In this document: piece after piece, positions 1-62,041 of the stretch
How the letters are laid out: every line of letters begins with the position of its first letter
How positions within the stretch are numbered: position 1 is the first letter of the stretch
IMG/VR virus record: IMGVR_UViG_3300014208_000007
Span: 1-62,041 of that record
Source of the DNA: a virus
Length of the DNA: 62,041 bases
Direction: 5' to 3' (one strand)
Translations under genes and position numbers: made by a program
Notes under the pieces: generated by a model
Told to the model about the DNA's origin: nothing
What the model saw: only the letters and a program-made list of their open reading frames with translations
The model's database searches: none

Positions 1-123
1 AGGTAGGCATACCCCCCGCCAACAGGACGCAGCACAGACCGATTATGGCGGTTTTCCTCATTGGACTTTCCCCCGATACCCCATTTTCAGGAATCGTTCC
101 TCGATTTCGCCGGGATTCTTGGG
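1..123. repeat. Terminal overlap copy 1 (identical to 61919-62041); circular or circularly permuted genome, unit 61,918 bp
   Basis: aggtaggcataccccccgccaacagg...cgggattcttggg reads identically at both window ends. The repeat lies inside coding sequence, so it looks like an assembly overlap rather than a physical end. Confidence 0.9.
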
Positions 124-395
124 GTCCACGGGGCCACCATCCTCCCCTTCGCCGCCTCGTACTTCTTCCGGTAGGTGTCCCGGTCAGCGGTCAACCCCTT
201 GATCCTCGCCTCGTAAGCGGTCTTCGACGCCGCCGTGTCCCGCTGGTACGCCGCCGCCCAACCCTTCGCCGCGTTCAGGTACCCTTGCGCGGTCTGTCGC
301 ATCGATACCCCATCGGCGACAGAGCCGAGGACAACGATCCCGAAGGCCACAATGATGACCGCAAAGAGTCGATTCGCTTTCGCCCATTCCCACAT
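87..395 (-). CDS. Rz-like i-spanin candidate (N-terminal TM helix plus helical Ala/Lys/Arg-rich part), 102 aa
   Basis: Internal ATG of ORF 87-524 with GGAGG 7 nt upstream. Start overlaps the holin stop (TGATG). TM segment LFAVIIVAFGIVVLG. Sits after endolysin and holin. Confidence 0.5.
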   Translation of the reverse strand: MWEWAKANRLFAVIIVAFGIVVLGSVADGVSMRQTAQGYLNAAKGWAAAYQRDTAASKTAYEARIKGLTADRDTYRKKYEAAKGRMVAPWTPRIPAKSRNDS

Positions 396-610
396 CACTT
401 CACCTCCGGCTTCTCTCCCCAAATCCGCTGTGCTGTCGGAAGGCCGAGTATACTTACGAGGAAGATCAGCACGGATTCCGGGATGGACGGGATCTCCTTC
501 TTCACGATGGCGACCACAGACCACACGACGAGGAACACCATCAGGGTTATGAACGCCCGCAGCCGCACCGAACTCTTGTTCCCGTTGTCATCTTCGAAGA
601 AACCGGCCAT
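395..610 (-). CDS. Holin-like small membrane protein, 71 aa
   Basis: Two hydrophobic segments (FITLMVFLVVWSVVAIV and VLIFLVSILGL) and a charged C-terminus. Directly downstream of the endolysin. Confidence 0.55.
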   Translation of the reverse strand: MAGFFEDDNGNKSSVRLRAFITLMVFLVVWSVVAIVKKEIPSIPESVLIFLVSILGLPTAQRIWGEKPEVK

Positions 611-1003
611 TTAAGCCTCCTTCGGCATCTCAAAATGCGGGAAGTCCGGCGATTTCCACCGTCCTCCCCATACCAACCCGCACGATTCCCCTATCTGCCC
701 CGCCTCGAAGTAGTCCGGCACCCCGTCGAGATCCACGTCCACCTTGCCGTCCCATTGGGGTACGCCGTCCTTGCAGATACAGATGTCGAACGCTTCCCCG
801 TCGATATGGCGGCTCTTGCGCGTCCATGTGACCTTGCGCCCCGGTTTCGTGCGCCCCCTCGCGTACAGCTCGTCCTGCTCCGCCTGAGTGCGCCGGGTAC
901 AGGTGATGATGAACGGGACGCCTTCGGACGCCATCTTCGCGGCGAACATGGCGGCTTTCATCCGCATCGCGGGGATCAGATCGTCTATTTTACGGGACGG
1001 CAT
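611..1003 (-). CDS. Endolysin, zinc peptidase M15 family (VanY / L-Ala-D-Glu peptidase-like), 130 aa
   Basis: Metal-ligand motifs SRHIDGEAFD and DFPHFE are typical of M15 cell-wall peptidases. Followed by holin and spanin-like genes. Confidence 0.8.
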   Translation of the reverse strand: MPSRKIDDLIPAMRMKAAMFAAKMASEGVPFIITCTRRTQAEQDELYARGRTKPGRKVTWTRKSRHIDGEAFDICICKDGVPQWDGKVDVDLDGVPDYFEAGQIGESCGLVWGGRWKSPDFPHFEMPKEA

Positions 1004-1294
1004 TTATCTCACATCCTCCCACAGATGCGGCGTGGGCTTCGGCTTGACTTGCCGCTTGCCGCAATTCAGGCACGCCCTTGACCGATTCGGCGAGCCACAA
1101 TCAGGATCGCCCGGACAGTATATGGTGTAGGAGGCGTTCGGGGTCGTGTCCTCCCACGCATGAACATACCCGATGGATTCGCAGTCGGGGCGGGACTGCA
1201 TGGACGGGGCAGGTGGTCCACCTTCGATGCGATAATGCACTTCCCCGAACGCGCTCCCCGCGACCAACAGAATCAAGATTGCCCAGTACCTCAT
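1004..1294 (-). CDS. Small secreted Cys-rich protein, 96 aa
   Basis: ATG at 1294 overlaps the upstream stop (ATGA) and follows GGAGGGTGGAG. Sec signal MRYWAILILLVAGSAFG|E. Several Cys in the mature part. Confidence 0.7.
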   Translation of the reverse strand: MRYWAILILLVAGSAFGEVHYRIEGGPPAPSMQSRPDCESIGYVHAWEDTTPNASYTIYCPGDPDCGSPNRSRACLNCGKRQVKPKPTPHLWEDVR

Positions 1295-3000
1295 CTCCAC
1301 CCTCCGCTCATCGAACTCCCCCGGAACCGGGGCGTCTGCGGGTTATTCACCGCCGCCAGCGTCGTCACGCGCCACACATCCGTCACCCCGCCGATATTGA
1401 GTGTGCACGACACCGCCGTGTTGTGGGACGCGGAGGACGTTACGCGCAGGGCCACGTTGTCGTTCAGCGTCACGTTGTCGTCAGCCGTGGCGAACGCCGC
1501 ACCGTTGACGGAATACTCGCAACCGGTACCGGTCAGCGTGAGCGTGGTCGTGTTGTCGATGGCCATCACGGTCACGTTGTCGGAGGTGACGACGGTGGAT
1601 AACCCCTGCCCGGCGGCATCGGCGAAGGAGAAGGCGGCGGGGGTGGAGTCGGAGGCAGTCCCGAGTTCGGCAACATAAGCAAGATCGTCCGCGCCTTGAA
1701 CTCTCCAATTCGATCCCCATACGATTTTCGTGAAATCAAAGTTCATCGACGCATGGGGTTCGGAATAGTAATCTCCGTCTTTGAAGTTGCTCTGCGTATG
1801 GGCGATCCGTCTCACTGTGCAATTATCTACGTTCATGGCAAAGTTCTCGGCGGCAAAGATACCCGTTCCGATCCCGCTGCCGTCGCCATATATGCTGATC
1901 AAAACCCAACTCCTTTGCTTGCTTCCGTCTGTCCTTCCTGATACGTGATAATTGTACTGCGCGTCCGGCACATAGCATGATCGAATCACCGTGTTATCAG
2001 AGAGTCTCGTCACACGATACGCTTTGTATCCATTCTCCTGATCAAGGTGCGCCACACCGACCATCACGTCCGTACCGTCCGCAAGTTGTGCCATGTCCAT
2101 GTGCCAGTCTTTTTCGCTGATTTTCCCGATGTAGTTCAGAGATCGGTCGAATACCTCCGTTCCGTACCCTCGTTCCGTCATAACACCATCGGATGAATCC
2201 AGATCCCAGTTGATAACGACGTGTCCTCCAGTGTGAGACATCCCAATCCAATTAACCGATGTTGGGCATGCTCCCGCGCCGCACACACCACCGGCCCCAA
2301 GTGTCTTCCCTGAGATTACATTGTCGTCCGTTCGGTCGTAAACAAGGACACCCCCCTGCACATATCCGCTGGTCTGCCCTATGAAAGCCCAGTACCTATC
2401 GGTATCGTCTGGATTCCCCTCGTCACCATTCCTAACGGCGGTAAGGGTAGAACCCGTTACCCCGAAGTTGGACGTGGTGAATGTTTTGATGGTGGTGGAG
2501 GATTGTGTGCCGATGTTGTACGACAGGAGCCTCATACCAGAGCGATAGTAAAATACCTGATTGTCCGAATGACTCCACCTTGGTTCGCTGTCCAACCCGT
2601 CCTCTGACAGGCCAGTATCGATTGCGCCGATATAAGCGTAAGTGTTTCCGTTTAGCAGGTGCCACCATCCGTTGTTGGAATAGAGCAACAGTCGCGTTCC
2701 ATCGGAATTCCATGCTGGAACCTTCGCGTAGTCCGGGATAAGTTGCGTGGACGATTTTTCTACCCCAACAGACACGGCGATCCTGAAATACTGTGCCCCA
2801 AACGCCCCGTCGTACTTAGTGGCGCTCGTCCCATCGTACAGGTCCGGGATCGCCACGTTGTCGGGTGGTATGTCCGTACAGGTTCCACCGGACAGGTCAG
2901 AACTCGTGGACAACTGACAGGATGTAAGGTTATCAAATTGCCCCGCCGTAACAGTTACCGGCAATAGGAGTGCAAGAAGCAGGAGAAGTATAGGCATCAT
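1291..3000 (-). CDS. Secreted beta-propeller-like protein with C-terminal Ig-like region, 569 aa
   Basis: Sec signal MMPILLLLLALLLPVTVTA|GQ. TolB/DPP-IV-like blade motif AWNSDGTRLLLYS. ATGA overlap with the upstream gene. Visibly lower GC than the flanks. Confidence 0.7.
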   Translation of the reverse strand: MMPILLLLLALLLPVTVTAGQFDNLTSCQLSTSSDLSGGTCTDIPPDNVAIPDLYDGTSATKYDGAFGAQYFRIAVSVGVEKSSTQLIPDYAKVPAWNSDGTRLLLYSNNGWWHLLNGNTYAYIGAIDTGLSEDGLDSEPRWSHSDNQVFYYRSGMRLLSYNIGTQSSTTIKTFTTSNFGVTGSTLTAVRNGDEGNPDDTDRYWAFIGQTSGYVQGGVLVYDRTDDNVISGKTLGAGGVCGAGACPTSVNWIGMSHTGGHVVINWDLDSSDGVMTERGYGTEVFDRSLNYIGKISEKDWHMDMAQLADGTDVMVGVAHLDQENGYKAYRVTRLSDNTVIRSCYVPDAQYNYHVSGRTDGSKQRSWVLISIYGDGSGIGTGIFAAENFAMNVDNCTVRRIAHTQSNFKDGDYYSEPHASMNFDFTKIVWGSNWRVQGADDLAYVAELGTASDSTPAAFSFADAAGQGLSTVVTSDNVTVMAIDNTTTLTLTGTGCEYSVNGAAFATADDNVTLNDNVALRVTSSASHNTAVSCTLNIGGVTDVWRVTTLAAVNNPQTPRFRGSSMSGGWR

Positions 3001-3758
3001 TGCGCCTTGAATGTTGCAATGACGCTTGAGTAATTATGGTCCGCGCCAGTTCCTACGAAAGTACCAGATGCGGTTTGCGCACCAGTTGAAGACAAAATTT
3101 TATATTGACCAAACCCCCTGTCCGGGAATGTAGCGGTATTCCAGAATCCAATCCACCCCGCCGTCCCTGTCCACGTGACATTAGTCTGAAGATGTGTTTG
3201 ATGTGTGTACGAAACTACAATTTCATTGGCTTGAGACGTTGCCGAGGTGGTTCCGGTTGACCAGTTATCACCCGCGTTATATGCCTGGAAATTATGCACG
3301 GCATTGTCTAACGCGCCGGAAGTAGCCGCGCCCGATATAGTCAGAACGATTAGTTTAGTCTCGTTGTAGTTACTCGCCACAGACACACTAGTTATTCCCG
3401 CCGCACAGTTTTCTACATAATAAATTCCTGCCCAATTCCTACTATCGGTAGTGTTATACCCCCCCGCCGCTAAAACGTAAGTGCTTGATCCCCCGCCTTT
3501 ATCGTCTGTAACCGCGAGGGGTCCCGTAGTTTCATTGCCAGTCATAACCACTATCATGGACCCGGATGTGGTGCTTGGTATCGTTACGGAAAGCGTAGCC
3601 CCGTTGCTACCGGCCATCGCGACGTTGTCAACGGTGATTGGATTATCTCCTCCCTCCGCCGCCCCCGCCTTCTTCTTGAAGTACATGAAGTCTTGTTCGG
3701 CCTGCGCGAACGAGGACGCGACCGCTACGAGCAGGAACGCCAGGAGTAGTTTACGCAT
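2997..3758 (-). CDS. Secreted beta-sandwich/lectin-like protein, 253 aa (possible receptor-binding module)
   Basis: Internal ATG of ORF 2997-3854 preceded by GGGAG. Sec signal MRKLLLAFLLVAVASSFA|QA. Mature part is Thr/Ser/Gly/Asn-rich. Confidence 0.7.
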   Translation of the reverse strand: MRKLLLAFLLVAVASSFAQAEQDFMYFKKKAGAAEGGDNPITVDNVAMAGSNGATLSVTIPSTTSGSMIVVMTGNETTGPLAVTDDKGGGSSTYVLAAGGYNTTDSRNWAGIYYVENCAAGITSVSVASNYNETKLIVLTISGAATSGALDNAVHNFQAYNAGDNWSTGTTSATSQANEIVVSYTHQTHLQTNVTWTGTAGWIGFWNTATFPDRGFGQYKILSSTGAQTASGTFVGTGADHNYSSVIATFKAQ

Positions 3759-3762
3759 CGGT

Positions 3763-5028
3763 TTACTCCCGGTACCGGATCGTGCAGGAGAGTTTGTTGC
3801 TGTTCGTCGTACCGACCGAAGTCGTACTCCACCGCAACCATGCGCCCGCCGCAACCGCGCCGTCCGTCATCGAGGAATCGGCGAATCCCGTCACCGCGTT
3901 CGTCACAGTCCACGAATCCAGCACGGTGCAGGAGGTCACGTCGTCTGCCGCGCATTCCATCAGCGACCCGACCACGTTATCCGTCGAGGCGTAGCAATCG
4001 GCCTGAGTTATCGTCCGAGCGATCGGCACCTTCATCAGCAGGATGTTATCCGTCGCCGTGACCACGTTGTCGATGACGAAGGAGAAGGTCTTGACCGCCC
4101 GCACCAGTATCACGTTGTCGGCAATCGTGTTGTCGTAAATGGTGATTGCACCGGTCGTCAGGTTGTACGCCATGTCGCCAGCCGTCGTGAGATTCGACGA
4201 CGCGCCGCTATTCGCCCCGTTGATCTTGTGCGTACCGTCTGCCGCCGATGATACGAACTCGTCTCCCGTCACCGTCGTGAACGTCCCCGCCGCAGCGGTC
4301 GTGCCGCCGATGACGGTGTTATCTATCGTGCCGCCGAGGGTCCCCGCGATGACCACCTTCGAGATGGTCGCGGTTCCCGTGAACGTGGGGGAGGCCAGCG
4401 TAGCCAACGCCGACAGCGCAACCCCGCCGTCCTTGATCGTCGTGTTATCCGCGCCCCATGTGACGACGTAATCCTCCGTTGCGGTAGCGGGGCCGGTAAC
4501 GGTGCCGGTGCCCACCCCCGTCACCCCGGTGATCGACCCGCCGGTGATCTGCACGTTGTCGGCGATGAAGGGGACGCCGGAGGCGACGGCCACGTTGTCG
4601 CCAGCAAGAACTATATTTCTTCCCGCCGCCGCGAACATATACACACTGCCGGTAGTGAAGTCCAGGTAGCCCGTAGCCGTGCCCGTATTATCCGACCCGC
4701 CAAGGTATACCTCGCCGGTCGAATAAAACCTCAACTTCCCCAATGCAACATTGTCGGCGGAATAATGCGTTAAAATAATCCTGTTGCCGGATGGTTGCTC
4801 GAATACGGAGTAACTGTTATCGTCCGCGACGAACTTCACATGCCGCAAGTTCACCGCGTTGTCCGCAATGTCCCCGCCCGCGATCGTCTCGTCGAGGATG
4901 TGCGCCGAGGTGACGGAGCCGGTGGCCAGGGTGGTGCCGGAGGGGCCTCCTATCGGCGAACCGGGGAAGTCGGCGCAAGCCCACGCCGCCAATAGGATCA
5001 GGAACAGGGTGAGGAAAGTCTTTCGCAT
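3763..5028 (-). CDS. Tail-fibre-like repeat protein with N-terminal signal/lipoprotein-like peptide, 421 aa
   Basis: N-terminus MRKTFLTLFLILLAAWAC. Gly/Thr/Ala fibre-like repeats (PTFTGTATI..., GTFTTVTG) and a C-terminal globular part. Confidence 0.65.
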   Translation of the reverse strand: MRKTFLTLFLILLAAWACADFPGSPIGGPSGTTLATGSVTSAHILDETIAGGDIADNAVNLRHVKFVADDNSYSVFEQPSGNRIILTHYSADNVALGKLRFYSTGEVYLGGSDNTGTATGYLDFTTGSVYMFAAAGRNIVLAGDNVAVASGVPFIADNVQITGGSITGVTGVGTGTVTGPATATEDYVVTWGADNTTIKDGGVALSALATLASPTFTGTATISKVVIAGTLGGTIDNTVIGGTTAAAGTFTTVTGDEFVSSAADGTHKINGANSGASSNLTTAGDMAYNLTTGAITIYDNTIADNVILVRAVKTFSFVIDNVVTATDNILLMKVPIARTITQADCYASTDNVVGSLMECAADDVTSCTVLDSWTVTNAVTGFADSSMTDGAVAAGAWLRWSTTSVGTTNSNKLSCTIRYRE

Positions 5029-5040
5029 GGGGGTCTCCTA

Positions 5041-5406
5041 TTAGAACTTTACTTTGAGTCCGATACTGTAGTTGTGGGCGACACAGGCGGCATCAACCGC
5101 TATAGTCAGGGCTTGCCAAATGCGCCGGTACGGGTGAGGCAACCGGTAGGCGATATAGGTGTTCAGCGGGACATACAACGCCGTGAACGCGATCAGTTTG
5201 TCCCGGCTTGGATGCCTGCCAAGTAGCGGGTTCATTTCATGCCCGTTCGTGGTCTCCGCCCCGTTGATAGTCTGGCCCAAGTCAACAATCGCCAACCCCG
5301 CATACGTGACCGCAAGGGCCGTGTCTGTATTCGTCCACGGATCTTGTGCGAAAGCCGGAGTGCCGAGTACGGATATCAGGAGAACTGCTGCGATTGTGTG
5401 CTTCAT
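5041..5406 (-). CDS. Secreted/membrane protein, 121 aa
   Basis: Internal ATG (MKHTIAAVLLISVLGTPAFA|QD) overlaps the upstream stop (ATGA). Additional hydrophobic segments downstream. Confidence 0.65.
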   Translation of the reverse strand: MKHTIAAVLLISVLGTPAFAQDPWTNTDTALAVTYAGLAIVDLGQTINGAETTNGHEMNPLLGRHPSRDKLIAFTALYVPLNTYIAYRLPHPYRRIWQALTIAVDAACVAHNYSIGLKVKF

Positions 5407-6338
5407 GGCGATGTCCACGTGCCGTACCGATTGAACGATGACCACCCCGCCGCAGAATCGTAAATGAGGGTGATGTGTGACCCGGTTGTGCCCCCTACAT
5501 GGATGGAGGTGTTGTCGGCCAACGCAGTCCCATCAAGGCGAATCCGATCCGCCGAGTCGGGGTACACAACCAAATTTGAACCGTTGTTGAAGTGGTGGAA
5601 TGTGATGCTCATCCCGGCAAGAACGGCGGGAAGCGTGAGTACGATATTGTCGCCAGTCGATGTGTATACGACGCCGCCATAGCAATATGTAGTCGGAATT
5701 GTCGTATTGTCGGTATACGTAACGGTAGCGATAGACGCGCTTCCACCTGCGGTCCACGCCCCATCCCCGCGCAAAAAAGTAGTATTATCTTTTGTTCCCG
5801 TCCCGCCAAGTTTCCCTACGTCAATCGTGTTGTCCAGCATCTTCGCCGACGTGACCGTGTTGTCTATCAGGTCCGCACCGTTGAGAGTGTTGTCGGTGAA
5901 GACCGGCGTCCCCGTCACGGTAAGCGTGGCAGTCGTCACCCGCCCCGTCGCCGTCACATTGTCGAACCCGCTGATGTTGCCGGTACCGTCGCCGGTGATA
6001 TTGCCGGTCAGGGTAAGGTTGTCGAAACCGGAGATGGAACCGGTGCCGTCGCCGGTCAACCCCCCGACGATGGTGGTCGGAAAGCGGTATGGTTGATACT
6101 TGAGGGTGGTCCAATGCGTCAGGCCGTCGCCGATCTTCCAGTTTCCCGTGTCCGTTTCGTAGCCCGGTTCGCCGGCCGCAAGCACATTGTCCGCAGCGGT
6201 CCACGCGGCAGCCGTCCCCCGGCGGAACTGGATCGTGGAATAGAGCGAGGCGGCAGAAGCGAAGTGCGGTGGAATGGCGAGAGAGGAAATCAGGACCGCG
6301 ATGGTGATCGCGTAGAAGGCGGCGAGGAATTTCTTCAT
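5403..6338 (-). CDS. Tail-fibre protein with HylP/Mtd-type N-terminal domain, preceded by a Sec signal peptide, 311 aa
   Basis: STIQFRRGTAAAWTAADNVLAAGEPGYETDTGNWKIGDG matches the N-terminal motif of phage hyaluronidase/Mtd-type fibres (recollection). Here it follows MKKFLAAFYAITIAVLISSLAIPPHFASA. Tandem GDGTG.ISGFDN repeats. Confidence 0.65.
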   Translation of the reverse strand: MKKFLAAFYAITIAVLISSLAIPPHFASAASLYSTIQFRRGTAAAWTAADNVLAAGEPGYETDTGNWKIGDGLTHWTTLKYQPYRFPTTIVGGLTGDGTGSISGFDNLTLTGNITGDGTGNISGFDNVTATGRVTTATLTVTGTPVFTDNTLNGADLIDNTVTSAKMLDNTIDVGKLGGTGTKDNTTFLRGDGAWTAGGSASIATVTYTDNTTIPTTYCYGGVVYTSTGDNIVLTLPAVLAGMSITFHHFNNGSNLVVYPDSADRIRLDGTALADNTSIHVGGTTGSHITLIYDSAAGWSSFNRYGTWTSP

Positions 6339-6401
6339 GGACAGACCTCCCGTTATTCGGTCGGCCTGTCCTGGGCCTTCGTTGTGCTATACTGTTAAGT
6401 T

Positions 6402-6430
6402 TTTGTACTACATGGCTCGGTGTATGTCAA
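6402..6430 (-). promoter_or_regulatory. Possible internal sigma70-like promoter for the fibre/lysis genes (TTGACA-N17-TACAAA)
   Basis: AT-rich 94-nt gap after the giant gene. -35 is the rc of 6425-6430 and -10 the rc of 6402-6407. The -10 lacks the conserved final T. Confidence 0.3.
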
Positions 6431-6432
6431 TT

Positions 6433-9400
6433 CTATCTTCGCTCTCGAAGTATGCGGTTCCGCATGATTCTCGCCTCCCGGACGATATCCCTTTCCCCGG
6501 CGGAAAGGACGTTCTCGTGGAAGTGAATCGCCTTGGCGAGCTTGTCCTTTTCTTCGGCGTCCAACGTGTTCACGAAATCCCTGCCGTCCTTCTTGTTCAT
6601 GCCTCCCAACGGGTGCATTCTATCCAGGGAGGACCGTATCCCTTCCGGCGTCCCGTTGAGCGACAGGTATTCCTCCATGAACTTCTCTTTCGCGTCCGCG
6701 TCCTTGTACCGGATCGCAAGCCTCAAGTTGTAGAGTGCGTTGTTCTTCGGTGAGATGAAAGCTCCCTCCGAGGCTTTGCCGATCTTCTCGAGGTAGCGCG
6801 ACCTGGCCTGAAGGATATCGGAATAGGCGTTCTGCCCCGGGTCCGCCCGATAGACGAAGAACTGCGCGAGGGATTTCTGGTATCCCTCCGAGGGCAGTCC
6901 GGCGATCTCCTTGTATTCGTTCTCCAGCCCCACCGACTGAGCGAGGTAATACCCTCTGTCCCGGATCGTACGAGGCTTGAAGACATCAGGGAAGAGGACC
7001 TTGCCTGATGCGAGTTCCGCCGGGGTCTTGGCGATCGGCGTTATCCCCTGCGCGATGACGTTGACCGGGGATTTCGCCATCTCCAAGGCGATCTCGCGGA
7101 GCGTCCGCTTGCCGGAAGCCCACCGGGAGACGTGCAAGGGGAAGGCGTCCAACCCGAACCATTGCAGGAAGTCACCAAGCGCACCGATCCTTGTGAAGTT
7201 GATGATCTTCCCATCGGGGTCCCGCCCGAATATAATGTGCGGTCGGTTCCGGTTCTGTTCGTCCAGTTCGTCCTCTTCCTCGGGGAACATCAGGTTGTTC
7301 CACGCCTGAAGCATGGCCCAGAAGGCGGTTGCGGATATCAGGAACTTCCCGACGCGCCAAGCCGTGTACGGGGTCTTGGCGAACGCCCCGAGGGCTTTGC
7401 GACCAACCGCCTCGGCCACCTTCTTGTCGGAGGCCGCGTTCTTTGCGAACTGGATGTACCGTCGGAAGTTGACTTCCTTCCACGACCAGAATGGGATGAG
7501 ATGGTCCCGCATCGCATTTCCCATGACGCTGACCTGATCGTAGGCGCCGAGCAGTTGATTCGAGAGTGTGAATGCTTTGTCGTGCGGATCCTTGATCGCC
7601 GTGATCTCTTCGGGGATGGATGCGCCGAAGTTCTTCGGCGTACCCTTCGGGTCGGCCTTGATCTGCTCGATGTAGTCGAGGAACGCTGCGTACCGGAGCA
7701 CGGATTCCCGGAAGTCGGTAGCCAGTCGGACGGTTTTCCAATACTTCTTGAAGGCGGCCACCGGAAGGTCTCGCAGCGGTTCTCCGGCCTCACGGACGTG
7801 GGAGAAGATCCGCATCTTGTTCAATTCGGAGAGTTCCTGCGCCTGCAGGGTAGTCTCAAACCCGCCCCGCTTGAACCACTCCCGCATCTCCGGCGTCATC
7901 CCGCGGTCGGACGTGAAGACCTGATACAGTTCCCGTGCCGCCTGCGGGACCTTCTTGAACGTGGAGGGATTCCCGACGAACGCCGCGTCCGCATCGCCGG
8001 TAAGGTTTCGGAAGTTGTACTTGAAGAACCGCCGCGGGGAGACCAGTTGCCATACCTTCCAACCGGTCAGGATCTTCTTGTCGTACCCGAGCAGAACGCC
8101 CTGCGGCTTCGCCTTCAGGAGACTATTGAGCGTGTCTGCAACTTCCTGCTTGACGATGAACCGCTTCCGCTTACCACCAAGTGCCATGACCTGCCGAATT
8201 AGATCAGGATCGACCTCGGCCATGTCGAGGGCGCCTTCGCGCAACTGGTCCGCCAATTTCGCAGGGATCGACTCGGCCATGTAAAAGGTGTTACCTTCCC
8301 GGGGTTGCCACTCGATATACCCCTCCGGGATCCCCACGTCCTTGGTCATCGAGGCGACGTTGTAGACGTCGTCCACCGCCTTGATGGTCTTCGCCACCTC
8401 GATGTCGTAGAGCATCTGGGCGATGACTTCATACTCGGCTTCGAGATAGTTCGTGTTGATGTCGTACTCTGATCCCTTGCGTTTCTTGAGGAATCCTCGG
8501 CCAGTAGGAGTCCGCAACCGCTTGCCCGTGCCGGCCACGCCTTTGAGGTTCGCGTATTCGATGACCTGATGCCGGAAGTAATTCTCTTTCGTGAATCGGT
8601 CGGCCACCTTGAATCCTATAGCGCCCATCGCCGAGATGTAGGACTGCTTGACCGATTCCGAGAACTCCTGGCGCAGGAAGAGTCCCTGCTCCACCACGGG
8701 GTCCCTTCCCACAAGCCGGTCTATCTTTGCCAGTTCCGCCGCAACGGACTCCTTGGTGAATCCGAACGGCAGTAGGTGATCCGCCTTGGCTTCCTCCGCC
8801 AGATCGTCCAGCAGGACCTTTCGCTCGAAGAGGCCCATGCGTACCTTGTCGAATTTCACGGTGATCGCCTGCATCGCCCTGACGGTTCGGTCGGCCGCTA
8901 CCCCCTTCTGCTTCGAAAGTCGCAGCAGAGCGGTGCGAAGCGGGGCGAATTCGGCGTTCCTTGGAAGATGCTCGTACTCCCGGGTCGCCTTGTTGACCAA
9001 CGCACGGACGACCTCTCGCGCGCGGCCAAGCAGCGGTTCCGGCTTCAGCCCGTGCGCCGCCTTGTACCGGGCCTCGGACTCCTCCGTACCAAAGGCGTAG
9101 TCCTTCTCGGAGTATTCCGGTTTCCCGATCACCACGTCGACAGGGCGGATAGAAAGTCCCGCGGAAGGTTCCGACTCCGGTATAACCTTGTTGACCACAT
9201 CGGCGAGTGCCTGCTCTGGATCAGAAGATGAGGCAGTCGGCTTCTTCCCGTACCGGGGGGAGTAACCTTGATCCTGCTTCTCGACCGCAGCGGTAAGATT
9301 CTCGTCCAGCCACTTCTTCAGGGATTTCCCAGGCAACGTGTCGATGGCATTCTTCGCGCCCTCGATAGCGGCTTCCCTCGTGTCGTGGATGCCTCCAAAT

Positions 9401-12400
9401 CCAAGGCCCGATCTTCCTTCAGATACGGTCCATGACTTCCTCCCCATGACATGATGGACAAAGGTGTCCGTCCCTTCCTCGATGTCGACAGCGTATCCCT
9501 TTACTTCTTGGAACCCCGGAGTGTCGGACTGTACCCCCTTCGCCACAAAATACTTTTTCGTAGTTGGGGCGTCCGCAACGTCTTCCTTCCCGAGGACCTT
9601 CCCCTCCCACCAGTCCGCCTCGGGGGCCACTTCCTTCGCCATCACGGGGTCCGGAAGGCCGGTAAGTCCGGTCAGGTCGATCTCGTCTGCCGGTGTCTTC
9701 GACAGGTCCTCTACCGGCATCGCCTTGAGTTCCGCTTCCACTTCGATCAGGCGGCTTTCCTTGGCGGCGAGGTCGTCCTCGTGGTCGAACGGTTTATCAA
9801 GAAGTTCCCCGAGGTCCTTGTTCTGCTTGGCGAGCCGGTCGGTTTCCTTCCTTAATTCGGCCGGTTTTTCCTGCGCGTTCCGGACGAAGGTCTCGATCGA
9901 CGACATCACGCCGCGGGGGGTGGAGACGGTACGGTTTGCCCCAAGTTTGTCGCTCATCGTCTTTTCGAAGAGTTGATACCTGAATCCAGCGTCGCCTACG
10001 GTAACAATTATCCCATCGCCTTTCGCCATATTTACGTAATTATAATCAACGGTTGATTCCACTCTCATACCGAACGGAATACCATTCACGGTTCCGGAAT
10101 ATACCTGCGAAAGATTGACGCCGTTGCTTTTTAATTCATAGAACCGATCCCTGCTGTTTACATTTTTGAATGCTTCTGCGGTCTTCGCTCGAAGGGTTTT
10201 CTCTACCTCCGTGAAATGCTCAACGAAGGAATCCCTATCGAAGTCACCCTTTACCCCGGACAGCTTGAACTCGACTACCTTCCCGTCCGGGAACGCCTTG
10301 GCGAGAATCTTGATGGCGGATTCCCATTCCTTCGCGGACGCTTCGAGCCTTTCGATGCCGTTGTTGTTCTGCCATATGGTCGTCCTTGCCCTGCCGATTT
10401 CGTTCTCGTGGGAAGATTTCAGGGACTTGAGATTCCGGATCTGGCTTTCCAACCCGAACTTCTCCCGGACCTTCGGATTCCCGAAGGACGCCATCATATC
10501 TTCGAACGTACCCTGCGCCGGGTCGAACGGATCTTCAAAGGTCCGATCCTGCAGGTCGCCGCGGAGGATCTGGTTGATGAACTTCTGTTTCGTCTGAAGG
10601 CGCTGCGCGGCGACGGAATCCATGGTCGCCTTGTGCCCGTAGGTGGTTATGTCGATGGTGTCGATCGTGTTCCCTGGCCGCCAGATACGCCCGTTCCGCT
10701 GCTCGAAGTCCATCGGCCGGCCGGGGATGTCGAGGTGGTGGGCCCGGACGAGGCGCTCCTGGATGTTGACGCCTACCCCGAGCTTCTCCGTGCCCCCCAT
10801 GACGAACCGCACTTCGCCGTCATTCACTTTGGCAAAGAGGGATTCCCTTTTCTCGTCGGTCTTGTAATCGTGGATGATGGCGATTTCGCTCTCAGGCACC
10901 CCGTTCTTTATGAGTTTCTTCTTGATGTCCTCGAAGAGGTTGAATTTACCGTCGGGACTCTGATACAGGTCGGAGAAGATGACCTGCGCGGCTTTCAGCT
11001 CCTTCGTGTCCTTCCACACCTGCACGGCTTCCTCGACGAGCCTGTTCACCTTGGACCCCGGGATGTCCGGCCGAGAAGAATCGACCAATCGGAGGTCGAT
11101 CGCCGCCTTCTTCGCCAGACCGAAGAGGACCATGGGAACGTGGCGGCTGTCCCTCTTCTCCCTACCGGGCAGTTTGTCCCATGCTTCCTTCTGCAACTTG
11201 ATCCCTTGGATAAAACTCGCAAGTTCGGCCGGCCGCTCCAACATGATCTGCCGTGGGGCGCCGCCCTTGATCGTCGGACGGGCCACGTTCACGTCTTCCG
11301 CCATGATGACGTCGGCCGCCGTTCTCCACATCGTCAGGAGTTCCGGGCCGTTGACGTACTCCGCGAACCGCGAGACCTCCTTGAAGTCCGTCGTCATCGT
11401 TTCTTCCAGTTCCGTCTTCACGTTGCCGAAGTTCGCGGCGAACGCATCGAAACTGGTAACGCCGTATGCCTCCATGAGGTCGGGACGGATGTACCGCAGG
11501 TGCGTCCACAACTCCGCCATGGTGTTCGATATCGGAGTACCGGTGGCGATGATGACGTTCTTCCCGCCGGTCTTCCCTCGAACCTCGGCCGTCTTCAGGA
11601 GGTGAAGCATGGAACGCCCGGCCGATCCAGAGTCGATCCCCTTGACCCGGTCCATCTTCGTGTAAAACTCGCTGCGCTTGTATTTGTGGGCCTCGTCGAC
11701 AAGGAGGGCGTCCACCCCTAGGTCGTCGAAGTTCAGCATCCCTTCCTTATGGCCGCGCGCCAGAAGCGCCACGATCTTCTCTTCCTTGTTTTTCTTCAGT
11801 TTCTCCCACTGCTTTACGGTCCGCTTGTCTTCCCCTCGCGCCTCCATCTCCTTGATGATGGCTTCCAGTTCCGCGACCTGCTCCTGCACGTAGGCGGCTT
11901 CCTTCTCCGGCTTCACCGACAGCATGTCGTAGGTGCTGTGCTGAAGAACTACCGCGTCCCAATCACCTGTCGCTATCTGGGCAAGGAGTTTCTTTCGGTT
12001 CTTCGCCTGGAGCTGTCGGGTGTTCGGGATCAGGACCCTCGCCGTCGGGTACAGTTCACGGAACGCCCTGCCGTACTGGTTGAGGGTGGACCCCTGTACC
12101 ACGATCATCGGCTTCTTGGCCGTTCCGATGCGCCGCATCTCCATGGCCGTGGTGGCGAAGATGTAGGTCTTCCCGGTTCCGACCGCATGGGCCAACAGGG
12201 TGCTCTCCTGCAGCGACCGGGAGACCGCTCGCTTCTGGTGAGGATGCAGCGTGATCGAATGCGAGGCCCCGGGGTAATGCTTCATCGTCGGCGTGTGCGC
12301 GGTCTTCAGGACCATGTTGTTCTTGTCGCGGTTGTAAATGTCCTTCAGGACCGGCGCCCACTTCTCGCTCTTCCTCGTCCACGACAGGAACTCCGCCTGC

Positions 12401-15400
12401 AGTTTCTTCTGCATCTCGCGGGCGGCGATGGTCCTCTTTTCGTCAACCACCCACTTCGGGGCATTCCTCTCGCCCACGTCTATACGGACTTCCGTGAATT
12501 TCAGGTTGAAGGAGTCCTTTAGGATATCGAGCGCGTTGGCGCCATCCACCCCCCACGTGTTCTGCGCAAGGGCGGAGAGCCCGTGTCGCGGGTTATCCAT
12601 GAAAAACTTGCTGTTGTCGGCGGATTCAGAATACGAAACGGCGATGTCCATGCCGAGGGTGTCTTTGATGAAGTCGGTATATGCCTCCGTGGGTACCCAC
12701 GTCGACCCGATCCTCATGTATATCTGGTCGATCTCAAGGTCCTTCGGCTGCACCCTCTTCAGCGCCTCGATGTTCTTCTCGAACCGCGGATCGTCCTTGA
12801 CCGCCTCTTCCGCCCGGATCAGTTTGTCGCGCACGTTCCCGGAAAGGTATTCGTCCTGCCCCTCGAGCAGGCCGGTGGCGGGGTTGATGTACGCAAGTCC
12901 GTCATTGGCGAGTTTTTCCGTGACGCCTTCCACGGTGCTATTCAGAAGTTTTGCGATGTACGCCGCGTCGACCTTGTTCCGGTACGTCATCGATATCTTC
13001 ACCGCATCGTCGGCCGACTCCGCCGAGACCGGTTCCTTGAACGGGAAGATGGTCCGCTCCGTGAAGATCGCCGCCTTCACGAAAGTCTTTTCCTTCGCTG
13101 TGGTGGTCTGCCCCTTGTTCGGCCCGCTCTTCACCAGGTAGGTCTTCGGGACCTCGACCTGCTTCTCCAGGGAGAGGGCAAGCGGATACTCGCCGTCTTC
13201 GGAAAGCCACTGATGGGACTTGTCGGATACCGGCCCGTGGCGTTTCACGAATTCGTCGTATGCCTTGTTGAGTTTCGTCCGCTGCGCTTCGATCTGTGCG
13301 TCCGTCGATCCCTCGTCGAGTTGCAGGTGGATCAGTTCCTTCGCCAGATCCCGTACTCCGATATACCTTTTCGCAACTACCACTCTCGCTGCGTACTTCG
13401 TGAAGTCGGGACGTACCAGTTCCCCGCCTTCGTTCACGTACAGTTGCCCGTCCTTTTCGAGCAGGATCCCGTTCTTCGTGCCGGATTCGGCGAAGACCGT
13501 TCCCTGCTGACTGACAAGCGCCCCCTCGCCGGCGATCGCCGCGGGGAAACTGTTGACGGCCTTGGCGAGTGCCTCCTCGAGGGGTTCCTTGCCAGGCAGG
13601 AGGGTGTATTCCTTCCCGTCGCCGCCGTACATCGACCCCTTCATGGAGTGCTCGCCAAGGACCATCTCGGGGTGATTGATGAAATACTCGTTGACCGGGG
13701 CGTTCTCTCCGGCGGCTGTCTCCACAGTCAGGACGTTGCGGAACTGCTGCGCGCCGGTGAACTGCGAGGCGTCTTTTTTACGGAACACGAGGATGTCGGT
13801 GACCACTTCCGTCCCTGCGCTCTTCTCGAACGCGGCGGAGGGAAGGCGGACGGCTCCTACGAAATCCGCCTTCTTCGCAAAGTAGTCACGCATCTTGCCG
13901 CCGGAAGCGGAGTCAAGCGTGTAGTGAGACGTGATTGCGATGACGATTCCGCCTGGACGGACGAGATCGATCTTTCGTGCGATGAAATAGTTGTGGATGC
14001 TCCAGCCGGAATAATCCTTATGCTTGGGGTCAGTGACAGGATACTTCCCAAACGGCACGTTGGATATGGCGAGGTCCGCGGAGTTGTCCTTCATCGCCTG
14101 TGCGGTCTGGAACCCGGTGATCTGCACGTTCGCCTCGGGATAGAGGCGCTTCAGCATGGCCCCGGAGGTCTTGTCGAGCTCGACCGCCTGGACGATTGCG
14201 CGCTTGGCGATGCCTTCCGGCATCAGACCGAGGATGTGCCCAATACCTGCGGAGGGTTCCACGATCCGGCCGCCCTTGATCCCAAGGCGTTCCGCGATCG
14301 GCCACAGCCCTTTCGAAATGACTTCCCGCGAGGTGTAATGCGCGTTCATCGTGGACGCCTTGGCGGCGTTCCACTCCTCTTTGGAGAGGATCCCGCCGAG
14401 GTCCGGGTGGAGTTTCTTTCCGATGCGGTCAAACCACTTCTTGTATTTCTCAGGCTCTCCCTGCCACGACTGGATGGTCCCGTCCTTCTGTCTGTCGTAG
14501 ACGACTTCTTTGTCGAAACCGAACACGTCCTGCGCGAGGGACCCCCACCCGGAAAATTGAGCAAGGATCTTCTTCTCTTCGGGAGAGGGGTTACGGTTTT
14601 CCGCTTCGAGTTTTCGGGAGAGTTCTAACGCCTTGATGTTTGCATTGATCCGGCCGACCTTGCCAGCAGGTACGATTATATCTCCTGGAGCAATGACGTG
14701 GTTTCGGTCCTCGATTCGTACAGGTTCTCTGCCCACTGGATGATTGCGGACTTCAGGGACTCCTGCAACGGCTCCGGTTCCTTCTCCGGCGGGGGCGGCG
14801 ATATCACCTGCTCCGCCACGATCTCGTCGATCTGGTACCTTGGAAGTCCCTTTTCCTGAAGGTTGTACCCCAGGTCCAGCGCCCGCCCCACCTTCTCCGA
14901 CAGGTACATCCGGAGTGCCGACCGGTCCTTGAAGTACATCTTCTTCACGAACTGCGGCTTGTTCTCCAGGAGCCACAGAAGGTGGTCCATCCAATAACTG
15001 TCCTTCTCGTACTCCCTCGCCAGTTCCACCAACATCGGGGACTCCTCCTGATTCTATTGGGAGCGGTTTTTTCTCGGTTGTCAAGGGGGAAGTTACAGGT
15101 TCCTGGGCGATCTGTTTTCGCACCTCCGCCGCTGTAATTGCATTTTCTATCACCTCTTCCCGGGTGGCCCAACCGAGGCCATCGGCCAACAGGGGTTCTA
15201 CCGTGCGACGTACCCCCTCTTTCGTGATCTCGTAGGAGTATCGCCCCTTGTCGTTCTGGAGAATCTTGTAATCAATGTTCCCAAGGGTTCCGGCACCCTT
15301 TCTTGCGAGGTCTGCCCGCAGCGCATGTTCCGGAGAGAGAGAACCAGCAGCACCTTCTTTATTCTTTGTGAATTCAGTAGGAGACACCGTGGCCTTACTT

Positions 15401-18400
15401 CCCTCAAGGCGAATGTTCCCTTCCGAGTCGATATGTGAAATCTTATGCCCGGCCTTGTTCCATCCTGTCCTGTAATAAACCGTATCGCCGACACTGAATC
15501 CCTGCGCCAAAGTGAGTGCCTTGTTGGAGGAAACCTTTTCCTCGATCGGTATGGCCTTCACGCCATCGCGCGTTGGAATAATCGCGGCCTTCTTCCATGT
15601 GACGACGGGGGCCGACTCCGGTGTCTCTTCCTTCGCCTTCTCCTTCAGCCACGCCGCTTTCTTCTCGAACGGTTTCAGCGTGAAGAATTTCTGCGTGGCC
15701 CCCACGCCCGCGGGGAGTTTCTGCCCGGTGATCTCGTAGAAGATGTTCCGGCTGATCTTGTTCGACGGGTGGAGCATGGAGTTGTAGGCGCCGCGCTCGA
15801 TGGCGGTCCGCACCATCGCGGCGGACTTGATGGCAGCCGTCTCGCTGATCTTGTCGTCGATGGCCCGGTAGCGGTCGGCGATCTTCTGAAGTTCCTTCCC
15901 GCGCTCCGGCAGGGTCCCGTCCTTCAGGAAGTCCCGGACGAGGCGATAGTCGGTCATGACGGGCTGCAGGTGCGGCGACAGGTTCGGCTGGTAGCCAATC
16001 TGCCCGGGCTTCAGGTAGACGAGGAACCGGGGATCCGATTCGTGCTTCCCGAGGTCCCTGTTGCGCTCCGACATCGGCCGGCCTTCCGGGGCGGTGATGA
16101 CGTCCATGTCCGCGTCGGTCAGGTCCTTGCCGGGCTTGTCGATAGGGAGGCCCTTGAAGAGTTTCTGGTCTGTCTTGGCACGAGTAACCTCTGGCTTAGG
16201 CGTGCCTTCGCCCCCCTTGTCGACAGGTGCCTCCGGGGGGACGGAAGGGGGCGGCTCAACCGGTGCCTTCTTCGCTTCCGGGACCTCGACCACGCCCTGC
16301 TTGACCACTCTCGTCTCAGGAAGGACCTTGAAGTCAGCCTTGTCGGACTGCCCGATATGGGACGCCCACTGCTGGACTTCCTTTTTCCCGACCTTGTCGG
16401 TCTCAAGGGACCCAAGGTTGTGCTTCGCCGATGCCTCGTCGTCCCATACGATGTTCGTGGTCCCGTCGGAATTTGCCGAGGTGACCGTACCCTTCGACCC
16501 GTCGAAGATGGATTCGATCCGCTTCCCACGGATGGCCTCTACTCCGTGGGGGAGTTGGTCGAGGTGGACGGTGCCGGTCGCCTTCGATTGCTTGATGGCG
16601 AGGTTCCGCTTCTCGCGGTCAAGGCGAACATCCTTGCTTGTTGGATCAAGTTTCTCCCCCGATCTCGGCACCGCACCCCGTTCAGCTCGAGCATTCTCGA
16701 AGGATATCTCCGCTTCGGTCTTCTTCCGGGCGGGTTCGGGAACGACTACCTCGATCGGTTTCGGCTTCTCGCCGGCCAGTATCGCCTTGCGCCGGTCCTT
16801 CAAGGCGTCCAATGATCCCTTGTGCTTACTCAGGCGGTCGGACAATTCCATCCGCCCTAGGGTATCGGATGCCGGGGTATCCTTCAGTTCCTTCTCGAGG
16901 TTGGCGATGTGGGAATCGACCACCTGGATGTCGGAATCCACGGTCGGCAGGTCGGGCACCTGGCTTTCGGGGTACGGTGATCGGACAGGGCGCGGAGCGG
17001 TGCGGCGGTCGCCAACATGTGCCTCGGCCGCCTTCGCCGCCGCCTCGAGGTCAGTGAACTGACCGAGGGACTTCCCGCCCGGGGCCTTGGCCTCCCAGAC
17101 GGCCTCTCCCTTGTCGTTCTGCACCTCAACGATACCCGCCTTCGCGGTGCCGAAGTCGTCATCCTGCACGTCGAGGAAGTGCGACGGCTCGCCGGGGATG
17201 GCGCCGCGGTCTCCGGTCCAACGGTCGCCCGGGGGCGTCACTGGAGCGTCGGATACTTCGTGCGGGACGGGGCGGAGTTCGCTCTTGGGCTTCTCAGCCT
17301 GCCTTGTAAGGTATTTTTGATGTAACAGGGAATTTTTCAGGACGTAGGTAATCCCCTGCTCCCTCGGGGATTTACCTCCATACCCCATCTCTGGATCATC
17401 CAGAATTTCCTGTTGAATCTCGGGCGGGAGAGCGGGATTCAACTGATCGACCTTTCCGGGTTCGAATGCTACCCCTTTCCCTTCCTCGGCAACGGGAGCG
17501 GGTTTCTTTTCCCCGGCTTCAGGGACATTGACGGTCTCCTTCTTGGCTTTCTTCGCCGCCTTCGGCGCAGGTGGGGCCGGTTCAGGGGACGGAGTAGGAC
17601 CGGGGGGCGGAGCCTCTTCCGCGGCCTTTCCACCCTTCTTCTCTTCCCGGGTCTCCCGGAGCGCTGACCCGGCGCCTCCCATGAGGCCCATGATGAACGA
17701 CGGGGGGATAACGTTGATCCCGGAGATGAGTTGTTTTTTCGCCTCTTCTGCGGAGGGAGGTTCATAAGATACCCTTGCGTTTTCGTCGTAAAACGCCTCT
17801 TGCGCCTTGATTTTACGGACGTTTTCAGGTTCGGCAACAACATTCTTCGCCAGTATCTCGGCCGGTTCCTCAAGGTATTCCGTCCCCGCTTCGACGGCGC
17901 CGGTAGTCAACCAGTTGAGAAGGCGGGATTTCGCGCCTGGGGACTTGAGCATCTTCCCGACGGAGATAGCGTTGAGTCCGGCCGAGGCAAGCGTCATCGT
18001 CTCGCCGGCCAAAAGCGCCTGATCCTCGGTTCCTCCGCGCTTCAGGACCTCTTCGAAGGTCGACGCCCCCTCGAGCGCCCCGCCCGCGGAGCCACCGGCA
18101 ACGGATCCGCCGATCTGCGCGAGGCGGGCAATCACCTGTGGAGTCCACTGTATAGCCTTCCCGAGCACCTGAATCCCACGTCCTGCTCCCAAGGCCGGAA
18201 TGATCGAGGCGGCGAACGACGGGACGGTATCGGCTATGTTGTAGGCCCACCAAGCGGATTCTCCAAGAAGTTCGGGTTTCTTCAGGATGTCACCTTGGAG
18301 TTTCGTATCCGGCTTGAAGTTTTCGGCCGCCCCCTCCCAGAATTCCTTCGCCACCCGGCCGGCGCCCGAAAGCGACGGAATACCCAATTTCCTTCCGGCG

Positions 18401-18903
18401 ATATCGGTAAGGGTTCCGATGGTCTCGCCAAGACGGGTAGTCCCATGAAGAAGTCCGGTTCCAAGCGCCTCGGCCGTGCCGCCCTCCGACCCCGGGTAGT
18501 CGACGACAGGGAAGCCCCCGGCCTCTTCTTGGGGCCGAACCGACCGCACCATGGCGTCCCTCGCCCTCGAAAGCGGCCCCTGTGCCGCCACAGGCTGCGC
18601 AGGAGGCACGGAAGCGGCGGGGAGGGGGGTAGGGGCGGCGGAAACGGGTTCCGCCACAGGGGCGGCGCCCTCGGCCCCGGCAAGCATGGATTCCTCGGGG
18701 GGGACAGATGCCACCGGGGGCCCGGAGGGTTGCCGCAGGGTCAGCAGGCGGGGGATGTCCTCGGTGACGACCCGCTTCGCGCGCTCCCATGCGGTGTCGG
18801 GAGCAGGACTCCCGAATTCCGAGAATGCGCTCTGCCCGGAGGGGGTTGGCGGTAAATGCTCTTCAGCGGCGCTTCCCTTGCCGAATTCGTCGAATGCGCC
18901 CAC
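6433..18903 (-). CDS. Giant polyvalent protein, 4,156 aa: Gly-zipper/hydrophobic N-terminus, N6-adenine DNA methyltransferase module, SNF2/DEAH helicase module, long C-terminal region (P1 DarB-like architecture)
   Basis: Uninterrupted ORF with a GTG start 2 nt after the upstream stop. MTase motifs VEPSAGIGH and NVPFG. Helicase motifs AVGTGKTY, DEAH, ATGTPISN and QRNGRIWRPGN. Lies inside the virion gene block. Confidence 0.8.
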   Translation of the reverse strand: MGAFDEFGKGSAAEEHLPPTPSGQSAFSEFGSPAPDTAWERAKRVVTEDIPRLLTLRQPSGPPVASVPPEESMLAGAEGAAPVAEPVSAAPTPLPAASVPPAQPVAAQGPLSRARDAMVRSVRPQEEAGGFPVVDYPGSEGGTAEALGTGLLHGTTRLGETIGTLTDIAGRKLGIPSLSGAGRVAKEFWEGAAENFKPDTKLQGDILKKPELLGESAWWAYNIADTVPSFAASIIPALGAGRGIQVLGKAIQWTPQVIARLAQIGGSVAGGSAGGALEGASTFEEVLKRGGTEDQALLAGETMTLASAGLNAISVGKMLKSPGAKSRLLNWLTTGAVEAGTEYLEEPAEILAKNVVAEPENVRKIKAQEAFYDENARVSYEPPSAEEAKKQLISGINVIPPSFIMGLMGGAGSALRETREEKKGGKAAEEAPPPGPTPSPEPAPPAPKAAKKAKKETVNVPEAGEKKPAPVAEEGKGVAFEPGKVDQLNPALPPEIQQEILDDPEMGYGGKSPREQGITYVLKNSLLHQKYLTRQAEKPKSELRPVPHEVSDAPVTPPGDRWTGDRGAIPGEPSHFLDVQDDDFGTAKAGIVEVQNDKGEAVWEAKAPGGKSLGQFTDLEAAAKAAEAHVGDRRTAPRPVRSPYPESQVPDLPTVDSDIQVVDSHIANLEKELKDTPASDTLGRMELSDRLSKHKGSLDALKDRRKAILAGEKPKPIEVVVPEPARKKTEAEISFENARAERGAVPRSGEKLDPTSKDVRLDREKRNLAIKQSKATGTVHLDQLPHGVEAIRGKRIESIFDGSKGTVTSANSDGTTNIVWDDEASAKHNLGSLETDKVGKKEVQQWASHIGQSDKADFKVLPETRVVKQGVVEVPEAKKAPVEPPPSVPPEAPVDKGGEGTPKPEVTRAKTDQKLFKGLPIDKPGKDLTDADMDVITAPEGRPMSERNRDLGKHESDPRFLVYLKPGQIGYQPNLSPHLQPVMTDYRLVRDFLKDGTLPERGKELQKIADRYRAIDDKISETAAIKSAAMVRTAIERGAYNSMLHPSNKISRNIFYEITGQKLPAGVGATQKFFTLKPFEKKAAWLKEKAKEETPESAPVVTWKKAAIIPTRDGVKAIPIEEKVSSNKALTLAQGFSVGDTVYYRTGWNKAGHKISHIDSEGNIRLEGSKATVSPTEFTKNKEGAAGSLSPEHALRADLARKGAGTLGNIDYKILQNDKGRYSYEITKEGVRRTVEPLLADGLGWATREEVIENAITAAEVRKQIAQEPVTSPLTTEKKPLPIESGGVPDVGGTGEGVREGQLLDGPPSVAPGEQAAVREEDVLQGPVGTPDVPVGEGGAGAGPGVQPSGKGTSKVPDRRDRGGAGDIAAPAGEGTGAVAGVPEVRNHPVGREPVRIEDRNHVIAPGDIIVPAGKVGRINANIKALELSRKLEAENRNPSPEEKKILAQFSGWGSLAQDVFGFDKEVVYDRQKDGTIQSWQGEPEKYKKWFDRIGKKLHPDLGGILSKEEWNAAKASTMNAHYTSREVISKGLWPIAERLGIKGGRIVEPSAGIGHILGLMPEGIAKRAIVQAVELDKTSGAMLKRLYPEANVQITGFQTAQAMKDNSADLAISNVPFGKYPVTDPKHKDYSGWSIHNYFIARKIDLVRPGGIVIAITSHYTLDSASGGKMRDYFAKKADFVGAVRLPSAAFEKSAGTEVVTDILVFRKKDASQFTGAQQFRNVLTVETAAGENAPVNEYFINHPEMVLGEHSMKGSMYGGDGKEYTLLPGKEPLEEALAKAVNSFPAAIAGEGALVSQQGTVFAESGTKNGILLEKDGQLYVNEGGELVRPDFTKYAARVVVAKRYIGVRDLAKELIHLQLDEGSTDAQIEAQRTKLNKAYDEFVKRHGPVSDKSHQWLSEDGEYPLALSLEKQVEVPKTYLVKSGPNKGQTTTAKEKTFVKAAIFTERTIFPFKEPVSAESADDAVKISMTYRNKVDAAYIAKLLNSTVEGVTEKLANDGLAYINPATGLLEGQDEYLSGNVRDKLIRAEEAVKDDPRFEKNIEALKRVQPKDLEIDQIYMRIGSTWVPTEAYTDFIKDTLGMDIAVSYSESADNSKFFMDNPRHGLSALAQNTWGVDGANALDILKDSFNLKFTEVRIDVGERNAPKWVVDEKRTIAAREMQKKLQAEFLSWTRKSEKWAPVLKDIYNRDKNNMVLKTAHTPTMKHYPGASHSITLHPHQKRAVSRSLQESTLLAHAVGTGKTYIFATTAMEMRRIGTAKKPMIVVQGSTLNQYGRAFRELYPTARVLIPNTRQLQAKNRKKLLAQIATGDWDAVVLQHSTYDMLSVKPEKEAAYVQEQVAELEAIIKEMEARGEDKRTVKQWEKLKKNKEEKIVALLARGHKEGMLNFDDLGVDALLVDEAHKYKRSEFYTKMDRVKGIDSGSAGRSMLHLLKTAEVRGKTGGKNVIIATGTPISNTMAELWTHLRYIRPDLMEAYGVTSFDAFAANFGNVKTELEETMTTDFKEVSRFAEYVNGPELLTMWRTAADVIMAEDVNVARPTIKGGAPRQIMLERPAELASFIQGIKLQKEAWDKLPGREKRDSRHVPMVLFGLAKKAAIDLRLVDSSRPDIPGSKVNRLVEEAVQVWKDTKELKAAQVIFSDLYQSPDGKFNLFEDIKKKLIKNGVPESEIAIIHDYKTDEKRESLFAKVNDGEVRFVMGGTEKLGVGVNIQERLVRAHHLDIPGRPMDFEQRNGRIWRPGNTIDTIDITTYGHKATMDSVAAQRLQTKQKFINQILRGDLQDRTFEDPFDPAQGTFEDMMASFGNPKVREKFGLESQIRNLKSLKSSHENEIGRARTTIWQNNNGIERLEASAKEWESAIKILAKAFPDGKVVEFKLSGVKGDFDRDSFVEHFTEVEKTLRAKTAEAFKNVNSRDRFYELKSNGVNLSQVYSGTVNGIPFGMRVESTVDYNYVNMAKGDGIIVTVGDAGFRYQLFEKTMSDKLGANRTVSTPRGVMSSIETFVRNAQEKPAELRKETDRLAKQNKDLGELLDKPFDHEDDLAAKESRLIEVEAELKAMPVEDLSKTPADEIDLTGLTGLPDPVMAKEVAPEADWWEGKVLGKEDVADAPTTKKYFVAKGVQSDTPGFQEVKGYAVDIEEGTDTFVHHVMGRKSWTVSEGRSGLGFGGIHDTREAAIEGAKNAIDTLPGKSLKKWLDENLTAAVEKQDQGYSPRYGKKPTASSSDPEQALADVVNKVIPESEPSAGLSIRPVDVVIGKPEYSEKDYAFGTEESEARYKAAHGLKPEPLLGRAREVVRALVNKATREYEHLPRNAEFAPLRTALLRLSKQKGVAADRTVRAMQAITVKFDKVRMGLFERKVLLDDLAEEAKADHLLPFGFTKESVAAELAKIDRLVGRDPVVEQGLFLRQEFSESVKQSYISAMGAIGFKVADRFTKENYFRHQVIEYANLKGVAGTGKRLRTPTGRGFLKKRKGSEYDINTNYLEAEYEVIAQMLYDIEVAKTIKAVDDVYNVASMTKDVGIPEGYIEWQPREGNTFYMAESIPAKLADQLREGALDMAEVDPDLIRQVMALGGKRKRFIVKQEVADTLNSLLKAKPQGVLLGYDKKILTGWKVWQLVSPRRFFKYNFRNLTGDADAAFVGNPSTFKKVPQAARELYQVFTSDRGMTPEMREWFKRGGFETTLQAQELSELNKMRIFSHVREAGEPLRDLPVAAFKKYWKTVRLATDFRESVLRYAAFLDYIEQIKADPKGTPKNFGASIPEEITAIKDPHDKAFTLSNQLLGAYDQVSVMGNAMRDHLIPFWSWKEVNFRRYIQFAKNAASDKKVAEAVGRKALGAFAKTPYTAWRVGKFLISATAFWAMLQAWNNLMFPEEEDELDEQNRNRPHIIFGRDPDGKIINFTRIGALGDFLQWFGLDAFPLHVSRWASGKRTLREIALEMAKSPVNVIAQGITPIAKTPAELASGKVLFPDVFKPRTIRDRGYYLAQSVGLENEYKEIAGLPSEGYQKSLAQFFVYRADPGQNAYSDILQARSRYLEKIGKASEGAFISPKNNALYNLRLAIRYKDADAKEKFMEEYLSLNGTPEGIRSSLDRMHPLGGMNKKDGRDFVNTLDAEEKDKLAKAIHFHENVLSAGERDIVREARIMRNRILRERR
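10600..12260 (-). other. SNF2/DEAH helicase module of the giant protein (approximate bounds)
   Basis: Motif I GTGKTY at 12163-12180, motif II DEAH at 11686-11697, motif VI QRNGRIWRPGN at 10669-10701. Confidence 0.7.
13700..14560 (-). other. N6-adenine DNA methyltransferase module of the giant protein (approximate bounds)
   Basis: SAM-binding motif VEPSAGIGH at 14236-14262 and catalytic NVPFG ((D/N)PP(Y/F)-type) at 14047-14061. Confidence 0.7.
14676..15035 (-). CDS. Nested 119-aa gene overprinted in the +1 frame on the giant ORF; helical protein of unknown function
   Basis: ATG at 15035 with GGAGGAG 6 nt upstream and an in-frame TAG 7 codons upstream. Protein-like sequence (MLVELAREYEKDSYWMDHLLWLLENKPQF...). 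By hand count about 101 of 119 codons end in G/C, the genome's coding signature. The giant frame here is A/T-rich at position 3. Confidence 0.6.
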   Translation of the reverse strand: MLVELAREYEKDSYWMDHLLWLLENKPQFVKKMYFKDRSALRMYLSEKVGRALDLGYNLQEKGLPRYQIDEIVAEQVISPPPPEKEPEPLQESLKSAIIQWAENLYESRTETTSLLQEI

Positions 18904-18905
18904 GC

Positions 18906-20921
18906 CTATTCCCCTTCCACCTTGGAAGGATCATATCCGCGTCCCTTGGCCTCTTCTTCCATCGCCTTCTGCTTTGCTGGTCCGTTCTTCATATCCTTGA
19001 ATTTCTTTACGATAGAGTCACGCGCCACCTTTGTTATCGCAACGAGTCTTGGCGGAAACTTCTTCCTTGCCTTTTCTATCGCTTGGCTGGCGTTCATTCC
19101 TCCTTCGATAAGCCGGAGGGATTCTGCTTTCTCGTCAGCAAGTCGATCGCGTTCTCCGTCTATCCATCCTTGGTCTTTTGTTGAGGCATCGAGTTTCTTG
19201 TCGTTCTTTTCGTAGATACGTTCCGCTTGTGCGGACTGCGAATCGACCCGTCGCAACCTGCGGTCTTCGTCCCGATCCTCCGCCCCCGCTTCCGGCGCCT
19301 TCAGCGACCACCCTTTCGGGGGAACGTACTCCTTCCCCTTTTCGATGAATACTTCCTTGGTCTGGACCTGCCCCTTGGAGTCCTTGGGACCGTAGATCGT
19401 CTTGGCGAGTCCCTTCTCGGCCTTCTTCTCCCCCGCGGCCTCGTCGAACGCCTTGACCTGGGGGGACCCCTCTCCGAACCGGGTGACGAGCCGGACGCGA
19501 TCGGAGACGGTCTTACCCGCCTCGGACTGCAACGCTTCCTTCTCTCCGATGATCGTCTTCGCCAGTTCGGTCGTTTCCTTCACCGACGAATCCGGGGCCA
19601 GCTTCGTGAACTCCGTGATGAACGTATTCCGCTGCTCGGCGGTCGACTTGGAGGTATCGACCTTCGCCATGGCGGCGGATACGGCCTTGTTCTCCGCCCG
19701 GGTACGCTTGATCTCCTCCATCTTCTTGGCGAATTCCTTGGGGTCCAGCCGAGCGCGCAACTGCTGAATCTTCGTCCCGAGACCCTCGTGCGCACCGAGG
19801 TACTGGTCGAGTACCCCGGCGGGGAGCTTCACCACCGGGGCGTTCGGATCCCCGCCGGCACGGTCAGCCGTCAGGGGGGCGTCGTAGGTGTTGGTTTCCC
19901 CTCCCGAGTCCAACTGCTCACGAACCGTCTCGGCAAACGCCTTCTGTTCGGGCGTGACGTTAAGGGCCGACGGATCACCGGAAATGATCCTTCCGACAAT
20001 CGTTTCCCGAATGGCCTGCTTGTCCCCTACCCCGTAATCGGCGAAAGACTTCTCCTGCTCCGGGGTCAGGTCGAAGCTGGGAGAAAGGTTCTTTTTTTTC
20101 ATCACAAGCCTTGCTTGCTCGTTCCTTATGACGGCATTCTTTTCCTTGTCCGACAGTTTGCTGTATGGGTTCAAGACGACCGTGTTGGACTCGAAATCCG
20201 CCATCCCGGCCACGCCAGGGTTACCCGCGAAGTAATCGTTTTCGGATGAAGACGGTTTTCGTGTGCCGTAGGCCGGTGCCGTGACGTCGAGGACGAACGA
20301 CAGGGAGCCGTCCTTCGGATCGACGATGACGGCCTTGACCTTCTTGGTAACGCCGGACTTCGCATCGTTCCCGTACCGGTCCGTTCCTCGGTTGATCTGT
20401 GGTTCAAATACCGTGTCGAAGGCGTCGAAAGTATCGGGGGCCTGCTCCCGATTCAATACTCCGCCCTTCATCAGTTGAGGGGCCTTCTCCTTTATGAACC
20501 CCCGGACCTTTCGGATCGCATCGGTCTGCACGTCAACCTTGTCCGGGTCAAGAAGCGGATTCTTCCCGAGCGTCTTGAATACTGCGTCCTGCTGCTCCGG
20601 CGTGTAGTTCGGATCCCGGCCTTCCGCCTTGGCTGCCTCGTTCTCTGCGTCCGCACCGAGAAGGTGACCGAGCGTGGCCTTCGTCTCGTCGTCTACCTTC
20701 TTGATACCGGTAGCCCGCGACCACTCCTCGTTTTCCTTGGCCTTCTGGTCCATCTCCGCCCGCGTCTTCTCGCTGGACAACTTCTTGTCCGCGATCTCCT
20801 GCGCCAGGAGCTCCCGGCGAAGCGGAGCCTCGTCTCGCTTCTGGAGGATGTCCGACATTTCGCCGAACGACTTGATGGCGGATTCGATCGGATTGCTTTG
20901 GACGGACCTGAGAAAGCCCAT
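18906..20921 (-). CDS. Large coiled-coil virion/internal (ejection) protein candidate, 671 aa
   Basis: Internal ATG of ORF 18906-20987 preceded by AAGGGGGGA. Lys/Glu-rich helical sequence. Lies immediately upstream of the giant protein. Confidence 0.6.
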   Translation of the reverse strand: MGFLRSVQSNPIESAIKSFGEMSDILQKRDEAPLRRELLAQEIADKKLSSEKTRAEMDQKAKENEEWSRATGIKKVDDETKATLGHLLGADAENEAAKAEGRDPNYTPEQQDAVFKTLGKNPLLDPDKVDVQTDAIRKVRGFIKEKAPQLMKGGVLNREQAPDTFDAFDTVFEPQINRGTDRYGNDAKSGVTKKVKAVIVDPKDGSLSFVLDVTAPAYGTRKPSSSENDYFAGNPGVAGMADFESNTVVLNPYSKLSDKEKNAVIRNEQARLVMKKKNLSPSFDLTPEQEKSFADYGVGDKQAIRETIVGRIISGDPSALNVTPEQKAFAETVREQLDSGGETNTYDAPLTADRAGGDPNAPVVKLPAGVLDQYLGAHEGLGTKIQQLRARLDPKEFAKKMEEIKRTRAENKAVSAAMAKVDTSKSTAEQRNTFITEFTKLAPDSSVKETTELAKTIIGEKEALQSEAGKTVSDRVRLVTRFGEGSPQVKAFDEAAGEKKAEKGLAKTIYGPKDSKGQVQTKEVFIEKGKEYVPPKGWSLKAPEAGAEDRDEDRRLRRVDSQSAQAERIYEKNDKKLDASTKDQGWIDGERDRLADEKAESLRLIEGGMNASQAIEKARKKFPPRLVAITKVARDSIVKKFKDMKNGPAKQKAMEEEAKGRGYDPSKVEGE

Positions 20922-20932
20922 GTGAATCCCCC

Positions 20933-21202
20933 TTAGAATAACTGCGAGAAAAGGTAACCCAAGCCAGCCCCGATGACCGCGCCCCACGGACCGCCGACGG
21001 ACCCGTACTCCGCCCCTACGTAGGCGCCAACCATCGCCCCAGAAGTCGTACCGGTTACGGCCATCTGGGTCTTCTGCGCCTTCCTTGCGGAATCCAGTTC
21101 CTTGTTGGCGGAGTCGATTTCATTCTGCTCCGCGGATTCACGGACAAATCCCGACAGCGCACGGTTCTGGTAGTCGATCCCGGTATTGATAAGTCCAGAC
21201 AT
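20933..21202 (-). CDS. Small protein with C-terminal glycine-zipper membrane segment, 89 aa
   Basis: C-terminus GAMVGAYVGAEYGSVGGPWGAVIGAGLGYLF. Located in the virion module. Confidence 0.65.
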   Translation of the reverse strand: MSGLINTGIDYQNRALSGFVRESAEQNEIDSANKELDSARKAQKTQMAVTGTTSGAMVGAYVGAEYGSVGGPWGAVIGAGLGYLFSQLF

Positions 21203-21211
21203 GATCGCCCC

Positions 21212-21772
21212 CTATTGAATTGTTCCACGAACAATGTTTGGGTTGGGCATCCCACCGAGCAATATCTGCTGATCCTGCGTCCTGATGTTTTCCCGCGCCT
21301 TATTCGCCGCCCCTGCAACTGCCGTGGACCGATCAAGATCAAGGATCCGATTCGACACCCGCGTCTGCTGCTCCGTCGGAGCAACCCCCATGGCCGCATT
21401 GCTTCGAGTCAAGACTCCGCGCATCGTCTCCGCCTGCCCTGTCGCGGTAGCGGTAGCCTTGTTGACGGCCGCCGGAAGAACATCCGGGTTGTTGAATGAC
21501 AACTGATTCAGCGCATTCAGTTCGATCGGCTTGAAGCCAGACTGCCATTCCTCGAATTGTGCACGAAGAAGTCGTGCGGCCGTTGCGTTTGAATCGTTAT
21601 TCGCCGGATCAACCCAACTGGATATATTCGCCGGAACCTCGCTAGGAGCATCTGCCAGTGTAAGGGATGGAGCGACCACGCCAGTCGGGATATTACTTTC
21701 ATCCGTGATCTTTCCTGGGTCGCCGGGGTTGTAGGTGTACCATTTTCCGGTTGCCGGATCATACATTGACAT
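21212..21772 (-). CDS. Hypothetical virion-module protein, 186 aa
   Basis: Compact ORF co-directional with the structural genes. No family recognised. Confidence 0.65.
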   Translation of the reverse strand: MSMYDPATGKWYTYNPGDPGKITDESNIPTGVVAPSLTLADAPSEVPANISSWVDPANNDSNATAARLLRAQFEEWQSGFKPIELNALNQLSFNNPDVLPAAVNKATATATGQAETMRGVLTRSNAAMGVAPTEQQTRVSNRILDLDRSTAVAGAANKARENIRTQDQQILLGGMPNPNIVRGTIQ

Positions 21773-21784
21773 GATGTTTCTCCC

Positions 21785-22348
21785 TTACGTCAATATGCTT
21801 GTAACTGCGGGCTTCTTTGTCGCCGGTTTCTTCAGTAGTCCAGCCGCCACCATGCCCGCCGCCGATCCGTAGGCGTTCTCGATCTTGGCCTGCTCCGCTT
21901 CCTGTACCGCACGATCGGATATCTCGGAGCGAATTGACTGAGCGGCCACATCTCCAAGTCCGGCTTGTGCCGTCACGGCCTTGCCCCGTCCGATGTCGAT
22001 CACGTTCTGCGTGTCCGCGATGGACAGGGACCGCGCGCCACCCTGCCCCTGCACCTTCGCCGAAGTCCCTACCTCCGTAAGACCCGACAGCATCTTGGTA
22101 TTCGCCACAGGGTTCGACGATATCTTCCGGGGATCGACGTTCTTCATGATCTCGGCGTTGATCTTGCCCGCGACCGCCTTCTCTTCCGCCGCCTGTACCT
22201 CGGGGCTTGTGACGTTCGCGGAATACTTCTCCATCAACGGTTTGTAATTCGTGACGTAGTGATTCCATAATTCTGCGTTGATCTTCTGCTGCTCGACCAT
22301 GTCCGCCGTTGGTGCTACGGTCTGACTCCCGCCTCCGCCGCCGCCCAT
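21785..22348 (-). CDS. Hypothetical virion-module protein, 187 aa
   Basis: N-terminal Gly run, then Ala/Gln/Glu-rich helical sequence. No family recognised. Confidence 0.65.
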   Translation of the reverse strand: MGGGGGGSQTVAPTADMVEQQKINAELWNHYVTNYKPLMEKYSANVTSPEVQAAEEKAVAGKINAEIMKNVDPRKISSNPVANTKMLSGLTEVGTSAKVQGQGGARSLSIADTQNVIDIGRGKAVTAQAGLGDVAAQSIRSEISDRAVQEAEQAKIENAYGSAAGMVAAGLLKKPATKKPAVTSILT

Positions 22349-22352
22349 ATCC

Positions 22353-22793
22353 CTATCCCTCCTTCAGGAAGGTTCCGATATTGCCGTCGTCCTTCACCAT
22401 CCTGAATCCCATGTGGTGAATCCAATCCCGGGACTTCTCGGTCAACGGAGCCGAAAGAACTTCGATCTTTCCCTTGGTGTCCGACACGATCTTGTCGGAG
22501 ATGTCCCGAAGGAATCGCGTGATCCCGAGACCCCCCGAGCGAATCGCCTCTTCCGTCGCAACGAACCGGATCCGCCAATGCAGCAGACCGACCGACTCAA
22601 GCGCGACCAGCGCGAAGGGGCGCCCATCGTCGTGGCAGAACACCCCCGAAAACGGTTCCCCGATGTGCCACTGGAAGATTCCCGCCGTGTCCTCCATGGA
22701 CAGGCCGAACGCTTCGGCCTCCGCACGGTGGACGTCGGATATCGCCCCGATGACGGATGCGATACGCTCTTTCGAGAGGGGGAAGATCGTCAT
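22353..22793 (-). CDS. Hypothetical protein, 146 aa (weak GNAT-like impression only)
   Basis: Internal ATG of ORF 22353-23039 overlaps the upstream stop (ATGA). The N-terminal extension of the long ORF is Arg/Gly-rich junk. Confidence 0.6.
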   Translation of the reverse strand: MTIFPLSKERIASVIGAISDVHRAEAEAFGLSMEDTAGIFQWHIGEPFSGVFCHDDGRPFALVALESVGLLHWRIRFVATEEAIRSGGLGITRFLRDISDKIVSDTKGKIEVLSAPLTEKSRDWIHHMGFRMVKDDGNIGTFLKEG

Positions 22794-23185
22794 CGTTCCC
22801 GCTCGACGATCATGTGAACCTTGGCGTTCGACCCGGCGGTGGAGTTGCAAATCTTGGCATCCTGTACCGACGGATTCGCCCATCGACCGGTAGACCCTGC
22901 CGTGATTACGGTCCCTACGTTGTCCACGGAAGGCGTATCCCCACCGAACCCGATCCTCAACCCGTAGGTTTCCGGCTGGATGGTCATGGCTTTCGGCGCC
23001 TGCCCGTTCTTCTTCCATGCGTTCCCGGCAGCCACCCACGCCGCTTCGAGCGTGATGGCATTGTCGGACGTCAGGGTGTAGTCCTTCGATTCGAGACGCC
23101 CCATCGCGCTGAAAACTTCACCCTCCGCGCAGGCGATGGCCGCGAGACCGATAACCAACAGGATTACGAGTGCTACTTTCTTCAT
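22790..23185 (-). CDS. Secreted (possibly lipo-)protein, 131 aa, embedded among virion genes
   Basis: ATG at 23185 preceded by AAAGGGG. Signal peptide MKKVALVILLVIGLAAIACA|EG. Confidence 0.65.
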   Translation of the reverse strand: MKKVALVILLVIGLAAIACAEGEVFSAMGRLESKDYTLTSDNAITLEAAWVAAGNAWKKNGQAPKAMTIQPETYGLRIGFGGDTPSVDNVGTVITAGSTGRWANPSVQDAKICNSTAGSNAKVHMIVERER

Positions 23186-23199
23186 GGCAAACCCCTTTC

Positions 23200-23604
23200 T
23201 CAATGACTATGCGAGGATATGACGCCTGTGAGTTTCGCCTCTATTTCCGCTTTCGTGATGTCGCTGTTTTTCTGAGCGTTGGATGGAGCATGGACGGCAG
23301 CGTGGGCGACAACGGCCGCATCCGCCTTGCTCTGTGCTCCCGCAGGTGTTTCGTGTCCGGAATGCGGCGCTCCGGCAAGATTCGAAAGGTTCGCATGACT
23401 GATCTGCGCGCCGTCGCCACCCGAGTGATCGTGAAGGTCTCCACCAGATACCCCTTGAGCGATAGGGGAATACGTCTCTTCCGCGGTCACCGTGTCGAGG
23501 ATGACGCCCATCTGTACCAGGTAACTCCGGAAGTTATTGAGCGCCGACTCCACGTCCCGGAAGGATCGGATCGACGGAATGACTGGTACTTTCGGTGTCG
23601 TCAC
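23200..23604 (-). CDS. Hypothetical virion-module protein, 134 aa
   Basis: ATGA-coupled to the upstream gene. His/Ala/Gly-rich centre. No family recognised. Confidence 0.65.
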   Translation of the reverse strand: MTTPKVPVIPSIRSFRDVESALNNFRSYLVQMGVILDTVTAEETYSPIAQGVSGGDLHDHSGGDGAQISHANLSNLAGAPHSGHETPAGAQSKADAAVVAHAAVHAPSNAQKNSDITKAEIEAKLTGVISSHSH

Positions 23605-25199
23605 AGCGCCATCTCCTCGAGGGTCGACGTCAGGAGGATGGCCGATACCCCTTCTGTCCCGAGGACCCGGATCTCGCAGGTATCGACGAGGAACGTCTCA
23701 AGCCGGACCGGTTCATCGGATGTGACGGTTTTGGGAATCGTGTACGGAATATCCCGGTAGATTACGTCGACCTTTACAGGGTACGTTTTCGCAACGACCT
23801 TCACCCACCCGAAGCAGGTCGGCAGGAACCGGTACTTCTTCGACAGGTAATTGATTTCCCGTGAGGAACCTCCCGCCGTGAACTTCACAATTTCCCCGGA
23901 CACCAGCAGGTACAGGGTGCCGTCCGTCTTGTCGTAGAACCCCGCCGTGGCGTAGAAGTCCAGATCCACAAGGTTCTTTGACTTCAGGTCGAAGATGAAG
24001 CCGCTCGTGCTGCCGTAGAACCCGACGTACTTCCCCTGCCAGTAGTAGGCGTGGATCGTCGACGGAGAGTAATTCGCAAGCCATTCGTCCTGCCCGATGA
24101 CTTCTTCCGTCACGATCCCACTCGCTCCGGGACCAACGGCCGCCAATCCCTCCGCGCACGGGTAGATGACGACCTCGCCGGCCTGGACCTTTCCCTGCTT
24201 CGACAGGCAGGAGAAACCCAGATCCATGCGCTCCATGACGGTGTTCGAGGGATCGTTTCCGATGACGAGGTACGGTTGCCCTTCCGTCAGGACCACCACC
24301 GTCGTCCCGTAGGCCCCAAGCGCCACGATGTCCCGGTCGACCGCCTTCTGATACGAGGCCGGCCATGCGTGCGGGTAGTACGGGACCGAGAAGCAGACGA
24401 GGTTGTCGACGAACCCTGCAAGGACACCGTTAGGCAGGGAGACCAGGCCGGAGATTCCAGCCGGGGGGCCGTCCCATTCCGTTGACGCAAGGACCTCCCC
24501 GAGATCCGCGTCGAGAACGGTATCGGCGTAACTCGAAGTCGCAATGGCGATTTCGACCACGAATTGATATTCCGCCCCGCTGGTCCCCTGGTTGATCCGG
24601 TAGATGCGCTTCGCCGTAATCCAGTAGTCGGTGGCCGCGGTGACGTCCATGCCGGTGATCGTGCAGAGATCGCCGTCGTACAGGTCCTTCAGGTTCGACA
24701 CGGCGGAAGGGGGTCCCTCCTGCCCGTACCCGTTGACGAGGGTGTAGACGTACCCGCGCGTCTCGAGCAACGTAGGGTCGGCACCGGAGGCCGTACCCGT
24801 CGCAATCGGCGTGATGGTCGGAGCCAAGGGGGACGGGATCCGGGACGCCATAGGGTAATCGGTGCCGGCCTGATTGAACAGGTTCTTGTCGGTGACCTTG
24901 AAAACACCGCTCTCGGTATAGTAGACCCGGTTGTACGAGTCGCTCAGATGCGGAGCCCGCACGGCGTCGACGTCGGTGTTCCACGTGAAACTATATCGGG
25001 ATCCCAAGTTGTAATACTCGTAAAGGGACTCCGCAAGGGTCTTTGCGGGCACGGAATCCAAAAGGTCCGTATCCAGCGGGGTAATTCCGCCGCTACCGAA
25101 TTCGCAGTTTGTGGCGACCTGCGAACGATTCGGTGGGATGAGGACCGGATCAAGGATCCTCGGGATGATTCCCCCGAACGTATCCAAGGTGATCTTCAT
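23601..25199 (-). CDS. Large virion structural protein (tail hub/tube candidate), 532 aa
   Basis: Size and position. Segment RGYVYTLVNGYGQEGPPSAVS resembles a motif I recall from podovirus tail proteins. Not verified. Confidence 0.55.
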   Translation of the reverse strand: MKITLDTFGGIIPRILDPVLIPPNRSQVATNCEFGSGGITPLDTDLLDSVPAKTLAESLYEYYNLGSRYSFTWNTDVDAVRAPHLSDSYNRVYYTESGVFKVTDKNLFNQAGTDYPMASRIPSPLAPTITPIATGTASGADPTLLETRGYVYTLVNGYGQEGPPSAVSNLKDLYDGDLCTITGMDVTAATDYWITAKRIYRINQGTSGAEYQFVVEIAIATSSYADTVLDADLGEVLASTEWDGPPAGISGLVSLPNGVLAGFVDNLVCFSVPYYPHAWPASYQKAVDRDIVALGAYGTTVVVLTEGQPYLVIGNDPSNTVMERMDLGFSCLSKQGKVQAGEVVIYPCAEGLAAVGPGASGIVTEEVIGQDEWLANYSPSTIHAYYWQGKYVGFYGSTSGFIFDLKSKNLVDLDFYATAGFYDKTDGTLYLLVSGEIVKFTAGGSSREINYLSKKYRFLPTCFGWVKVVAKTYPVKVDVIYRDIPYTIPKTVTSDEPVRLETFLVDTCEIRVLGTEGVSAILLTSTLEEMAL

Positions 25200-25898
25200 T
25201 TACTTGCTCTTTTCCCCCGCCTTGGTCTCCATCGCCGTCTTGATACCGAAGAACTGGTGGAACTTCTGCAAGGCCATGCCCGCCTTGGAAAGGGCGTTCG
25301 GAATCGTCGTCTCTTCAAAAAGCGCCCGGTAGATCAGGTAGTCGATCGCCGGTTCCTTGTAGGAATCGTCCAGGGGGAACGTGCTGTCGTTTGCCGCAAG
25401 GGCCGTCGGTGGGGTCGAGATGATCGCCTGCACCTTCGCCGTCGCCCCGGACTGTGGCGGGTAGACGTAAAACGCCTTCGGGTCGTTCGGGTCGGTGATG
25501 CCGAAGATCGGTACGGCATCGGCCGTCGCCTGCATCCACCCGGGCATGAGGTTGTCCATCGCGTCCTTCTCCACCGTGACGAGCGCCCCGGCTATGGCAT
25601 CGGCCACGCCCAGGTTGCACACCAGGTCCAGAAGGGCGATGGCGCCCGCGGGAAGGGACTGCTTCGCTCCCGCGACCAGAGTGATGTTCACCGTCGTCGG
25701 GTAGGCGGACGGCCTGACGTTGAGAATCGCCATGATCGCCATGTCGAGGTACGGCAGGATCAGGTCGTCTCCCCACTTCGTCCCGGTGACGTCCTGAAGC
25801 TGCTGCCTGGCGTTCAGGAGGATCAGTTGGGTCGCGTTGAGACTTCCGGTCGGAGCCGGTAGACCTGACGGTCCTCCTCCATCGATTACGGGGCTCAC
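25200..25898 (-). CDS. Virion structural protein (head-tail adaptor candidate), 232 aa
   Basis: Abuts the downstream gene with no gap. Position between capsid and tail genes. Confidence 0.55.
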   Translation of the reverse strand: MSPVIDGGGPSGLPAPTGSLNATQLILLNARQQLQDVTGTKWGDDLILPYLDMAIMAILNVRPSAYPTTVNITLVAGAKQSLPAGAIALLDLVCNLGVADAIAGALVTVEKDAMDNLMPGWMQATADAVPIFGITDPNDPKAFYVYPPQSGATAKVQAIISTPPTALAANDSTFPLDDSYKEPAIDYLIYRALFEETTIPNALSKAGMALQKFHQFFGIKTAMETKAGEKSK

Positions 25899-26860
25899 AG
25901 GTACGCTCCTCGCTTGATTCGGTGGGTTGACGGCAGGATCCTGGCCCGGGAGTCAAGGATTGTATCGACTTCATGCTTCACGAACGCGGCGAAAGCAGGA
26001 TCCACCCCGGGCATGGAGACTCCCTTGGTGAGAATCCAGACGACTCCTTCCCTGAATACCTCGTCGAACATCCCATTCCATGGGATCGTCTGCGTCACGA
26101 GCGTCAGATCCGACGGCTTCGCGTTGTACCGACCCGTCACCATGCAGGAATCTGAAACCTTCGGACGAACGTACAGATTCGTCCCCAGGACCTTGTACTT
26201 CCGCGGGGTAATCGCAGCTGTTTCGAAGGTTTCTCCGTAGATCCGGTACTTTTCCCACCACATCAGGTCGTCCCGGTCGTCTTCGTCCAAGGGATTCGGG
26301 TCAAGGCGGGACCTGTACGTCGTGTCGGTCGGCAGTTCGACGCTCGAGATGATGATGTTCTGGCCGACCGCAAGCGACAGTTCCGTCGCCGTCACGAACG
26401 TCTTACTACCGAGGCCGACGAGGACCGAAGAGGCCGACGTGTCGAGGGTGTAGATCGGTTGCCCGGGAGTGACCCCGACGGCGACGTGCCACGACGCCAG
26501 GGTCCCGCTCCCGTTGATGGATGTCACGCTCATTACAAGCGTTTTCGTGGCCGTATCGTAGGAAGTGACTGTGCCTGCCATCCATGGGGTCGTCCCGAGC
26601 CAGGAGGTCGCCCCGATCGCGCTCGGCTTCTCGGCCATCGACAGAAAGTCCGATGGCAAGGGGGCCATGTAGTCGTACTCCGGGATGACGAGGAAGAGAT
26701 TCCCCGTCGCCAAGAGGTCCGATTTCCGGTCCAAAAGGCGCTTGAAGACCAACGATTGCACGGAGGTGGCCGCCCGGAACAGGGTGATTCCACTCTGTTG
26801 CGGCAGGCGGCCAACCCTCGGCAGTAAGTCCTGGACCAGATTCGATACCAGATACGACAT
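25895..26860 (-). CDS. Virion structural protein, 321 aa
   Basis: ATGA-coupled within the structural operon. No family recognised. Confidence 0.6.
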   Translation of the reverse strand: MSYLVSNLVQDLLPRVGRLPQQSGITLFRAATSVQSLVFKRLLDRKSDLLATGNLFLVIPEYDYMAPLPSDFLSMAEKPSAIGATSWLGTTPWMAGTVTSYDTATKTLVMSVTSINGSGTLASWHVAVGVTPGQPIYTLDTSASSVLVGLGSKTFVTATELSLAVGQNIIISSVELPTDTTYRSRLDPNPLDEDDRDDLMWWEKYRIYGETFETAAITPRKYKVLGTNLYVRPKVSDSCMVTGRYNAKPSDLTLVTQTIPWNGMFDEVFREGVVWILTKGVSMPGVDPAFAAFVKHEVDTILDSRARILPSTHRIKRGAYL

Positions 26861-26863
26861 GGA

Positions 26864-27301
26864 TTAACCTCCCGCGGCTCCGGCTTCCATCGCATCGAAC
26901 GCCGTTTCGCCCTTGAGCCATTCGAACGCATCCGTCATCGACAGGAACGGAGAGACCTTCTCGCGGTCCTTGACCCACTTCCCGTCGGAACCGGCATAAA
27001 GGTTCTTCTTCTTGTCCGTGACGATGAAGGAATCCTTGAACTTGTCGATGGAGTACCCGTCCATCGGGTTGAACTCCGCCCGGAGCGGACTGCCCTGTGT
27101 CGGGACGTACTCCCGGAACTGCCCCGGCTTGGAGAGCATGTACTTCAGGTGCTCCTCCGAAGTCACGTCACAGAACGAAGTCGTCACCGCCACCCGCTTC
27201 CCCTTCTCGTCGAACGTCGGGATCGGCATGAAGTTGTAGACCTGCTTCCCGATCGACATCGGCGTTACGCCTTCCCTCTTCACCAAGCATTCGATCAACA
27301 T
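26864..27301 (-). CDS. Hypothetical virion-module protein, 145 aa
   Basis: ORF follows the capsid/decoration genes, with GGAGACGACACG before the ATG. Confidence 0.65.
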   Translation of the reverse strand: MLIECLVKREGVTPMSIGKQVYNFMPIPTFDEKGKRVAVTTSFCDVTSEEHLKYMLSKPGQFREYVPTQGSPLRAEFNPMDGYSIDKFKDSFIVTDKKKNLYAGSDGKWVKDREKVSPFLSMTDAFEWLKGETAFDAMEAGAAGG

Positions 27302-27326
27302 CGTGTCGTCTCCTTTTCTTTTATGA

Positions 27327-27355
27327 GGGGCGGGGTTTGTCGTGTACCCCGCCCC
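27327..27355 (-). other. Perfect 10-bp GC hairpin (GGGGCGGGGT / ACCCCGCCCC, 9-nt loop) downstream of the decoration gene
   Basis: Read directly. No U-tract follows on the minus-strand RNA, so it looks like a stabiliser or processing site rather than a classic terminator. Confidence 0.5.
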
Positions 27356-27391
27356 GTCTCGTTGTTCACAACAGGTTCGCCCGTGGCCGAT

Positions 27392-27913
27392 TTAGTCCTC
27401 GGCCGTCTCGTACACGATGGAGATGTCCCCGGCGATCGCGGTGGTCGCCTGGGTGCCGATCTCGACCGCGATGATCCGATCCTTCGTGGTATCGACCCCG
27501 ACCGCGTGCGACGGGATCAGGGTAGCGGTGATCCCGCCGCGCCCGGCAGCCGAAGACCGGCCGATCGTGGCGGACGAGATGATCTCGTGCCCGGAAACAA
27601 GCGCCGGAGCGGTTCCGGTATCGGTCTGCCCACCGGAATCGTAGGCTGCCGCATTGGTCGCGGACGCCTCGGCCTCGTTGTAGTACGTGTTCAGGATACC
27701 AACATTCAGGACAACGGCCGTCCCGGTGTCGAGCGGGTCGACCTCGAGACGCAGGTCGTGGAGCCGGTGACCGGACGGCAGGATGCCGAGCGCCACGATG
27801 TTCCCGGTGACGTTCTGCGCCGCGGTGAGGGCGTGGGTCCTGTACTCCACGTTCGGACCGACCCCCGTTTTCGGCGGCTTCGTGTAGAGACTCGCTGCCT
27901 TGATGAGTGACAT
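27392..27913 (-). CDS. Head decoration / capsid accessory protein candidate, 173 aa
   Basis: Immediately follows the major capsid gene and has its own SD (AGGGAGGG). Beta-rich Thr/Ala/Gly composition. Confidence 0.5.
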   Translation of the reverse strand: MSLIKAASLYTKPPKTGVGPNVEYRTHALTAAQNVTGNIVALGILPSGHRLHDLRLEVDPLDTGTAVVLNVGILNTYYNEAEASATNAAAYDSGGQTDTGTAPALVSGHEIISSATIGRSSAAGRGGITATLIPSHAVGVDTTKDRIIAVEIGTQATTAIAGDISIVYETAED

Positions 27914-27930
27914 GGGTATTTTCCCTCCCT

Positions 27931-27966
27931 GAGAAAAGGTTGCGCGGGGGGATTGACTCCCCCCGC
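27931..27966 (-). terminator. Leaky intrinsic terminator after the major capsid gene
   Basis: 8-bp stem GCGGGGGG/CCCCCCGC (27944-27951 / 27959-27966) with a 7-nt loop. The minus-strand RNA then reads GCAACCUUUUCUC. Confidence 0.5.
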
Positions 27967-27970
27967 TGGA

Positions 27971-29080
27971 TTACGGCTTGGTCGACGCGGTGTCGATCGC
28001 CATCACGCCGAAGTCGTTCCCGTTGAAGGTCGTCTTCTTGACCCCGAAGATCGTGTGGGTCGAGATGATGATCTTGTTCCCGTTGTCCCGGGTCTCCTCG
28101 TTCCACCCGAACCGGAGATCCTGGCCCGGGGAACCGAACGCGACGACGGCGGCCTGCAACCCGCAGAAGAGCGCGCGGGTCGCCTCGATGGCGCCGGAGC
28201 CGTAGTCGGTGTACCGGATGCAGTTCTGGTGCTGTTGCAGGACGACGCCGTTCCAGATCCCCAGGCCGCCCTTGAAGAACTCGTTGTTCTTCCCGACGGA
28301 GGCGAGCAGGGCCTTCTGGATGTCGGCCCAATCCATCGACGTGGTGTTGCGGCGGAAGTTGTACGCCTGGTACCCGTCCATGACGCACAGGAACACGTCT
28401 TCCCCGTCGATGTTGCACTTCTGGAGCTGCGGAACCTCGGACGCCACCGGTCCGCCTCCGCCCATCATGTTGGCGTAGGCTACCGCCCGGTCGATCGGCA
28501 GGGTCGACATGGTGTCCGTCGCCGTGATGGACGCCTTCGACGTCGCCGTGCCACCGTACACGATGTGGTTGGTGTCCGGCGAGGTGAAGGAGTTGTTCCC
28601 GAACCCGGTGTACGTGGTCGGGAAGACGTACTCCGAGTTCGTCCCGCGGGCGCCCGACAGGTACATGAAGAAGATCTGGTCGAACACCCGGCCCCACCAG
28701 TCGGTCTCCCGGGCCTTGGCGATCTTCCGGAGGTCGTGCAGGGTCCGCTTGCGCGTCATCCGGCCGCCCGCGTCCGCACCGCCCCGCATCTGGTCGATGT
28801 AGACGTTGTCGGAGTAGAACTGCAGGGCCTCTTCCTTGCCGTGCAGCTCGGCGTCGCCCTCGATCGGCTGCATGTTGAGCTGCATGGACAGGTCGAAGGT
28901 GATCTGCTCGCCCGCGCCAGCCTCTAGATCCGTCAACTGCCAGATCGGCTTGGTCGGGACTTCGCCCTTGCCCATGAACTTCCGGGCCCAGAACCCTTTA
29001 CGTCCGACGTCGACCGCGAGGTTCCCGGAATACCTCTTGACGGCCTTGGCGTCGTTCAGACCGATGATCGTCTGCGCCAT
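27971..29080 (-). CDS. Major capsid protein (HK97 fold; resembles the N4 gp56-type family by recollection), 369 aa
   Basis: GGAGG SD. Downstream of the scaffold-like gene and followed by a terminator hairpin. Size and composition are typical of an MCP. Confidence 0.65.
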   Translation of the reverse strand: MAQTIIGLNDAKAVKRYSGNLAVDVGRKGFWARKFMGKGEVPTKPIWQLTDLEAGAGEQITFDLSMQLNMQPIEGDAELHGKEEALQFYSDNVYIDQMRGGADAGGRMTRKRTLHDLRKIAKARETDWWGRVFDQIFFMYLSGARGTNSEYVFPTTYTGFGNNSFTSPDTNHIVYGGTATSKASITATDTMSTLPIDRAVAYANMMGGGGPVASEVPQLQKCNIDGEDVFLCVMDGYQAYNFRRNTTSMDWADIQKALLASVGKNNEFFKGGLGIWNGVVLQQHQNCIRYTDYGSGAIEATRALFCGLQAAVVAFGSPGQDLRFGWNEETRDNGNKIIISTHTIFGVKKTTFNGNDFGVMAIDTASTKP

Positions 29081-29135
29081 GGTGTGGCCTCCATTTCGTT
29101 TTTAGGCCATCCTGGGCCGACGTTGAATATGGGCG

Positions 29136-29336
29136 TTATTGCCCCGTGCTGACCGCTTGCACCTTGAAATGCCGTATGGGAATAGACTTGTCGGCGGTGA
29201 TCTTCAACACGGCAGACCGTCCCGCCTTCTCCACAAGGAAAATCGAAATCTCCTTCCTGGCGTCTTGTGGAACAGCCGAAAAATCCATCTTCAGCTCGTC
29301 GCCGATCTTGATGATTTTCAGGAGGCACCCGTCCAT
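29136..29336 (-). CDS. Small hypothetical protein between scaffold and capsid genes, 66 aa (start uncertain; a GTG at 29369 is possible)
   Basis: ORF 29136-29369. The ATG at 29336 lies just after the scaffold stop. Confidence 0.45.
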   Translation of the reverse strand: MDGCLLKIIKIGDELKMDFSAVPQDARKEISIFLVEKAGRSAVLKITADKSIPIRHFKVQAVSTGQ

Positions 29337-29343
29337 CTCGTCG

Positions 29344-30414
29344 TCACGCCCTCGCTGCGTAGGTGTCACGCTGTTCCTGCGTCATCCGTTCGAGTGCATC
29401 CTCGTATGCCTTGCCGGACAACTTGTCGATTGCCGCAAACCCGTCGTCGGTAGAGTTCGGCGCCGCCGCCGGCACGGTCCCGAGGGTCTTTACGTCGGGC
29501 ACGGTCGCCGGTGGTTTCCCGCCGTCCTTGGCCGCTGCCGCGGACGGAGTTGCCGCCTTCTTCCCCGGCGCCGGGATGCCGAACGCGCTTCGAACCGCCC
29601 GGTCGGCCGCGATCAGGATCGTCATCCCCGAGGCGTTGGTGTACTTCGGGTCGGATCCGATCCGGTTGACGGCCTTCCCGAACGCCCCGAACAGGAGCTC
29701 CGACCGTTCCGTAAACTTCCCGTCGACCTTCTCGAGGTATTCGGGACGCGCGCGGAGGAACTCCCCCTGTTCGACGTCCCACACCTTCTGCGCCCGGAGA
29801 GCGTCCCGGGCCTGCAACTGCATCTCTGTGACTTCCCGGTTAAGGGCGTCCCGCTCCCGGTTGTACTCCTTCAGTTCGACGTCCCCGGCGTCGTATTTCG
29901 CGTCCAAGGCGTCTAGTTTCGTCTGGATCTCCGGCGGGACGGTGTTCGGCAACTTGACCGAAAGTGCCGATTCGGGCGGTCGGAACGCCAGAAGATCCTC
30001 GTCCGACGGTAGGACGGTCTCTTCCGTTGCCGGGGGCGTGGCCGGGGGAGTTGCTGCCGCAGGTGCGGCCCCCTCGGCCCCAGGTGCCGGTGCCGCCGCT
30101 TCGCTTGCGGGCGTACCCGCTGCAGGCGGCTTTGTGGGTGCCCCATCCGTTGCCGGTTTCTCGGGAGACTTGCCTTCCCCCTCCGCGGCGATGGCCGCGA
30201 GTGCCTTCGGGTCGATCTCGAACTCGGCCGGGGTGACTTCTTCGTTACCTCCAACCTCCGGGTTGTCGATGGAATCCTTGATTCCCGCGCGCTCCGTCTC
30301 CGACAGTCCCGCCCACTCCTCGAGCGTGTACCCCTCGGGAGGCGAACCGGACGTGTCGACCGCCGGGGTCTCCGGCGCCTTGCCTTCGTCTTTCGTGTCC
30401 GTGGCTCCTGCCAT
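29344..30414 (-). CDS. Scaffolding protein candidate, 356 aa
   Basis: Internal ATG (MAGATDTKDEG). Acidic Ala/Pro/Glu-rich N-terminal half, then coiled-coil. Located upstream of the MCP. Confidence 0.5.
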   Translation of the reverse strand: MAGATDTKDEGKAPETPAVDTSGSPPEGYTLEEWAGLSETERAGIKDSIDNPEVGGNEEVTPAEFEIDPKALAAIAAEGEGKSPEKPATDGAPTKPPAAGTPASEAAAPAPGAEGAAPAAATPPATPPATEETVLPSDEDLLAFRPPESALSVKLPNTVPPEIQTKLDALDAKYDAGDVELKEYNRERDALNREVTEMQLQARDALRAQKVWDVEQGEFLRARPEYLEKVDGKFTERSELLFGAFGKAVNRIGSDPKYTNASGMTILIAADRAVRSAFGIPAPGKKAATPSAAAAKDGGKPPATVPDVKTLGTVPAAAPNSTDDGFAAIDKLSGKAYEDALERMTQEQRDTYAARA

Positions 30415-30489
30415 GGCTACACCCTGTCCTTTCTGAATTTGTGGGGGCCTTGAACGTCCGCCAGGACGCAGGTCCCCGGCCCGGTTTTC

Positions 30490-30532
30490 ACGTGCGCGCT
30501 CAATAGCCAAGGCCCTTTGGGGACGCGCACGT
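30490..30532 (-). other. Stem-loop in the leader of the scaffold gene (9-bp stem ACGTGCGCG/CGCGCACGT, 25-nt loop with an internal imperfect palindrome)
   Basis: Read directly in the 170-nt gap 30415-30584. No U-tract on either strand. Confidence 0.45.
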
Positions 30533-30584
30533 TACTCGCTTCGGCCTCTTTCCCCGACGAGGAGAACCCCCAAGGGCCAACCAT

Positions 30585-30845
30585 TTACTTCATCCCTTCC
30601 TTGCCCATCTTGATGAGCATTTCCGCTTCCTTCTTCTTGCCCTCGCTCTCGTCCATCTTCTCCTTGGCGAGAGCGCACGCCCGCTTCATCCGGGCCGGGT
30701 CCGCCTTGACGGCCATCGCCCGGGCCATCGCCCGGAGGTCGTCTTCGGCTTCCCACCGCTTCTGGTCTTCCACCATGTTCGAAGGCATGGTCGCAAGCGC
30801 CACGCCTCCGCCACCCTTTTTCTTCCGCTTCTTCTCGTACCCCAC
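30585..30845 (-). CDS. Small Lys/Glu/Ala-rich protein, 86 aa from the GTG (67 aa if the ATG at 30788 is used)
   Basis: C-terminal part of ORF 30585-31064 (…WEAEDDLRAMARAMAVKADPARMKRA…). The GTG at 30845 follows GGAAGAGG. Confidence 0.45.
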   Translation of the reverse strand: MGYEKKRKKKGGGGVALATMPSNMVEDQKRWEAEDDLRAMARAMAVKADPARMKRACALAKEKMDESEGKKKEAEMLIKMGKEGMK

Positions 30846-30859
30846 GGGACTGCCTCTTC

Positions 30860-31111
30860 CTACGACGTGGTGAGGGAGATGAGCTTCCCGCCGGCCAGGC
30901 CGATGTACAGGGTCCCGGAGTAGAGCGTCAGCGACAGGACCTTCTCCCCGACGTCCCGGATGTCCGTCAGGGCGCCGCTCGCCATGTTGTACTTCCGGAC
31001 CACGCCCTTGTCGGTGCCGAAGTACAGGTACCCGACGCCGCTCTCCACTACGGAGACGACGCACGTCACCTCGTTGCTCAGAACTTTCAGATCGGTCTTC
31101 GTTACGGTCAT
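30860..31111 (-). CDS. Small beta-rich hypothetical protein, 83 aa
   Basis: ORF with repeated hydrophobic/Gly beta-strand pattern (GYLYFGTDKGVV, GTLYIGLAGGKL). Confidence 0.6.
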   Translation of the reverse strand: MTVTKTDLKVLSNEVTCVVSVVESGVGYLYFGTDKGVVRKYNMASGALTDIRDVGEKVLSLTLYSGTLYIGLAGGKLISLTTS

Positions 31112-31141
31112 GACAAATACCCTCCCGTCTTTCGGTTGACG

Positions 31142-31729
31142 TCAGTACGCTACGGTGCGATGGAGCACGAATCCTTCGGCATGGTGGCCGTCTCCTGGTA
31201 TCAGCGATCCGAAAAAGCGGTTCTGCGCGACCATCGTCTCCATGAACTTCGGCCGCCGGGACATCTGCGATTCGAACAGGGAAACGAGTTTCTTCTTCGC
31301 CTCAATGTTGATAACGCTCAGGTAATTCGGGTAGTAGGAATGCGATGTCGTCACCAGATACCGAAGAACGGTGATCCGGACGTTGCGCGATACCGCGAAT
31401 CCCACCTGCGACGCTGCGTTGTGGTGCTGGTGGTAGTCGTGCTCGAACGGGAAGTAGAGGATCGTTGGTTGCACAGCGTCGAGGACGCAGACTTTCTCCT
31501 CGATCGACATGTCCGCGTCGAATAGGTGAACCACGCATCCGCCCAACATCCTCGAGGAATCCACCTGCTCGGATTGACGGACTACCGGATTAGCCGTCAG
31601 TTCCTCGTCCGCGTTCAGGATGGCGAGTACGATCTTGTCTCCCGCATCCCGGTGCTTCAGGAGGGTTCCCCCACAGCCGATCTCGATGTCGTCGATGTGC
31701 GCGCCGATGGCGAGGACTGTTTCGCTCAT
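31142..31729 (-). CDS. PIG-L/LmbE-family deacetylase, 195 aa
   Basis: N-terminal motif LAIGAHIDDIEIGCGGTL. Start overlaps the upstream stop (ATGA). The long ORF 31142-32671 has a junk N-terminal extension. Confidence 0.7.
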   Translation of the reverse strand: MSETVLAIGAHIDDIEIGCGGTLLKHRDAGDKIVLAILNADEELTANPVVRQSEQVDSSRMLGGCVVHLFDADMSIEEKVCVLDAVQPTILYFPFEHDYHQHHNAASQVGFAVSRNVRITVLRYLVTTSHSYYPNYLSVINIEAKKKLVSLFESQMSRRPKFMETMVAQNRFFGSLIPGDGHHAEGFVLHRTVAY

Positions 31730-32550
31730 CGCGCCACCTCTTCCCACGGCCGGTACATTCCATCCACCGGCGAATACCGGAACCGAATCCCGTTCCTGCG
31801 CAACTGGTTGCGGACGGCCTCCGTCGCCCCCGTCATAGGCCCCTCGATGATCCGACACCCGATGTCGAAGAAGGTCTCCCCGCACACTATGGCCGTGGTA
31901 CGCTCCATCTCCCGGACCGACACGCCTCGCAACTGCCCGAGGACTTCTTCGAGGCGGCTTGCGGACGGGTAGGCGTTCTCCTTCAGGACCTTGGCGGGGC
32001 ATCCGGCCGCCAGGCAACCGCTCGGCAGGTCGGAATTGATGAGAGACCGCGCGGCCACGACGACGTTGTCGCCGATCGTCACCCCGGGGTTGACCCAAGC
32101 GTTCGGCAGCCATACCCGGTTGCCGATCTTCACCGGCGCCCACTGTGCCGGGAATCCGAAATCTACCGGCAGGTACGCTCCATGCGTGAATATCTTCGTT
32201 TCGATGCCGATTCCGGCCTCGTGTCCGATCTCCACGCCTCGAGCGATGTTCACCTGTGAATTCCATCCCATGTGCAGCCAATCCCCTGCGTTCAGGAAGG
32301 CCCCTTCGTCGAAACACGACCCGCCGCCGATCCACGCGCCATGGTCCAGATACGATTCCCGGCCAAGGACGACCGAGTTCCCCTCCACCCTGGCGCCGGA
32401 CCGGATGATCGTCCGATCCCCGATGTGACCGCCGATGACGTTGAACACCGCCCCCGCCTCGATCAGCACGTCCGACCCGAACGTGCATCCCTTGAACCGG
32501 AATCCGGCCTCTATCTTCGTATCCCTCGTGAAGGTCATCCCGGTATTCAT
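31726..32550 (-). CDS. Left-handed beta-helix (hexapeptide-repeat) acyl/acetyltransferase, 274 aa
   Basis: Repeated [LIV]-G-x-x-x-x hexapeptides (IGDRTIIRSGARVEGNSVVLG, IGDNVVVAARS). The ATG at 32550 shares one nt with the upstream TGA. Confidence 0.7.
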   Translation of the reverse strand: MNTGMTFTRDTKIEAGFRFKGCTFGSDVLIEAGAVFNVIGGHIGDRTIIRSGARVEGNSVVLGRESYLDHGAWIGGGSCFDEGAFLNAGDWLHMGWNSQVNIARGVEIGHEAGIGIETKIFTHGAYLPVDFGFPAQWAPVKIGNRVWLPNAWVNPGVTIGDNVVVAARSLINSDLPSGCLAAGCPAKVLKENAYPSASRLEEVLGQLRGVSVREMERTTAIVCGETFFDIGCRIIEGPMTGATEAVRNQLRRNGIRFRYSPVDGMYRPWEEVAR

Positions 32551-33485
32551 CACTGCACCGCCACGGTCTGACACGCATCCACGCGCGTGCAGGGGAATCC
32601 GATTTCCTCGAACCGACCGGACTCAAGGCTATCCACCAGTACCCTTCGTGCTTTTGAGTTGGCAATTTCAAGGACCGACCGACGGTTCACGTTGCCCAGG
32701 ACCAGTTCGTTCCCCATGTCGTAGCAGCAGGCGTACCAGTCGCCGGTCGGATTGATGTAGGCGCAGTGACGAACCCGCTGGATGTTCGGGCACTTGAAGT
32801 CTCCCGACCTTGCCTCCTTACCGTACCGCTCTGCCCACAGGAGGGCGTTGTCCACTCCGATGAAATCCCCCGCCCTGAGACGATTTCCCCACGCCGCCAC
32901 GACGAGGTGGGCGTCAAACGGAGGAACCAATCCGTTACCCTTCCCGGGTGCGGACCCGTAGGACGCCACAACCGAATCGTGGTAGTTCTTGTACGGCATG
33001 GCGTGGATGCAGATCCGTACAGGAGACTTCATGACGTCCCGGATGGACAGGAACCTTCCGAGGTTCGCCGAAACGACGTCCAACGGTAGTTTCTTGACGG
33101 CACGATACGATTCTTCCGTTGCCCCGTCGATATTCACGTGGATGGCGTCGACCAGGTTCTCCCGCAAGACCGTCTCGGCGATCGATTCCCCCATGAGCGC
33201 GAAGTTGGAAAACAGGGATATCCCCAACCCGGCCCGGCGAGTCGCCCGGAGAATGTCCAGGATGTCGGGATTCAGGAAAGGCTCTCCGTTTTCCGACAGG
33301 ACGGAGTGGCATACCGGGTGCTGACGCTGAAACTCCGGCGTGGTGACCTCGGAGAGAACCTTCTCCACCAGAGACACCGGCATGTACCGATCCTCGACCG
33401 GCACCTTGACGAACGACCTCGGACAGAACACGCAATCCGCGTTGCAGATATTCGCCACGGCGAAGTTGATCTCCCTTATTTCCAT
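32550..33485 (-). CDS. Radical SAM enzyme with C-terminal SPASM/twitch-like Cys cluster, 311 aa
   Basis: CNADCVFC (CxxxCxxC) at residues 14-21. C-terminal CPNIQRVRHCAYINPTGDWYACCYD...GNV. The start (ATG at 33483-33485) overlaps the 3' end of the upstream gene by 10 nt (its stop is at 33476-33478). Confidence 0.75.
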   Translation of the reverse strand: MEIREINFAVANICNADCVFCPRSFVKVPVEDRYMPVSLVEKVLSEVTTPEFQRQHPVCHSVLSENGEPFLNPDILDILRATRRAGLGISLFSNFALMGESIAETVLRENLVDAIHVNIDGATEESYRAVKKLPLDVVSANLGRFLSIRDVMKSPVRICIHAMPYKNYHDSVVASYGSAPGKGNGLVPPFDAHLVVAAWGNRLRAGDFIGVDNALLWAERYGKEARSGDFKCPNIQRVRHCAYINPTGDWYACCYDMGNELVLGNVNRRSVLEIANSKARRVLVDSLESGRFEEIGFPCTRVDACQTVAVQ

Positions 33486-34480
33486 GGGACCACCTTCGTC
33501 ATCGCGTAGGCGAGTTCGTCGTCTATCGGCCGGACGATCCCCATGTCGATGGTCTGCCGCCGGATCTCTTCCGGGACAACCGCCTCCCACATGTCGTACT
33601 CTCGCCTCAACCACCACCAGAGTTTCGGAATGTCGAAGTCGTAGATGTTGTGCTTGTCGAAGTTGTGGGAGACCGTCCCGCCCCAATAGTGGATGAAGTA
33701 CGGATCCTCGAACGGGCCGACGAACGTGTGCTTGTGGGGAATCCCGGTCTCCTGCGCCTGCTCGTTCATGACCATGCCACCAGGCAGTCGTACGCATTCC
33801 CACTGCATCTCGCACCGGTTGAAGATCCAGTTGCCCGGCTCCGGCGTCCACTGCTCGACCTCCGGGAAGGGGTAGACGTTGCCGAAACCCCGGCACTCGG
33901 AGAACGGACCCCAATTTCCTTGAGGAATCAGCATACCGGCCGTGTGCGGGTACTCCGTGGCGAGGTTGATCCGCTTCGACATGTCCCGCCCGTAGCAGAC
34001 GGAGAGGTCCTTGTTGCGCAGGCACTCTTCTTTCAGGCTTTTCAGCACCGATGTACGGTAGAGCGCACCCGCGGGGCTGATGTAGTGGCGCCCGTCCTCG
34101 AATCCGGCGTCCCAATACCATCCCGCCATGGCTACGAAATCGTCTTTCACGTGCGACAGCATCCAGTCGAGCCACCCGTCCCGCATCGCCCGAACGTCGG
34201 TCTCCCAGGACAGGAACCACGGGGTATCGACGAGGTCGATCGCGTGATCCAGCGCGAGCTGATGGCCGGTGTTGACCAGATCCTTCGACGGAACCACCCG
34301 TACCTTCTCTCCGTAGGGCGTCTCGGTGATCCCACGGATCGACGGGTTGCCGATGGGGCTGTTGTCGACGATCAGGATGTCCATATCGGCGTCGTTCCTG
34401 TGTTGCAGGAGCGACTGGACGGTGATCTGCGTCCATCGGACGGTATAGGCGTGTGGGATGACGCACGTGACGGCCTTCAT
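33476..34480 (-). CDS. GT-A-type glycosyltransferase-like protein, 334 aa
   Basis: N-terminal VIPHAY...DILIVDNS pattern. ATGA overlap with the upstream methyltransferase. Confidence 0.55.
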   Translation of the reverse strand: MKAVTCVIPHAYTVRWTQITVQSLLQHRNDADMDILIVDNSPIGNPSIRGITETPYGEKVRVVPSKDLVNTGHQLALDHAIDLVDTPWFLSWETDVRAMRDGWLDWMLSHVKDDFVAMAGWYWDAGFEDGRHYISPAGALYRTSVLKSLKEECLRNKDLSVCYGRDMSKRINLATEYPHTAGMLIPQGNWGPFSECRGFGNVYPFPEVEQWTPEPGNWIFNRCEMQWECVRLPGGMVMNEQAQETGIPHKHTFVGPFEDPYFIHYWGGTVSHNFDKHNIYDFDIPKLWWWLRREYDMWEAVVPEEIRRQTIDMGIVRPIDDELAYAMTKVVPWK

Positions 34481-35040
34481 AGCGCCCCCTCCACCAGAAA
34501 CACCCCCGTTTGGATGTAGGGAACGACCCACAGCGGATCGAATACGATCTGCAGTTCCGCCATCGTCCAGTCGTGCCGGTGCTGATTCAGGGGATTCTCG
34601 ACCCATTCTTCGGCGCATTGCCGGTATCCGGTCGACCACTCCCGCCCCTCGACCTTGACCGGAAGCGCCCCCCACAGGAACCGACACCCGCCCGTCAGTC
34701 CACGCACCACCTCCACCGCCTCGATCATCTCCAGATGCTCGAGCACGTCGCCACAGATGATGACGTCGTAGGGTTCGAGCCGATGGTACGCGCCACGGAT
34801 ATCCTCCAGGAAGATCCGGTCGTACTTCTTCAGGAGGTTGTACCGGACGACGTATTCGGCGAACCCCTCTACCGCATCGACCTGCACTTCCCGGCCGAAC
34901 ACCTCCCGGATGATGTCCCCGTACAGGCCGGCGCCGCATCCGACGTCCAGAAACCGCTTGAATCCGAGCGGCTTGGCGACGTGGATCAGCCAGTCCTTGA
35001 AGAATCCCTTCCCCTCTTGCGCCGAGAACGCCATTACCAT
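34477..35040 (-). CDS. Class I SAM-dependent methyltransferase, 187 aa
   Basis: Motif I FLDVGCGAGLYG and post-I/II DVIICGDVLEHL. Start overlaps the 3' end of the upstream GT2 gene by 7 nt (ATGGTAATG; GT2 stop TAA at 35034-35036). Confidence 0.75.
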   Translation of the reverse strand: MVMAFSAQEGKGFFKDWLIHVAKPLGFKRFLDVGCGAGLYGDIIREVFGREVQVDAVEGFAEYVVRYNLLKKYDRIFLEDIRGAYHRLEPYDVIICGDVLEHLEMIEAVEVVRGLTGGCRFLWGALPVKVEGREWSTGYRQCAEEWVENPLNQHRHDWTMAELQIVFDPLWVVPYIQTGVFLVEGAL

Positions 35041-35816
35041 GTACCCCACTGGTCCCACTCGCGCAGGACGTAGTCGGGCCATTCGAAGGCGATCTCTTCC
35101 GCGTTTCCCATGTTCGCGCCCGAGTTGTACCAGGCCGGGAACATCGTCGGGGGATGGTAGGGCGGGCCCGGAGGCGCCTTCTCGCCACCTTCCTGCCAGA
35201 ACGCGACCGCTTTCGGGCCGAACGTCCGATGCAGGTGGATGTTGCAGACGCCCGGCAGCCACAACTGCGGCACCGGATCGGGCGACAGTACCGGATGGAA
35301 CCGCACGAAAGCGGGATTGGAGACGTACTTCACGCCCATCCCCGCCCGCCACAGCTGCGTATGCGGATCGACGAACGGGACCCCGGCGGGACTGACCTCG
35401 ATCGCCGATGGATGGACGGACCGATGCGTCCGGGAGATGAACCGATCGCCGGCCACGCGGACTGCGTTGACGTCCGACAGATCCCGGGTTTCGAGCGACC
35501 GGAAGAAATGCTCGGTGTAAATCTCGTCGGCGTCGAGTTTCAGGATCCAGTCCGGCTTGAATATCCTCTCGCACTCTTCCACCGCGATGGTCCGATATCG
35601 GGGCTCGTTGTACTCCTTGTCGAACCGAGGAAGGCCGGTGTTGATGAAGTCCGCGACGATCTTGTCGCACGCCATCGCCCGAATCGCCTGCACCGTACCG
35701 TCGGTCGATCCCTGATCCTGGATGTAGACCCCGACGACGTGCGGCAGGACGCTTCGCAACGCCATCTGCACGTAGAACGCATCGTTCTTGACCACCATGA
35801 ACGCCGCAATCCTCAT
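35034..35816 (-). CDS. Family 2 glycosyltransferase, 260 aa
   Basis: MVVKNDAFYV...IQDQGSTDGT and a DxD-like KLDADE. ATGA overlap with the upstream GT9 gene. Confidence 0.7.
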   Translation of the reverse strand: MRIAAFMVVKNDAFYVQMALRSVLPHVVGVYIQDQGSTDGTVQAIRAMACDKIVADFINTGLPRFDKEYNEPRYRTIAVEECERIFKPDWILKLDADEIYTEHFFRSLETRDLSDVNAVRVAGDRFISRTHRSVHPSAIEVSPAGVPFVDPHTQLWRAGMGVKYVSNPAFVRFHPVLSPDPVPQLWLPGVCNIHLHRTFGPKAVAFWQEGGEKAPPGPPYHPPTMFPAWYNSGANMGNAEEIAFEWPDYVLREWDQWGTW

Positions 35817-36904
35817 TTGAATCCTCCTGTTTCCTTCACCGCATTCGTTATGCGGTCTGGGGTTATGAGTTCCATGCACTTCACCGATTTGCCGGGATCA
35901 CTGGAGCACGGATGCAGGTCCCAACACGGGACACACTTGATCTCGCCCACCGGGTAGATGGGGCGGACGGTCGGATAGTAGGAGCACCGAGTCCGCGGGT
36001 TGATGTTGCCGAACAGCGCCACAGTCGGCTTACCCAAGGCCGCGGCGATGTGCAGCGATCCGGTATCCGGGGTGACCACGACGTCGGACAAGGACAGAAG
36101 GGCGATCATCTCGTCCAACTCCGTCCGGTCGATCAGGTTGACCGTGCCATACACCGACAAGTCTTTCAGGTCCCGATTCCACGATTGCGAAGAGCCGAAC
36201 AGGACGACACCGAGTCCGAGGTTCGCCAGTTTCCGGCACAGCGGGCGGACGTATTTCGGGGGAATGGAGCGTGCCGAGGCGACCATGCAGGCGTTCACAG
36301 CCACCACCCTGAGGCCCTTCAGGTCGGAAAGAAGGGCGTCAACCTTCTTCAGGGCTACGGTGGATACCGGAACCTCGAACATCTTGCGCGCCGGGTAGAC
36401 TCCGAGCAGTTCGTCGAAGGAATCCGACCGGTCCTTCGTCGTGTAGTCGGTCCATGTTCCCTTGCAGGTCTGCCCGAGTTCCTTCGGCTCGACCGCGAAT
36501 CTCAGGTCGATTACCTTGTCGAATTTGAACCGGCCGATGTCCTGAATCTTGATTACCCGGCAGGCAATTCCGAGAGACAACATAAAGGCCGTGTATTGTG
36601 GCAGGGTAGCGACCGTTACCTTCTCCCCGCGACGGACCATCTCCCGCAGTCCGGACGACAGCATCGCCAGGTCGCCAAGTCCGCCCATCCGGATGACGAG
36701 CGTTCCCGGGATCTTCTTCTGCCGCACGAACTCGCGCACTTCGTAGACGTTGATATTCAACGAGGATCCTGCGGACACTTCCTCGCTGATCGGCAGGCAC
36801 ATGATCTTCTTCTCTCCGTGTGTCGCACCGAAGAAGCCCTGCGCGACATTCCGGGAAATGCTCAAGGCCTTGCCGTTGGCCTGGTTGACGATCTCGTAAC
36901 TCAT
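35813..36904 (-). CDS. Family 9 glycosyltransferase (heptosyltransferase-like), 363 aa
   Basis: LVIRMGGLGDLAMLSSGL and DTGSLHIAAALGKPTVALFG are GT9 hallmarks. ATGA overlap with the portal stop. Confidence 0.7.
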   Translation of the reverse strand: MSYEIVNQANGKALSISRNVAQGFFGATHGEKKIMCLPISEEVSAGSSLNINVYEVREFVRQKKIPGTLVIRMGGLGDLAMLSSGLREMVRRGEKVTVATLPQYTAFMLSLGIACRVIKIQDIGRFKFDKVIDLRFAVEPKELGQTCKGTWTDYTTKDRSDSFDELLGVYPARKMFEVPVSTVALKKVDALLSDLKGLRVVAVNACMVASARSIPPKYVRPLCRKLANLGLGVVLFGSSQSWNRDLKDLSVYGTVNLIDRTELDEMIALLSLSDVVVTPDTGSLHIAAALGKPTVALFGNINPRTRCSYYPTVRPIYPVGEIKCVPCWDLHPCSSDPGKSVKCMELITPDRITNAVKETGGFK

Positions 36905-39129
36905 TGGCCGTCCACCGAAGGCTCCGACAACTGCCGGGGAGGCGCGAAACCGTTCCCGCCGCCGATGGTTTGCGAATCCGCTATAAGAGCGTCTGCTGCC
37001 GAGACGATACCGGGGGCGCTCGCCACCGCACCGGCCGCCTCCATCGCCTTCAGGTACCCGTCGAGCTTCTTCATCTGCGCGTCGACCGTGTTTTTCAGGG
37101 CTTGCGCACTTTGATTCGATGCGTTCGCATTCGCAACGGCGACCTGCGCTTGCAGGAGGGCGGTTTGCAACGCCTTGAGCATCTGCGCTTCCTGCCCGGC
37201 TTGCGCGTCTTGAGCCTTCGCCGCCTCCTTCTCCTCCGGCGTTATGTCTTCATCCGGAGACCGCTGCCCGCTGATCTTCCGGATCCGGGCCATGATCTCG
37301 TCCTTGTTCGGCAGGTCGTCCATCATGTCGACGGCGAGGTCCAGGATCGCCAGACCGACGTTCGCCTGCCCGGACTGCGCCAACCCGAGGATCAGGTCGG
37401 TGAGCATCTGCAACATCGTGAGGCGTAACGTCTCCCGGAAGTCCTGCTTGGTGACGATGAAGTCCGCCTTGACGTCCTGCATGGAATTCTTCACCGATCC
37501 GTCGGGTTGCGGCTCGTTGACCGTCAGGAAGTCGTCCTTCTGCCGATCGCCGGTGATCCGGAATTCCATCATCCCGTCGATGAACTGCTCGATGAGCGAC
37601 ACCTTGATCTCGCCGCCGCTTTGGAAAGCGTAGTAATAGTTGTCGAAAAAGACTCCCGAGGTGGTGTGCCCCTGCAACTGAATCGCCTCGATCGCCTTAC
37701 CCGACAGGTCCTTGCGTACCGTGCCCTTGTTCTCTGGGGTGACGCCAGAGATTCCCTCGATGAATCGCTCGTCGTCCCGCGCCAGTTCGACGTGCTCCCG
37801 GGCAAGCACGATGTCCTTCTGCGACTGGACCTTGTTGCTGGTCAGGGCGCCGTTCGCCACCTCCGCCATACCGTCCGGCCGGTTGTTCTCGTCGTAGAAC
37901 TTGACCGGATCGTCGATCGCGCCCCTCTCGTACCAGACCTTGTTGGCCGTCAGGAGCACCAGCGCGCGCGACCGGCGCTTGTTCAGGTCGGACTGCGGGT
38001 CCCGGATGTCCCTGATGACGCCGTAGGGCATTCCGTTCCGCTGCATCCGGTAACAGAACATCGGGACGAACGGGAACTGATCGTGGTTGTAGGGCGACAG
38101 GACGTCCTGGAGGTAAGTCGACCCGGCCCACACCGCACACCGCACCGTCATGCGCTTCTGCGGTACCAGGTCGAAGTACCCGCCCCGGACGAGGTACTGG
38201 TGATCGGAGTGCGTCGGCCGGAAGATCGTTCCATGCAGGGCGCCGTAGGGCGTATCGGTGTCCCGCATTCTCATCACTTCGACGTTGGCCGGCATCCGGT
38301 ACCACATCTCGACCGGCTTGATCCGCTTGCGGTTCGTGTCGAACGGACCGCCGAACATCGAATCGATATCGCTCTCCATGTCGAATTCGGAGGCCAGATC
38401 CGTCGTCACCATCTCGTCCGGCATGTACGGGTAGAGGGAGTTGACGCCTTCGGCCAACACCCGCAACGCCTCCGCGCGCTCCGGGAACATCTCGCTGATG
38501 ATGTCCAGGTCCGCCCACTTCGACCGGATGACGTATCGCCAATCGCTGCCGTCGTTCGAACTGCCGAGGTGGTCGAACCACATGTTCCGCCACTTCTCGG
38601 ACCGCTCGAAGATCGGACACCCGTCGACGCCGGACTGCGCGCCGAACTCCATCCACCCGAGCCCCGCCTTGACTGCCGACTCGAACGCCCAGGACCGGTG
38701 ATACTCGCCCTTCGACGAGTCCTGCACGTATTTCATCACCTGCGTCTTGCTCTTCGCTCCCTGCGCGCCCTTCTTCTTCCGCGGCAGCACCCGGTAGTCG
38801 ATCCGGTTCTTCCGCTCGACGCCCAGGATCCAGTTCACCGTGTTCTTCACGACGTTGAACGCGAGGACGGGCTGATTCCGGTCCATCAGCGTCCGGACGT
38901 CCTCCGCCTCCATCTGGATCCCGTCGTAATAATCCTCGTCGATCGCCATCTCCGTCCGGTTGTCGGCCTGCGCAACCCGCGCCTGCCGGTACCACTGCTG
39001 CAACCGGTGGAGCCGATCCTGCCATTCCTGCGCCTCGAGGGGATGGGACAGGCCGGAGGACGCGACAACGGCGTTCGCAGCGGCCATATCCGCCTTCGGG
39101 CGCTTCTCTCTGCGGGTCGGTAGGGCCAT
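36901..39129 (-). CDS. Portal protein candidate, 742 aa
   Basis: Size and position downstream of TerL. Coupled start. Call is by synteny only. Confidence 0.55.
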   Translation of the reverse strand: MALPTRREKRPKADMAAANAVVASSGLSHPLEAQEWQDRLHRLQQWYRQARVAQADNRTEMAIDEDYYDGIQMEAEDVRTLMDRNQPVLAFNVVKNTVNWILGVERKNRIDYRVLPRKKKGAQGAKSKTQVMKYVQDSSKGEYHRSWAFESAVKAGLGWMEFGAQSGVDGCPIFERSEKWRNMWFDHLGSSNDGSDWRYVIRSKWADLDIISEMFPERAEALRVLAEGVNSLYPYMPDEMVTTDLASEFDMESDIDSMFGGPFDTNRKRIKPVEMWYRMPANVEVMRMRDTDTPYGALHGTIFRPTHSDHQYLVRGGYFDLVPQKRMTVRCAVWAGSTYLQDVLSPYNHDQFPFVPMFCYRMQRNGMPYGVIRDIRDPQSDLNKRRSRALVLLTANKVWYERGAIDDPVKFYDENNRPDGMAEVANGALTSNKVQSQKDIVLAREHVELARDDERFIEGISGVTPENKGTVRKDLSGKAIEAIQLQGHTTSGVFFDNYYYAFQSGGEIKVSLIEQFIDGMMEFRITGDRQKDDFLTVNEPQPDGSVKNSMQDVKADFIVTKQDFRETLRLTMLQMLTDLILGLAQSGQANVGLAILDLAVDMMDDLPNKDEIMARIRKISGQRSPDEDITPEEKEAAKAQDAQAGQEAQMLKALQTALLQAQVAVANANASNQSAQALKNTVDAQMKKLDGYLKAMEAAGAVASAPGIVSAADALIADSQTIGGGNGFAPPRQLSEPSVDGQ

Positions 39130-39737
39130 CAGTGCCTCGTAACCTCATCGGTGACGAACAGATCGGACTCCGTCATCGGCACTTCGCCGTCGAAGATCGT
39201 CCGATTGCCGTCTTTGAGGACCATCTCCGCCATGTGGGAGCCCGGGATCGTGTCGTCCTGCGAGTGCTCGGGGTAGTTCTTCAGGTCGTCCAGCTCGTTC
39301 TGGATCCACATCAGGAGTTGCGCCGCCGCCTGGGGGGAAGGCGTGATCTCGAATATCTGCATCATCTTGGCGAGGTTCAAGGCCGTGCAGAGCAGCATGC
39401 CCATGCCGCGGGAGAGGGTTTCCGCGACCACACAGCACGCGATATCCGACGTCGCCCGCATGGTCTCGGCCTGCGATACGGCCAGTCGGCGCCGGATCAG
39501 GGCACGCCGCTTGACGATATCGAAGTCCTCGGCGTCGGCGTGGATCGTGGCCGCCTCTTGATTGTTCGACGGGTCCAGATATTTCCACCCCGCACCGATC
39601 GGGATCATGAACGACCGGCCCGGGCGCTCCGGGCGGGTGATGACCATCGTCGGTTCGTACCTCTCCTGCCCGTCGATCATCTGCTTAACGTGGTGGATCT
39701 CCTTGCGAAGACCGCCGAGGTGATTCAGGTGTGCCAT
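39129..39737 (-). CDS. Hypothetical protein between terminase and portal, 202 aa
   Basis: Internal ATG (MAHLNHLGG) overlaps the upstream stop (TAATG). Confidence 0.6.
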   Translation of the reverse strand: MAHLNHLGGLRKEIHHVKQMIDGQERYEPTMVITRPERPGRSFMIPIGAGWKYLDPSNNQEAATIHADAEDFDIVKRRALIRRRLAVSQAETMRATSDIACCVVAETLSRGMGMLLCTALNLAKMMQIFEITPSPQAAAQLLMWIQNELDDLKNYPEHSQDDTIPGSHMAEMVLKDGNRTIFDGEVPMTESDLFVTDEVTRH

Positions 39738-39955
39738 TACTGGTTCACCTTCTTTTCGAGCCAATCAAGGAACGCCTTCGTTCCGCCGCACATGTTGCAT
39801 CGGTCGGTGTAATGCCACGGGAGTTCATCGTCCGCGGAGGCGATCTTCTGAAGCATCGGCATGTGCTCCCTCATTGCCGCCTTGAACTTCTCACCCTCTT
39901 CGCGTACCAGGTATTCCGCGATGATCACCATCGCTGACCGATCGTCTTTCTCCAT
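39737..39955 (-). CDS. Small hypothetical protein, 72 aa
   Basis: The ATG at 39955 is preceded by AGGAGG at 8 nt. C-terminal CNMCGG motif. Confidence 0.55.
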   Translation of the reverse strand: MEKDDRSAMVIIAEYLVREEGEKFKAAMREHMPMLQKIASADDELPWHYTDRCNMCGGTKAFLDWLEKKVNQ

Positions 39956-39987
39956 ACCGAGACCTCCTGTCTCCTCGTTCGCTGCGC

Positions 39988-42516
39988 TCACTGACTCCTC
40001 CATGACGATCCTCGTTTGACCTTCGCCCGCCAGTCCTTGCCCTTCGGCGACACCTTGACCGTGCAGATCGAGGCGTTGACCACCGCGTCCCCGTCGTCTG
40101 GCGACCGCCCAAGGCGCTTCTTGATGCCGGGCCCGTCCGGCCCGTCTTCCTTCGGCTCGACGAGGATCCCGCCCGGCGTCAGCTTCCACATCGGCGCGCA
40201 CAGGTCGGCGCGCAACTGCGAGTCGTTCGGCAGCGCGATGTTGTCGCCGATCTTCGGGTCCAGCGACTCCCTGAACCGCCACCAGAGCATCGCCCGCTTG
40301 TTACGGAACTTGAGGCGATTCGTCATCTTGTCCGTCTGGCCCTCGACGCCCTCCCGGTCCCCGCCGTTGACCGCAACGACCTGGACATCGTTCGATTCGA
40401 GGTGATCGACCACCGACCCGCCCACGCCCACGACGTCGACGTGGACAGGCGCCCCGTCCCGTCGGTTGGCGACCACCAGCCCCGCGGTCGTGCCCCCGTC
40501 CGGCGTTTCAGCACCCGGATACCGCTTCAGGGGCGCGTACCAGGTCCCGTGCCGCATCGCCAGCACGGTCTTGTCCTTGCCTCCGCGCGCCACGTCCACA
40601 CCCATCGAGTCCATCGGCCTGCCGAGACCGCCCTCCGGCGTCCACCGGGCCATCGCCGCATCGATCCACGCCGTCGGGATCACCTGCCACGCCGAATCCT
40701 CCGTGCCGGCCTTGAAGTCCCCGCGGAGCATCTGCGACCGGAGCGGCTCGGGCAACGCCTGGAGCTGCGCGACGTACCCGGACGACATCAGGAACGCATT
40801 GTCCTGGACCTTGGAGGGGATGAACGTGCGGCTTTGCGGCTGGATCGTCTCGCCGTTGTGGACGAACAGCGCACCGTCGGGGCGCTCGATCTCCTCCCCG
40901 TCGATCATGGCGTACCACCGCAACTCGCCCGGCTTGGCGGGGTTCGGGTGCTTGTCGTCCAACCATGGGGCCCAGAACTTGACGACCCACTGCCCGTCCT
41001 GATTCGTCGGGGGATTCCCCGCGCACACCACCCGGCACCGCTGGCCGGGGGTCGTGGTGCGCAACCACCCCGCGAGGAATCGGAACTGCTGCTCAAAGAA
41101 GTGAGTTATCTCATCAAAGCAATTCTTGTTGACAAATCCGGCCCCTGTTATATAATGATTGACGGATTCAACAGTTAAATCGAATAATTCTGTCTCGGGG
41201 AGGTCTGAAAATGACACCAAAGCAGGAGAAACATCAGCCTGTGTTTGACGTCTTTCCATCGTATAAGGGTGGTCGTACCACCGAATACGGTGGATACGTC
41301 TGGGAAGAACTCCCGGGGCACCACCTGCAAAACCTTTGGGGATACGTCGCCCAACATCGCCTTGTGGCCGAAGACATATTAGGGCGCGAACTCCTGCCGG
41401 GGGAGACGGTCCACCATATCGACGAGTGCCGATCGAATAATTCACGGGAGAACCTTGTGGTAATGGGAACGACGGCCCACCGCCGATACCACGCGAGGAA
41501 GGCGGGTCTTGCAAGCCGCTCGCCGATAACGCGAAAGATGGTACGGGAAGCATTGCGGTCAGAAGGTGGGATAAAGCCCGCCGCGCGGCTCCTGAAAGTC
41601 TCTCATTCCACACTTCGCGGAAGATATCCTGGGCTTTGTAAGCCGTATCAGCGGACCAGCCCAACGGTGATCGACAACCCGAGAGATATTGACATAGTGC
41701 TCGCAGCCGCCCCGGATCCAAAGATCGGACTCCGGGAGATAATGGCGGCCGCCCATATGTCGGCGATGACGATCCTTCGGATATGCAGGCGGCGCGGAGT
41801 GACGTGGGTGAAAAAGACAAAGGCCGGGGAGATTCATAGAACGTATCGCGGGAAGCCCACCCGTCGGTCGTTAGAATCGAGTGATTCCGACTCTGCACCT
41901 GCTGGCCGATAACGCGACCATTGATCGAAGCGGACACCAACGCCGCCGGTTTACTGACAACGTGAAGCTGTGATACGCGACGAGAACCCTCGAGCGTATC
42001 AACAAGATCCCCAACCTTCACGTCCTCGACGGGTTTCCACGATCCGTCGGCCATCCACACAGGCGTCCCGCGCCCAACGCAAATCAAGTCGTGCGGCCGC
42101 CCCTGGTACCGGATCTCGTCGCCGAGGTCCTTACACGACCCGAGCTCCACCTGCCGCCCGAGTTTCGGCAGGCGCCACACGTGCTCCTGCCCGTTGTACC
42201 CGTCCCGCGTGCCGAGGACTTCCGTGGTCCGGTCGATGATGGCGAGGAGTTGCGTGCCTTCCCGCCTGAAGATGATCGACCGCCGGTGCTGAGTCAGTGC
42301 CAACCCGATCAGCAGGTCCGTCTTGCCGCCGCCGGCCGCGCCGCCGTAGTAGACGATGTCCGCTTCGGACTCAAACGCAAGCGTTTGCGGCCCGGGCTGT
42401 GGAACCCATATCGGTTGCTCCGCCGCAAGGATCCCGTCCACCTCGGCCATCTCCGCGGGGGTGAGGAAACGCAGCACGGACGCCAGTTCGGCGATCTGTG
42501 CCGCTGCGCCGTTCAC
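39988..42516 (-). CDS. terL: Terminase large subunit, 842-aa precursor containing a 320-aa intein (522 aa after splicing)
   Basis: Walker A YYGGAAGGGKTD. Walker B is split as HDLI|intein|CFDEITHF. ATGA overlap with the TerS stop. Confidence 0.8.
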   Translation of the reverse strand: MNGAAAQIAELASVLRFLTPAEMAEVDGILAAEQPIWVPQPGPQTLAFESEADIVYYGGAAGGGKTDLLIGLALTQHRRSIIFRREGTQLLAIIDRTTEVLGTRDGYNGQEHVWRLPKLGRQVELGSCKDLGDEIRYQGRPHDLICVGRGTPVWMADGSWKPVEDVKVGDLVDTLEGSRRVSQLHVVSKPAALVSASINGRVIGQQVQSRNHSILTTDGWASRDTFYESPRPLSFSPTSLRAACISEGSSSPTYGRPPLSPGVRSLDPGRLRALCQYLSGCRSPLGWSADTAYKAQDIFREVWNERLSGAARRALSHLLTAMLPVPSFALSASGLQDPPSSRGIGGGPSFPLPQGSPVNYSIGTRRYGGPSPPAGVRALICLRPQGDVGRRIPKGFAGGAPGVLPRRIHRIRWYDHPYTMERRQTQADVSPALVSFSDLPETELFDLTVESVNHYITGAGFVNKNCFDEITHFFEQQFRFLAGWLRTTTPGQRCRVVCAGNPPTNQDGQWVVKFWAPWLDDKHPNPAKPGELRWYAMIDGEEIERPDGALFVHNGETIQPQSRTFIPSKVQDNAFLMSSGYVAQLQALPEPLRSQMLRGDFKAGTEDSAWQVIPTAWIDAAMARWTPEGGLGRPMDSMGVDVARGGKDKTVLAMRHGTWYAPLKRYPGAETPDGGTTAGLVVANRRDGAPVHVDVVGVGGSVVDHLESNDVQVVAVNGGDREGVEGQTDKMTNRLKFRNKRAMLWWRFRESLDPKIGDNIALPNDSQLRADLCAPMWKLTPGGILVEPKEDGPDGPGIKKRLGRSPDDGDAVVNASICTVKVSPKGKDWRAKVKRGSSWRSQ
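41129..41156 (+). promoter_or_regulatory. Consensus sigma70-type promoter for the HNH gene (TTGACA-N16-TATAAT)
   Basis: TTGACA at 41129-41134 and TATAAT at 41151-41156, followed by GGGGAGG at 41197-41203 and the ATG at 41211. The hexamers are formed by the antisense of intein codons FVN and NHYI. Confidence 0.6.
41211..41912 (+). CDS. HNH homing endonuclease with C-terminal HTH-like regions, 233 aa, encoded antisense inside the TerL intein
   Basis: GYVAQHRLVAEDILGRELLPGETVHHIDECRSNNSRENLVVMGTTAHRRYH is a canonical HNH motif. Has its own SD and promoter. Confidence 0.75.
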   Translation: MTPKQEKHQPVFDVFPSYKGGRTTEYGGYVWEELPGHHLQNLWGYVAQHRLVAEDILGRELLPGETVHHIDECRSNNSRENLVVMGTTAHRRYHARKAGLASRSPITRKMVREALRSEGGIKPAARLLKVSHSTLRGRYPGLCKPYQRTSPTVIDNPRDIDIVLAAAPDPKIGLREIMAAAHMSAMTILRICRRRGVTWVKKTKAGEIHRTYRGKPTRRSLESSDSDSAPAGR

Positions 42517-42896
42517 GCCTTCGCCTCTGCCGCGCGCTTCGCTGCGGTCTCGATCAACAGGCGCAACCGGTTCGCTCTTTCGAGGTCGCTGAATTGTATC
42601 GGAGACCCGCCAGGCCCCGATACTTCGGCCTTGGAGGGCGCATGAAGTCCAAGCATCAGGTTGATTTCGTGGATGGCTTTGATTTGAACGTCGGGATGGT
42701 CGAGGGCCTTGCTGTAAAACAATTCACCCTCATACGAAAAGGGCTTTTCTCCCTTGAAATCGGCTAGTTCATGGAGCCTCCTTGCAAGGAATTTGAGGTC
42801 GACACCATCGTCGCTGAACGCACGGCGAACGTCGTCCACCGTCTTGCGCGCAGCGTCGGCACCAATCTGCTCTGGCGTTCTCGTGGGATCGCCCAT
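42513..42896 (-). CDS. terS: Terminase small subunit candidate, 127 aa
   Basis: Directly upstream of TerL and ATGA-coupled to it. Helical DNA-binding-like N-terminus and …IKAIHEINLMLGL… motif. No SD seen. Confidence 0.5.
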   Translation of the reverse strand: MGDPTRTPEQIGADAARKTVDDVRRAFSDDGVDLKFLARRLHELADFKGEKPFSYEGELFYSKALDHPDVQIKAIHEINLMLGLHAPSKAEVSGPGGSPIQFSDLERANRLRLLIETAAKRAAEAKA

Positions 42897-42939
42897 ATGC
42901 TGACACGATGCAACTCATTGAAAACGCTTGTCAAATCAT

Positions 42940-43212
42940 TCATATACGCTTCGATAACTGTTTTTGAGGGGTATTTGGGGGGATTCTTCGCCGATCGGGA
43001 GGGGTATTTCGCCCTCCGCCTATTTTCTGTGAAAATGCCACGAAATTGGTATACCAGGCGTGGTATACCGCCTCATCGAGTACAGGGCAACGCCCGAGCC
43101 TTATGACGGGGATGCTGTACTTCTTGACCCTGCGTTTCGCTGTGTCTATGTCTCTCACTCCCAAGCGATTTGCGATTGCTTTCCATCCCGAGTGTGTGAT
43201 GGGGTTGGTCAT
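42940..43212 (-). CDS. HTH DNA-binding protein (excisionase/AlpA-like fold), 90 aa
   Basis: Internal ATG overlaps the upstream stop. WKAIANRLGVRDIDTAKRRVKKYSIPV. Confidence 0.5.
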   Translation of the reverse strand: MTNPITHSGWKAIANRLGVRDIDTAKRRVKKYSIPVIRLGRCPVLDEAVYHAWYTNFVAFSQKIGGGRNTPPDRRRIPPNTPQKQLSKRI

Positions 43213-43949
43213 GGTTTTGCTCCCCCGATGGGGTGGACGTTGGCCATAGCGTTTGCGATGAGGTCTGCTGTGGTGGTGGGGTTGTCTGGATCGTGTCTCC
43301 GGCAGTACCACCTGCCGTTGTGTCCGGTGGTTCCGATTCTGTCGCATCCCCCGATGAAGGCGCAGGCGTCTTTCGGTCGAGTCGCCTTTGACGTGGGCGG
43401 AGCGGGGGGGGTATCAGAACCCCCCGCCGTGACGCCTGCCGTGGGGGGTAGATCTTTCTTTTCTGGAGACGGAGACGGAGACGGAGACGGGGCATTGCGT
43501 TTCGAATTGCTTTCTGTATTGCCTTTCGTATTAAGGTGTTGTTCTTTAACCTTTTTCCTTCGCTTCTCCCACCCTATATCGGCTGCCATGCGCGCCGTCT
43601 CGGACCTTTCCTCCCTGAAGTATGCGTAAGGATTACGTTTTCTCCAATTATGCAACCCGTATTGCGTATTGCTTTGCAAATCGAATGAAATATCGAGAAA
43701 ACCTGGCTTATTCACCGATCCGCCAGCGGTCAGTAGAGCATCTATAAATTCATCCGGATCGCCCTCCCAGAGCACCGCCTTGGTGATCTCCTTGGCGTTC
43801 ATCCCGGTCAGAATCCCCTTGTGGAAAAACTTCGAGGCGTAGCACCAGAGACGGAAGAGACAGGTCACCCCATGGTCTCCGGTCCGCCTGTGGAATCTTA
43901 CCGTCTTGGGGTGGTTGAAGAAGTCATCGTCGACCCTGATGTCCTGCAT
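43209..43949 (-). CDS. Hypothetical protein, 246 aa, with (SP)n linker and C-terminal Cys/His cluster (possible replication-organiser-like N-terminus)
   Basis: ORF. Central SPSPSPSP is encoded by a (GGAGAC)4 tract. C-terminal CAFIGGCD...GRWYCRRH. Confidence 0.6.
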   Translation of the reverse strand: MQDIRVDDDFFNHPKTVRFHRRTGDHGVTCLFRLWCYASKFFHKGILTGMNAKEITKAVLWEGDPDEFIDALLTAGGSVNKPGFLDISFDLQSNTQYGLHNWRKRNPYAYFREERSETARMAADIGWEKRRKKVKEQHLNTKGNTESNSKRNAPSPSPSPSPEKKDLPPTAGVTAGGSDTPPAPPTSKATRPKDACAFIGGCDRIGTTGHNGRWYCRRHDPDNPTTTADLIANAMANVHPIGGAKP

Positions 43950-44120
43950 CTATTTCCCCTCCTGGGCTTCCAGTTTCCTCATCCACTCCACATCCTGCCT
44001 GCTCATCATCGCCTCGGGCCGGTGGTGTTTGTGACACTCAGGGCACCTGACCTTCTCCCCGGGTTCGAGCTCGAACTGCCCGCGGTGTCCGCAGGAGCGA
44101 CAGAAGCACCAGACCTTCAT
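43950..44120 (-). CDS. Zinc-ribbon protein, 56 aa
   Basis: MKVWCFCRSCGH...VRCPECH (two CxxC pairs). Start overlaps the upstream stop. Confidence 0.6.
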   Translation of the reverse strand: MKVWCFCRSCGHRGQFELEPGEKVRCPECHKHHRPEAMMSRQDVEWMRKLEAQEGK

Positions 44121-44290
44121 CACCCCACCCGTGCGCGCGCCGCGAAACGTGCCGTCCACGGCATCTCCGACCACGCCTTTTTCATGGCCCGGCCGATCCT
44201 CTTCGTGTGCTTATACCAATTCCGTCCGTATTCTTTGTACGCCTCACGAACTGCCGCCCGACGCAACCGCTTCGCCACCGTTGCCCTCAT
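44120..44290 (-). CDS. Small basic protein, 56 aa; first gene of the long minus-strand block
   Basis: Last 56 codons of the spurious ORF 44120-46063. The ATG at 44290 has GGAGG 5 nt upstream, next to the AT-rich divergent promoter region. Confidence 0.55.
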   Translation of the reverse strand: MRATVAKRLRRAAVREAYKEYGRNWYKHTKRIGRAMKKAWSEMPWTARFAARARVG

Positions 44291-44334
44291 GCTCGCCTCC
44301 TGAAATCTATTTTCCTGCCCACACAAAATAATAC

Positions 44335-44363
44335 TTGACAGCGTATTTTCTTGCCTATACATT
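44335..44363 (+). promoter_or_regulatory. Sigma70-like promoter (TTGACA-N17-TACATT; a TATAAT overlaps its last base, at 44363-44368) for the 44397-46059 unit
   Basis: Read directly in the AT-rich gap 44291-44396. Followed by AAGGAGGA and the ATG at 44397. Confidence 0.55.
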
Positions 44364-44396
44364 ATAATCAACACAACCGAAAGGAGGATCGACCCG

Positions 44397-44567
44397 ATGA
44401 AGAAAAACCGCCTGATGGTGTGGTTCGCAGCCCTGCTGTTGGCGAACCTGCTCGCGTTCCAGATCACGTGCGCGTACCCGGTGTTCGGGTACCACCCGCA
44501 AGCCTGCCTGTGCGACCAGTGCCTCGCCGAGTTCGAGGCCGATCGCGTGGAAGGAGAGCAGGAATGA
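44397..44567 (+). CDS. Small membrane/Cys-rich protein, 56 aa (below the ORF-track size cut-off)
   Basis: AAGGAGGA 8 nt upstream. MKKNRLMVWFAALLLANLLAF hydrophobic N-terminus. ATGA overlap with radC. Confidence 0.55.
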   Translation: MKKNRLMVWFAALLLANLLAFQITCAYPVFGYHPQACLCDQCLAEFEADRVEGEQE

Positions 44568-45013
44568 CGGCGGGAATGAAGACGATCCGATGGCAGATGG
44601 TGATGGAAGCGCAGGGAGAGTACCCCGACGCGCCGAAGATGACGGGGCCTGCGGACGTTGCCCGCCTGATGAAGGAGCAGGGGCACACGACGGCGGACCG
44701 GGAGCGGTTCGTGGTCTACCTGCTGAACGTCAAGCACCAGATCATCGCCTCGGAGATGGTCAGCATGGGGATCCTGGACGGCGCCCTGATCCACCCGCGC
44801 GAGGTCTTCAAGGCGGCCATCGTCGCCTCCGCTGCCGGCCTGATCGTGGCCCACAACCACCCCTCTGGCGACGTCACCCCGTCCGGGGAGGACAAGGCCG
44901 TCGCCCGGCGCTTGCGCGAAGCAGGGACGCTCCTGGGCATCCCCTTGGTGGATTTCCTGGTGGTCAGCCCCTTGGGTACGTTCTTTTCGTTCAAAGACGA
45001 CGGAATTATCTGA
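44564..45013 (+). CDS. radC: RadC-like JAB/MPN domain protein, 149 aa
   Basis: JAMM motif VAHNHPSGDVTPSGED. Internal ATG with GGAAGGAG upstream. Confidence 0.8.
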   Translation: MTAGMKTIRWQMVMEAQGEYPDAPKMTGPADVARLMKEQGHTTADRERFVVYLLNVKHQIIASEMVSMGILDGALIHPREVFKAAIVASAAGLIVAHNHPSGDVTPSGEDKAVARRLREAGTLLGIPLVDFLVVSPLGTFFSFKDDGII

Positions 45014-45025
45014 AAGGAGGACGTG

Positions 45026-45214
45026 ATGCCCTGCACCGTGTCGCAAGGTCGCGACGGAAGGTGGAAGGTGGTGGACGACGCTCCGGTCGCCACCGGAGGA
45101 GAGCCGAAGGTGGTGGGAATCTGGAACAAGCACCCCGCCGCCGTGAAGGACATGCACCAGAGGAACGGTACCCAACCCGCAATGCTCGGCAATCTCGCCG
45201 AGGGAGAGGAGTAA
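45026..45214 (+). CDS. Hypothetical protein, 62 aa
   Basis: AAGGAGGA SD upstream of the ATG at 45026. Confidence 0.6.
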   Translation: MPCTVSQGRDGRWKVVDDAPVATGGEPKVVGIWNKHPAAVKDMHQRNGTQPAMLGNLAEGEE

Positions 45215-45217
45215 GAA

Positions 45218-45553
45218 ATGAGGATCCATTTCGCGCTCAGCAACAACGGTACGCCCGCTTCGAAGTTGGCTGACGTCGAGATCCATTTCGAAGAGGGCTT
45301 GCTCGCCGGCCTGAAACTGGTAGGCTGTTCGGTCTGGAAGGGGAAGAAGGGGGACGCGCCGACCGTGCTGGTTCCGTCCCGCTCCTACGCCACCGCCGGG
45401 GGGGTCCGCTACTACGAGCTGCTGCGGGACGCCGCCCCGGGCGAGAAGGAGATCGGGCCGGCCGTCAAGGCTTTCAAGAAGTACATCCGGGACGAGTACC
45501 AGAAGGTCGCGCAGATGCCCGTGGAAGAGCCGACCGCGCAGGCGGGGAGGTAG
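45218..45553 (+). CDS. SpoVG-like nucleic-acid-binding protein (tentative), 111 aa
   Basis: LADVEIHFEEGLLAGLKLVGCSVWKGKKGDAPTVLVPSRSY parallels the SpoVG core pattern (recollection). Confidence 0.45.
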   Translation: MRIHFALSNNGTPASKLADVEIHFEEGLLAGLKLVGCSVWKGKKGDAPTVLVPSRSYATAGGVRYYELLRDAAPGEKEIGPAVKAFKKYIRDEYQKVAQMPVEEPTAQAGR

Positions 45554-45559
45554 GACGCC

Positions 45560-45871
45560 ATGCCGCACACGCCGGGACCGTGGATTGTGGTGGATAATGT
45601 CGGGGAATTTGCCATTGATTCCCCCGTCGAATCGAACAATGGAGACGAATCGATCGAGGTTTGCATGATTTCCCATCAGGACGAAGATCCGCAAGTAAGG
45701 GCCAACGCCCGCCTGATCGCCGCCGCGCCGGAACTGCTGGAGGCGTTGAAAGAACTTATAGACGGAGAGGAAAAATGCACCGAAGATGAGTTTATTGCTT
45801 CGGTACAGAAGGCCCGCGCCGTCATCGCCAAGGTGGAAGAGCCGACCGCGCAGGCCATGGGGAAATGCTGA
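45560..45871 (+). CDS. Conserved phage hypothetical protein, 103 aa
   Basis: The GPW... and ANARLIAAAPELLEALKEL motif is common in phage proteins of unknown function (recollection). Confidence 0.65.
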   Translation: MPHTPGPWIVVDNVGEFAIDSPVESNNGDESIEVCMISHQDEDPQVRANARLIAAAPELLEALKELIDGEEKCTEDEFIASVQKARAVIAKVEEPTAQAMGKC

Positions 45872-46059
45872 TGGATACCCCCCGCCGCCCCCGCGGGCGC
45901 CCCTTGGGATCCACGTCGCCCGGTGCGCGCCGGCACCAGTACAACCTCCGCCTGAACGACGACGAGCGGGACCGCCTGGAGCGCCTGGCGAAGATGCACA
46001 ACCTCGCCGTGTCCGAATGGCTCCGCCGCCGCGGACTGATGCTGCGCGTGAAGAAGTAG
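45865..46059 (+). CDS. Ribbon-helix-helix DNA-binding protein, about 62-64 aa (start 45865 or 45871)
   Basis: YNLRLNDDERDRLERLAKMHNLAVSEWLRRR has a CopG/MobC-like RHH pattern. Confidence 0.6.
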   Translation: MLMDTPRRPRGRPLGSTSPGARRHQYNLRLNDDERDRLERLAKMHNLAVSEWLRRRGLMLRVKK

Positions 46060-46078
46060 TCACCCCTCGCCTTTCATC

Positions 46079-46117
46079 CCGGCCCGCGCTTGGACAGGCG
46101 GGCCGGATTCATTTTCC
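46079..46117 (+). terminator. Intrinsic terminator ending the 44397-46059 unit
   Basis: 9-bp stem CCGGCCCGC/GCGGGCCGG (46079-46087 / 46098-46106) followed by ATTCATTTTCC. Confidence 0.6.
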
Positions 46118-46126
46118 ACCGGCACG

Positions 46127-46621
46127 TTATTTCAACGCGATATATTTTCCGTCAAAGCCTGACGCCTTGAGGCGTTGCGCGTTGATCTCGCCGTAGGCGA
46201 TCAGGACCGAAGGGCCCCCGGCGTTGTAACCCGATCGTCTTCCGTCAGCATGATAGAAGTTCAGGCGACCGGCGAAGAAAAATAGCGCATCAGCGGCGCC
46301 CCACACGAACCGATGGAACATATCCGTTTCCGTCCGGGCGAACGTAAGGGCGATTCCGTTGCCGTGTTGCGCAAGGCGGGCAAGCCATACTTTCGTTTTC
46401 TGTCCGTAGGGGGGATTCATCCAGACGCGACCCGTCCAATCCTTCTTCAACCCGTTGTCGAGGACCGTAAAGTGCTCCCTTGCGGTAGACCACGGACGCA
46501 TTATGCTGGCGCATGGGTCGAGATCGAACGGCCCAAGAGCTTCGATGATCTCCGGGGGAGTCAGCCATTCCTCCTTGAGCGCACAAGCAGACTGATGCCC
46601 GCCGATCCCTCGCCTTGTCAC
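46127..46621 (-). CDS. dam: Phage-type DNA N6-adenine methyltransferase, 164 aa
   Basis: EWLTPPEII...FDLDPCA and the catalytic VWMNPPYG motif. Confidence 0.8.
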   Translation of the reverse strand: MTRRGIGGHQSACALKEEWLTPPEIIEALGPFDLDPCASIMRPWSTAREHFTVLDNGLKKDWTGRVWMNPPYGQKTKVWLARLAQHGNGIALTFARTETDMFHRFVWGAADALFFFAGRLNFYHADGRRSGYNAGGPSVLIAYGEINAQRLKASGFDGKYIALK

Positions 46622-47175
46622 GCCCCTACCCTCGCCAGGTCGATGTAATAAACCGCCACCGCGAACGCGCTCCGCTTGTCGGTGCAGTTCAGGGCATGGA
46701 GGGGTTGCGGGGTCCGAACCTCCCGGATGCGAGGCTGCCCCTTGCGAGGACCGCCCTTGTAGAGGCCCGCGCCGGGCTCCCCTTCCGGGATCACCTCGGA
46801 GGAAACGATCTCCCCGTACCCACCGAAGCGAAGTTCGAGCGCCTGCCGCAGGATGGCGTCGTTCACCTTACCCGCCCCGCAGATCCGCCGGGTGTATTCG
46901 GGCCGCGGTATGAGCGTGTAGGGAAGCCCGAGGTCCTTGCAGACCTGGATCAGCCGGCCGATCATGAAACAGGTATCGAAGACCTCGCGCCCGACCGCCA
47001 TTCCATATGATTGAATTGATTCCAGAGCGACGTGCCCGGTGGACGACGCCGAGGACCTGACCATCTCGATCAGGCCCTCGTTGCCGACCTTGTTCGTCGC
47101 GTCGACGGTCTGCTCCGCCGTGACATAGCAGTACGCCGATTCCGTCGGACCCGGATCGATGCCGAGGATGAGCAA
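46618..47175 (-). CDS. RuvC-like Holliday junction resolvase, about 185 aa (TTG start inferred)
   Basis: N-terminal LILGIDPGPTESAY RuvC-type motif. No ATG is available after the upstream stop, so the start is uncertain. Confidence 0.55.
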   Translation of the reverse strand: MLILGIDPGPTESAYCYVTAEQTVDATNKVGNEGLIEMVRSSASSTGHVALESIQSYGMAVGREVFDTCFMIGRLIQVCKDLGLPYTLIPRPEYTRRICGAGKVNDAILRQALELRFGGYGEIVSSEVIPEGEPGAGLYKGGPRKGQPRIREVRTPQPLHALNCTDKRSAFAVAVYYIDLARVGA

Positions 47176-47180
47176 CGCCG

Positions 47181-47897
47181 CTACGCCAGGATCACGGTGT
47201 TCTTGGGGAGCTGCTTGACGAGGTACGCCTGAATCGCCTTGATCGCCTCGTTCTTCCACTTCCCGCCGTCCGCCTCGAACAGCGCGCACGACGGAGGCTC
47301 CCCGTCCTTGCTCCCGCGGCGCATCCGGAAGAGGAAGGGGCTCTTGGGTTGCTCGATCTCCAGGAATGTCCGGTACGGGGCGAGCTTCACCAGACGCGGC
47401 ACGGGCACGTTGTCGACCTTGGCGATGCCGACCTTCGCCACGACGCCCTGAGACACGCCGTCGTCGGTGTACGTGTGGACTTCGCTGTCCGTGAGGTTTC
47501 CGACGACTTTGAGGATCTTCTGCGCGTCCTCGGTGTCCACGAACCGGGACTGGAGCATGATGATGAACCCTTCGAGGTCGTGGAACTGGCCGAAGATGAA
47601 CCCCGTCGGGGACGCCTTGGCGACTACAAACACCTTCCGCTGGCAGAACGTGCCCACCAGCGGGGACCACAGGACCACGTGATCGGGAGACTGGACGTGG
47701 ACGATGGCGTCCTTCCCCCGGTCGGCTTCGCATTCGGTGAAGAAATCGACGAACCCGGTCAGCGTGTTGACGGCCAAGGGGTCCGGCATCGGCTCCTTGA
47801 CGGGAAAGACCTGCTTGTCGGTGTAGGGTCTGCTGTCGATCGTGAACCGCTCGACGCCGGCAAGGGAAATGATTTTCTCGATCGCCTCCTTTATCAT
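47181..47897 (-). CDS. Hypothetical protein, 238 aa
   Basis: Protein-like ORF in the minus-strand early unit. No family confidently recognised. Confidence 0.65.
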   Translation of the reverse strand: MIKEAIEKIISLAGVERFTIDSRPYTDKQVFPVKEPMPDPLAVNTLTGFVDFFTECEADRGKDAIVHVQSPDHVVLWSPLVGTFCQRKVFVVAKASPTGFIFGQFHDLEGFIIMLQSRFVDTEDAQKILKVVGNLTDSEVHTYTDDGVSQGVVAKVGIAKVDNVPVPRLVKLAPYRTFLEIEQPKSPFLFRMRRGSKDGEPPSCALFEADGGKWKNEAIKAIQAYLVKQLPKNTVILA

Positions 47898-47901
47898 GCG
47901 C

Positions 47902-48261
47902 CTACTCCTCCTTCTCGCCGGCCAGCGCGACCACCGGGGTCTTGTTGGTGAGTTTCAGTTTCAACTGCTCCGGGTTGTGCTCGAACGCGATCGACACCCC
48001 GCGGTCCTTCCCGATGAAGATCATCGTCGGGACGGCCTTCGGGCCCCGGACGGAGGAATCGACGTGGATGGAAACGCCCGCGCTGGTGCGCTCCTCGTTC
48101 GGGGAGATGGTGACCTTGAGGGTGACCGACCGCGGGCCGTCCGCCGTGTTGGGGTCGAGGATGTTGTCGAGGACCCGCTTGAATTCATCATCGAACCGCT
48201 CGATACATGCGCCCCTTGCGAAATTCGCCAGCGATACCTTTCCTTCTTCCGAAATATCCAA
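47902..48261 (-). CDS. Conserved phage hypothetical protein, 119 aa
   Basis: The LANFARGACIERFDDEFKRVLDNILDPNT... pattern recalls a family sometimes labelled replication terminator protein (weak recollection). Confidence 0.6.
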   Translation of the reverse strand: MDISEEGKVSLANFARGACIERFDDEFKRVLDNILDPNTADGPRSVTLKVTISPNEERTSAGVSIHVDSSVRGPKAVPTMIFIGKDRGVSIAFEHNPEQLKLKLTNKTPVVALAGEKEE

Positions 48262-48294
48262 GGCTTGACTCCTTTCGTGGTTGGAGGTGCTTGG

Positions 48295-48522
48295 CTACTC
48301 GTTCCGGGCGATCGAGGCATTCGCCCACATGACGCACTCTTCGAGGGCCGTCAGCGCGAGCGACCGCTCCCGGGAGGGCGGGCAGTCCGCCATGATGTCG
48401 GTTGCGAACTTCTTGGCGACCGTCCGAAGGAACTCGTACCGCGCCGCCTGACCTCCCTTCGGCGGGTGATACGTGAAGTCCTTCTTCAGGCGGGCTTGGT
48501 CTACGTCGGTGATCGGGTACAT
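48295..48522 (-). CDS. Acb2/Tad1-hairpin-like small protein (candidate cyclic-nucleotide sponge), 75 aa
   Basis: AAAGGAG SD. FTYHPPKGGQAARYEFLRTVAKKFATDIMADCPPSRERSLALTALEECVMWANASIA matches the F-x-YH-x-P ... SRE-x-SLA ... MWANA-x-IA pattern I recall for this family. Confidence 0.4.
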   Translation of the reverse strand: MYPITDVDQARLKKDFTYHPPKGGQAARYEFLRTVAKKFATDIMADCPPSRERSLALTALEECVMWANASIARNE

Positions 48523-48682
48523 GTGGCTCCTTTCGATTGGTGTTGGGCGGCGGCAGGATTGGATACCTGCCTGTGCAGTGGGGCCGATGCGCCCCTCACT
48601 GGCACGGGAGCAGGGCGCTCCGTGCTTTGCAAGACATCGGCCTTCCATCCCCGGTGCGCCGGGGCCGCGCCGCCCTTTCGGT

Positions 48683-48892
48683 TTACTTCCCTTCCGCCAT
48701 CACGATGTCCAGCAGCGCGCGCTCCGCCTCTTCCGGCTTGAGGGTGTCGATGTCGAAGACCGGGCCGATCTCCTTGCTCGGCATCACGTCGCCCCTGTTC
48801 CCCTTCGCGATCGACTTGAATACCTCCTTTGCCTCCGGCGTGGTCGCCTTGAACAACTGGTTTCCGGCGGTGAACAGGACTCCCTTTGCCAT
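48683..48892 (-). CDS. Hypothetical protein, 69 aa
   Basis: Protein-like ORF with no family recognised. Confidence 0.55.
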   Translation of the reverse strand: MAKGVLFTAGNQLFKATTPEAKEVFKSIAKGNRGDVMPSKEIGPVFDIDTLKPEEAERALLDIVMAEGK

Positions 48893-48936
48893 TTCCTTGG
48901 CCTCCTTGTGCTCCGTCCTGGGAGCGGTTGTGGGGT

Positions 48937-49119
48937 TTACTCCTTACTATCCGGTCCAAGCGCCTCCTGAACCCTCCGGCTGTCGTCCAGGTCGATACCT
49001 TGCCGTTTGAGGCTCCGCAACACGCATTGGCATAGGATGACAAGGCCGGTATCGGCTTGTCTGCCGAAGATCCCCTCTCCGTGGCAACTCACGTGCCCCC
49101 GCTTGGCGAGGGATCGCAC
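48937..49119 (-). CDS. Possible small gene, 60 aa (GTG start, weak SD)
   Basis: By hand count about 70% of third positions are G/C in this frame. The start is not convincing. Confidence 0.3.
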   Translation of the reverse strand: MRSLAKRGHVSCHGEGIFGRQADTGLVILCQCVLRSLKRQGIDLDDSRRVQEALGPDSKE

Positions 49120-49150
49120 CTTTTCAAAGTCGAGTGTGATGGGCCTCGGT

Positions 49151-49288
49151 TTACTCCTTGATTTCCTTCCGCATGAGCACCTGACTCCACCCTCCGATCG
49201 GCCACAGATCCGTGACGAATACCCACCCCTTGCGCTCGTAGGCTTCCCGTTCGTCCGCCAGAACGCGCAAGTAAAGGGTTACCGGCAT
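49151..49288 (-). CDS. Possible small gene, 45 aa
   Basis: The ATG at 49288 lies 1 nt after the upstream stop. MPVTLYLRVLADEREAYERKGWVFV... Below the ORF-track cut-off. Confidence 0.35.
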   Translation of the reverse strand: MPVTLYLRVLADEREAYERKGWVFVTDLWPIGGWSQVLMRKEIKE

Positions 49289-49289
49289 G

Positions 49290-49568
49290 TCAGATCCAGC
49301 CCTTCATCGCCAGAGCCATCTGGTCCGCTTCGAGAGATCGGCGCCGAAGATCCTGCGTTGCCTGCCACCACCAAATCCCCTTGGTCGTGTTGCAGGTATG
49401 CGACCGCTTGACGATCACGCCCCACCGCAGGAGTTCCATGTCGTACTCCTTCGCGCCCGGGCAGTTCCAGAGCGCCAACATCGGGCGCCGGTCGAGGTAC
49501 TGAGTACCGACCGGGTAGATCCGCTCCGGGGCGGGCATGGGGGATCCGCAACATTTGCACGTCCTCAT
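49290..49568 (-). CDS. Cys-containing hypothetical protein, 92 aa
   Basis: Internal ATG (MRTCKCCGSPMP) in an ATGA overlap with the upstream gene. Confidence 0.55.
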   Translation of the reverse strand: MRTCKCCGSPMPAPERIYPVGTQYLDRRPMLALWNCPGAKEYDMELLRWGVIVKRSHTCNTTKGIWWWQATQDLRRRSLEADQMALAMKGWI

Positions 49569-49777
49569 ATCCGATTTTTCCCGCGCATTCTTGATTTTCT
49601 CTTCGGCACGATCAACCCGAGGGCTTCGGCAAATTCGTTGATGGAGAAATGAACGGGCGGAATCGTGTTCTCGTGGGGATACCATCCCCGGAGGGAGATT
49701 CTCTTATTCGAACCCCGGCATGTGAGCTCCACCGAAACGCCGGAGGGCGCCGAAAGGTCCGTGCCGATGCGCTTCAT
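49565..49777 (-). CDS. Hypothetical protein, 70 aa
   Basis: ATGA-coupled on both sides. Confidence 0.55.
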   Translation of the reverse strand: MKRIGTDLSAPSGVSVELTCRGSNKRISLRGWYPHENTIPPVHFSINEFAEALGLIVPKRKSRMRGKNRI

Positions 49778-49986
49778 ACGGCGCTGCCCTTGCTGCTTTT
49801 TACTGGCGGCGGATTGCGCCCGTACAACACATCGACGAGGTCGCGGCCCGTGTACTCGACCACGATGAGGGCGTTGTCCTTGCCGGGGTTACACGCCCCG
49901 CGCTCCCACGAATCGAGTAATTGCGGGTATAGCCCCGCCTTCGTAATCAGGATATGGCGTTCGGCATCGTTGAATTTTAGCGGCAT
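49774..49986 (-). CDS. Hypothetical protein, 70 aa; first gene of the minus-strand early unit
   Basis: GGGAGGG SD. Immediately downstream of the promoter at 50006-50034. Confidence 0.6.
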   Translation of the reverse strand: MPLKFNDAERHILITKAGLYPQLLDSWERGACNPGKDNALIVVEYTGRDLVDVLYGRNPPPVKSSKGSAV

Positions 49987-50005
49987 GGATTACCCTCCCG
50001 CGATA

Positions 50006-50034
50006 CTTATAGCGGATCGTGAACCTCGTGTCAA
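50006..50034 (-). promoter_or_regulatory. Sigma70-like promoter, TTGACA-N17-TATAAG, leftward
   Basis: -35 is the rc of 50029-50034 and -10 the rc of 50006-50011. Same hexamers and spacing as the rightward partner. Confidence 0.55.
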
Positions 50035-50066
50035 ATTATTTCTTTCAGCCCGCGTAAAAATGTTTC

Positions 50067-50095
50067 TTGACATGCGCGGAACGATCTTTTATAAG
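50067..50095 (+). promoter_or_regulatory. Sigma70-like promoter, TTGACA-N17-TATAAG, rightward
   Basis: TTGACA at 50067-50072 and TATAAG at 50090-50095. About 115-nt leader before the first gene at 50210. Confidence 0.55.
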
Positions 50096-50209
50096 GGTAT
50101 CAGTTGCGCCGCATCCCAAACCGGAATCGGGAGACGACGGCGCGATGGCCGGGGGAAAGCGGTAGGGCACCGCGCCGGATCCCCCGGCCGCCCACAAAGG
50201 AGGAAGACC

Positions 50210-50506
50210 TTGGACCTGTTCGTCGCTTCCTACAAAGAAGCCAAGTGGCCGGAGATCCTGGCGCTCGGAGAAACGACCGCGAAGGGTCGGGCGTTCCATC
50301 TTCTCCGCAGTAGAGGTTGGACCGAGGGCGAGCGATTGGCACAGGTAGCAGGATTCGATTATAGGACCCGCTGCAGTCGTCTCCGCGACCTCGGCGTGCC
50401 CGTGGAAACAATGCCGTCCGTTGATTCCCCCTGTTACCTGTTTCGCATTCCGCACACGTTTTTAATGGTGTACGAGGAAAAACTACGAGAACGGAGGACA
50501 GCATGA
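50210..50506 (+). CDS. Winged-helix-like DNA-binding protein candidate, 98 aa (TTG start)
   Basis: AAAGGAGGAAG 6 nt upstream of the TTG. In frame with ORF 49649-50506, whose upstream part is junk. Confidence 0.5.
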   Translation: MDLFVASYKEAKWPEILALGETTAKGRAFHLLRSRGWTEGERLAQVAGFDYRTRCSRLRDLGVPVETMPSVDSPCYLFRIPHTFLMVYEEKLRERRTA

Positions 50507-50592
50507 CACCTGAATGGGAAGGACCGGTTACGTTCGCCTGCATGGTGGCCGTGCTCATCATGGGCATCGCATACGGGAGGTTGACCGCATGA
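50503..50592 (+). CDS. 29-aa single-TM peptide
   Basis: ATGA overlaps at both ends and an ACGGAGGA SD. MTPEWEGPVTFACMVAVLIMGIAYGRLTA. Confidence 0.4.
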   Translation: MTPEWEGPVTFACMVAVLIMGIAYGRLTA

Positions 50593-50813
50593 CTCCGAAA
50601 ACGGAATGGAAGGACCTGCTTGCCCGCTCCCGCCGCCTGTTGGACGCGGCGCTGTTGCTGCTCATCACCTTCGCGTTGCTGATCGTGGCCGCAGGGACGC
50701 TGTTCTGCGTCTCCTTCACCACCGTTTTCACGATGGGCCGGAACACGATCGACCGGATGACGGCACGGGTGACCGTCGAGAAGGGGGCGGAGTTTCATGT
50801 CCTTCCATCGTAA
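50589..50813 (+). CDS. Small membrane protein, 74 aa
   Basis: GGGAGG SD. TM segment LLLLITFALLIVAAGTLFCVSF. Confidence 0.55.
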   Translation: MTPKTEWKDLLARSRRLLDAALLLLITFALLIVAAGTLFCVSFTTVFTMGRNTIDRMTARVTVEKGAEFHVLPS

Positions 50814-50913
50814 GCCGATTCTGACGGAGTTCGGCGAGAAGGCGTTGATCGTCCTGGCGACGTTGCTATTCGTCGTCGTGCTGTCGTTCACGCTGGCGGG
50901 GTGGATCGGGTAA
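50797..50913 (+). CDS. 38-aa single-TM peptide
   Basis: AAGGGGG SD. MSFHRKPILTEFGEKALIVLATLLFVVVLSFTLAGWIG. TAATG junction with the next gene. Confidence 0.4.
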   Translation: MSFHRKPILTEFGEKALIVLATLLFVVVLSFTLAGWIG

Positions 50914-51143
50914 TGCCCGTCCGCGTATCCATGTTCGCCTGCGAGTTCCGGTGTGGTCGCGTGTCCGCGAAGCACGATCCCGTCGCAAAGCATGAACCAA
51001 CCTGCTTCCTGAACCCCGCGCGGAGGGCTTGCAAGACGTGCAAGCACGAACAGTTCTTCGATGACGGCCGGAACTGCGCGGCCGGTGTGGACCTCGGCGA
51101 GAAGGACATCCGGTTCGATTGTGAAAAGTGGGAGGGGCGGTAA
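50913..51143 (+). CDS. Cys/His-rich (zinc-binding-like) protein, 76 aa
   Basis: FACEFRCG...H...H...C...CKTCKH...C. Coupled start. Confidence 0.55.
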   Translation: MPVRVSMFACEFRCGRVSAKHDPVAKHEPTCFLNPARRACKTCKHEQFFDDGRNCAAGVDLGEKDIRFDCEKWEGR

Positions 51144-51331
51144 TGTGCGACACCTGCGAATGGGAAGAGCAGTTGGAGGAATTGAACGAGCTGTGCGCCG
51201 ACAACGACTACGAGTGGGCGAACGAAACCCTGTCGGGCATCGCGGAATGGGTCGAAGAGAAGAAGCACATCACTGCGAAGCAGATGGACGCGATCGGAAG
51301 GATCAAGGCCGCGGTGGAGGACCGGCGATGA
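51143..51331 (+). CDS. Acidic hypothetical protein, 62 aa
   Basis: TAATG-coupled. MCDTCEWEEQLEELNELCADNDYEW... Confidence 0.55.
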   Translation: MCDTCEWEEQLEELNELCADNDYEWANETLSGIAEWVEEKKHITAKQMDAIGRIKAAVEDRR

Positions 51332-51359
51332 GGAAGGCCATACGATTCAACTGCGACTT

Positions 51360-51995
51360 GTGGGAGGGGAAGTGCCCAACCTGATCGACATGACAGGAAA
51401 ACGAATCGGCGCATGGAGGTTTCTCCATCGCGCCGGAACGGACAAGGCAACCAACCAAGCCCTATGGTCGGTAGTTTGCGATTGTGGGTTTGAGGATTTA
51501 CGAACGGCCGATCATATGAGGAGGGGCCAGTCGCTTTCTTGTAGTAATTGCTGTTCTGGCAACGTGAAACACGGTGGATCGACGAAGGCCGGCAAGACAC
51601 GCGATTACATCACTTGGACAGCGATGAAGGCTCGGTGTTCCTGTCCGACACACAAACAATGGAAAGACTACGGCGGTCGCGGGATAACGGTTTGCAGTCG
51701 ATGGTTTGATGATTTCTCGGCGTTTCTTTCGGACATGGGGCCATGTCCTACCGGTCTTACGATTGAACGAAGGAACAACAACGGAGACTACACGCCGCAG
51801 AACTGTTATTGGGCAACGCGGAAGGAGCAAGCGAATAACCGAAGGCCAAGGTGGTTGGTGAAAACGCCAGAGAGGTCCTGTCGTTTTTGCGGGGATGTAT
51901 TCGTCCCTGAGTTCAAGGAGCAGATTTACTGCCATGAGGATTGCGAGTCCGTCGATAGGAAGATCGACGAGAGAGAACAAAGGAGGGAGGCCTGA
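51360..51995 (+). CDS. Conserved phage Cys-rich DNA-binding-type protein, 211 aa (GTG start; family often seen as a free-standing homing-endonuclease-like gene)
   Basis: LIDMTGKRIGAW...CDCG...SCSNC...ITWTAMKARC...YGGRGITVCSRW...DMGPCPTGLTIERRNNNGDYTPQNCYWAT pattern (recollection). Confidence 0.5.
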   Translation: MGGEVPNLIDMTGKRIGAWRFLHRAGTDKATNQALWSVVCDCGFEDLRTADHMRRGQSLSCSNCCSGNVKHGGSTKAGKTRDYITWTAMKARCSCPTHKQWKDYGGRGITVCSRWFDDFSAFLSDMGPCPTGLTIERRNNNGDYTPQNCYWATRKEQANNRRPRWLVKTPERSCRFCGDVFVPEFKEQIYCHEDCESVDRKIDEREQRREA

Positions 51996-51996
51996 T

Positions 51997-52884
51997 ATGT
52001 GGACCCAATTTATTTGCCCAGACGACGTGCCAATCAAGATCGAGGACTGCATCAAGGAGTGCCGGATGGATCGCCGCTGTGTGGCAAAGCCGACGCTCAT
52101 CATGTTCGCCAAGGGCCGCCGCGAGTGGAAGGGGAAGATCAGCACGACGCAAGCCCTGAACGGAACGAGGCTCGAATACCTGAAGATCCGGCACGAATAC
52201 GGGGAAGCGCCGTGCGACCGCGCCTTCGCGCTGGCCGGGACGCAGCATCACCTGAAGTACCAGCAGGTCGAGATCCCGAACGCCCTCTACGAGGAATGGA
52301 TGGAGGACGAAGAGGGGACCGGGATGTTAGACTACTACGACTCCGAGATGTTCGAACTGTACGATTTCAAGTTGATCGGCGGGTACAAGGTCAACCGGGT
52401 GCTCGGGAAGATTTCCGAAGATGTAGTGATCCCCGGGGAGTTCTTCAGAAGCGGGCCGAGGAAGGGCCAGCCGCGAACGCAGAAGGTTTGGGGGATGTGC
52501 GAACCGGATCATTTTGAATACCGGATGCAACTGTCCCGCTACGGGTGGATGTTGCGGGATGCGGGGTTCCGGGTAGATCGGGTGTTCCTGCAGGCGACGG
52601 TCCGGGACTGGACGAAGCAGACCTCGAAGCAGTACGGGTTGGACCGGAAGATATACCTCATCGAGATCCCGATGTTCGAGCGCGACATGGTAGTCAACTT
52701 CTACCGAGGCAAGCGGGATGCACTCCTGAAGGCCCTCGAAACGAACACCGTCCCGGAAAAATGCAGCGACGAGGAACGATGGAACGACCGGCGATGCATA
52801 GAGTATTGCCCGATCTGGAATCACTGCGATCACGGCCGCCAAGTCCGCGCAACGGTCTTTCCGAAGGAAGAGGAGGTGGCGTAA
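51997..52884 (+). CDS. Cas4/RecB-like PD-(D/E)XK exonuclease with Cys cluster, 295 aa
   Basis: AGGAGGGAGG SD. N-terminal CIKEC plus C-terminal RCIEYCPIWNHC (Fe-S-like). YDFK and QLSRYGW nuclease-like motifs. Confidence 0.6.
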   Translation: MWTQFICPDDVPIKIEDCIKECRMDRRCVAKPTLIMFAKGRREWKGKISTTQALNGTRLEYLKIRHEYGEAPCDRAFALAGTQHHLKYQQVEIPNALYEEWMEDEEGTGMLDYYDSEMFELYDFKLIGGYKVNRVLGKISEDVVIPGEFFRSGPRKGQPRTQKVWGMCEPDHFEYRMQLSRYGWMLRDAGFRVDRVFLQATVRDWTKQTSKQYGLDRKIYLIEIPMFERDMVVNFYRGKRDALLKALETNTVPEKCSDEERWNDRRCIEYCPIWNHCDHGRQVRATVFPKEEEVA

Positions 52885-54189
52885 ATGGCCCGACCGGCGA
52901 GAGTTTTCAATTTTGCAACGCAACGCCCGCACACGACGTCCATCATGGGCCTTTCCCAGACGGTGCAGTTGACCCGCCTCGGCAAGATCCACCTGGGGAT
53001 CAAGAAGGCGTCCTCGAAGAACGCCGAGTGCAAGAAGAAGAATCACCCGTCGGAGCCGATCTGCATGTACTGTTCCTACCCGGTACAGACGGACTACTTC
53101 GTGTTCGGGGGGCCCGGGGACTACCCGCCGGGGATCCACGAGGCGCTCGTCAAGGAGTACGGGGAGAAGCCGAAGTCCCTCCAGTTCTACTTCCCGACGG
53201 AAAACCGGGCGCTCGTGTTCCCCCACGCCCTCAAGTTTTACAAGGGACCGCGCCTGTGGTGCCGCGGCGACAACCAGACGGCCACCCGGATCGACGAGAA
53301 GACGGGCGGGCAGTTCTCCGTGAATTGCCCCTGTGAGCACTTGGGCGCCGGCTGCGCGCCGAGAGCTTCGCTCATGATCGCACTCTACAAGGTGAAGGTG
53401 TCCGGCGTGTTCCAGTTGGATACGGGATCTATCCACAACATCATCCGGACGAACTCCTTCATGAACGAGATTGCGGGCGACCCCGCCCACCCGGAGACGA
53501 CCCATCAGTCGCTTCTGCGCCGGATATCCTACGTCCCCCTGACGCTCTCCCTGATCCCGCAGCAGATCATGACACCCGGGCCCGAAGGAAAGGCGGTCAC
53601 CAAACCCCTGTGGGTCTTCACGTTCGACGGAGACGGACGCCAGGCCGCCATGCTCCGCCAACGGGACGCGATTTCCGCCCTACTGCCGGGACAACCCGAG
53701 ATGGCGGCGCTCCCGCCTGCTCCGGACGACCGGCGGGACGACGTGCGTGACGCCACCGGCCCTACCCTCGACGGAAAGCCCCTGACGCCCCCGGACGAGG
53801 CGATCGAGGGGGATGTGATCGACGGGGAGACCGGGGAGGTGCTGCAGGAGGCCGTCAAGGATGCCCCCGGTCCGGAACCGGACCCGAAGGCCCCGCCCTA
53901 CGACCGCAGCGTGCCCGTGGAGGCGCCGGCGCAAGGCGAGGTACCCTTCCCGGAGGCCGAGAAGCCCGCCGCCGAGGGTACCCCCCCGCCGCCCCCGACG
54001 TACCCGTGGACGAACAAGCTGCCCCAGGACGCCGGCAGCATCGTCCAGACCGTGAACGCCATCAAGTCCCGGGACGAATTCGACGCCTTCAAGGCCGCCA
54101 TCGAACCGATCTTGGCGGAGAAGGTGAAACCCGGGATGCGGAAGGCGGTCGAGAATGTGATCACAGAGAAGCAGGCGGAACTGTACTAA
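52885..54189 (+). CDS. Hypothetical recombination/replication-module protein, 434 aa, with Cys-rich core and Pro/Asp/Glu-rich C-terminal half
   Basis: GAGGAGGTG SD. Conserved-looking core (KIHLGIKK...DYFVF...LWCRGDNQTATR...CPCEH). Family not recognised. Confidence 0.65.
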   Translation: MARPARVFNFATQRPHTTSIMGLSQTVQLTRLGKIHLGIKKASSKNAECKKKNHPSEPICMYCSYPVQTDYFVFGGPGDYPPGIHEALVKEYGEKPKSLQFYFPTENRALVFPHALKFYKGPRLWCRGDNQTATRIDEKTGGQFSVNCPCEHLGAGCAPRASLMIALYKVKVSGVFQLDTGSIHNIIRTNSFMNEIAGDPAHPETTHQSLLRRISYVPLTLSLIPQQIMTPGPEGKAVTKPLWVFTFDGDGRQAAMLRQRDAISALLPGQPEMAALPPAPDDRRDDVRDATGPTLDGKPLTPPDEAIEGDVIDGETGEVLQEAVKDAPGPEPDPKAPPYDRSVPVEAPAQGEVPFPEAEKPAAEGTPPPPPTYPWTNKLPQDAGSIVQTVNAIKSRDEFDAFKAAIEPILAEKVKPGMRKAVENVITEKQAELY

Positions 54190-54214
54190 ACCTACGAAAA
54201 TACAGGAGAAGGAT

Positions 54215-55723
54215 ATGCCAGACATGAGGATTGCTTGCTTGACGATTCGAAACTACCTCGGAATTACCGAGGCGAAGATTACCCCGAAGGGGAAGGTGAC
54301 CGTCCTTGCCGGCGACAACCGGCAGGGAAAGTCCTCGGTCCTCAAGGCCATTCCCGCGTGTTTTCAGGGGATGACGCCCGCGATGATCCACAACGGCGCC
54401 GAGCGCGCGGAGATCGCCATAGAACTCGGAGACCTCGTTGTAACCCGGGTCCAGACGCTCCTGAATCAATCGGTCACCGTGAAGGACGTGAAGGGCAGGG
54501 TCCAGACCGCCCCGCAGAAGTTCCTGAACGGCCTGTTCGGAGGCTTCGCCTTCAATCCGATGGCGTTCCTCCTGGCGTCCGACAAGGAACAGCGGTCGAT
54601 CCTACTGCAGGCGATGGCCGTGACGGTGACGAAAGAGGAGGTCGAGGCGGCCGCTTCGACGGGGGAATCCAAGGAGATGATCCCCCTCCCCGCCTCCGGG
54701 CCCGCCCTCGAGATGTACGCCGATGCGCATCGGCATTTCTACTCCGCCCGCACCGACGTCAACCGGACCCTGAAGCAGAAGAAGATCGCCGCGGCGGAAG
54801 TCCTGAAGAAGCTCCCGGAGGGGTACAAGCCGGTAGAGGGGATCGAAGAGAAGGCGAAGGCGAACCGGCAACTGATCTCCGGTATACAGGCGACGCTATC
54901 CGGGCTCCAGGCGGAAAAAATGGCGGCGGAGCGCGCGAAGGAGACGCGGAAGAAGACCGAGGAACGAATCCGGAACAATCAGGGGATCCTCGCCCGGACG
55001 AAGGAATCCCTCGCCAAGGAACAGTTCCCCGATATGGATCTGCTGACGAAGAAGGTCGAGGAAGCCCGGCTCGCGCTCCGCGCCGCGGAGGAAGCCTTGC
55101 AGTCCGGACGGGCGATCGTGGCGAACATCGATCGGCTGACCGAGTCCGTCTCAAACATGGAGCGGGACATCCGGCAGGATCAGGAGACGCTGGCAGCCCT
55201 CCCCGGGGCGTTCGACGAGTCCCTGCTCGACGCCGAGGCGAAGACTCTCGACGAACTGCTGACCGAATCCGCCACGATCGAGGCCGAGCGGTCCCGGCAG
55301 CGGATCTGGAACGAGTACGCCATCCTGCGGGACGATGCGACGGAAGCCGAGACCGAAAGCGCCCGCCTGTCCGCCCTGTGCGACCGGTTCGGCAACGAAC
55401 TTCCCGCCCAAGCGGTACGCGAGGCGAAGCTCCCGATCCCGGGACTGGCCCTCTCGGGCGAGAAGATCACGGTCGACGGGAAACCCCTGGACGACTTGTC
55501 GACCGCGGAACAGATGGGCGTCACCATGGCGATCGCCAAGGCGCTGGCCGGGGAGCTGAAGGTGGTCTGCATCGACGGTGCCGAGCGCCTGGACGAGAAG
55601 ACCCGCGCCGAGTTCATCCGGCAGGCCGAGGGGGACGAGTTCTACTACTTCGTCACGCGGGTCGGGGCTCCGCAGGCAGGCGAGATCGAGATCCGGGAGG
55701 GAAAGGTGGCAGTCAATGGCTAA
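54215..55723 (+). CDS. SMC/Rad50/RecN-like AAA ATPase, 502 aa
   Basis: Walker A LAGDNRQGKSS, long central coiled-coil, C-terminal signature/Walker B region (LSTAEQMGV...LKVVCIDGAERLD). Confidence 0.65.
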   Translation: MPDMRIACLTIRNYLGITEAKITPKGKVTVLAGDNRQGKSSVLKAIPACFQGMTPAMIHNGAERAEIAIELGDLVVTRVQTLLNQSVTVKDVKGRVQTAPQKFLNGLFGGFAFNPMAFLLASDKEQRSILLQAMAVTVTKEEVEAAASTGESKEMIPLPASGPALEMYADAHRHFYSARTDVNRTLKQKKIAAAEVLKKLPEGYKPVEGIEEKAKANRQLISGIQATLSGLQAEKMAAERAKETRKKTEERIRNNQGILARTKESLAKEQFPDMDLLTKKVEEARLALRAAEEALQSGRAIVANIDRLTESVSNMERDIRQDQETLAALPGAFDESLLDAEAKTLDELLTESATIEAERSRQRIWNEYAILRDDATEAETESARLSALCDRFGNELPAQAVREAKLPIPGLALSGEKITVDGKPLDDLSTAEQMGVTMAIAKALAGELKVVCIDGAERLDEKTRAEFIRQAEGDEFYYFVTRVGAPQAGEIEIREGKVAVNG

Positions 55724-56099
55724 TGTGAACTGCTGCATACTCGCCGGCAACCTGACTCGCGCGCCGGAAGTGAAGTTTTCCCAAGCAGGAACCGCCATCT
55801 GCAACATTTCCCTTGCCGTCAACTCGAAGAGGAAGTCCGGCGACCAGTGGATCGACGAGGTTTCCTACTTCGACCTGGTGGCCTTCGGAAAGACGGCAGA
55901 AGCGATCGGGGAATACGTCGGCAAGGGACAGTCAATCCTGGCCGAGTGCAGGGCCAAGCAGGAGCGATGGGAGAAGGAAGGCGTCAAAAAGCAGGCCGTC
56001 CGGTTTCAGATAGACAGGGTGCATTTCCTGTCGCCGAAGAAGGACGAGGCCGCCGCAGCAGGGCAGGATCAACCGCCCGACGACGATATACCTCTTTAG
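55716..56099 (+). CDS. ssb: Single-stranded DNA-binding protein, 127 aa
   Basis: OB-fold pattern (NCCILAGNLTRAPEVKF...) and acidic tail DDDIPL. Confidence 0.85.
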   Translation: MANVNCCILAGNLTRAPEVKFSQAGTAICNISLAVNSKRKSGDQWIDEVSYFDLVAFGKTAEAIGEYVGKGQSILAECRAKQERWEKEGVKKQAVRFQIDRVHFLSPKKDEAAAAGQDQPPDDDIPL

Positions 56100-56160
56100 C
56101 CGCCCGCCCTTACTCTGCCGCAGGAGGGAAGATGAACTGGATCGACGTGAAGGAGACGAA

Positions 56161-56541
56161 ATGACACATGAAGAATGTCTGCGACGCATCCAAGGACTTA
56201 TCGAAGAATGTTTGCCTGGTGCGAGTCCCGACGACCTTATCAACATAGAGGAATTACTGTCAGCATTTGGCAAGGATGACTCTATTGTCCAGATCGCAAC
56301 AATGATACACGATGACGGGACCAAGGACGACCGCATAACACTTCGATGTTACCTGCCAGACATGGTTGGATCAGAGATTTACGATGAGGACTCTATTCCG
56401 AAAATCCCTTTCAGGGATGTAGTCATGACTCACGCGGAAGAGGAATCAGATGAGGAAGTTCGTCATCTCGTAATGCTACTGCGCAAACTCGCCGATGAAC
56501 TTGAAACGAAACTCCCCGCCCCGCCGAAGGAGGGAACGTGA
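56161..56541 (+). CDS. Strongly acidic hypothetical protein, 126 aa
   Basis: AAGGAGACGAA SD. Asp/Glu-rich throughout and locally AT-richer DNA. Directly upstream of dcm. Confidence 0.65.
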   Translation: MTHEECLRRIQGLIEECLPGASPDDLINIEELLSAFGKDDSIVQIATMIHDDGTKDDRITLRCYLPDMVGSEIYDEDSIPKIPFRDVVMTHAEEESDEEVRHLVMLLRKLADELETKLPAPPKEGT

Positions 56542-56554
56542 GGGTGCTGGTCGC

Positions 56555-58024
56555 GTGAAGCTCGCTACGTTATGCTCCGGCATCGGTGCCCCCGAGGTCG
56601 CCGCCAAGCGGCTCGGATGGGAGTGTCTATGGTCATCGGAAATCGAACCGTTCTCGTCTGCCGTGTTGGCGCATCATCACCCCGAATCCGTGAATCACGG
56701 AGATCTGACTAAGTTGTGCGGAGGCGACCTTGAAAAGCCAGATGTCATTGTTTTCGGCAGTCCCTGTCAGTCCTTCTCCGTCGCCGGAAAGCGGGCCGGA
56801 CTGGATGACCCGCGTGGCGACATCACGCTTGAGTGCCTACGAATTGTTGGCGAACTTCTTCCCGAATGGATTGTCTGGGAAAACGTCCCCGGTGTCCTGT
56901 CAATCGATGGAGGACGGACGTTTGGAGCCGTCCTCGGAATCCTGGGCAAACTCGGGTATGGGTTCGCCTACCGGATTCTTGACGCTCAATTCTTCGGAGT
57001 TCCGCAACGGCGCCGTCGCGTGTTCGTTGTCGGACATCTTGGAGGATGGCGAAGTGCCGCGGCGGTACTTTTTGAGCGGGAGAGCCTGTGCGGGCATCCT
57101 CCGCCGCGCCGAGAAAAGGGGGAAGACATTGCCGGGACAATTAAGGGCGGCTCTGGAGAGCGTGGCTACCCTGACCCCTCGGACGGTAACGGAGGCGGTT
57201 TGATCGCGCAACCGTTGAGGGCAAAGGCGAACATGGTGCATCGGGAAGACATGGACACGCTCATCGCCCACCCCCTCCGCGCCGAAGGATTCGACGCAAG
57301 CGAGGACGGCACGGGCAGGGGGACGCCGCTGGTGCTGGCCCACGGTCAAGGGAACGCCGAGGTCGGAGAGGACATCGGGACCACGCTGAGCTGCAACCAT
57401 GAAGCGCCCATCGTCTTCGACCCGAACCAGGTGACATCGCCGGGGAACTACAGCAACCCGAAGCGGGGCGATCCGTGTCATCCGCTGGTGAGTGCGGCGC
57501 CGCCGATGATGGCGTTCACCCAGAACACCCGCGAGGAGGTGCGCGACCTGAAGGATGTCGCCGGGGCCATATCATCTGAACCCGGGACGCATCAGACGAC
57601 GTATGTCGCTTCAGGATTCCTGCCGACTCAGGGCGCGGGCGCGGGCGCGGGCACAATCGGCTACGAGAAGGAACTTGGACCGACTCTGCGTAGCGGATGC
57701 GACCAGTACGGGGTGCATATCGCACCATCCTTGACCGCATCGAACGATCCATCCCGTTCCCCACAGTCTCAGGAGATAACGCAACAGGTGGACGCGGTGT
57801 ATCTGGCATCCATGTCCGTCCGCCGCCTCACGCCACGGGAATGTTGCAGACTCCAGGGCTTCCCCGACGATTACTCGCTTATCCAGTACAAGAACAAGCC
57901 CGCCGCCGATGGTCCACGTTACAAGGCCCTCGGTAACTCGATGGCGGTGCCGGTGATGGAATGGATACTCAGGAGGATCGGGATGATAACCTGCCCGCAC
58001 CATATCGGGGAGAGAGAGGGCTGA
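56555..58024 (+). CDS. dcm: DNA (cytosine-5) methyltransferase with an unusually long variable region, about 489 aa (GTG start; an ATG at 56495 is possible)
   Basis: Motifs LCSGIG (I), GSPCQSFS (IV), ENVPG (VI), QRRRR (VIII), RECCRLQGFP (IX) and GNSMAVPV (X). Roughly 230 aa lie between VIII and IX. Confidence 0.85.
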   Translation: MKLATLCSGIGAPEVAAKRLGWECLWSSEIEPFSSAVLAHHHPESVNHGDLTKLCGGDLEKPDVIVFGSPCQSFSVAGKRAGLDDPRGDITLECLRIVGELLPEWIVWENVPGVLSIDGGRTFGAVLGILGKLGYGFAYRILDAQFFGVPQRRRRVFVVGHLGGWRSAAAVLFERESLCGHPPPRREKGEDIAGTIKGGSGERGYPDPSDGNGGGLIAQPLRAKANMVHREDMDTLIAHPLRAEGFDASEDGTGRGTPLVLAHGQGNAEVGEDIGTTLSCNHEAPIVFDPNQVTSPGNYSNPKRGDPCHPLVSAAPPMMAFTQNTREEVRDLKDVAGAISSEPGTHQTTYVASGFLPTQGAGAGAGTIGYEKELGPTLRSGCDQYGVHIAPSLTASNDPSRSPQSQEITQQVDAVYLASMSVRRLTPRECCRLQGFPDDYSLIQYKNKPAADGPRYKALGNSMAVPVMEWILRRIGMITCPHHIGEREG

Positions 58025-58073
58025 TGCCCATGAAAATCGACGGACGCGAGTGGAAACAATTCCCGGAGGCAAC

Positions 58074-58289
58074 ATGATTAAGGAAGAAAAGGAACTGAGG
58101 GAATGGTGGGCATCTATTGAGTTCCCGCATGAGAACAAGCGTGATTTTTTCAAGGACATCCGCGCTTTCGAGAAAGCCGTGCGGGAGGGCTGCGCTTCGG
58201 TGGCGGAAAACTGTGTCGTGAGAAGTGACAACTTCAACGTATCTGTTATTCGAGAGGGCATAGCCGCCGCCATCCGGGGGAGGAAGTGA
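58074..58289 (+). CDS. Hypothetical protein, 71 aa
   Basis: GGAGG SD before the ATG at 58074. Confidence 0.55.
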   Translation: MIKEEKELREWWASIEFPHENKRDFFKDIRAFEKAVREGCASVAENCVVRSDNFNVSVIREGIAAAIRGRK

Positions 58290-59089
58290 TGCTGATAACA
58301 AAGTTGGACGATGAGAGGCTGGATCATGTTCATACCAAGGCAACTGGCTTACCAATACTTTACTTAACATCCCTCCGCGCCTCCTTGGAGCGCGAGGAAG
58401 CCGTCATGGAAAAGAGTCGGATGCAACTTGTGGCGATAAGTGTTGTGGCGCTTGCGAACACTTTGGAGTCCGCGAAGGGCGCGAGGCTGTCAAGGGACCA
58501 CGAATACTGGACGCCAAGCCACGATGATGTGTGCGCCGCCGTAGATCGGGAGATGGCCCTACGCGCCGAGCGCGACGTCACCAACGCCCGCTTCACCGTG
58601 CCCATCGTCTGTATCTGTGGATCGACGCGCTTCAAACAGGCGTGGATCGCGGAGAACGCCAGACTCACAGGTGAGGGGAACATCGTCCTCGCAGTCGGAC
58701 TGTGGGGCCATCACGAACGTGTGTTTCCTGACGCGGAAACGAAAAAGAAGTTAGACGAACTCCACCTCCGCAAGATCGACCTGTGCGATTGGGTGTGGGT
58801 GCTCGACATCGGCGGGTATATCGGAGAATCAACGCGGAGCGAGATCGCCTACGCCGAGGCGCACGGCAAGCCGGTGTGCTACTTGTCTAAGGAGATCCCC
58901 GATTACGTGGAACCGGTTGACGCCGCCAACGCCATCCTCGCCCGCATCGAGGTGGAGGGGATGGCGGAGATAATGTATGAGGCACATGGTATCCATAAAT
59001 GGAATATCGAAATACTACACACTTCTACCGTGAATTATTGGAGAGAGAAAGCCCGCGCCCTGCGCGACTACCTGAAGGGAGGGAAGTAG
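58289..59089 (+). CDS. Protein with a nucleoside 2-deoxyribosyltransferase-like domain, 266 aa
   Basis: PIVCICGSTRF...VLDIGGYIGESTRSEIAYAEAHGKPVCYL resembles the Nuc_deoxyri_tr2-type pattern (recollection). N- and C-terminal extensions are unassigned. Confidence 0.4.
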   Translation: MLITKLDDERLDHVHTKATGLPILYLTSLRASLEREEAVMEKSRMQLVAISVVALANTLESAKGARLSRDHEYWTPSHDDVCAAVDREMALRAERDVTNARFTVPIVCICGSTRFKQAWIAENARLTGEGNIVLAVGLWGHHERVFPDAETKKKLDELHLRKIDLCDWVWVLDIGGYIGESTRSEIAYAEAHGKPVCYLSKEIPDYVEPVDAANAILARIEVEGMAEIMYEAHGIHKWNIEILHTSTVNYWREKARALRDYLKGGK

Positions 59090-59090
59090 T

Positions 59091-59258
59091 ATGGGTGAGA
59101 TAGCCGACATGATGCTTGATGGTGTGCTGTGCGAAACCTGCGGGGAATACATCGGAGACGAAGTTGGATTCCCTCGGCGGTGTGCGTCCTGTGTTGCGAA
59201 ATTGAAAAAGCCGAAGATGCCCACGAAGCCAAAGTGGTTACGGAAGGGGAAGCCATGA
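59091..59258 (+). CDS. Zinc-ribbon peptide, 55 aa (below the ORF-track cut-off)
   Basis: GAAGGGAGGGAAG SD. CETCGEY...CASCV. ATGA overlap with the next gene. Confidence 0.5.
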   Translation: MGEIADMMLDGVLCETCGEYIGDEVGFPRRCASCVAKLKKPKMPTKPKWLRKGKP

Positions 59259-60031
59259 CCCCCGAACAGAAGGTGTGGGATGAACGTGTGGAGTTGGCGA
59301 AACGCGACCGTTGCGACATAACGATGCACTCAGAAACCATCCTCGCTCGTGACGCCTACACGAAGGAGTTGGAGGGGAGGCTGTGTAAGGCGGAGGAATT
59401 AATTGCCAACGCCGGAATGCACGACTCGTCGTGTAAGGTTGATGAGGGCGATGAATGTTCATGCTCCCAATTTCCCTCCCCCTGCCGACACGAGGAGGAG
59501 GCGAAGCGCAAAACAGCGGAGTGCACGTTGTTGTTTGATGACGGGGTACAGGTGCGTGAAGAAAACAAGCGGCTGCGGGAGGCGGTGGAGTGGGCGTGTG
59601 CGGAGCTGGAAAGGGAATCCAAGGCTGACGTATTGTTGTCTCTTAACGCCGAGTGCCGAAAAATACAAGAAGGATTAGGTAATATAATTCGCACTCGGCT
59701 TGCCAATTTCGCGACCGAACTCCGCCGCCGGGCAGGAGGAGGGGTGATGAAGATCGAACGCTGTTGCGCTTGTGGCGATCCTACGGATAGGGCGGGACGT
59801 GCCGATGACTCCTTATATACGAGTGAGGGTATTGGTCCGTTCTGTTCGTCGTGTTACGACGGGGCGTTACACGTGGAGAAGGTCTACAAAGAAATGCTTG
59901 CCCGTAAGACGTCCGAGTGTACCGCTTTCTTCGATGATGGCGTGTTGAAGGGTAAGCGAATAAAACAATTGGAAATTGGATATGACGAATTGCGCACTGT
60001 TTGCAATAGGCTCATGCCGGGAGGCAAGTGA
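59255..60031 (+). CDS. Cys-rich coiled-coil hypothetical protein, 258 aa
   Basis: Internal ATG of ORF 59129-60031 and lower-GC DNA. Internal duplication hinted by ...KTAECTLLFDDGVQV... and ...KTSECTAFFDDGVLK... Confidence 0.6.
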   Translation: MTPEQKVWDERVELAKRDRCDITMHSETILARDAYTKELEGRLCKAEELIANAGMHDSSCKVDEGDECSCSQFPSPCRHEEEAKRKTAECTLLFDDGVQVREENKRLREAVEWACAELERESKADVLLSLNAECRKIQEGLGNIIRTRLANFATELRRRAGGGVMKIERCCACGDPTDRAGRADDSLYTSEGIGPFCSSCYDGALHVEKVYKEMLARKTSECTAFFDDGVLKGKRIKQLEIGYDELRTVCNRLMPGGK

Positions 60032-60303
60032 TGCCGCCAGAATGCCATGCTTGCGGGACATATTGGGCAAACGGTGCGCCGGGATGTGGTTGCGATGGCC
60101 GGGAACCGAGGGTAATTATCCGCGAACTGCAATCCTCCTGCGCCGCCAAGGACGCGGAGATCAGGGGGCTGAGGGCTGACCTGGAAACTAGTACTCACCT
60201 TACCATCGCGGTGGGGGATAGGAATAGGGAATTGAGGGATACCATAGACGTACTGGACGGATTGATTAAACTCGCCATTCGCGCCCTCAACGGGAAGGAG
60301 TGA
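60031..60303 (+). CDS. Hypothetical protein, 90 aa
   Basis: TGATG-coupled. N-terminal Cys cluster (CHACG...GCGC), then coiled-coil. Confidence 0.55.
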   Translation: MPPECHACGTYWANGAPGCGCDGREPRVIIRELQSSCAAKDAEIRGLRADLETSTHLTIAVGDRNRELRDTIDVLDGLIKLAIRALNGKE

Positions 60304-60306
60304 CGC

Positions 60307-60459
60307 ATGGGAGACGCCATCAGCATCGTATTCATCGTCATGATCGCCATGTGGCTCGGCTTTAACTTGGGCGTAATGGTCGGAGAGAAACATGAGCGCA
60401 ACCGGACTCGGTTGATGGTAGGTGGCGTGGAACCACCTATCGACAGTAAGAAGGGGTGA
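60307..60459 (+). CDS. 50-aa single-TM peptide
   Basis: AAGGAG SD. ISIVFIVMIAMWLGFNLGVMV. The junction sequence AAGGRGTGACGCATGG is repeated at the next gene. Confidence 0.45.
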   Translation: MGDAISIVFIVMIAMWLGFNLGVMVGEKHERNRTRLMVGGVEPPIDSKKG

Positions 60460-60462
60460 CGC

Positions 60463-60633
60463 ATGGACAAGGGACCGTGGAAGGTACGCCGGTCTGATAA
60501 GTACGGCGCACTCGTGACATCCGACGACTTCACGCACGACGTTACGCTGACGATCAGTGGGGATTTCCGCAACCGTGCCGAGAAGATAAAGTACGCCGAG
60601 TGGCTGGCGAAAAGACTGAACGGGAAGGGGTGA
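60463..60633 (+). CDS. Hypothetical protein, 56 aa
   Basis: AAGGGG SD. MDKGPWKVRRSDKYGALVTSDDF... Confidence 0.45.
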   Translation: MDKGPWKVRRSDKYGALVTSDDFTHDVTLTISGDFRNRAEKIKYAEWLAKRLNGKG

Positions 60634-60670
60634 GGATGGTAGCCAACAATCAGACCATAGGAGGGCCGAC

Positions 60671-60958
60671 ATGAAAGGCAAGTATTGCATGGTCAGGACG
60701 TACAGCGCGGGAGTGTTTGCGGGAACGATCGTGTCCATGAAGGGGAAGGAGGCGAAACTAAAGAATGCCCGGCGGATCTGGTATTGGGACGGCGCGGCGT
60801 CCCTGTCGCAGTTGGCGACCAGCGGGACATCCAAGCCCGAGAACTGCAAATTCCCCGAACCCGTGGCGTCCATACTGCTCACGGAGGTCATCGAGGTGAT
60901 TCCGATCACGCTCGCCGCGAAGAAGTCCATCGAGTCGGTGCCGGTATGGAAAAAATAA
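60671..60958 (+). CDS. Conserved phage hypothetical protein, 95 aa
   Basis: GGAGGG SD. The MKGKYCMVRTYSAGVFAG...ARRIWYWDGAASLSQLA pattern is common in phages (recollection). Confidence 0.65.
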   Translation: MKGKYCMVRTYSAGVFAGTIVSMKGKEAKLKNARRIWYWDGAASLSQLATSGTSKPENCKFPEPVASILLTEVIEVIPITLAAKKSIESVPVWKK

Positions 60959-61185
60959 CTTCGGGGTCCGGGTACGGGTCCGGGTCCGGGGACGGGTCCG
61001 GGGACGGGTACGGGTCCGGGTACGGGTCCGGGTCCGGGTACGGGTCCGGGTCCGGGGACGGGTCCGGGGACGGGTACGGGTCCGGGTACGGGTCCGGGTC
61101 CGGGTCCGGGGACGGGTCCGGGGACGGGTACGGGTCCGGGTACGGGTCCGGGTCCGGGTACGGGTCCGGGTCCGGGTACGGGTAA
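60946..61185 (+). CDS. Possible 79-aa low-complexity protein: MEKITS followed by 36 Gly-X dipeptides and a terminal Gly (37 Gly; X = Ser, Tyr or Asp only)
   Basis: ATG-initiated frame through the tandem array. Every Gly is GGG, Ser is TCC, Tyr is TAC and Asp is GAC. Overlaps the upstream gene by 13 nt and has no clear SD. Coding status uncertain. Confidence 0.4.
   Translation: MEKITSGSGYGSGSGDGSGDGYGSGYGSGSGYGSGSGDGSGDGYGSGYGSGSGSGDGSGDGYGSGYGSGSGYGSGSGYG
60963..61182 (+). repeat. Tandem hexanucleotide array (GGG-TCC/TAC/GAC) with 37 G-runs and higher-order ~60-66-nt units
   Basis: Read directly. Strict 6-nt period. Fits the G3-N3 G-quadruplex consensus many times over on the plus strand. 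Confidence 0.9.
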
Positions 61186-61258
61186 TCGGTTTTACCGGGG
61201 GCCGCGCATCCGGTAAAAACACGCGCCTACATCCTCCTGAACAGCGCAGCGATGACGC

Positions 61259-61531
61259 CTACTTCCCGAATATCATCGGCAGGTATGATTTTAACAAGAT
61301 CACAACTATGCCGCCGAGTGCGCCGACGACCATCAGCATGAGGTTGTCTAGTTTGCCGAATATCTTGTCGCCCATTGCGCCACGGGCCTTTATCTCAGAG
61401 ATTAAGTCCTGCCGCAATTCGTTCGATGTCCGCTCGTGCCATTCCTTGTGGCCGCATCCGTCGCGGGCCAAGTTGGTATGATCGTCTCGTAATTTGTCGA
61501 TGGCTTTCCACACGTCGTCACCGTTCGCCAT
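61259..61531 (-). CDS. Tail-anchored membrane protein, 90 aa
   Basis: Internal ATG of ORF 61259-61756 with a GGGAG SD. C-terminal TM LMLMVVGALGGIVVILL. Confidence 0.55.
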   Translation of the reverse strand: MANGDDVWKAIDKLRDDHTNLARDGCGHKEWHERTSNELRQDLISEIKARGAMGDKIFGKLDNLMLMVVGALGGIVVILLKSYLPMIFGK

Positions 61532-61547
61532 GATTGACTCCCGCCTG

Positions 61548-61979
61548 TTATTTTGCCGCCGCGCCGATGAAGCCGACGATGATCCCGAGCGCGACCCACT
61601 TCCCGGCATTGAGTACCCTCTGATACCACGGCCCCGCCGCGATCTTGGCGGCGTCTTGTCCGGCCTTCCGGGTATCCTCCACCAGTTTCCGGGCGTCCGC
61701 GAGTTCCCGATCCTGTTCCGCGACCCGCTGGTCGATGATCCCGGCGCGGGATTCACAGGATGTCAAGGCGTCCTCCGCGGCGACCACCGCATCCCGGCAG
61801 GGGGGCAGGGACTCCAGATCCTGGAGGATTCGCTCCCCATCGGGCAGGGGGAAGCAGATTTCGCCCCCGGAGGGGTGCGATGCCGGGGGGTAGACGGGGT
61901 TATCCCCCCCGAGGCCATAGGTAGGCATACCCCCCGCCAACAGGACGCAGCACAGACCGATTATGGCGGTTTTCCTCAT
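61548..61979 (-). CDS. Envelope protein with N-terminal signal/lipoprotein-like peptide, Pro-rich and coiled-coil regions and a C-terminal TM (spanin-related candidate), 143 aa
   Basis: MRKTAIIGLCCVLLAGG... and C-terminal WVALGIIVGFIGAAA. Follows the Rz-like gene across the circular junction (the start lies in the terminal overlap). Confidence 0.45.
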   Translation of the reverse strand: MRKTAIIGLCCVLLAGGMPTYGLGGDNPVYPPASHPSGGEICFPLPDGERILQDLESLPPCRDAVVAAEDALTSCESRAGIIDQRVAEQDRELADARKLVEDTRKAGQDAAKIAAGPWYQRVLNAGKWVALGIIVGFIGAAAK

Positions 61980-62041
61980 TGGACTTTCCCCCGATACCCC
62001 ATTTTCAGGAATCGTTCCTCGATTTCGCCGGGATTCTTGGG
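61919..62041. repeat. Terminal overlap copy 2 (identical to 1-123)
   Basis: Exact 123-nt identity with the window start. Confidence 0.9.

Follow-up and report, generated by a model that had tools for sequence, protein, structure and literature searches.

Why does a tailed phage carry a run of glycosyltransferase and tailoring-enzyme genes directly behind its portal gene, and on what do their products act? The window (the whole 62 kb stretch of DNA analysed) comes from an uncultured tailed phage, and the relatives that bear the cassette are all uncultured as well. The cassette comprises seven minus-strand genes (36904..31142) located 3' of the portal gene:

g1, 36904..35813, minus strand, 363 aa, GT9
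g2, 35816..35034, minus strand, 260 aa, GT2-like
g3, 35040..34477, minus strand, 187 aa, class I SAM methyltransferase
g4, 34480..33476, minus strand, 334 aa, GT-A fold
g5, 33485..32550, minus strand, 311 aa, radical SAM/SPASM
g6, 32550..31726, minus strand, 274 aa, hexapeptide acyltransferase
g7, 31729..31142, minus strand, 195 aa, PIG-L deacetylase

A stop/start overlap was present at every junction, exactly as the original prediction had described: 4-nt ATGA overlaps at four of them (portal/g1, where the portal TGA stop overlaps the g1 ATG, g1/g2, g3/g4 and g6/g7), a 1-nt TGATG overlap at g5/g6, and overlaps of 7 nt at g2/g3 and 10 nt at g4/g5. Two starts are ambiguous. For g3, an ATG two codons downstream (position 35034, 185 aa), which is the start chosen by the ENA gene caller, would leave a 1-nt overlap, and a GTG at 32574 would give g6 an overlap of 25 nt. 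Since both genes overlap their neighbours whichever start is used, the overlap at all junctions stands. A codon-usage model trained on the structural genes of the same phage selected precisely the seven minus-strand cassette frames and not the long antisense ORFs, and the codon usage of the cassette was indistinguishable from that of the remainder of the phage. Long antisense ORFs are typical of DNA with 60% GC. Same-strand scans inside the cassette detected no promoter-like or terminator-like sites, which fits the claimed co-transcription with the head genes, although it falls short of proving it.

The genes that flank the cassette on both sides are as follows:

portal, 39129..36901, minus strand, 742 aa, P22_portal type (PF16510)
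p83, 30860..31111, minus strand, 83 aa, two beta-propeller blades, 30 nt past g7
p86, 30845..30585, minus strand, 86-aa small ORF between p83 and the scaffold gene
scaffold-like gene, 29344..30414, minus strand, 356 aa, homologues of which follow the portal gene in L006, L019, L025 and others
major capsid protein, 27971..29080, minus strand, 369 aa, Phage_capsid_3 (PF13252)
173-aa virion protein, 27913..27392, phrog_8455 virion structural protein

The cassette had been placed between the portal and scaffold genes. It does lie directly after the portal gene, but it does not adjoin the scaffold gene, because p83 and p86 intervene. Its description as an insertion agreed with synteny. The portal protein is 38-40% identical to the portals of Bcep22, BcepIL02, POI1126 and Ralstonia phages. 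In Bcep22, POI1126 and an IMG/VR contig whose portal is 55% identical, small ORFs alone separate the portal gene from the scaffold gene, with no cassette.

Pfam and PHROG profiles confirmed the seven enzyme families in the predicted order, g4 being assigned by its AlphaFold fold, and the catalytic motifs were intact and conserved across 35-80% identity. The g1 protein matched PF01075 (Glyco_transf_9; 63 bits, cutoff 22) and remained far below every cutoff of the NCBIfam LPS heptosyltransferase equivalogs (58.8 vs 134.6; 44.9 vs 185.3). It has a beta-rich N-terminal domain of about 60 residues, which short members of the family lack, and a C-terminal four-Cys knuckle, C324-x2-C327-x5-C333-x9-C343; within its clade the RMGGxGD and PDTGxxH motifs are invariant and the Cys positions are conserved. 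The GxGD and DTGxxH motifs are common to g1 and the GT9 enzymes of LPS synthesis, WaaC/RfaC and WaaF/RfaF, yet the sequence alignment with these is limited to the C-terminal lobe, and the extra N-terminal domain, the Cys4 knuckle and a clade not found in cellular genomes set g1 apart from them.

The predicted structure of g1 (pLDDT 90) gave Foldseek matches to WaaF (3e-15), WaaC and TibC (6e-11). The TibC alignments were the longest, at about 400 columns, but TibC was no closer to the model (TM 0.55-0.60) than the LPS enzymes WaaF and 3tov (0.62-0.65). TibC is a GT9-like enzyme that glycosylates protein Ser in the cytoplasm from ADP-heptose (PMC4358343). The BAHT enzymes (TibC, AAH) and g1 share a GT9-like GT-B core with an N-terminal beta domain, and both TibC and g1 carry a four-Cys metal finger, inserted into the C-lobe a short way ahead of the C-terminal helix (PMC4358343). 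They differ in length (406 vs 363 aa) and in Cys spacing (C-x2-C-x15-C-x11-C in TibC vs C-x2-C-x5-C-x9-C in g1), the g1 sequence search returned no TibC match, and the autotransporter substrate of BAHT systems has no counterpart here. The overall layout of g1 recalls these protein-heptosylating enzymes, and we propose it as the priming transferase.

The other transferases were less readily classified by profile. For g2, the GT2 matches were sub-threshold (PF13704, 23.1 vs 27.5 bits; PF00535; CgtA), with a PHROG match to a beta-1,4-glycosyltransferase (phrog_13126, 7e-7), a weak profile match to GmaR (4e-4) and an invariant DXD motif, D95-A96-D97. The Pfam search with g4 returned no match; its AlphaFold model (pLDDT 93) adopts a GT-A fold, with Foldseek matches to SpsA (5e-8) and TarP (1e-6). 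The GT-A core of g4 occupies the approximately 180 N-terminal residues and the C-terminal half matches nothing, D95 and D113 are invariant, and its homologues form 57 clusters, metagenomic throughout, some of which carry a precomputed PF00535 assignment. The methyltransferase g3 matched Methyltransf_12 (30.8 bits), Methyltransf_11 (23.5 bits) and phrog_3382, and its motif I reads FLDVGCGAG.

Among the remaining enzymes, g5 scored above cutoff for both PF04055 Radical_SAM (36.5 bits) and PF13186 SPASM (35.7 bits). The cysteines of its radical SAM motif C14-x3-C18-x2-C21 are invariant, and the SPASM-type C-terminal cluster has the conserved auxiliary cysteines C232, C253, C254, C299 and C305. 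It fell far below all peptide-maturase equivalog cutoffs and matched BtrN (9e-4) and anSME weakly, whereas its nearest cellular relative (33% identity) is encoded in a NeuB / CMP-sugar / Wzz / DegT locus. This is a genuine locus of nonulosonic-acid/O-antigen-type sugar biosynthesis and not one of RiPP maturation. The left-handed beta-helix acyltransferase g6 matched PF00132 Hexapep at 44.3 bits and, below threshold, WcaF, WbbJ, maltose/galactoside O-acetyltransferases and NeuD/PglB sugar acetyltransferases. The last protein, g7, is a PIG-L/LmbE-family de-N-acetylase (PF02585, 41.5 bits; BshB1 61.7 bits, under the equivalog cutoff) with AHIDD and HxxH-type metal/catalytic motifs ('AIGAHIDDIEIGCGG' and 'HDYHQHH').

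The g1 GT9 clade was not found among 50,697 GenBank phages, and in the cellular survey it appeared in 2 of 185,579 species genomes, both times on short MAG contigs with phage scaffold and capsid genes. Scores within the clade run from 816 to 191 bits, followed by a gap before the bacterial enzymes start at 55 bits. These sequence comparisons indicate that g1 belongs to a tight, essentially phage-only clade. Among the GT9 loci with a resolved gene context, a set that does not include the distant homologues L024 and L045-L047, the GT9 gene resided within the head/packaging module in at least six phage lineages, at differing positions. These positions, with that of a related cassette in a siphophage, are:

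between portal and scaffold genes, Bcep22/SU10-like clade: window, L019, L021, L025, L028-L040, L049
3' of the major capsid gene: L022, L027
3' of a Phage_capsid_4 capsid gene: L026
past a protease gene and a phrog_752 capsid gene: L042
between TerL and portal genes: L044
between a lambda-E-type capsid gene and the tape measure gene: siphophage L023, a g4/g5/PIG-L cassette with GT1

The smallest cassettes consist of a GT9 and a methyltransferase, the largest have more than 12 tailoring genes, and GT9 is the constant member of the graded series between them:

GT9 and methyltransferase alone: L038-L040, L049
GT2, methyltransferase and GT9: L036
seven-gene cassette without the radical SAM enzyme: L025
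full cassette: window, L019, L021, L032

Thus, the cassette of this phage is one member of a recurrent, previously undescribed cassette family; the original prediction knew of no such enzyme combination at this locus, and the combination is not unique to this phage. In some versions homing HNH genes are interspersed.

We consider it fairly probable (about 60%), on the basis of gene content and placement, that the cassette encodes a late-expressed cytoplasmic system which glycosylates a virion head protein and then tailors the glycan, so that modification of its own particle proteins is probably the use this phage makes of it. This reading, which agrees with the virion-protein or late-target glycosylation favoured originally, draws indirect support from seven soluble enzymes with intact motifs, translationally coupled to the portal gene in a late structural operon, and from the residence of a phage-exclusive GT9 clade at varied positions in head/packaging modules. 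No cassette protein was predicted to contain a 19-residue stretch hydrophobic enough for a membrane helix, and none is a flippase, polymerase or polyprenyl-phosphate (bactoprenol) transferase, which points to cytoplasmic chemistry. In the proposed sequence of events, g1 would add the first sugar, plausibly heptose from the host ADP-heptose pool, to Ser/Thr of a head protein, and g2 and g4 would lengthen the chain with UDP-sugars, a HexNAc included. The N-acetyl group would be stripped by g7 to leave a free amine, g6 would attach an acyl group, g3 would methylate, and g5, a member of a sugar-pathway clade, may carry out radical oxidation, epimerisation or dehydration of a sugar, the end product being a phage-specific oligosaccharide coat. 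Closely related phages differ strongly in cassette gene content, a pattern that suggests, by analogy with O-antigens, that an exposed surface glycan is under diversifying selection.

The acceptor is inferred from gene position, i.e., by guilt by association, and the major capsid protein and the 173-aa decoration-like virion protein are the candidates, together with the 83-aa propeller protein. An acceptor-site signature was not found, as the Ser/Thr residues that GT9-bearing phages conserve in their capsid/decoration proteins also occur in L006, which lacks GT9. The p83 gene, which has the same GC3 as the major capsid gene (0.94) and whose product matches 'Cake' propeller and BamB profiles, lies directly 3' of the last glyco gene at all GT9 loci of the Phage_capsid_3 lineages. 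These loci include those of L022, L027 and L041, whose cassette sits elsewhere, and the gene occurs in L006 too. It is possibly a cassette partner (acceptor or glycan binder), or a mere backbone head gene.

Modification of the host envelope is an unlikely purpose. It would have g1 act as an LPS heptosyltransferase-like enzyme on lipid A-core at the inner membrane face and the other enzymes tailor the product, such a late LPS change, e.g., keeping progeny off debris or excluding competing phages. The closest matches of g1 in both sequence and structure, RfaF/WaaF and WaaC, are consistent with this, as are the polysaccharide O-acetyltransferases WcaF and WbbJ among the best sub-threshold matches of g6, and the related cultured phages infect Gram-negative bacteria with heptose-containing LPS. 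However, the scores of g1 lie far under all the LPS heptosyltransferase equivalog cutoffs, its clade is missing from cellular genomes, nothing in the cassette is a membrane-associated or export component, and the repeated independent placement in head modules of at least six lineages would be left unexplained. Moreover, the known phage LPS-conversion genes are expressed by lysogens, whereas here the genes are coupled to the portal gene and a scan of 48 proteins across the window detected no integrase or repressor domain, a result that speaks against lysogenic conversion. Hypermodification of phage DNA, in which the transferases would glycosylate a modified base, with the remaining enzymes tailoring the sugar so as to shield the genome from restriction, appears quite improbable. 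The phage does encode a C5-cytosine methyltransferase (56495-58024; PF00145, 6.5e-58) and a Dam-like methylase, and phage GT-A/GT-B enzymes, using host nucleotide sugars including heptose/Kdo and accompanied by accessory sugar enzymes, make mono- and disaccharides, heptose included, on 5hmC; TarP, a match of g4, is also among the top structural homologues of the DNA GT-A enzymes (Pyle et al., bioRxiv 10.1101/2023.12.21.572611 / Cell Rep 2024). However, the known transferases cluster with a C5-methyltransferase and a 5mYOX/TET or ThyS-like hydroxymethylase, and the text of that report contains no radical SAM enzyme, deacetylase or acetyltransferase (bioRxiv 10.1101/2023.12.21.572611). Here the C5-methyltransferase gene is 20 kb off the cassette, on the opposite strand and in the early region, the tailoring enzymes are other ones, no TET/JBP or thymidylate-synthase-like domain was detected in the 48 proteins, and T4 beta-glucosyltransferase was not within the top 50 structural matches of g1. 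The position in the head module would again go unexplained. Homology tying these ORFs to an established pathway of nucleotide modification or O-antigen conversion, raised beforehand as evidence against virion glycosylation, was thus not found (no TET/5mYOX, ThyS-like protein or integrase in the proteins scanned, no flippase in the cassette).

Unrelated 'moron' genes are classically found inserted in phage structural operons, which counts against the head-protein reading. As such cargo, which structural operons tolerate, the cassette might make a soluble glycoside/aminoglycoside-like metabolite or glycosylate a host or phage protein or peptide outside the head, p83 as a non-structural factor being one conceivable target. 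The grouping of glycosyltransferase, PIG-L deacetylase and radical SAM enzyme recalls the mycothiol/bacillithiol and 2-deoxystreptamine aminoglycoside pathways, a parallel that the searches reflected in the weak BtrN (9e-4) and BshB1-like matches only, and the HNH genes scattered in some versions would suit cargo as well. We nevertheless regard this as hardly probable, given that the clade is phage-exclusive and kept in head modules across unrelated lineages, that the minimal GT9 and methyltransferase versions are too little for a metabolite pathway, that genes for aglycone/precursor synthesis are absent, and that codon usage is fully phage-adapted with translation coupled to the portal gene.

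Glycosylation of a head protein would have few precedents, as virion-protein glycosylation has to our knowledge been shown so far for mycobacteriophages and giant viruses only. In chlorovirus PBCV-1, virus-encoded glycosyltransferases and methyltransferases act on the major capsid protein in the cytoplasm, independently of the ER. An unusual methylated oligosaccharide placed on a capsid protein by virus-encoded enzymes is the point of likeness; PBCV-1 differs in being a eukaryotic giant virus with other enzyme families, N-linked atypical sequons and scattered genes in place of a head-module operon. In mycobacteriophages (cluster F1 and others; Che8, Rita, Myrna, Corndog), glycosylation has been shown experimentally (Freeman et al. 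2023, Cell Host Microbe 31:1216, cited in passages of PMC11256854, PMC12619734 and PMC13313380), whereas we infer it for this phage. Their hosts are actinobacteria, their transferases are not GT9 and, in the Maravista/Che8 type, are encoded near the genome 3' end and not in the head module; tailoring enzymes of the radical SAM, PIG-L or hexapeptide type are not described in these passages. According to the same passages, the transferases, which a methyltransferase often accompanies, are believed to glycosylate capsid or tail proteins late in the cytoplasm and thereby produce a glycan shield, and the minimal GT9 and methyltransferase cassettes described here share this two-enzyme logic.

The seven genes in which the original prediction saw a glycosyltransferase and radical-SAM operon are present as described, all on the minus strand. 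They are given here with the small gene that follows them.

Genes of the cassette and p83.
36904..35813, minus strand: g1, GT9 glycosyltransferase
35816..35034, minus strand: g2, putative GT2-like glycosyltransferase
35040..34477, minus strand: g3, class I SAM methyltransferase
34480..33476, minus strand: g4, predicted GT-A glycosyltransferase
33485..32550, minus strand: g5, radical SAM/SPASM protein
32550..31726, minus strand: g6, hexapeptide acyltransferase
31729..31142, minus strand: g7, PIG-L deacetylase
30860-31111, minus strand: p83, 83-aa protein with two beta-propeller blades (by profile) and a GC3 of 0.94, which matches the capsid gene

The overlaps claimed for every junction were seen as well: the 4-nt ATGA at portal/g1, g1/g2, g3/g4 and g6/g7, the 1-nt TGATG at g5/g6, and longer overlaps at g2/g3 (7 nt) and g4/g5 (10 nt). 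Alternative starts of g3 (an ATG two codons downstream, leaving 1 nt) and g6 (an upstream GTG, giving 25 nt) both keep the overlap. When codon usage was modelled from the structural genes, exactly these seven frames were selected over the long antisense ORFs that a GC content of 60% leads one to expect. The cassette is translationally coupled to a late head gene, the portal, and no promoter-like or terminator-like site was found on the coding strand inside it. Downstream of g7 a 30-nt spacer is followed by p83, an 86-aa ORF and then the scaffold gene, so that the proposed position between portal and scaffold holds in substance, whereas strict adjacency does not. The hydropathy profiles contained no 19-residue window above Kyte-Doolittle 1.6 in any cassette protein, and we therefore take the seven enzymes as soluble. 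A recent horizontal acquisition of the cassette was rejected, as none of the seven genes departs in synonymous codon usage from the range spanned by the rest of the phage genes.

The window covers all or nearly all of the genome of an uncultured podophage, a distant relative of the Bcep22/SU10-like group. Among 50,697 GenBank phage records it has no relative at the DNA level; relatives there are found only at the level of the portal protein, which is 38-40% identical to the portals of the Burkholderia phages Bcep22, BcepIL02 and JC1, of Ralstonia phages, of Ochrobactrum phage POI1126 and of Erwinia phage Stean. The same genome was assembled independently as ~62-kb contigs in JGI metagenome 3300037810 and in ENA ERZ27249449, and partially in a Logan assembly. 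Its late operon runs on the minus strand from ~42.9 kb down to ~0.1 kb in the order TerL, portal, cassette, scaffold, Phage_capsid_3 major capsid, SU10-type adaptor, a 4,156-aa giant protein, Mtd_N tail fibre and M15 endolysin. The plus strand carries the early and replication genes, at 50-61 kb.

Comparison with relatives revealed that the cassette belongs to a family that is phage-exclusive and resident in head modules, with the GT9 gene as its constant element. Bcep22 and POI1126 have a scaffold-like gene of ~320 aa immediately behind the portal gene, and small genes separate it from the capsid gene. Among cassette-less relatives whose flanks are visible, the IMG/VR contig L006 is the closest (55% portal identity); there a 74-aa ORF overlaps the stop codon of the portal gene, after which come a 100-aa ORF, a 121-aa ORF and the scaffold gene. 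Portal and scaffold thus occur without the cassette in all three, in line with the insertion that had been proposed, and the cassette is an accessory block at a variable site. Its content and position vary among the other contigs and loci of relatives (L001-L049).

Cassette arrangements in the window and its relatives.
Phage_capsid_3 clade, portal-scaffold interval empty: L001, L002, L006, L009-L012, L017, L018
Phage_capsid_3 clade, GT9 and methyltransferase: L038-L040, L049
Phage_capsid_3 clade, GT2-like gene, methyltransferase and GT9: L036
Phage_capsid_3 clade, GT9, two GT-like genes, methyltransferases, hexapeptide transferase and PIG-L, without radical SAM: L025, L029, L031, L033, L034
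Phage_capsid_3 clade, full set with radical SAM: window, L019, L021, L032
Cassette after the capsid gene: L022, L027
Cassette after a Phage_capsid_4 capsid gene, with sulfotransferase: L026
Cassette after prohead protease and phrog_752 capsid gene, in a 39% GC phage: L042
Cassette between TerL and portal: L044
Siphophage, GT1 with g4-, g5- and PIG-L-like genes between a lambda-E-type capsid gene and the tape measure: L023

Full sets sometimes include in addition a Methyltransf_24 gene, a second GT9, a pyruvyl transferase or homing HNH genes, and the phage of the type without the radical SAM gene was present in 44 index blocks. By our rough estimate, which assumes that the head/packaging module makes up about a quarter of the genome, six independent placements in it would arise by chance with a probability of ~0.25^6, or ~2e-4; the neighbourhoods of the distant homologues L024 and L045-L047 stand outside this tally. 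HNH_3 homing-endonuclease genes lie within or at the edge of the cassettes of L019 (11895-12455), L021 (~8468-8986) and L025 (16923-17372, minus strand), and may help cassettes to move or recombine. The major capsid gene is broken into two to four separated pieces with intervening ORFs in L021 (16996-20402), L022 (3058-5428) and L032 (15374-16697), which suggests introns, inteins or mobile insertions.

The restriction to phages is seen most clearly for g1. The homologue clusters of g4 (n = 57), g1 (n = 54) and g5 (n = 39) consist almost entirely of unnamed metagenomic proteins, and within the g1 search the scores descend from 816 to 191 bits and then fall sharply to 55 bits for bacterial LPS heptosyltransferases. 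When one genome per species was searched by pattern plus tblastn across 185,579 bacterial and archaeal species, the g1 family gave two hits, both on short MAG contigs on which phage genes for scaffold and capsid are also present. The families of g1, g4 and p83 have no member among GenBank phages. Pattern scans of IMG/VR with a single g1 or g4 protein returned nothing, and the members from that database were recovered by an alignment-based scan. Structurally similar proteins of the GT9 fold, from "uncultured Caudovirales phage", are present in BFVD under automatic names that include RfaF, GT9 and "Aah/TibC"; none of them is characterised. At NCBI, proteins identical to g1 and g5 (P0058 and P0128) carry the label of a "Candidatus Peribacteraceae bacterium" MAG, and the related phage contigs L048 and L049 were assigned to Patescibacteria and Verrucomicrobiota bins; taxa this inconsistent, together with the phage head genes on those contigs, indicate mis-binned phage DNA. 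"ADP-heptose:LPS heptosyltransferase", the name given automatically, is probably misleading. Full-text literature searches turned up neither this cassette nor any account of phage head modules that contain GT9 genes.

The seven enzyme families were likewise borne out, by profile matches for g1, g3, g5, g6 and g7, by a sub-cutoff GT2 score plus a motif for g2, and by a structural model for g4. None of the cassette proteins reached the cutoff of any NCBIfam functional equivalog, which makes them superfamily members and not orthologues of named enzymes. The g1 protein matched Glyco_transf_9 (PF01075) with 63.3 bits against a cutoff of 22, the match being confined to residues 211-305 in the C-lobe. 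Its AlphaFold model (pLDDT 90) has a GT-B fold of two Rossmann domains superposable on WaaC/WaaF, and Foldseek matched this model to 1psw (3.4e-15, TM 0.62-0.67) and also to 3tov and 6dfe. The LPS heptosyltransferase equivalogs all failed (TIGR02195, 58.8 against 134.6; TIGR02193, 44.9 against 185.3; NF008162, 40.2 against 569). Besides the GT9 core, g1 comprises a predicted N-terminal beta-rich domain and, in a C-lobe loop that precedes the last helix, a C-x2-C-x5-C-x9-C knuckle with fully or almost fully invariant cysteines (C324, C327, C333 and C343). The N-terminal domain (residues 1-60) has four to five predicted strands at a pLDDT of only 50-80 and is missing from the short family members P0106-P0111.

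This predicted architecture parallels that of TibC, one of the bacterial autotransporter heptosyltransferases (BAHT), which has an N-terminal beta-barrel (residues 1-97) and a four-Cys iron finger (C339, C342, C358 and C370) in the C-lobe (PMC4358343). The two proteins share a GT9-like core, for which the g1 model gave its longest Foldseek alignments with 4rb4 and 4rap (6e-11 to 3e-9, 391-416 aligned columns), and the low-confidence N-terminal strands and the four-Cys knuckle of g1 may correspond to the beta-barrel and the finger. However, the cysteine spacing of the g1 knuckle differs, and a BAHT adjoins its autotransporter substrate whereas the neighbours of g1 are phage head genes. Since g1 is no closer to TibC than to WaaF, we did not file it as a BAHT, but the parallel lends some support to a protein acceptor.

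The second transferase, g2, scored just under the GT2 Pfam cutoff (23.1 against 27.5) and matched a PHROG beta-1,4-glycosyltransferase; its probable GT-A membership is carried by a DXD-type motif, D95-A-D97, that is invariant among homologues. A profile match to the Listeria flagellin O-GlcNAc transferase GmaR would point toward a protein acceptor but is too weak to rely on. The g4 protein has no Pfam match, PF00535 being precomputed on some of its homologues; its model (pLDDT 93) predicts a GT-A core like those of SpsA (Foldseek 5e-8) and TarP, with no match for the C-terminal half, and D95 and D113 are invariant. Searching the PDB by sequence alone gave no useful information on g4 or g5. In g5, Radical_SAM (PF04055) scored 36.5 against 29.5 and SPASM (PF13186) 35.7 against 21.5; the CX3CX2C cysteines C14, C18 and C21 are invariant, as are five C-terminal cysteines (a full SPASM pattern has seven). 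Profile searches gave only weak matches to TYW1-like enzymes, BtrN and anSME, and no named peptide- or cofactor-maturase equivalog was reached (best TIGR04317, 58.7 against 380). The nearest cellular relative of g5 (33% identity) comes from an Elusimicrobia MAG and is flanked by genes for NeuB, CMP-sugar synthetase, DegT aminotransferases, Wzz and an epimerase, and this nonulosonic-acid-type sugar locus supports a sugar role for g5. We discarded a RiPP or peptide maturase as the leading idea for g5, given the failed maturase equivalogs, the sugar locus of the cellular homologue and the lack of a conserved precursor-like peptide. For g6, Hexapep (PF00132) scored 44.3 against 27 with no equivalog cutoff reached, and for g7, PIG-L (PF02585) scored 41.5 against 28.2 with intact metal-binding motifs ("GAHIDDIE" and "HDYHQHH") and a BshB1 equivalog score of 61.7 against the required 182.5.

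Our main reading of the comparative genomics is a probable role of the cassette in virion glycosylation. In such a pathway g1 would act in the cytoplasm to prime a head protein, and the glycan would be extended by g2 and g4, de-N-acetylated at a HexNAc by g7, acylated by g6, methylated by g3 and altered in a radical step on a sugar by g5. In the Phage_capsid_3 lineages p83 is the gene immediately after the last glyco gene at every GT9 locus, including the shifted cassettes of L022, L027 and L041, and three-blade versions occur in L022, L027 and the GT9-less L006. An IMG/VR profile scan with p83, bearing on its linkage to the cassette, re-found the same contigs only. The p83 protein could be an acceptor, a glycan-binding decoration or a plain backbone gene product. 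Other candidate acceptors are the capsid protein (29080..27971), a 173-aa protein (27913..27392), the portal and the scaffold. The Ser/Thr columns of the capsid and decoration proteins were also compared between GT9-bearing and GT9-less phages for an acceptor-site signature; they carry no such signal, since they track phylogeny and are common to the GT9-less L006. A more far-reaching reading, to which we assign a probability of roughly 0.3, is that many uncultured tailed phages with several unrelated head types bear a strain-specific, O-antigen-like glycan coat. It would be started by a phage-exclusive, protein-directed GT9 clade and diversified by swappable tailoring sets (methyl, acyl, sulfo and pyruvyl transferases, de-N-acetylases and a sugar radical SAM enzyme), the two-blade propeller serving as a glycan-bearing head decoration or a lectin-like anchor.

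The resemblance of g1 to LPS heptosyltransferases suggests instead a modification of host LPS. This would leave both the residence in the head module and the phage exclusivity unexplained, and the cassette comes without membrane or export functions and without lysogeny genes. Lysogenic-conversion O-antigen systems of the gtrABC or Oac type, in contrast, have a flippase, a bactoprenol transferase or an integral-membrane acyltransferase near an integrase, and no integrase domain was found among the scanned window proteins. Hypermodification of the phage DNA also deserves attention, because the phage has a C5-cytosine DNA methyltransferase (56495-58024, plus strand, 509 aa, two matched stretches) and phage transferases are able to place heptose and other sugars on 5hmC (bioRxiv 10.1101/2023.12.21.572611). 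The known clusters for DNA sugar hypermodification, however, hold the transferases together with the C5-methyltransferase and with a hydroxymethylase of the 5mYOX/TET or ThyS-like type (bioRxiv 10.1101/2023.12.21.572611), whereas here the methyltransferase lies 20 kb away on the other strand, in the early region, and no TET/JBP, 5mYOX or ThyS-like domain was found in 48 scanned proteins. Homology does not place the cassette in a known O-antigen conversion or nucleotide-modification pathway; such a placement is what the original prediction had named as a refutation. A metabolite or "moron" pathway is unlikely, as two-gene minimal versions of the cassette exist.

Glycosylated virions are textbook knowledge for eukaryotic viruses. 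To our knowledge, virion glycosylation in tailed phages has been shown only for some actinobacteriophages, in which the glycan shields the particle from antibodies. In mycobacteriophages, where it is documented, the transferase genes lie near the 3' end of the genome. The cassette would share with these systems a virus-encoded cytoplasmic glycosylation of the virion, which is deduced here from genes, but differs in enzyme family, genomic wiring and phage groups, and its tailoring chemistry is much richer. If our main reading is true, virion glycosylation would recur as a modular trait among relatives of the Burkholderia, Ralstonia, Erwinia and Ochrobactrum podophages, wired into head assembly and variable like an O-antigen locus. 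This would bear on particle stability, adsorption, sticking to mucus or biofilm matrices and immune recognition in phage therapy, as well as on the annotation of metagenomic "auxiliary" glycosyltransferases, which are now labelled LPS heptosyltransferases and whose contigs are binned into bacterial MAGs. The phage-only GT9 clade and the sugar-acting radical SAM/SPASM clade would represent new enzymology, and the cassette a compact toolkit to glyco-engineer capsids.

Several other features of the window were observed. TerL (39988-42516, minus strand) is a single 842-aa ORF into which, by comparison with the intact L019 protein, ~319 aa are inserted in frame; this stretch starts with "C-VGRGTPVW", finishes with "FVNKN|C" and has a Hint-domain match, and thus resembles an intein. 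A 233-aa HNH_3 endonuclease ORF (41211-41912, plus strand) lies antisense to its Pro/Ser-rich middle, downstream of a perfect TTGACA-16-TATAAT promoter (41129-41156, plus strand), and the insertion may be an intein with its homing endonuclease encoded antisense. The 4,156-aa ORF of the structural operon (6433-18903, minus strand) contains a SNF2/ResIII-type helicase core at about residues 2217-2744 and is presumably a giant virion or ejected protein, as in Bcep22-like phages. A 117-aa protein (48295-48648, minus strand) with an Acb2/Tad1 hairpin domain (PF24729, 6e-18) is likely a nucleotide sponge directed against CBASS or Thoeris, and the ORF at 46127-46501 (minus strand) codes for a Dam-like N6-adenine methylase. 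The tail-fibre-like protein at 5403-6338 (minus strand) carries the Mtd_N domain of the major tropism determinant of Bordetella phage BPP-1; a diversity-generating retroelement was rejected, with no reverse transcriptase and no template/variable repeat pair nearby, and a 53-nt tandem-like repeat inside the gene was the only repeat seen. At the end of the late operon, two minus-strand ORFs of 569 and 285 aa (1291-3854) without Pfam or PHROG match have a GC content of 0.53-0.54 against ~0.60 and atypical codon usage, and may be recently exchanged tail-fibre or receptor-binding genes.

Follow-up and report, generated by a model that had tools for sequence, protein, structure and literature searches.

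An antisense HNH endonuclease gene within a terminase intein of uncultured phages

Homing endonucleases that lie antisense within inteins were described in 1998, with further reports in 2025-26; they are of the LAGLIDADG and VSR-like types, and terminases are included among the interrupted genes. For example, a 2025 survey names inteins of Synechocystis DnaX and of a Chloroflexus SpoVR-like protein as carriers of an antisense endonuclease (Gorbalenya 1998; Gogarten 2002, both cited in bioRxiv 10.1101/2025.01.02.630785). It also describes inteins of actinobacteriophages whose antisense endonucleases are LAGLIDADG or VSR-like, and proposes that antisense layouts arose when a free-standing endonuclease gene invaded an intein (bioRxiv 10.1101/2025.01.02.630785). 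While the same survey counts dnaX among the antisense LAGLIDADG cases, a paper on the cyanobacterial dnaX intein names the endonuclease frame "+2ORF" and never "antisense" or "reverse" (bioRxiv 10.64898/2026.09.14.751524). Thus, the statement in an earlier note on the present DNA, that inteins carry their endonuclease only as an in-frame domain, is outdated, because antisense and out-of-frame cases are published. Here, an intein in a phage terminase large subunit gene (terL) is compared with these systems. Our preferred reading, to which we give a probability of about 0.8, is that it is a mobile element, a contiguous class-1 intein that has inserted into Walker B of TerL and whose homing endonuclease would come from an HNH+HTH gene of its own on the other strand.

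The locus lies in a virus sequence of 62,041 nucleotides (IMG/VR record IMGVR_UViG_3300014208_000007), which is called the window below. According to the list of open reading frames, the terL precursor occupies 39988..42516 on the minus strand and has 842 codons plus a stop codon, covering an N-extein, the intein, and a C-extein. Pfam gives only a weak match to Terminase_6N on this ORF, while 2756 TerL homologues were found, including intein-less alleles of 522 aa. Two of these, P0123 and P0124, are each 522 aa long, share 85% and 80% identity with the terL described here, and read ...HDLKGFDE... where the window carries the insert. Alignment with them, a check that the earlier note had proposed, defined the insertion site in Walker B: the N-extein (42082..42516, minus; codons 1–145) ends with ...YQGRPHDLI, the C-extein (39988..41121, minus, stop codon included) starts with CFDEITH, which contains the Walker B Asp-Glu, and an in-frame insert of exactly 320 codons is placed between ...GRPHDLI and CFDEITH..., two residues ahead of the Asp-Glu. 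This is the insert at 41122-42081 that the note had reported. At the same site, the intein-less locus L031 reads ...cacgacctgaagggcttcgacgagatc..., and another TerL with 94% identity has no intein in Walker B and instead harbors a LAGLIDADG intein in Walker A. After splicing, TerL is predicted to have 522 aa, with the junction peptide ...GRPHDLICFDEITHFFEQQFR.

The insert (41122..42081, minus, 320 codons) has the features of a class-1 intein: Cys1, block B with S-x-x-H, block F LFDLTVESVNHYIT, block G GFVNKN, and Cys at position +1. It begins with CVGRGTPVWMADGSWKPVEDVKVGDLV, holds QSRNHSILT, and finishes with ...NHYITGAGFVNKN followed by Cys, as the earlier note had described. Residues C1, H67, G74, W75, and N320 are invariant in 20 aligned homologous inteins, and Cys1 is also present in all loci. 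The block B signature T/S-x-x-H is SRNH in the window. The C-terminal Asn is followed by an extein nucleophile, which is Cys in the aligned precursors, Thr in two loci of a divergent clade (L029 and L030), and apparently Ser in the mini-intein L052. The usual penultimate His of block G is absent; the residue is Lys in the window, which the note had also recognized, and K/R/S/Q across the intein family. Active inteins lacking this His are known, so that Lys at this position does not exclude the element from the inteins, while it can slow the cyclization of Asn.

Structure prediction is in line with this assignment. In the AlphaFold2 model, the Hint N-lobe (41836..42081, minus; residues 1–82 with blocks A, N2, B, and the GW motif) has pLDDT of 80–95, and the Hint C-lobe (41122..41286, minus; residues ~266–320 with the Y.HPYT strand, blocks F and G, and the terminal Asn) has pLDDT of 62–93, with residues ~290–320 in the same high range as the N-lobe (80–95); residues 1–82 and ~270–320 are folded into a Hint domain by the model. 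All the top Foldseek matches of the intein model are inteins (PI-SceI domain I, Prp8, DnaB, and gp41-1), with the Ssp and Npu DnaB mini-inteins at target-normalized TM-scores (TMt) of 0.70–0.76. The profile-HMM check suggested in the earlier note gave a divided answer: the opposite-strand protein exceeded the HNH_3 cut-off, whereas Hom_end_hint stayed below threshold on the intein (20.5 bits vs. 32.1), and the Hint fold is supported by AlphaFold2 and Foldseek instead. Together, the sequences support a contiguous class-1 Hint intein with intact catalytic residues, which would probably be spliced.

Between the two lobes lies a linker (41287..41835, minus; residues 83–265), which is the reverse-complement reading of the HNH gene. 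Residues 83–230 and 239–265 show pLDDT below 50, and the linker is predicted by the model to be unstructured. Its S/P/G/R/L/A content in the terL frame is 69%, as against 44% in the C-extein, which agrees with the Ser/Pro/Arg/Gly/Leu-rich center noticed before. One may ask whether such an insert is simply retained in the protein as a surface loop, like that of ShiLan, or is removed as RNA by a self-splicing intron with an antisense endonuclease gene. Indeed, phage methylases carry out-of-frame HNH insertions without a splicing domain (PMC11855218), and the N-terminal domain of the HNH protein resembles sequences under mycobacteriophage methyltransferase genes: tblastn with the HNH protein matches these genes with ~40% identity over the nuclease domain. 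However, the present insert sits two residues before the Walker B Asp-Glu and contains a complete Hint domain, an intron would need no open frame, and Rfam gave no intron or other RNA family at E ≤ 1 on both strands of 40800-42400. Both the loop and the intron are thus very unlikely.

The HNH endonuclease gene is located at 41211..41912 on the plus strand, antisense to the intein, and encodes 233 aa with an N-terminal HNH_3 nuclease domain and a C-terminal tandem helix-turn-helix. This ORF, already pointed out in the earlier note, is confirmed by Pfam HNH_3 (PF13392; 28.8 bits with a cut-off of 24.8), by PHROG HNH endonuclease families (E 1e-16), and by a conserved family: 122 full-length homologues were collected, and 162 clusters matched at E ≤ 1e-30 in a search of 1.84 billion representatives (~160 clusters at 50% identity). 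Residues H68, H69, N77, N81, and H90 are invariant across 43 HNH sequences. HTH_28 and HTH_8 are the Pfam matches for the HTH part. AlphaFold2 predicts a confident fold (pLDDT 90.5), whose C-terminal half resembles the bipartite paired HTH domains of Tc3 and Pax. On the other side, the whole model finds only weak Foldseek matches in the PDB (best E 0.02), and profile comparison to I-HmuI gives E 0.89. The domain matches and invariant residues support a putative HNH_3-type homing endonuclease, whose family and domain architecture suggest site-specific cleavage. The gene lies inside the intein as the note had said, although the overlap is larger than it had supposed: at either end of the HNH gene, ~25 codons also encode genuine parts of the Hint domain, namely block B/GW at one end and the Y.HPYT strand at the other. 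The HPYT motif is retained in HNH-less mini-inteins.

The window is GC-rich and has many long shadow ORFs, such as a 538-aa frame opposite the portal gene (37507..39123, plus), so an open antisense frame by itself would mean little. From this abundance of long antisense ORFs one could argue that the HNH ORF is no gene, or that terL is dead and its frame open merely by chance. In this case, however, when the HNH gene was shuffled among synonymous codons, a mean of 5.7 stops was expected in the terL frame and none is seen, giving a probability of zero stops of 1.5e-4 to 5e-4 in the window (about 2e-4). The terL frame is open in identical register in all 26 loci compared, where ~198 stops would be expected, although the loci are phylogenetically related and counts over them are not independent events. 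Their HNH proteins are 38–88% identical, and the frame holds even where the GC content of the HNH gene goes down to 40%. These identities also exclude that the related loci are assembly duplicates of one sequence. In the HNH frame, an A-initial codon follows none of the 1031 NTT/NTC/NCT codons, as compared with 31% of the other codons. Furthermore, the open frame recurs in L029 and L030 of the divergent terminase clade with Thr at +1, and in ~15 more loci located via the intein; the earlier observation that the intein frame stays open across the HNH gene thus extends to every locus examined. With the above-threshold domain matches, the full-length homologues, and the confident fold on the HNH side, and the invariant catalytic residues on the Hint side, a chance shadow ORF is hardly credible.

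The same figures bear on a split intein, in which TerL would be made as two polypeptides, one joining the N-extein to IntN and the other IntC to the C-extein, and trans-spliced, with the HNH gene between the halves. Public gene callers break terL into pieces around the HNH gene, and fractured genes with a free-standing endonuclease between split-intein halves are known, one of them a terminase (PMC2677866). Strict avoidance of stops in the terL frame would be pointless for a split gene, however, and the absence of any terL-frame stop together with the complete avoidance of risky dicodons makes this arrangement highly improbable.

In the contiguous intein, the two frames appear to be under different selection. 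Between the window and the related locus L001, 63 of 106 differences fall at the third position of HNH codons. The HNH frame has 56 synonymous and 29 nonsynonymous codon changes, while the terL frame of the linker has 9 and 73, respectively. This pattern supports purifying selection on the HNH codons, which the terL reading of the linker does not share. As the linker is merely the reverse complement of the HNH gene, selection there would act on the HNH frame, and in the terL frame the linker appears to be constrained only against stop codons. At the HNH gene ends overlapping block B/GW and the Y.HPYT strand, both frames would be constrained.

The HNH gene seems to be equipped with its own expression signals. 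A Shine-Dalgarno-like GGGGAGG is found at 41197..41203 (plus), 7 nt before the ATG, and most related loci have a purine-rich GGAG-like motif at a comparable distance from the HNH start. A promoter-like TTGACA-N16-TATAAT of sigma-70 type lies at 41129..41156 (plus), within the last 12 codons of the intein: its -35 element is antisense to the F-V-N codons and its -10 element to the H-Y-I codons. Both signals had been read correctly in the first inspection. Nowhere else in the 62-kb window does this sigma-70-type consensus match at 12/12, and 100 shuffles yielded no such match. A homologous site satisfies the scan in 19 of 26 loci and fails in 7. Codon choice is biased toward the site: its Tyr codon is TAT in 20 of 24 loci, as against a TAT:TAC ratio of 86:121 in the exteins (P = 1.3e-4). 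On the other hand, conserved amino acids (N, V/I, and H-Y-I) dictate part of the two hexamers. A search for a terminator of the HNH transcript found none. From these signals, we infer that the HNH gene has its own promoter built from the codons of blocks F and G.

The relatives come from uncultured environmental phages and prophages, and by their sequences, terminase inteins of this layout form a family that is widespread and strictly maintained. At every locus examined, the HNH gene is found only inside the intein. Close phages lacking the intein also lack the HNH gene, and mini-inteins without HNH sit at the same Walker B site. In several locus pairs, HNH identity is higher than C-extein identity (e.g., 0.50 vs. 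0.32). At 41092..41121 (minus), the first ~10 codons of the C-extein have AT-rich synonymous choices unlike the remaining extein, and comparison with the intein-less L031 and with L032 shows that identity drops at the intein/C-extein junction. GC content is 0.41 in 41075-41224, and GC3 is 0.51 in the insert vs. 0.86–0.90 in the exteins. The AT-rich codons are a candidate co-conversion tract brought in with the intein.

Could the intein splice while the HNH protein no longer homes, serving as a terminase cofactor or in another phage role with its position a frozen accident? The model for this would be the HNH proteins whose genes lie beside cos sites and terminase genes. Any function would account for the purifying selection seen on the HNH gene, and the identities of exteins and HNH proteins are correlated on the whole (r = 0.64), so that much of the inheritance is vertical. 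Nevertheless, HNH_3 with tandem HTH is an architecture typical for site-specific homing enzymes, the intein-bound gene is unlike a stand-alone terminase-adjacent HNH, and close relatives do without intein and HNH alike while HNH-less mini-inteins also exist. A cofactor role is therefore improbable, and the packaging function raised in the earlier note is not favored, since the gene is bound to the intein and absent from close intein-less phages.

Homing by the HNH protein thus remains the preferred reading, and four steps can be proposed. First, translation of terL would run through the whole element, as the frame open everywhere suggests; the Hint N-lobe (1–82) and C-lobe (~266–320) would fold together, leaving the ~185-residue linker disordered in the loop that normally houses the intein endonuclease. 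Second, protein splicing would excise all 320 residues and rejoin ...HDLI-CFDE... into the 522-aa TerL; splicing is expected because the catalytic residues are intact and terL is essential. Third, HNH would be transcribed from its own block F/G promoter and translated from its own Shine-Dalgarno sequence and ATG, as the sequence signals and their conservation suggest. Fourth, the HNH protein would recognize and nick or cut an intein-less terL at Walker B during co-infection or on encounter with a prophage, and repair would carry over the intein together with its HNH gene and some adjoining extein codons. Homing of this kind is suggested by the protein's family and domain architecture, by the presence/absence polymorphism, and by the co-conversion-like tract.

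There is a more far-reaching possibility, which we hold only tentatively and consider rather unlikely: that this is an old, widespread, previously undescribed class of terminase intein, in which intein and antisense HNH form one obligately dual-coded unit and the orientation itself is adaptive. If so, the promoter, 5′ end, and 3′ end of the nuclease gene would all be encoded in splicing-block codons, the antisense layout would uncouple nuclease expression, possibly early and driven by its own promoter, from the late expression of terL, and a fully complementary antisense RNA might modulate terL.

Inteins with a separate endonuclease are expected intermediates in the model of "splicing domain first, endonuclease invades later," and they are also on the route to split inteins. 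The present family offers a large natural series, with ~160 clusters, loci numbering in the tens, and two or more terminase clades that have Cys or Thr at +1. As full, mini, and empty alleles occur at one site, the invasion model is open to comparative as well as experimental tests. The family would also be an unusually clean example of selection on an antisense frame for openness alone, with three dicodon classes fully avoided, and its regulatory signals seem to share codons with catalytic motifs of the protein. The Hint domain, as modeled, may accommodate an arbitrary insert of ~185 residues, and the enzymes with HNH and paired HTH may be new site-specific nickases or nucleases. Because gene callers split these terminase genes, the genes are mis-annotated in public assemblies.

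Compared with known systems, the novelty implied before was overstated: the antisense layout, although rare, is already known for other nucleases, while no report was found in the literature of an antisense HNH in an intein or of a promoter dual-coded with blocks F and G. The inteins of the 2025 survey share with the present one an opposite-strand endonuclease ORF between the splicing blocks, a contiguous intein, an in-frame reading without recognizable structure, and the terminase large subunit among the host genes. The difference is in the nuclease, HNH_3 with tandem HTH here, a type that appears there only as an in-frame domain, and in the phages, actinophages there and uncultured environmental phages and prophages here; the passages of the survey that were examined showed no quantitative stop-avoidance test and no dual coding at both gene ends, and the word "promoter" does not occur in its text (bioRxiv 10.1101/2025.01.02.630785). 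Mycobacteriophage TerL1-e inteins are likewise inserted in Walker B of the terminase ATPase domain, in a different terminase family, and a term search of the paper gave no hit for a gene described as opposite-strand, reverse, or free-standing (Kelley et al., 2016, PMC5050341). In ShiLan, an insertion that stays open in the host frame encodes an HNH in another of its reading frames; there, the two are on the same strand, a Hint domain is missing, and the insertion presumably stays in the protein, whereas the HNH here is antisense and inside a complete intein (Arsenault et al., 2025, PMC11855218). In fractured genes, which also occur in phages, the endonuclease-insertion point of the intein is occupied, as here, by a free-standing gene for the endonuclease that has control elements of its own; fractured genes consist of two trans-spliced ORFs with GIY-YIG or Vsr-like nucleases, unlike the continuous frame and HNH of the present locus (Dassa et al., 2009, PMC2677866). 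Finally, the cyanobacterial dnaX intein resembles the present one in its two overlapping frames, with the endonuclease frame under purifying selection and the extein frame relaxed, and in the coexistence of full, mini, and empty alleles, and differs in carrying a LAGLIDADG nuclease in a cellular replication gene rather than an HNH in a phage terminase (bioRxiv 10.64898/2026.09.14.751524).

The large terminase subunit gene (terL) is encoded on the minus strand by a precursor ORF of 842 codons (39988..42516), whose product shows matches to terminase large subunits: Terminase_6N is weakly matched in Pfam, and 2756 homologues are found at E<=1e-10. By translation and alignment, an insert of 320 codons occupies exactly 41122..42081 of the minus strand. 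It is preceded by ...GRPHDLI and followed by CFDEITH..., starts with CVGRGTPVWMADG, contains QSRNHSILT, and ends with LFDLTVESVNHYITGAGFVNKN before the Cys. All of the coordinates and motifs listed in an earlier note on this DNA proved correct when checked against the window sequence, and the alignment to intein-less homologues proposed there locates the insertion site in Walker B. Among the closest relatives of TerL are proteins that lack the intein, exactly 522 residues long and 85% and 80% identical, with the sequence ...HDLKGFDE...; thus, the insertion point lies two residues before the Walker B Asp-Glu. In one intein-less allele (locus L031), the site reads ...cgcgcgcacgacctgaagggcttcgacgagatcacgcat.... 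The linker in the terL frame consists of 69% Ser, Pro, Gly, Arg, Leu, and Ala, and GC3 of the insert is 0.51 versus 0.86–0.90 in the exteins.

The Hint domain postulated for this insert is borne out by fold prediction. In an AlphaFold2 model of the intein made with 20 homologues, residues 1–82 and the last about 50 residues, corresponding to the two Hint lobes, have pLDDT values of 80–95 and 62–93, respectively, and residues 83–230 and 239–265 fall below 50. Best Foldseek matches of this model are all inteins or Hint domains, such as PI-SceI domain I, Prp8, Mtu RecA, and gp41-1; the Ssp and Npu DnaB mini-inteins give target-normalised TM-scores of 0.70–0.76. A PHROGs search with the intein found no family. 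The insert was also considered as an unspliced loop or an intron, both unlikely: an Rfam search of 40800–42400 on both strands at E<=1 returned zero matches, so that neither an intron nor a structured RNA is supported.

Inside the intein, the plus strand carries an HNH gene of 233 codons (41211..41912), as the earlier note had claimed: its product matches Pfam HNH_3 at 28.8 bits, above the curated cut-off of 24.8, together with helix-turn-helix (HTH) families, and matches the PHROG “HNH endonuclease” at E 1e-16. Its 122 homologues in metagenomic protein collections are nearly all full length, and the nuclease residues H68, H69, N77, N81, and H90 are invariant among them; among 1.84 billion cluster representatives, a profile search yields 162 clusters at E<=1e-30. 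Modelled with AlphaFold2 from the family alignment, the protein reaches a mean pLDDT of 90.5, with the termini as the least confident parts. Its C-terminal half resembles the bipartite HTH DNA-binding domains of Tc3 transposase and the Pax paired domain, and its HNH part shows weak similarity to the HNH domain found in type I-F Cascade. These are the top Foldseek matches of the whole model, none of which reaches E<=0.001, probably owing to its multi-domain nature. Against PDB sequences, the profile finds marginal matches to I-HmuI (1u3e; E 0.89) and HTH proteins (E 0.05–0.6). In annotated phage records, tblastn with the HNH protein detects the nuclease domain only, covering about 35% of the query at about 40% identity, and the element was not found in any annotated phage by this search. 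Some of the tblastn matches (HNH residues 16–95, about 40% identity) fall under genes annotated as DNA methyltransferases in the mycobacteriophages Mantra, Totinger, Bipolar, and Filuzino. These may be the out-of-frame HNH insertions described as “hidden” in phage methylases (PMC11855218), in which case the nuclease domains of both would be related.

Open antisense frames are common in this window outside the intein as well. The window is GC-rich and has numerous long shadow ORFs, up to 538 codons, for example at 37507–39123 (plus strand) antisense to the portal gene, and also opposite other genes; therefore, the possibility that the double ORF is a shadow ORF required a chance test. (Elsewhere in the window, an ORF of 4156 codons at 6433–18903 on the minus strand has a central SNF2/ResIII/Helicase_C core at residues about 2200–2750 and no other Pfam match; it is a giant helicase-containing protein of the phage late region.) When synonymous codons were permuted with the HNH protein and codon usage fixed, the terL frame received a mean of 5.7 stops and was stop-free in only 1.5e-4 to 5e-4 of the shuffles. 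The first positions of HNH and terL codons face each other; a stop in the terL frame therefore requires that the HNH frame has NTT, NTC, or NCT directly before an A-initial codon. In the DNA of 26 loci whose HNH proteins are 38–88% identical to that of the window, A-initial codons follow such “risky” codons in 0 of 1031 cases versus 31% after other codons, and 0 stops are observed versus about 198 expected from the shuffles; the intein frame is kept open across the HNH gene, as had been supposed. The absence of stops extends to loci with an HNH gene of only 40–46% GC. The loci share ancestry and therefore are not independent trials, but their divergence is ample chance for stops to arise. A second kind of selection, on the HNH protein, is seen in comparison with one of these loci, L001: of 106 differences in the 702-nt HNH ORF, 63 fall at HNH codon position 3, giving 56 synonymous and 29 nonsynonymous codon changes in the HNH frame versus 9 and 73, respectively, in the terL frame. 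The AlphaFold2 models agree with the HNH frame, not the terL frame, as the protein-coding one in the intein middle. The overlap reaches beyond junk sequence: block B and an invariant Gly-Trp lie opposite the last ~25 HNH codons, and a conserved Y-x-H-P-Y-T strand opposite the first ~25. HPYT is kept in HNH-less mini-inteins and is therefore part of the Hint domain.

Virus contigs are one source of the 26 loci; the other is MAGs with the labels Gallionella, Cyanobacteriota, Stenomitos, and Chlamydiae. All have a terminase ORF of about 800–900 codons on the opposite strand, uninterrupted through the HNH gene and in the same register, the remaining two antisense frames containing 1–22 stops. Wherever the contig spans both junctions, the intein site is identical (H-D-x-x / C...N / C-F-D-E). 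The two most distant HNH homologues (31–34% identical) show the same architecture in a different terminase clade, with Thr as the +1 residue. Furthermore, an intein-based search of virus contigs gave 42 loci, all with the host frame open over the matched intein stretch. An antisense HNH match is present in about 33 of them, almost always as an intact ORF of 212–320 codons; one is cut by a contig end. Concordant loci from viral and genome collections amount to more than 40 in all. A terL split by a split intein was considered as another, unlikely arrangement. The public gene calls of loci L001, L004, and L005 split terL, calling the C-extein part and the HNH gene and missing the N-extein/intein part, which therefore indicates systematic mis-annotation of this class of terL. 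There are also longer terminases with an antisense-HNH intein, of 1070–1460 codons, at L029 (1545–4745, minus strand), L023, L027, L048, and L065. The L029 terL has a second, C-terminal mini-intein (C...HN/C); therefore, several inteins can occupy one terL.

Upstream of the HNH gene, a Shine-Dalgarno-like GGGGAGG (41197–41203, plus strand) precedes the ATG by 7 nt. The promoter-like TTGACA-N16-TATAAT built from splicing-block codons, to which the earlier note drew attention, is present at 41129–41156 (plus strand) as the sole perfect match in the 62-kb window; none occurs in 100 shuffled sequences. The -35 element is the reverse complement of a stretch running from the last base of a Phe codon through a Val codon to the second base of the invariant Asn codon. 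The -10 element consists of the Tyr codon within N-H-Y-I-T together with the first base of its Ile codon and two bases of its His codon. At the homologous position, 19 of the 26 loci meet the criteria of a sigma-70 scan with a mean match of 9.9/12. The match across loci is largely forced by the conserved amino acids, but the synonymous choice of the Tyr codon also points the same way: it is TAT in 20 of 24 loci versus 86 TAT to 121 TAC in the C-exteins (Fisher P=1.3e-4), and with TAT, position 2 of the -10 element receives its essential A. In every locus, the GC content of the IntC-coding segment is lower than those of the C-extein and the HNH gene, and GGAG-like motifs precede most of the HNH start codons in related loci. 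These features support putative expression of the HNH gene independently of terL. A terminator for its transcript was looked for and not found.

The intein is polymorphic in presence and absence. Besides the intein-less alleles, a TerL with exteins 94% identical to those of the window (P0122; L032, 3001–5685) has an intein-free Walker B and a LAGLIDADG-type intein inserted after the lysine of Walker A; thus, near-identical terminases differ in which intein they carry and in which ATPase motif it lies. In other phages, the Walker B site of the window intein is occupied by mini-inteins of its Hint family that are 151–252 aa long and lack an antisense ORF (L051, 2501–2953; L052, 2501–3055; L069, 2501–3046; L059, 2501–3256). 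These mini-inteins retain the Y.HPYT motif and are candidate pre-invasion or post-decay forms. The possibility that the HNH protein is a domesticated packaging cofactor was considered as an unlikely alternative to mobility. The first ~10 C-extein codons of the window (41092–41121, minus strand) use AT-rich synonymous choices (ttt, gat, ata, act, ttt) versus a GC3 of about 0.9 elsewhere, and identity to the intein-less alleles drops at the junction. This looks like a co-conversion tract brought with the intein. HNH and C-extein identities correlate overall (r=0.64), and several locus pairs show higher HNH than C-extein identity (e.g., 0.50 versus 0.32), suggesting that descent was mostly vertical and that some transfer took place between divergent terminases.

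Structurally, the reading as a terminase intein with an antisense HNH gene is supported, and the following scheme is the most likely. terL would be translated through the entire element, and the two Hint lobes would join across a disordered linker of ~185 residues, filling the loop where canonical inteins hold the endonuclease domain. Splicing would then yield the 522-aa terminase with the predicted junction peptide GRPHDLICFDEITHFFEQQFR. The HNH+HTH protein, produced from its own putative promoter and ribosome-binding site on the opposite strand, would target intein-less Walker B sites, and recombinational repair would copy the element.

Walker B is a known TerL intein site (PMC5050341). The earlier assumption that inteins always carry their endonuclease in frame is contradicted by antisense cases in a 2025 preprint (bioRxiv 10.1101/2025.01.02.630785): antisense LAGLIDADG genes in Synechocystis DnaX and a Chloroflexus intein (Gorbalenya, 1998; Gogarten, 2002, as cited there). 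The same preprint includes terminase large subunits among the non-canonical intein hosts and proposes an origin from free-standing endonucleases invading inteins. For the dnaX intein, frame-specific selection is described in a 2026 preprint (10.64898/2026.09.14.751524). Related arrangements are fractured genes, in which endonuclease genes lie between split-intein halves (PMC2677866), and hidden same-strand HNH ORFs in methylases without any intein (PMC11855218). In these sources, HNH occurs only as an in-frame intein domain or an intein-less methylase ORF, whereas in the window it is antisense within an intein. In full-text literature mostly outside subscription journals, we found reports of neither an antisense HNH gene within an intein nor a promoter that is dual-coded with the splicing blocks, and both statements are provisional. 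The antisense-endonuclease intein is a known but rare kind of architecture, not a categorically new one; the value of the present case lies in the size and age of the antisense-HNH terminase intein family, in the exceptionally clean trace of selection that keeps the antisense frame open, and in expression signals apparently embedded in the codons of the catalytic blocks.
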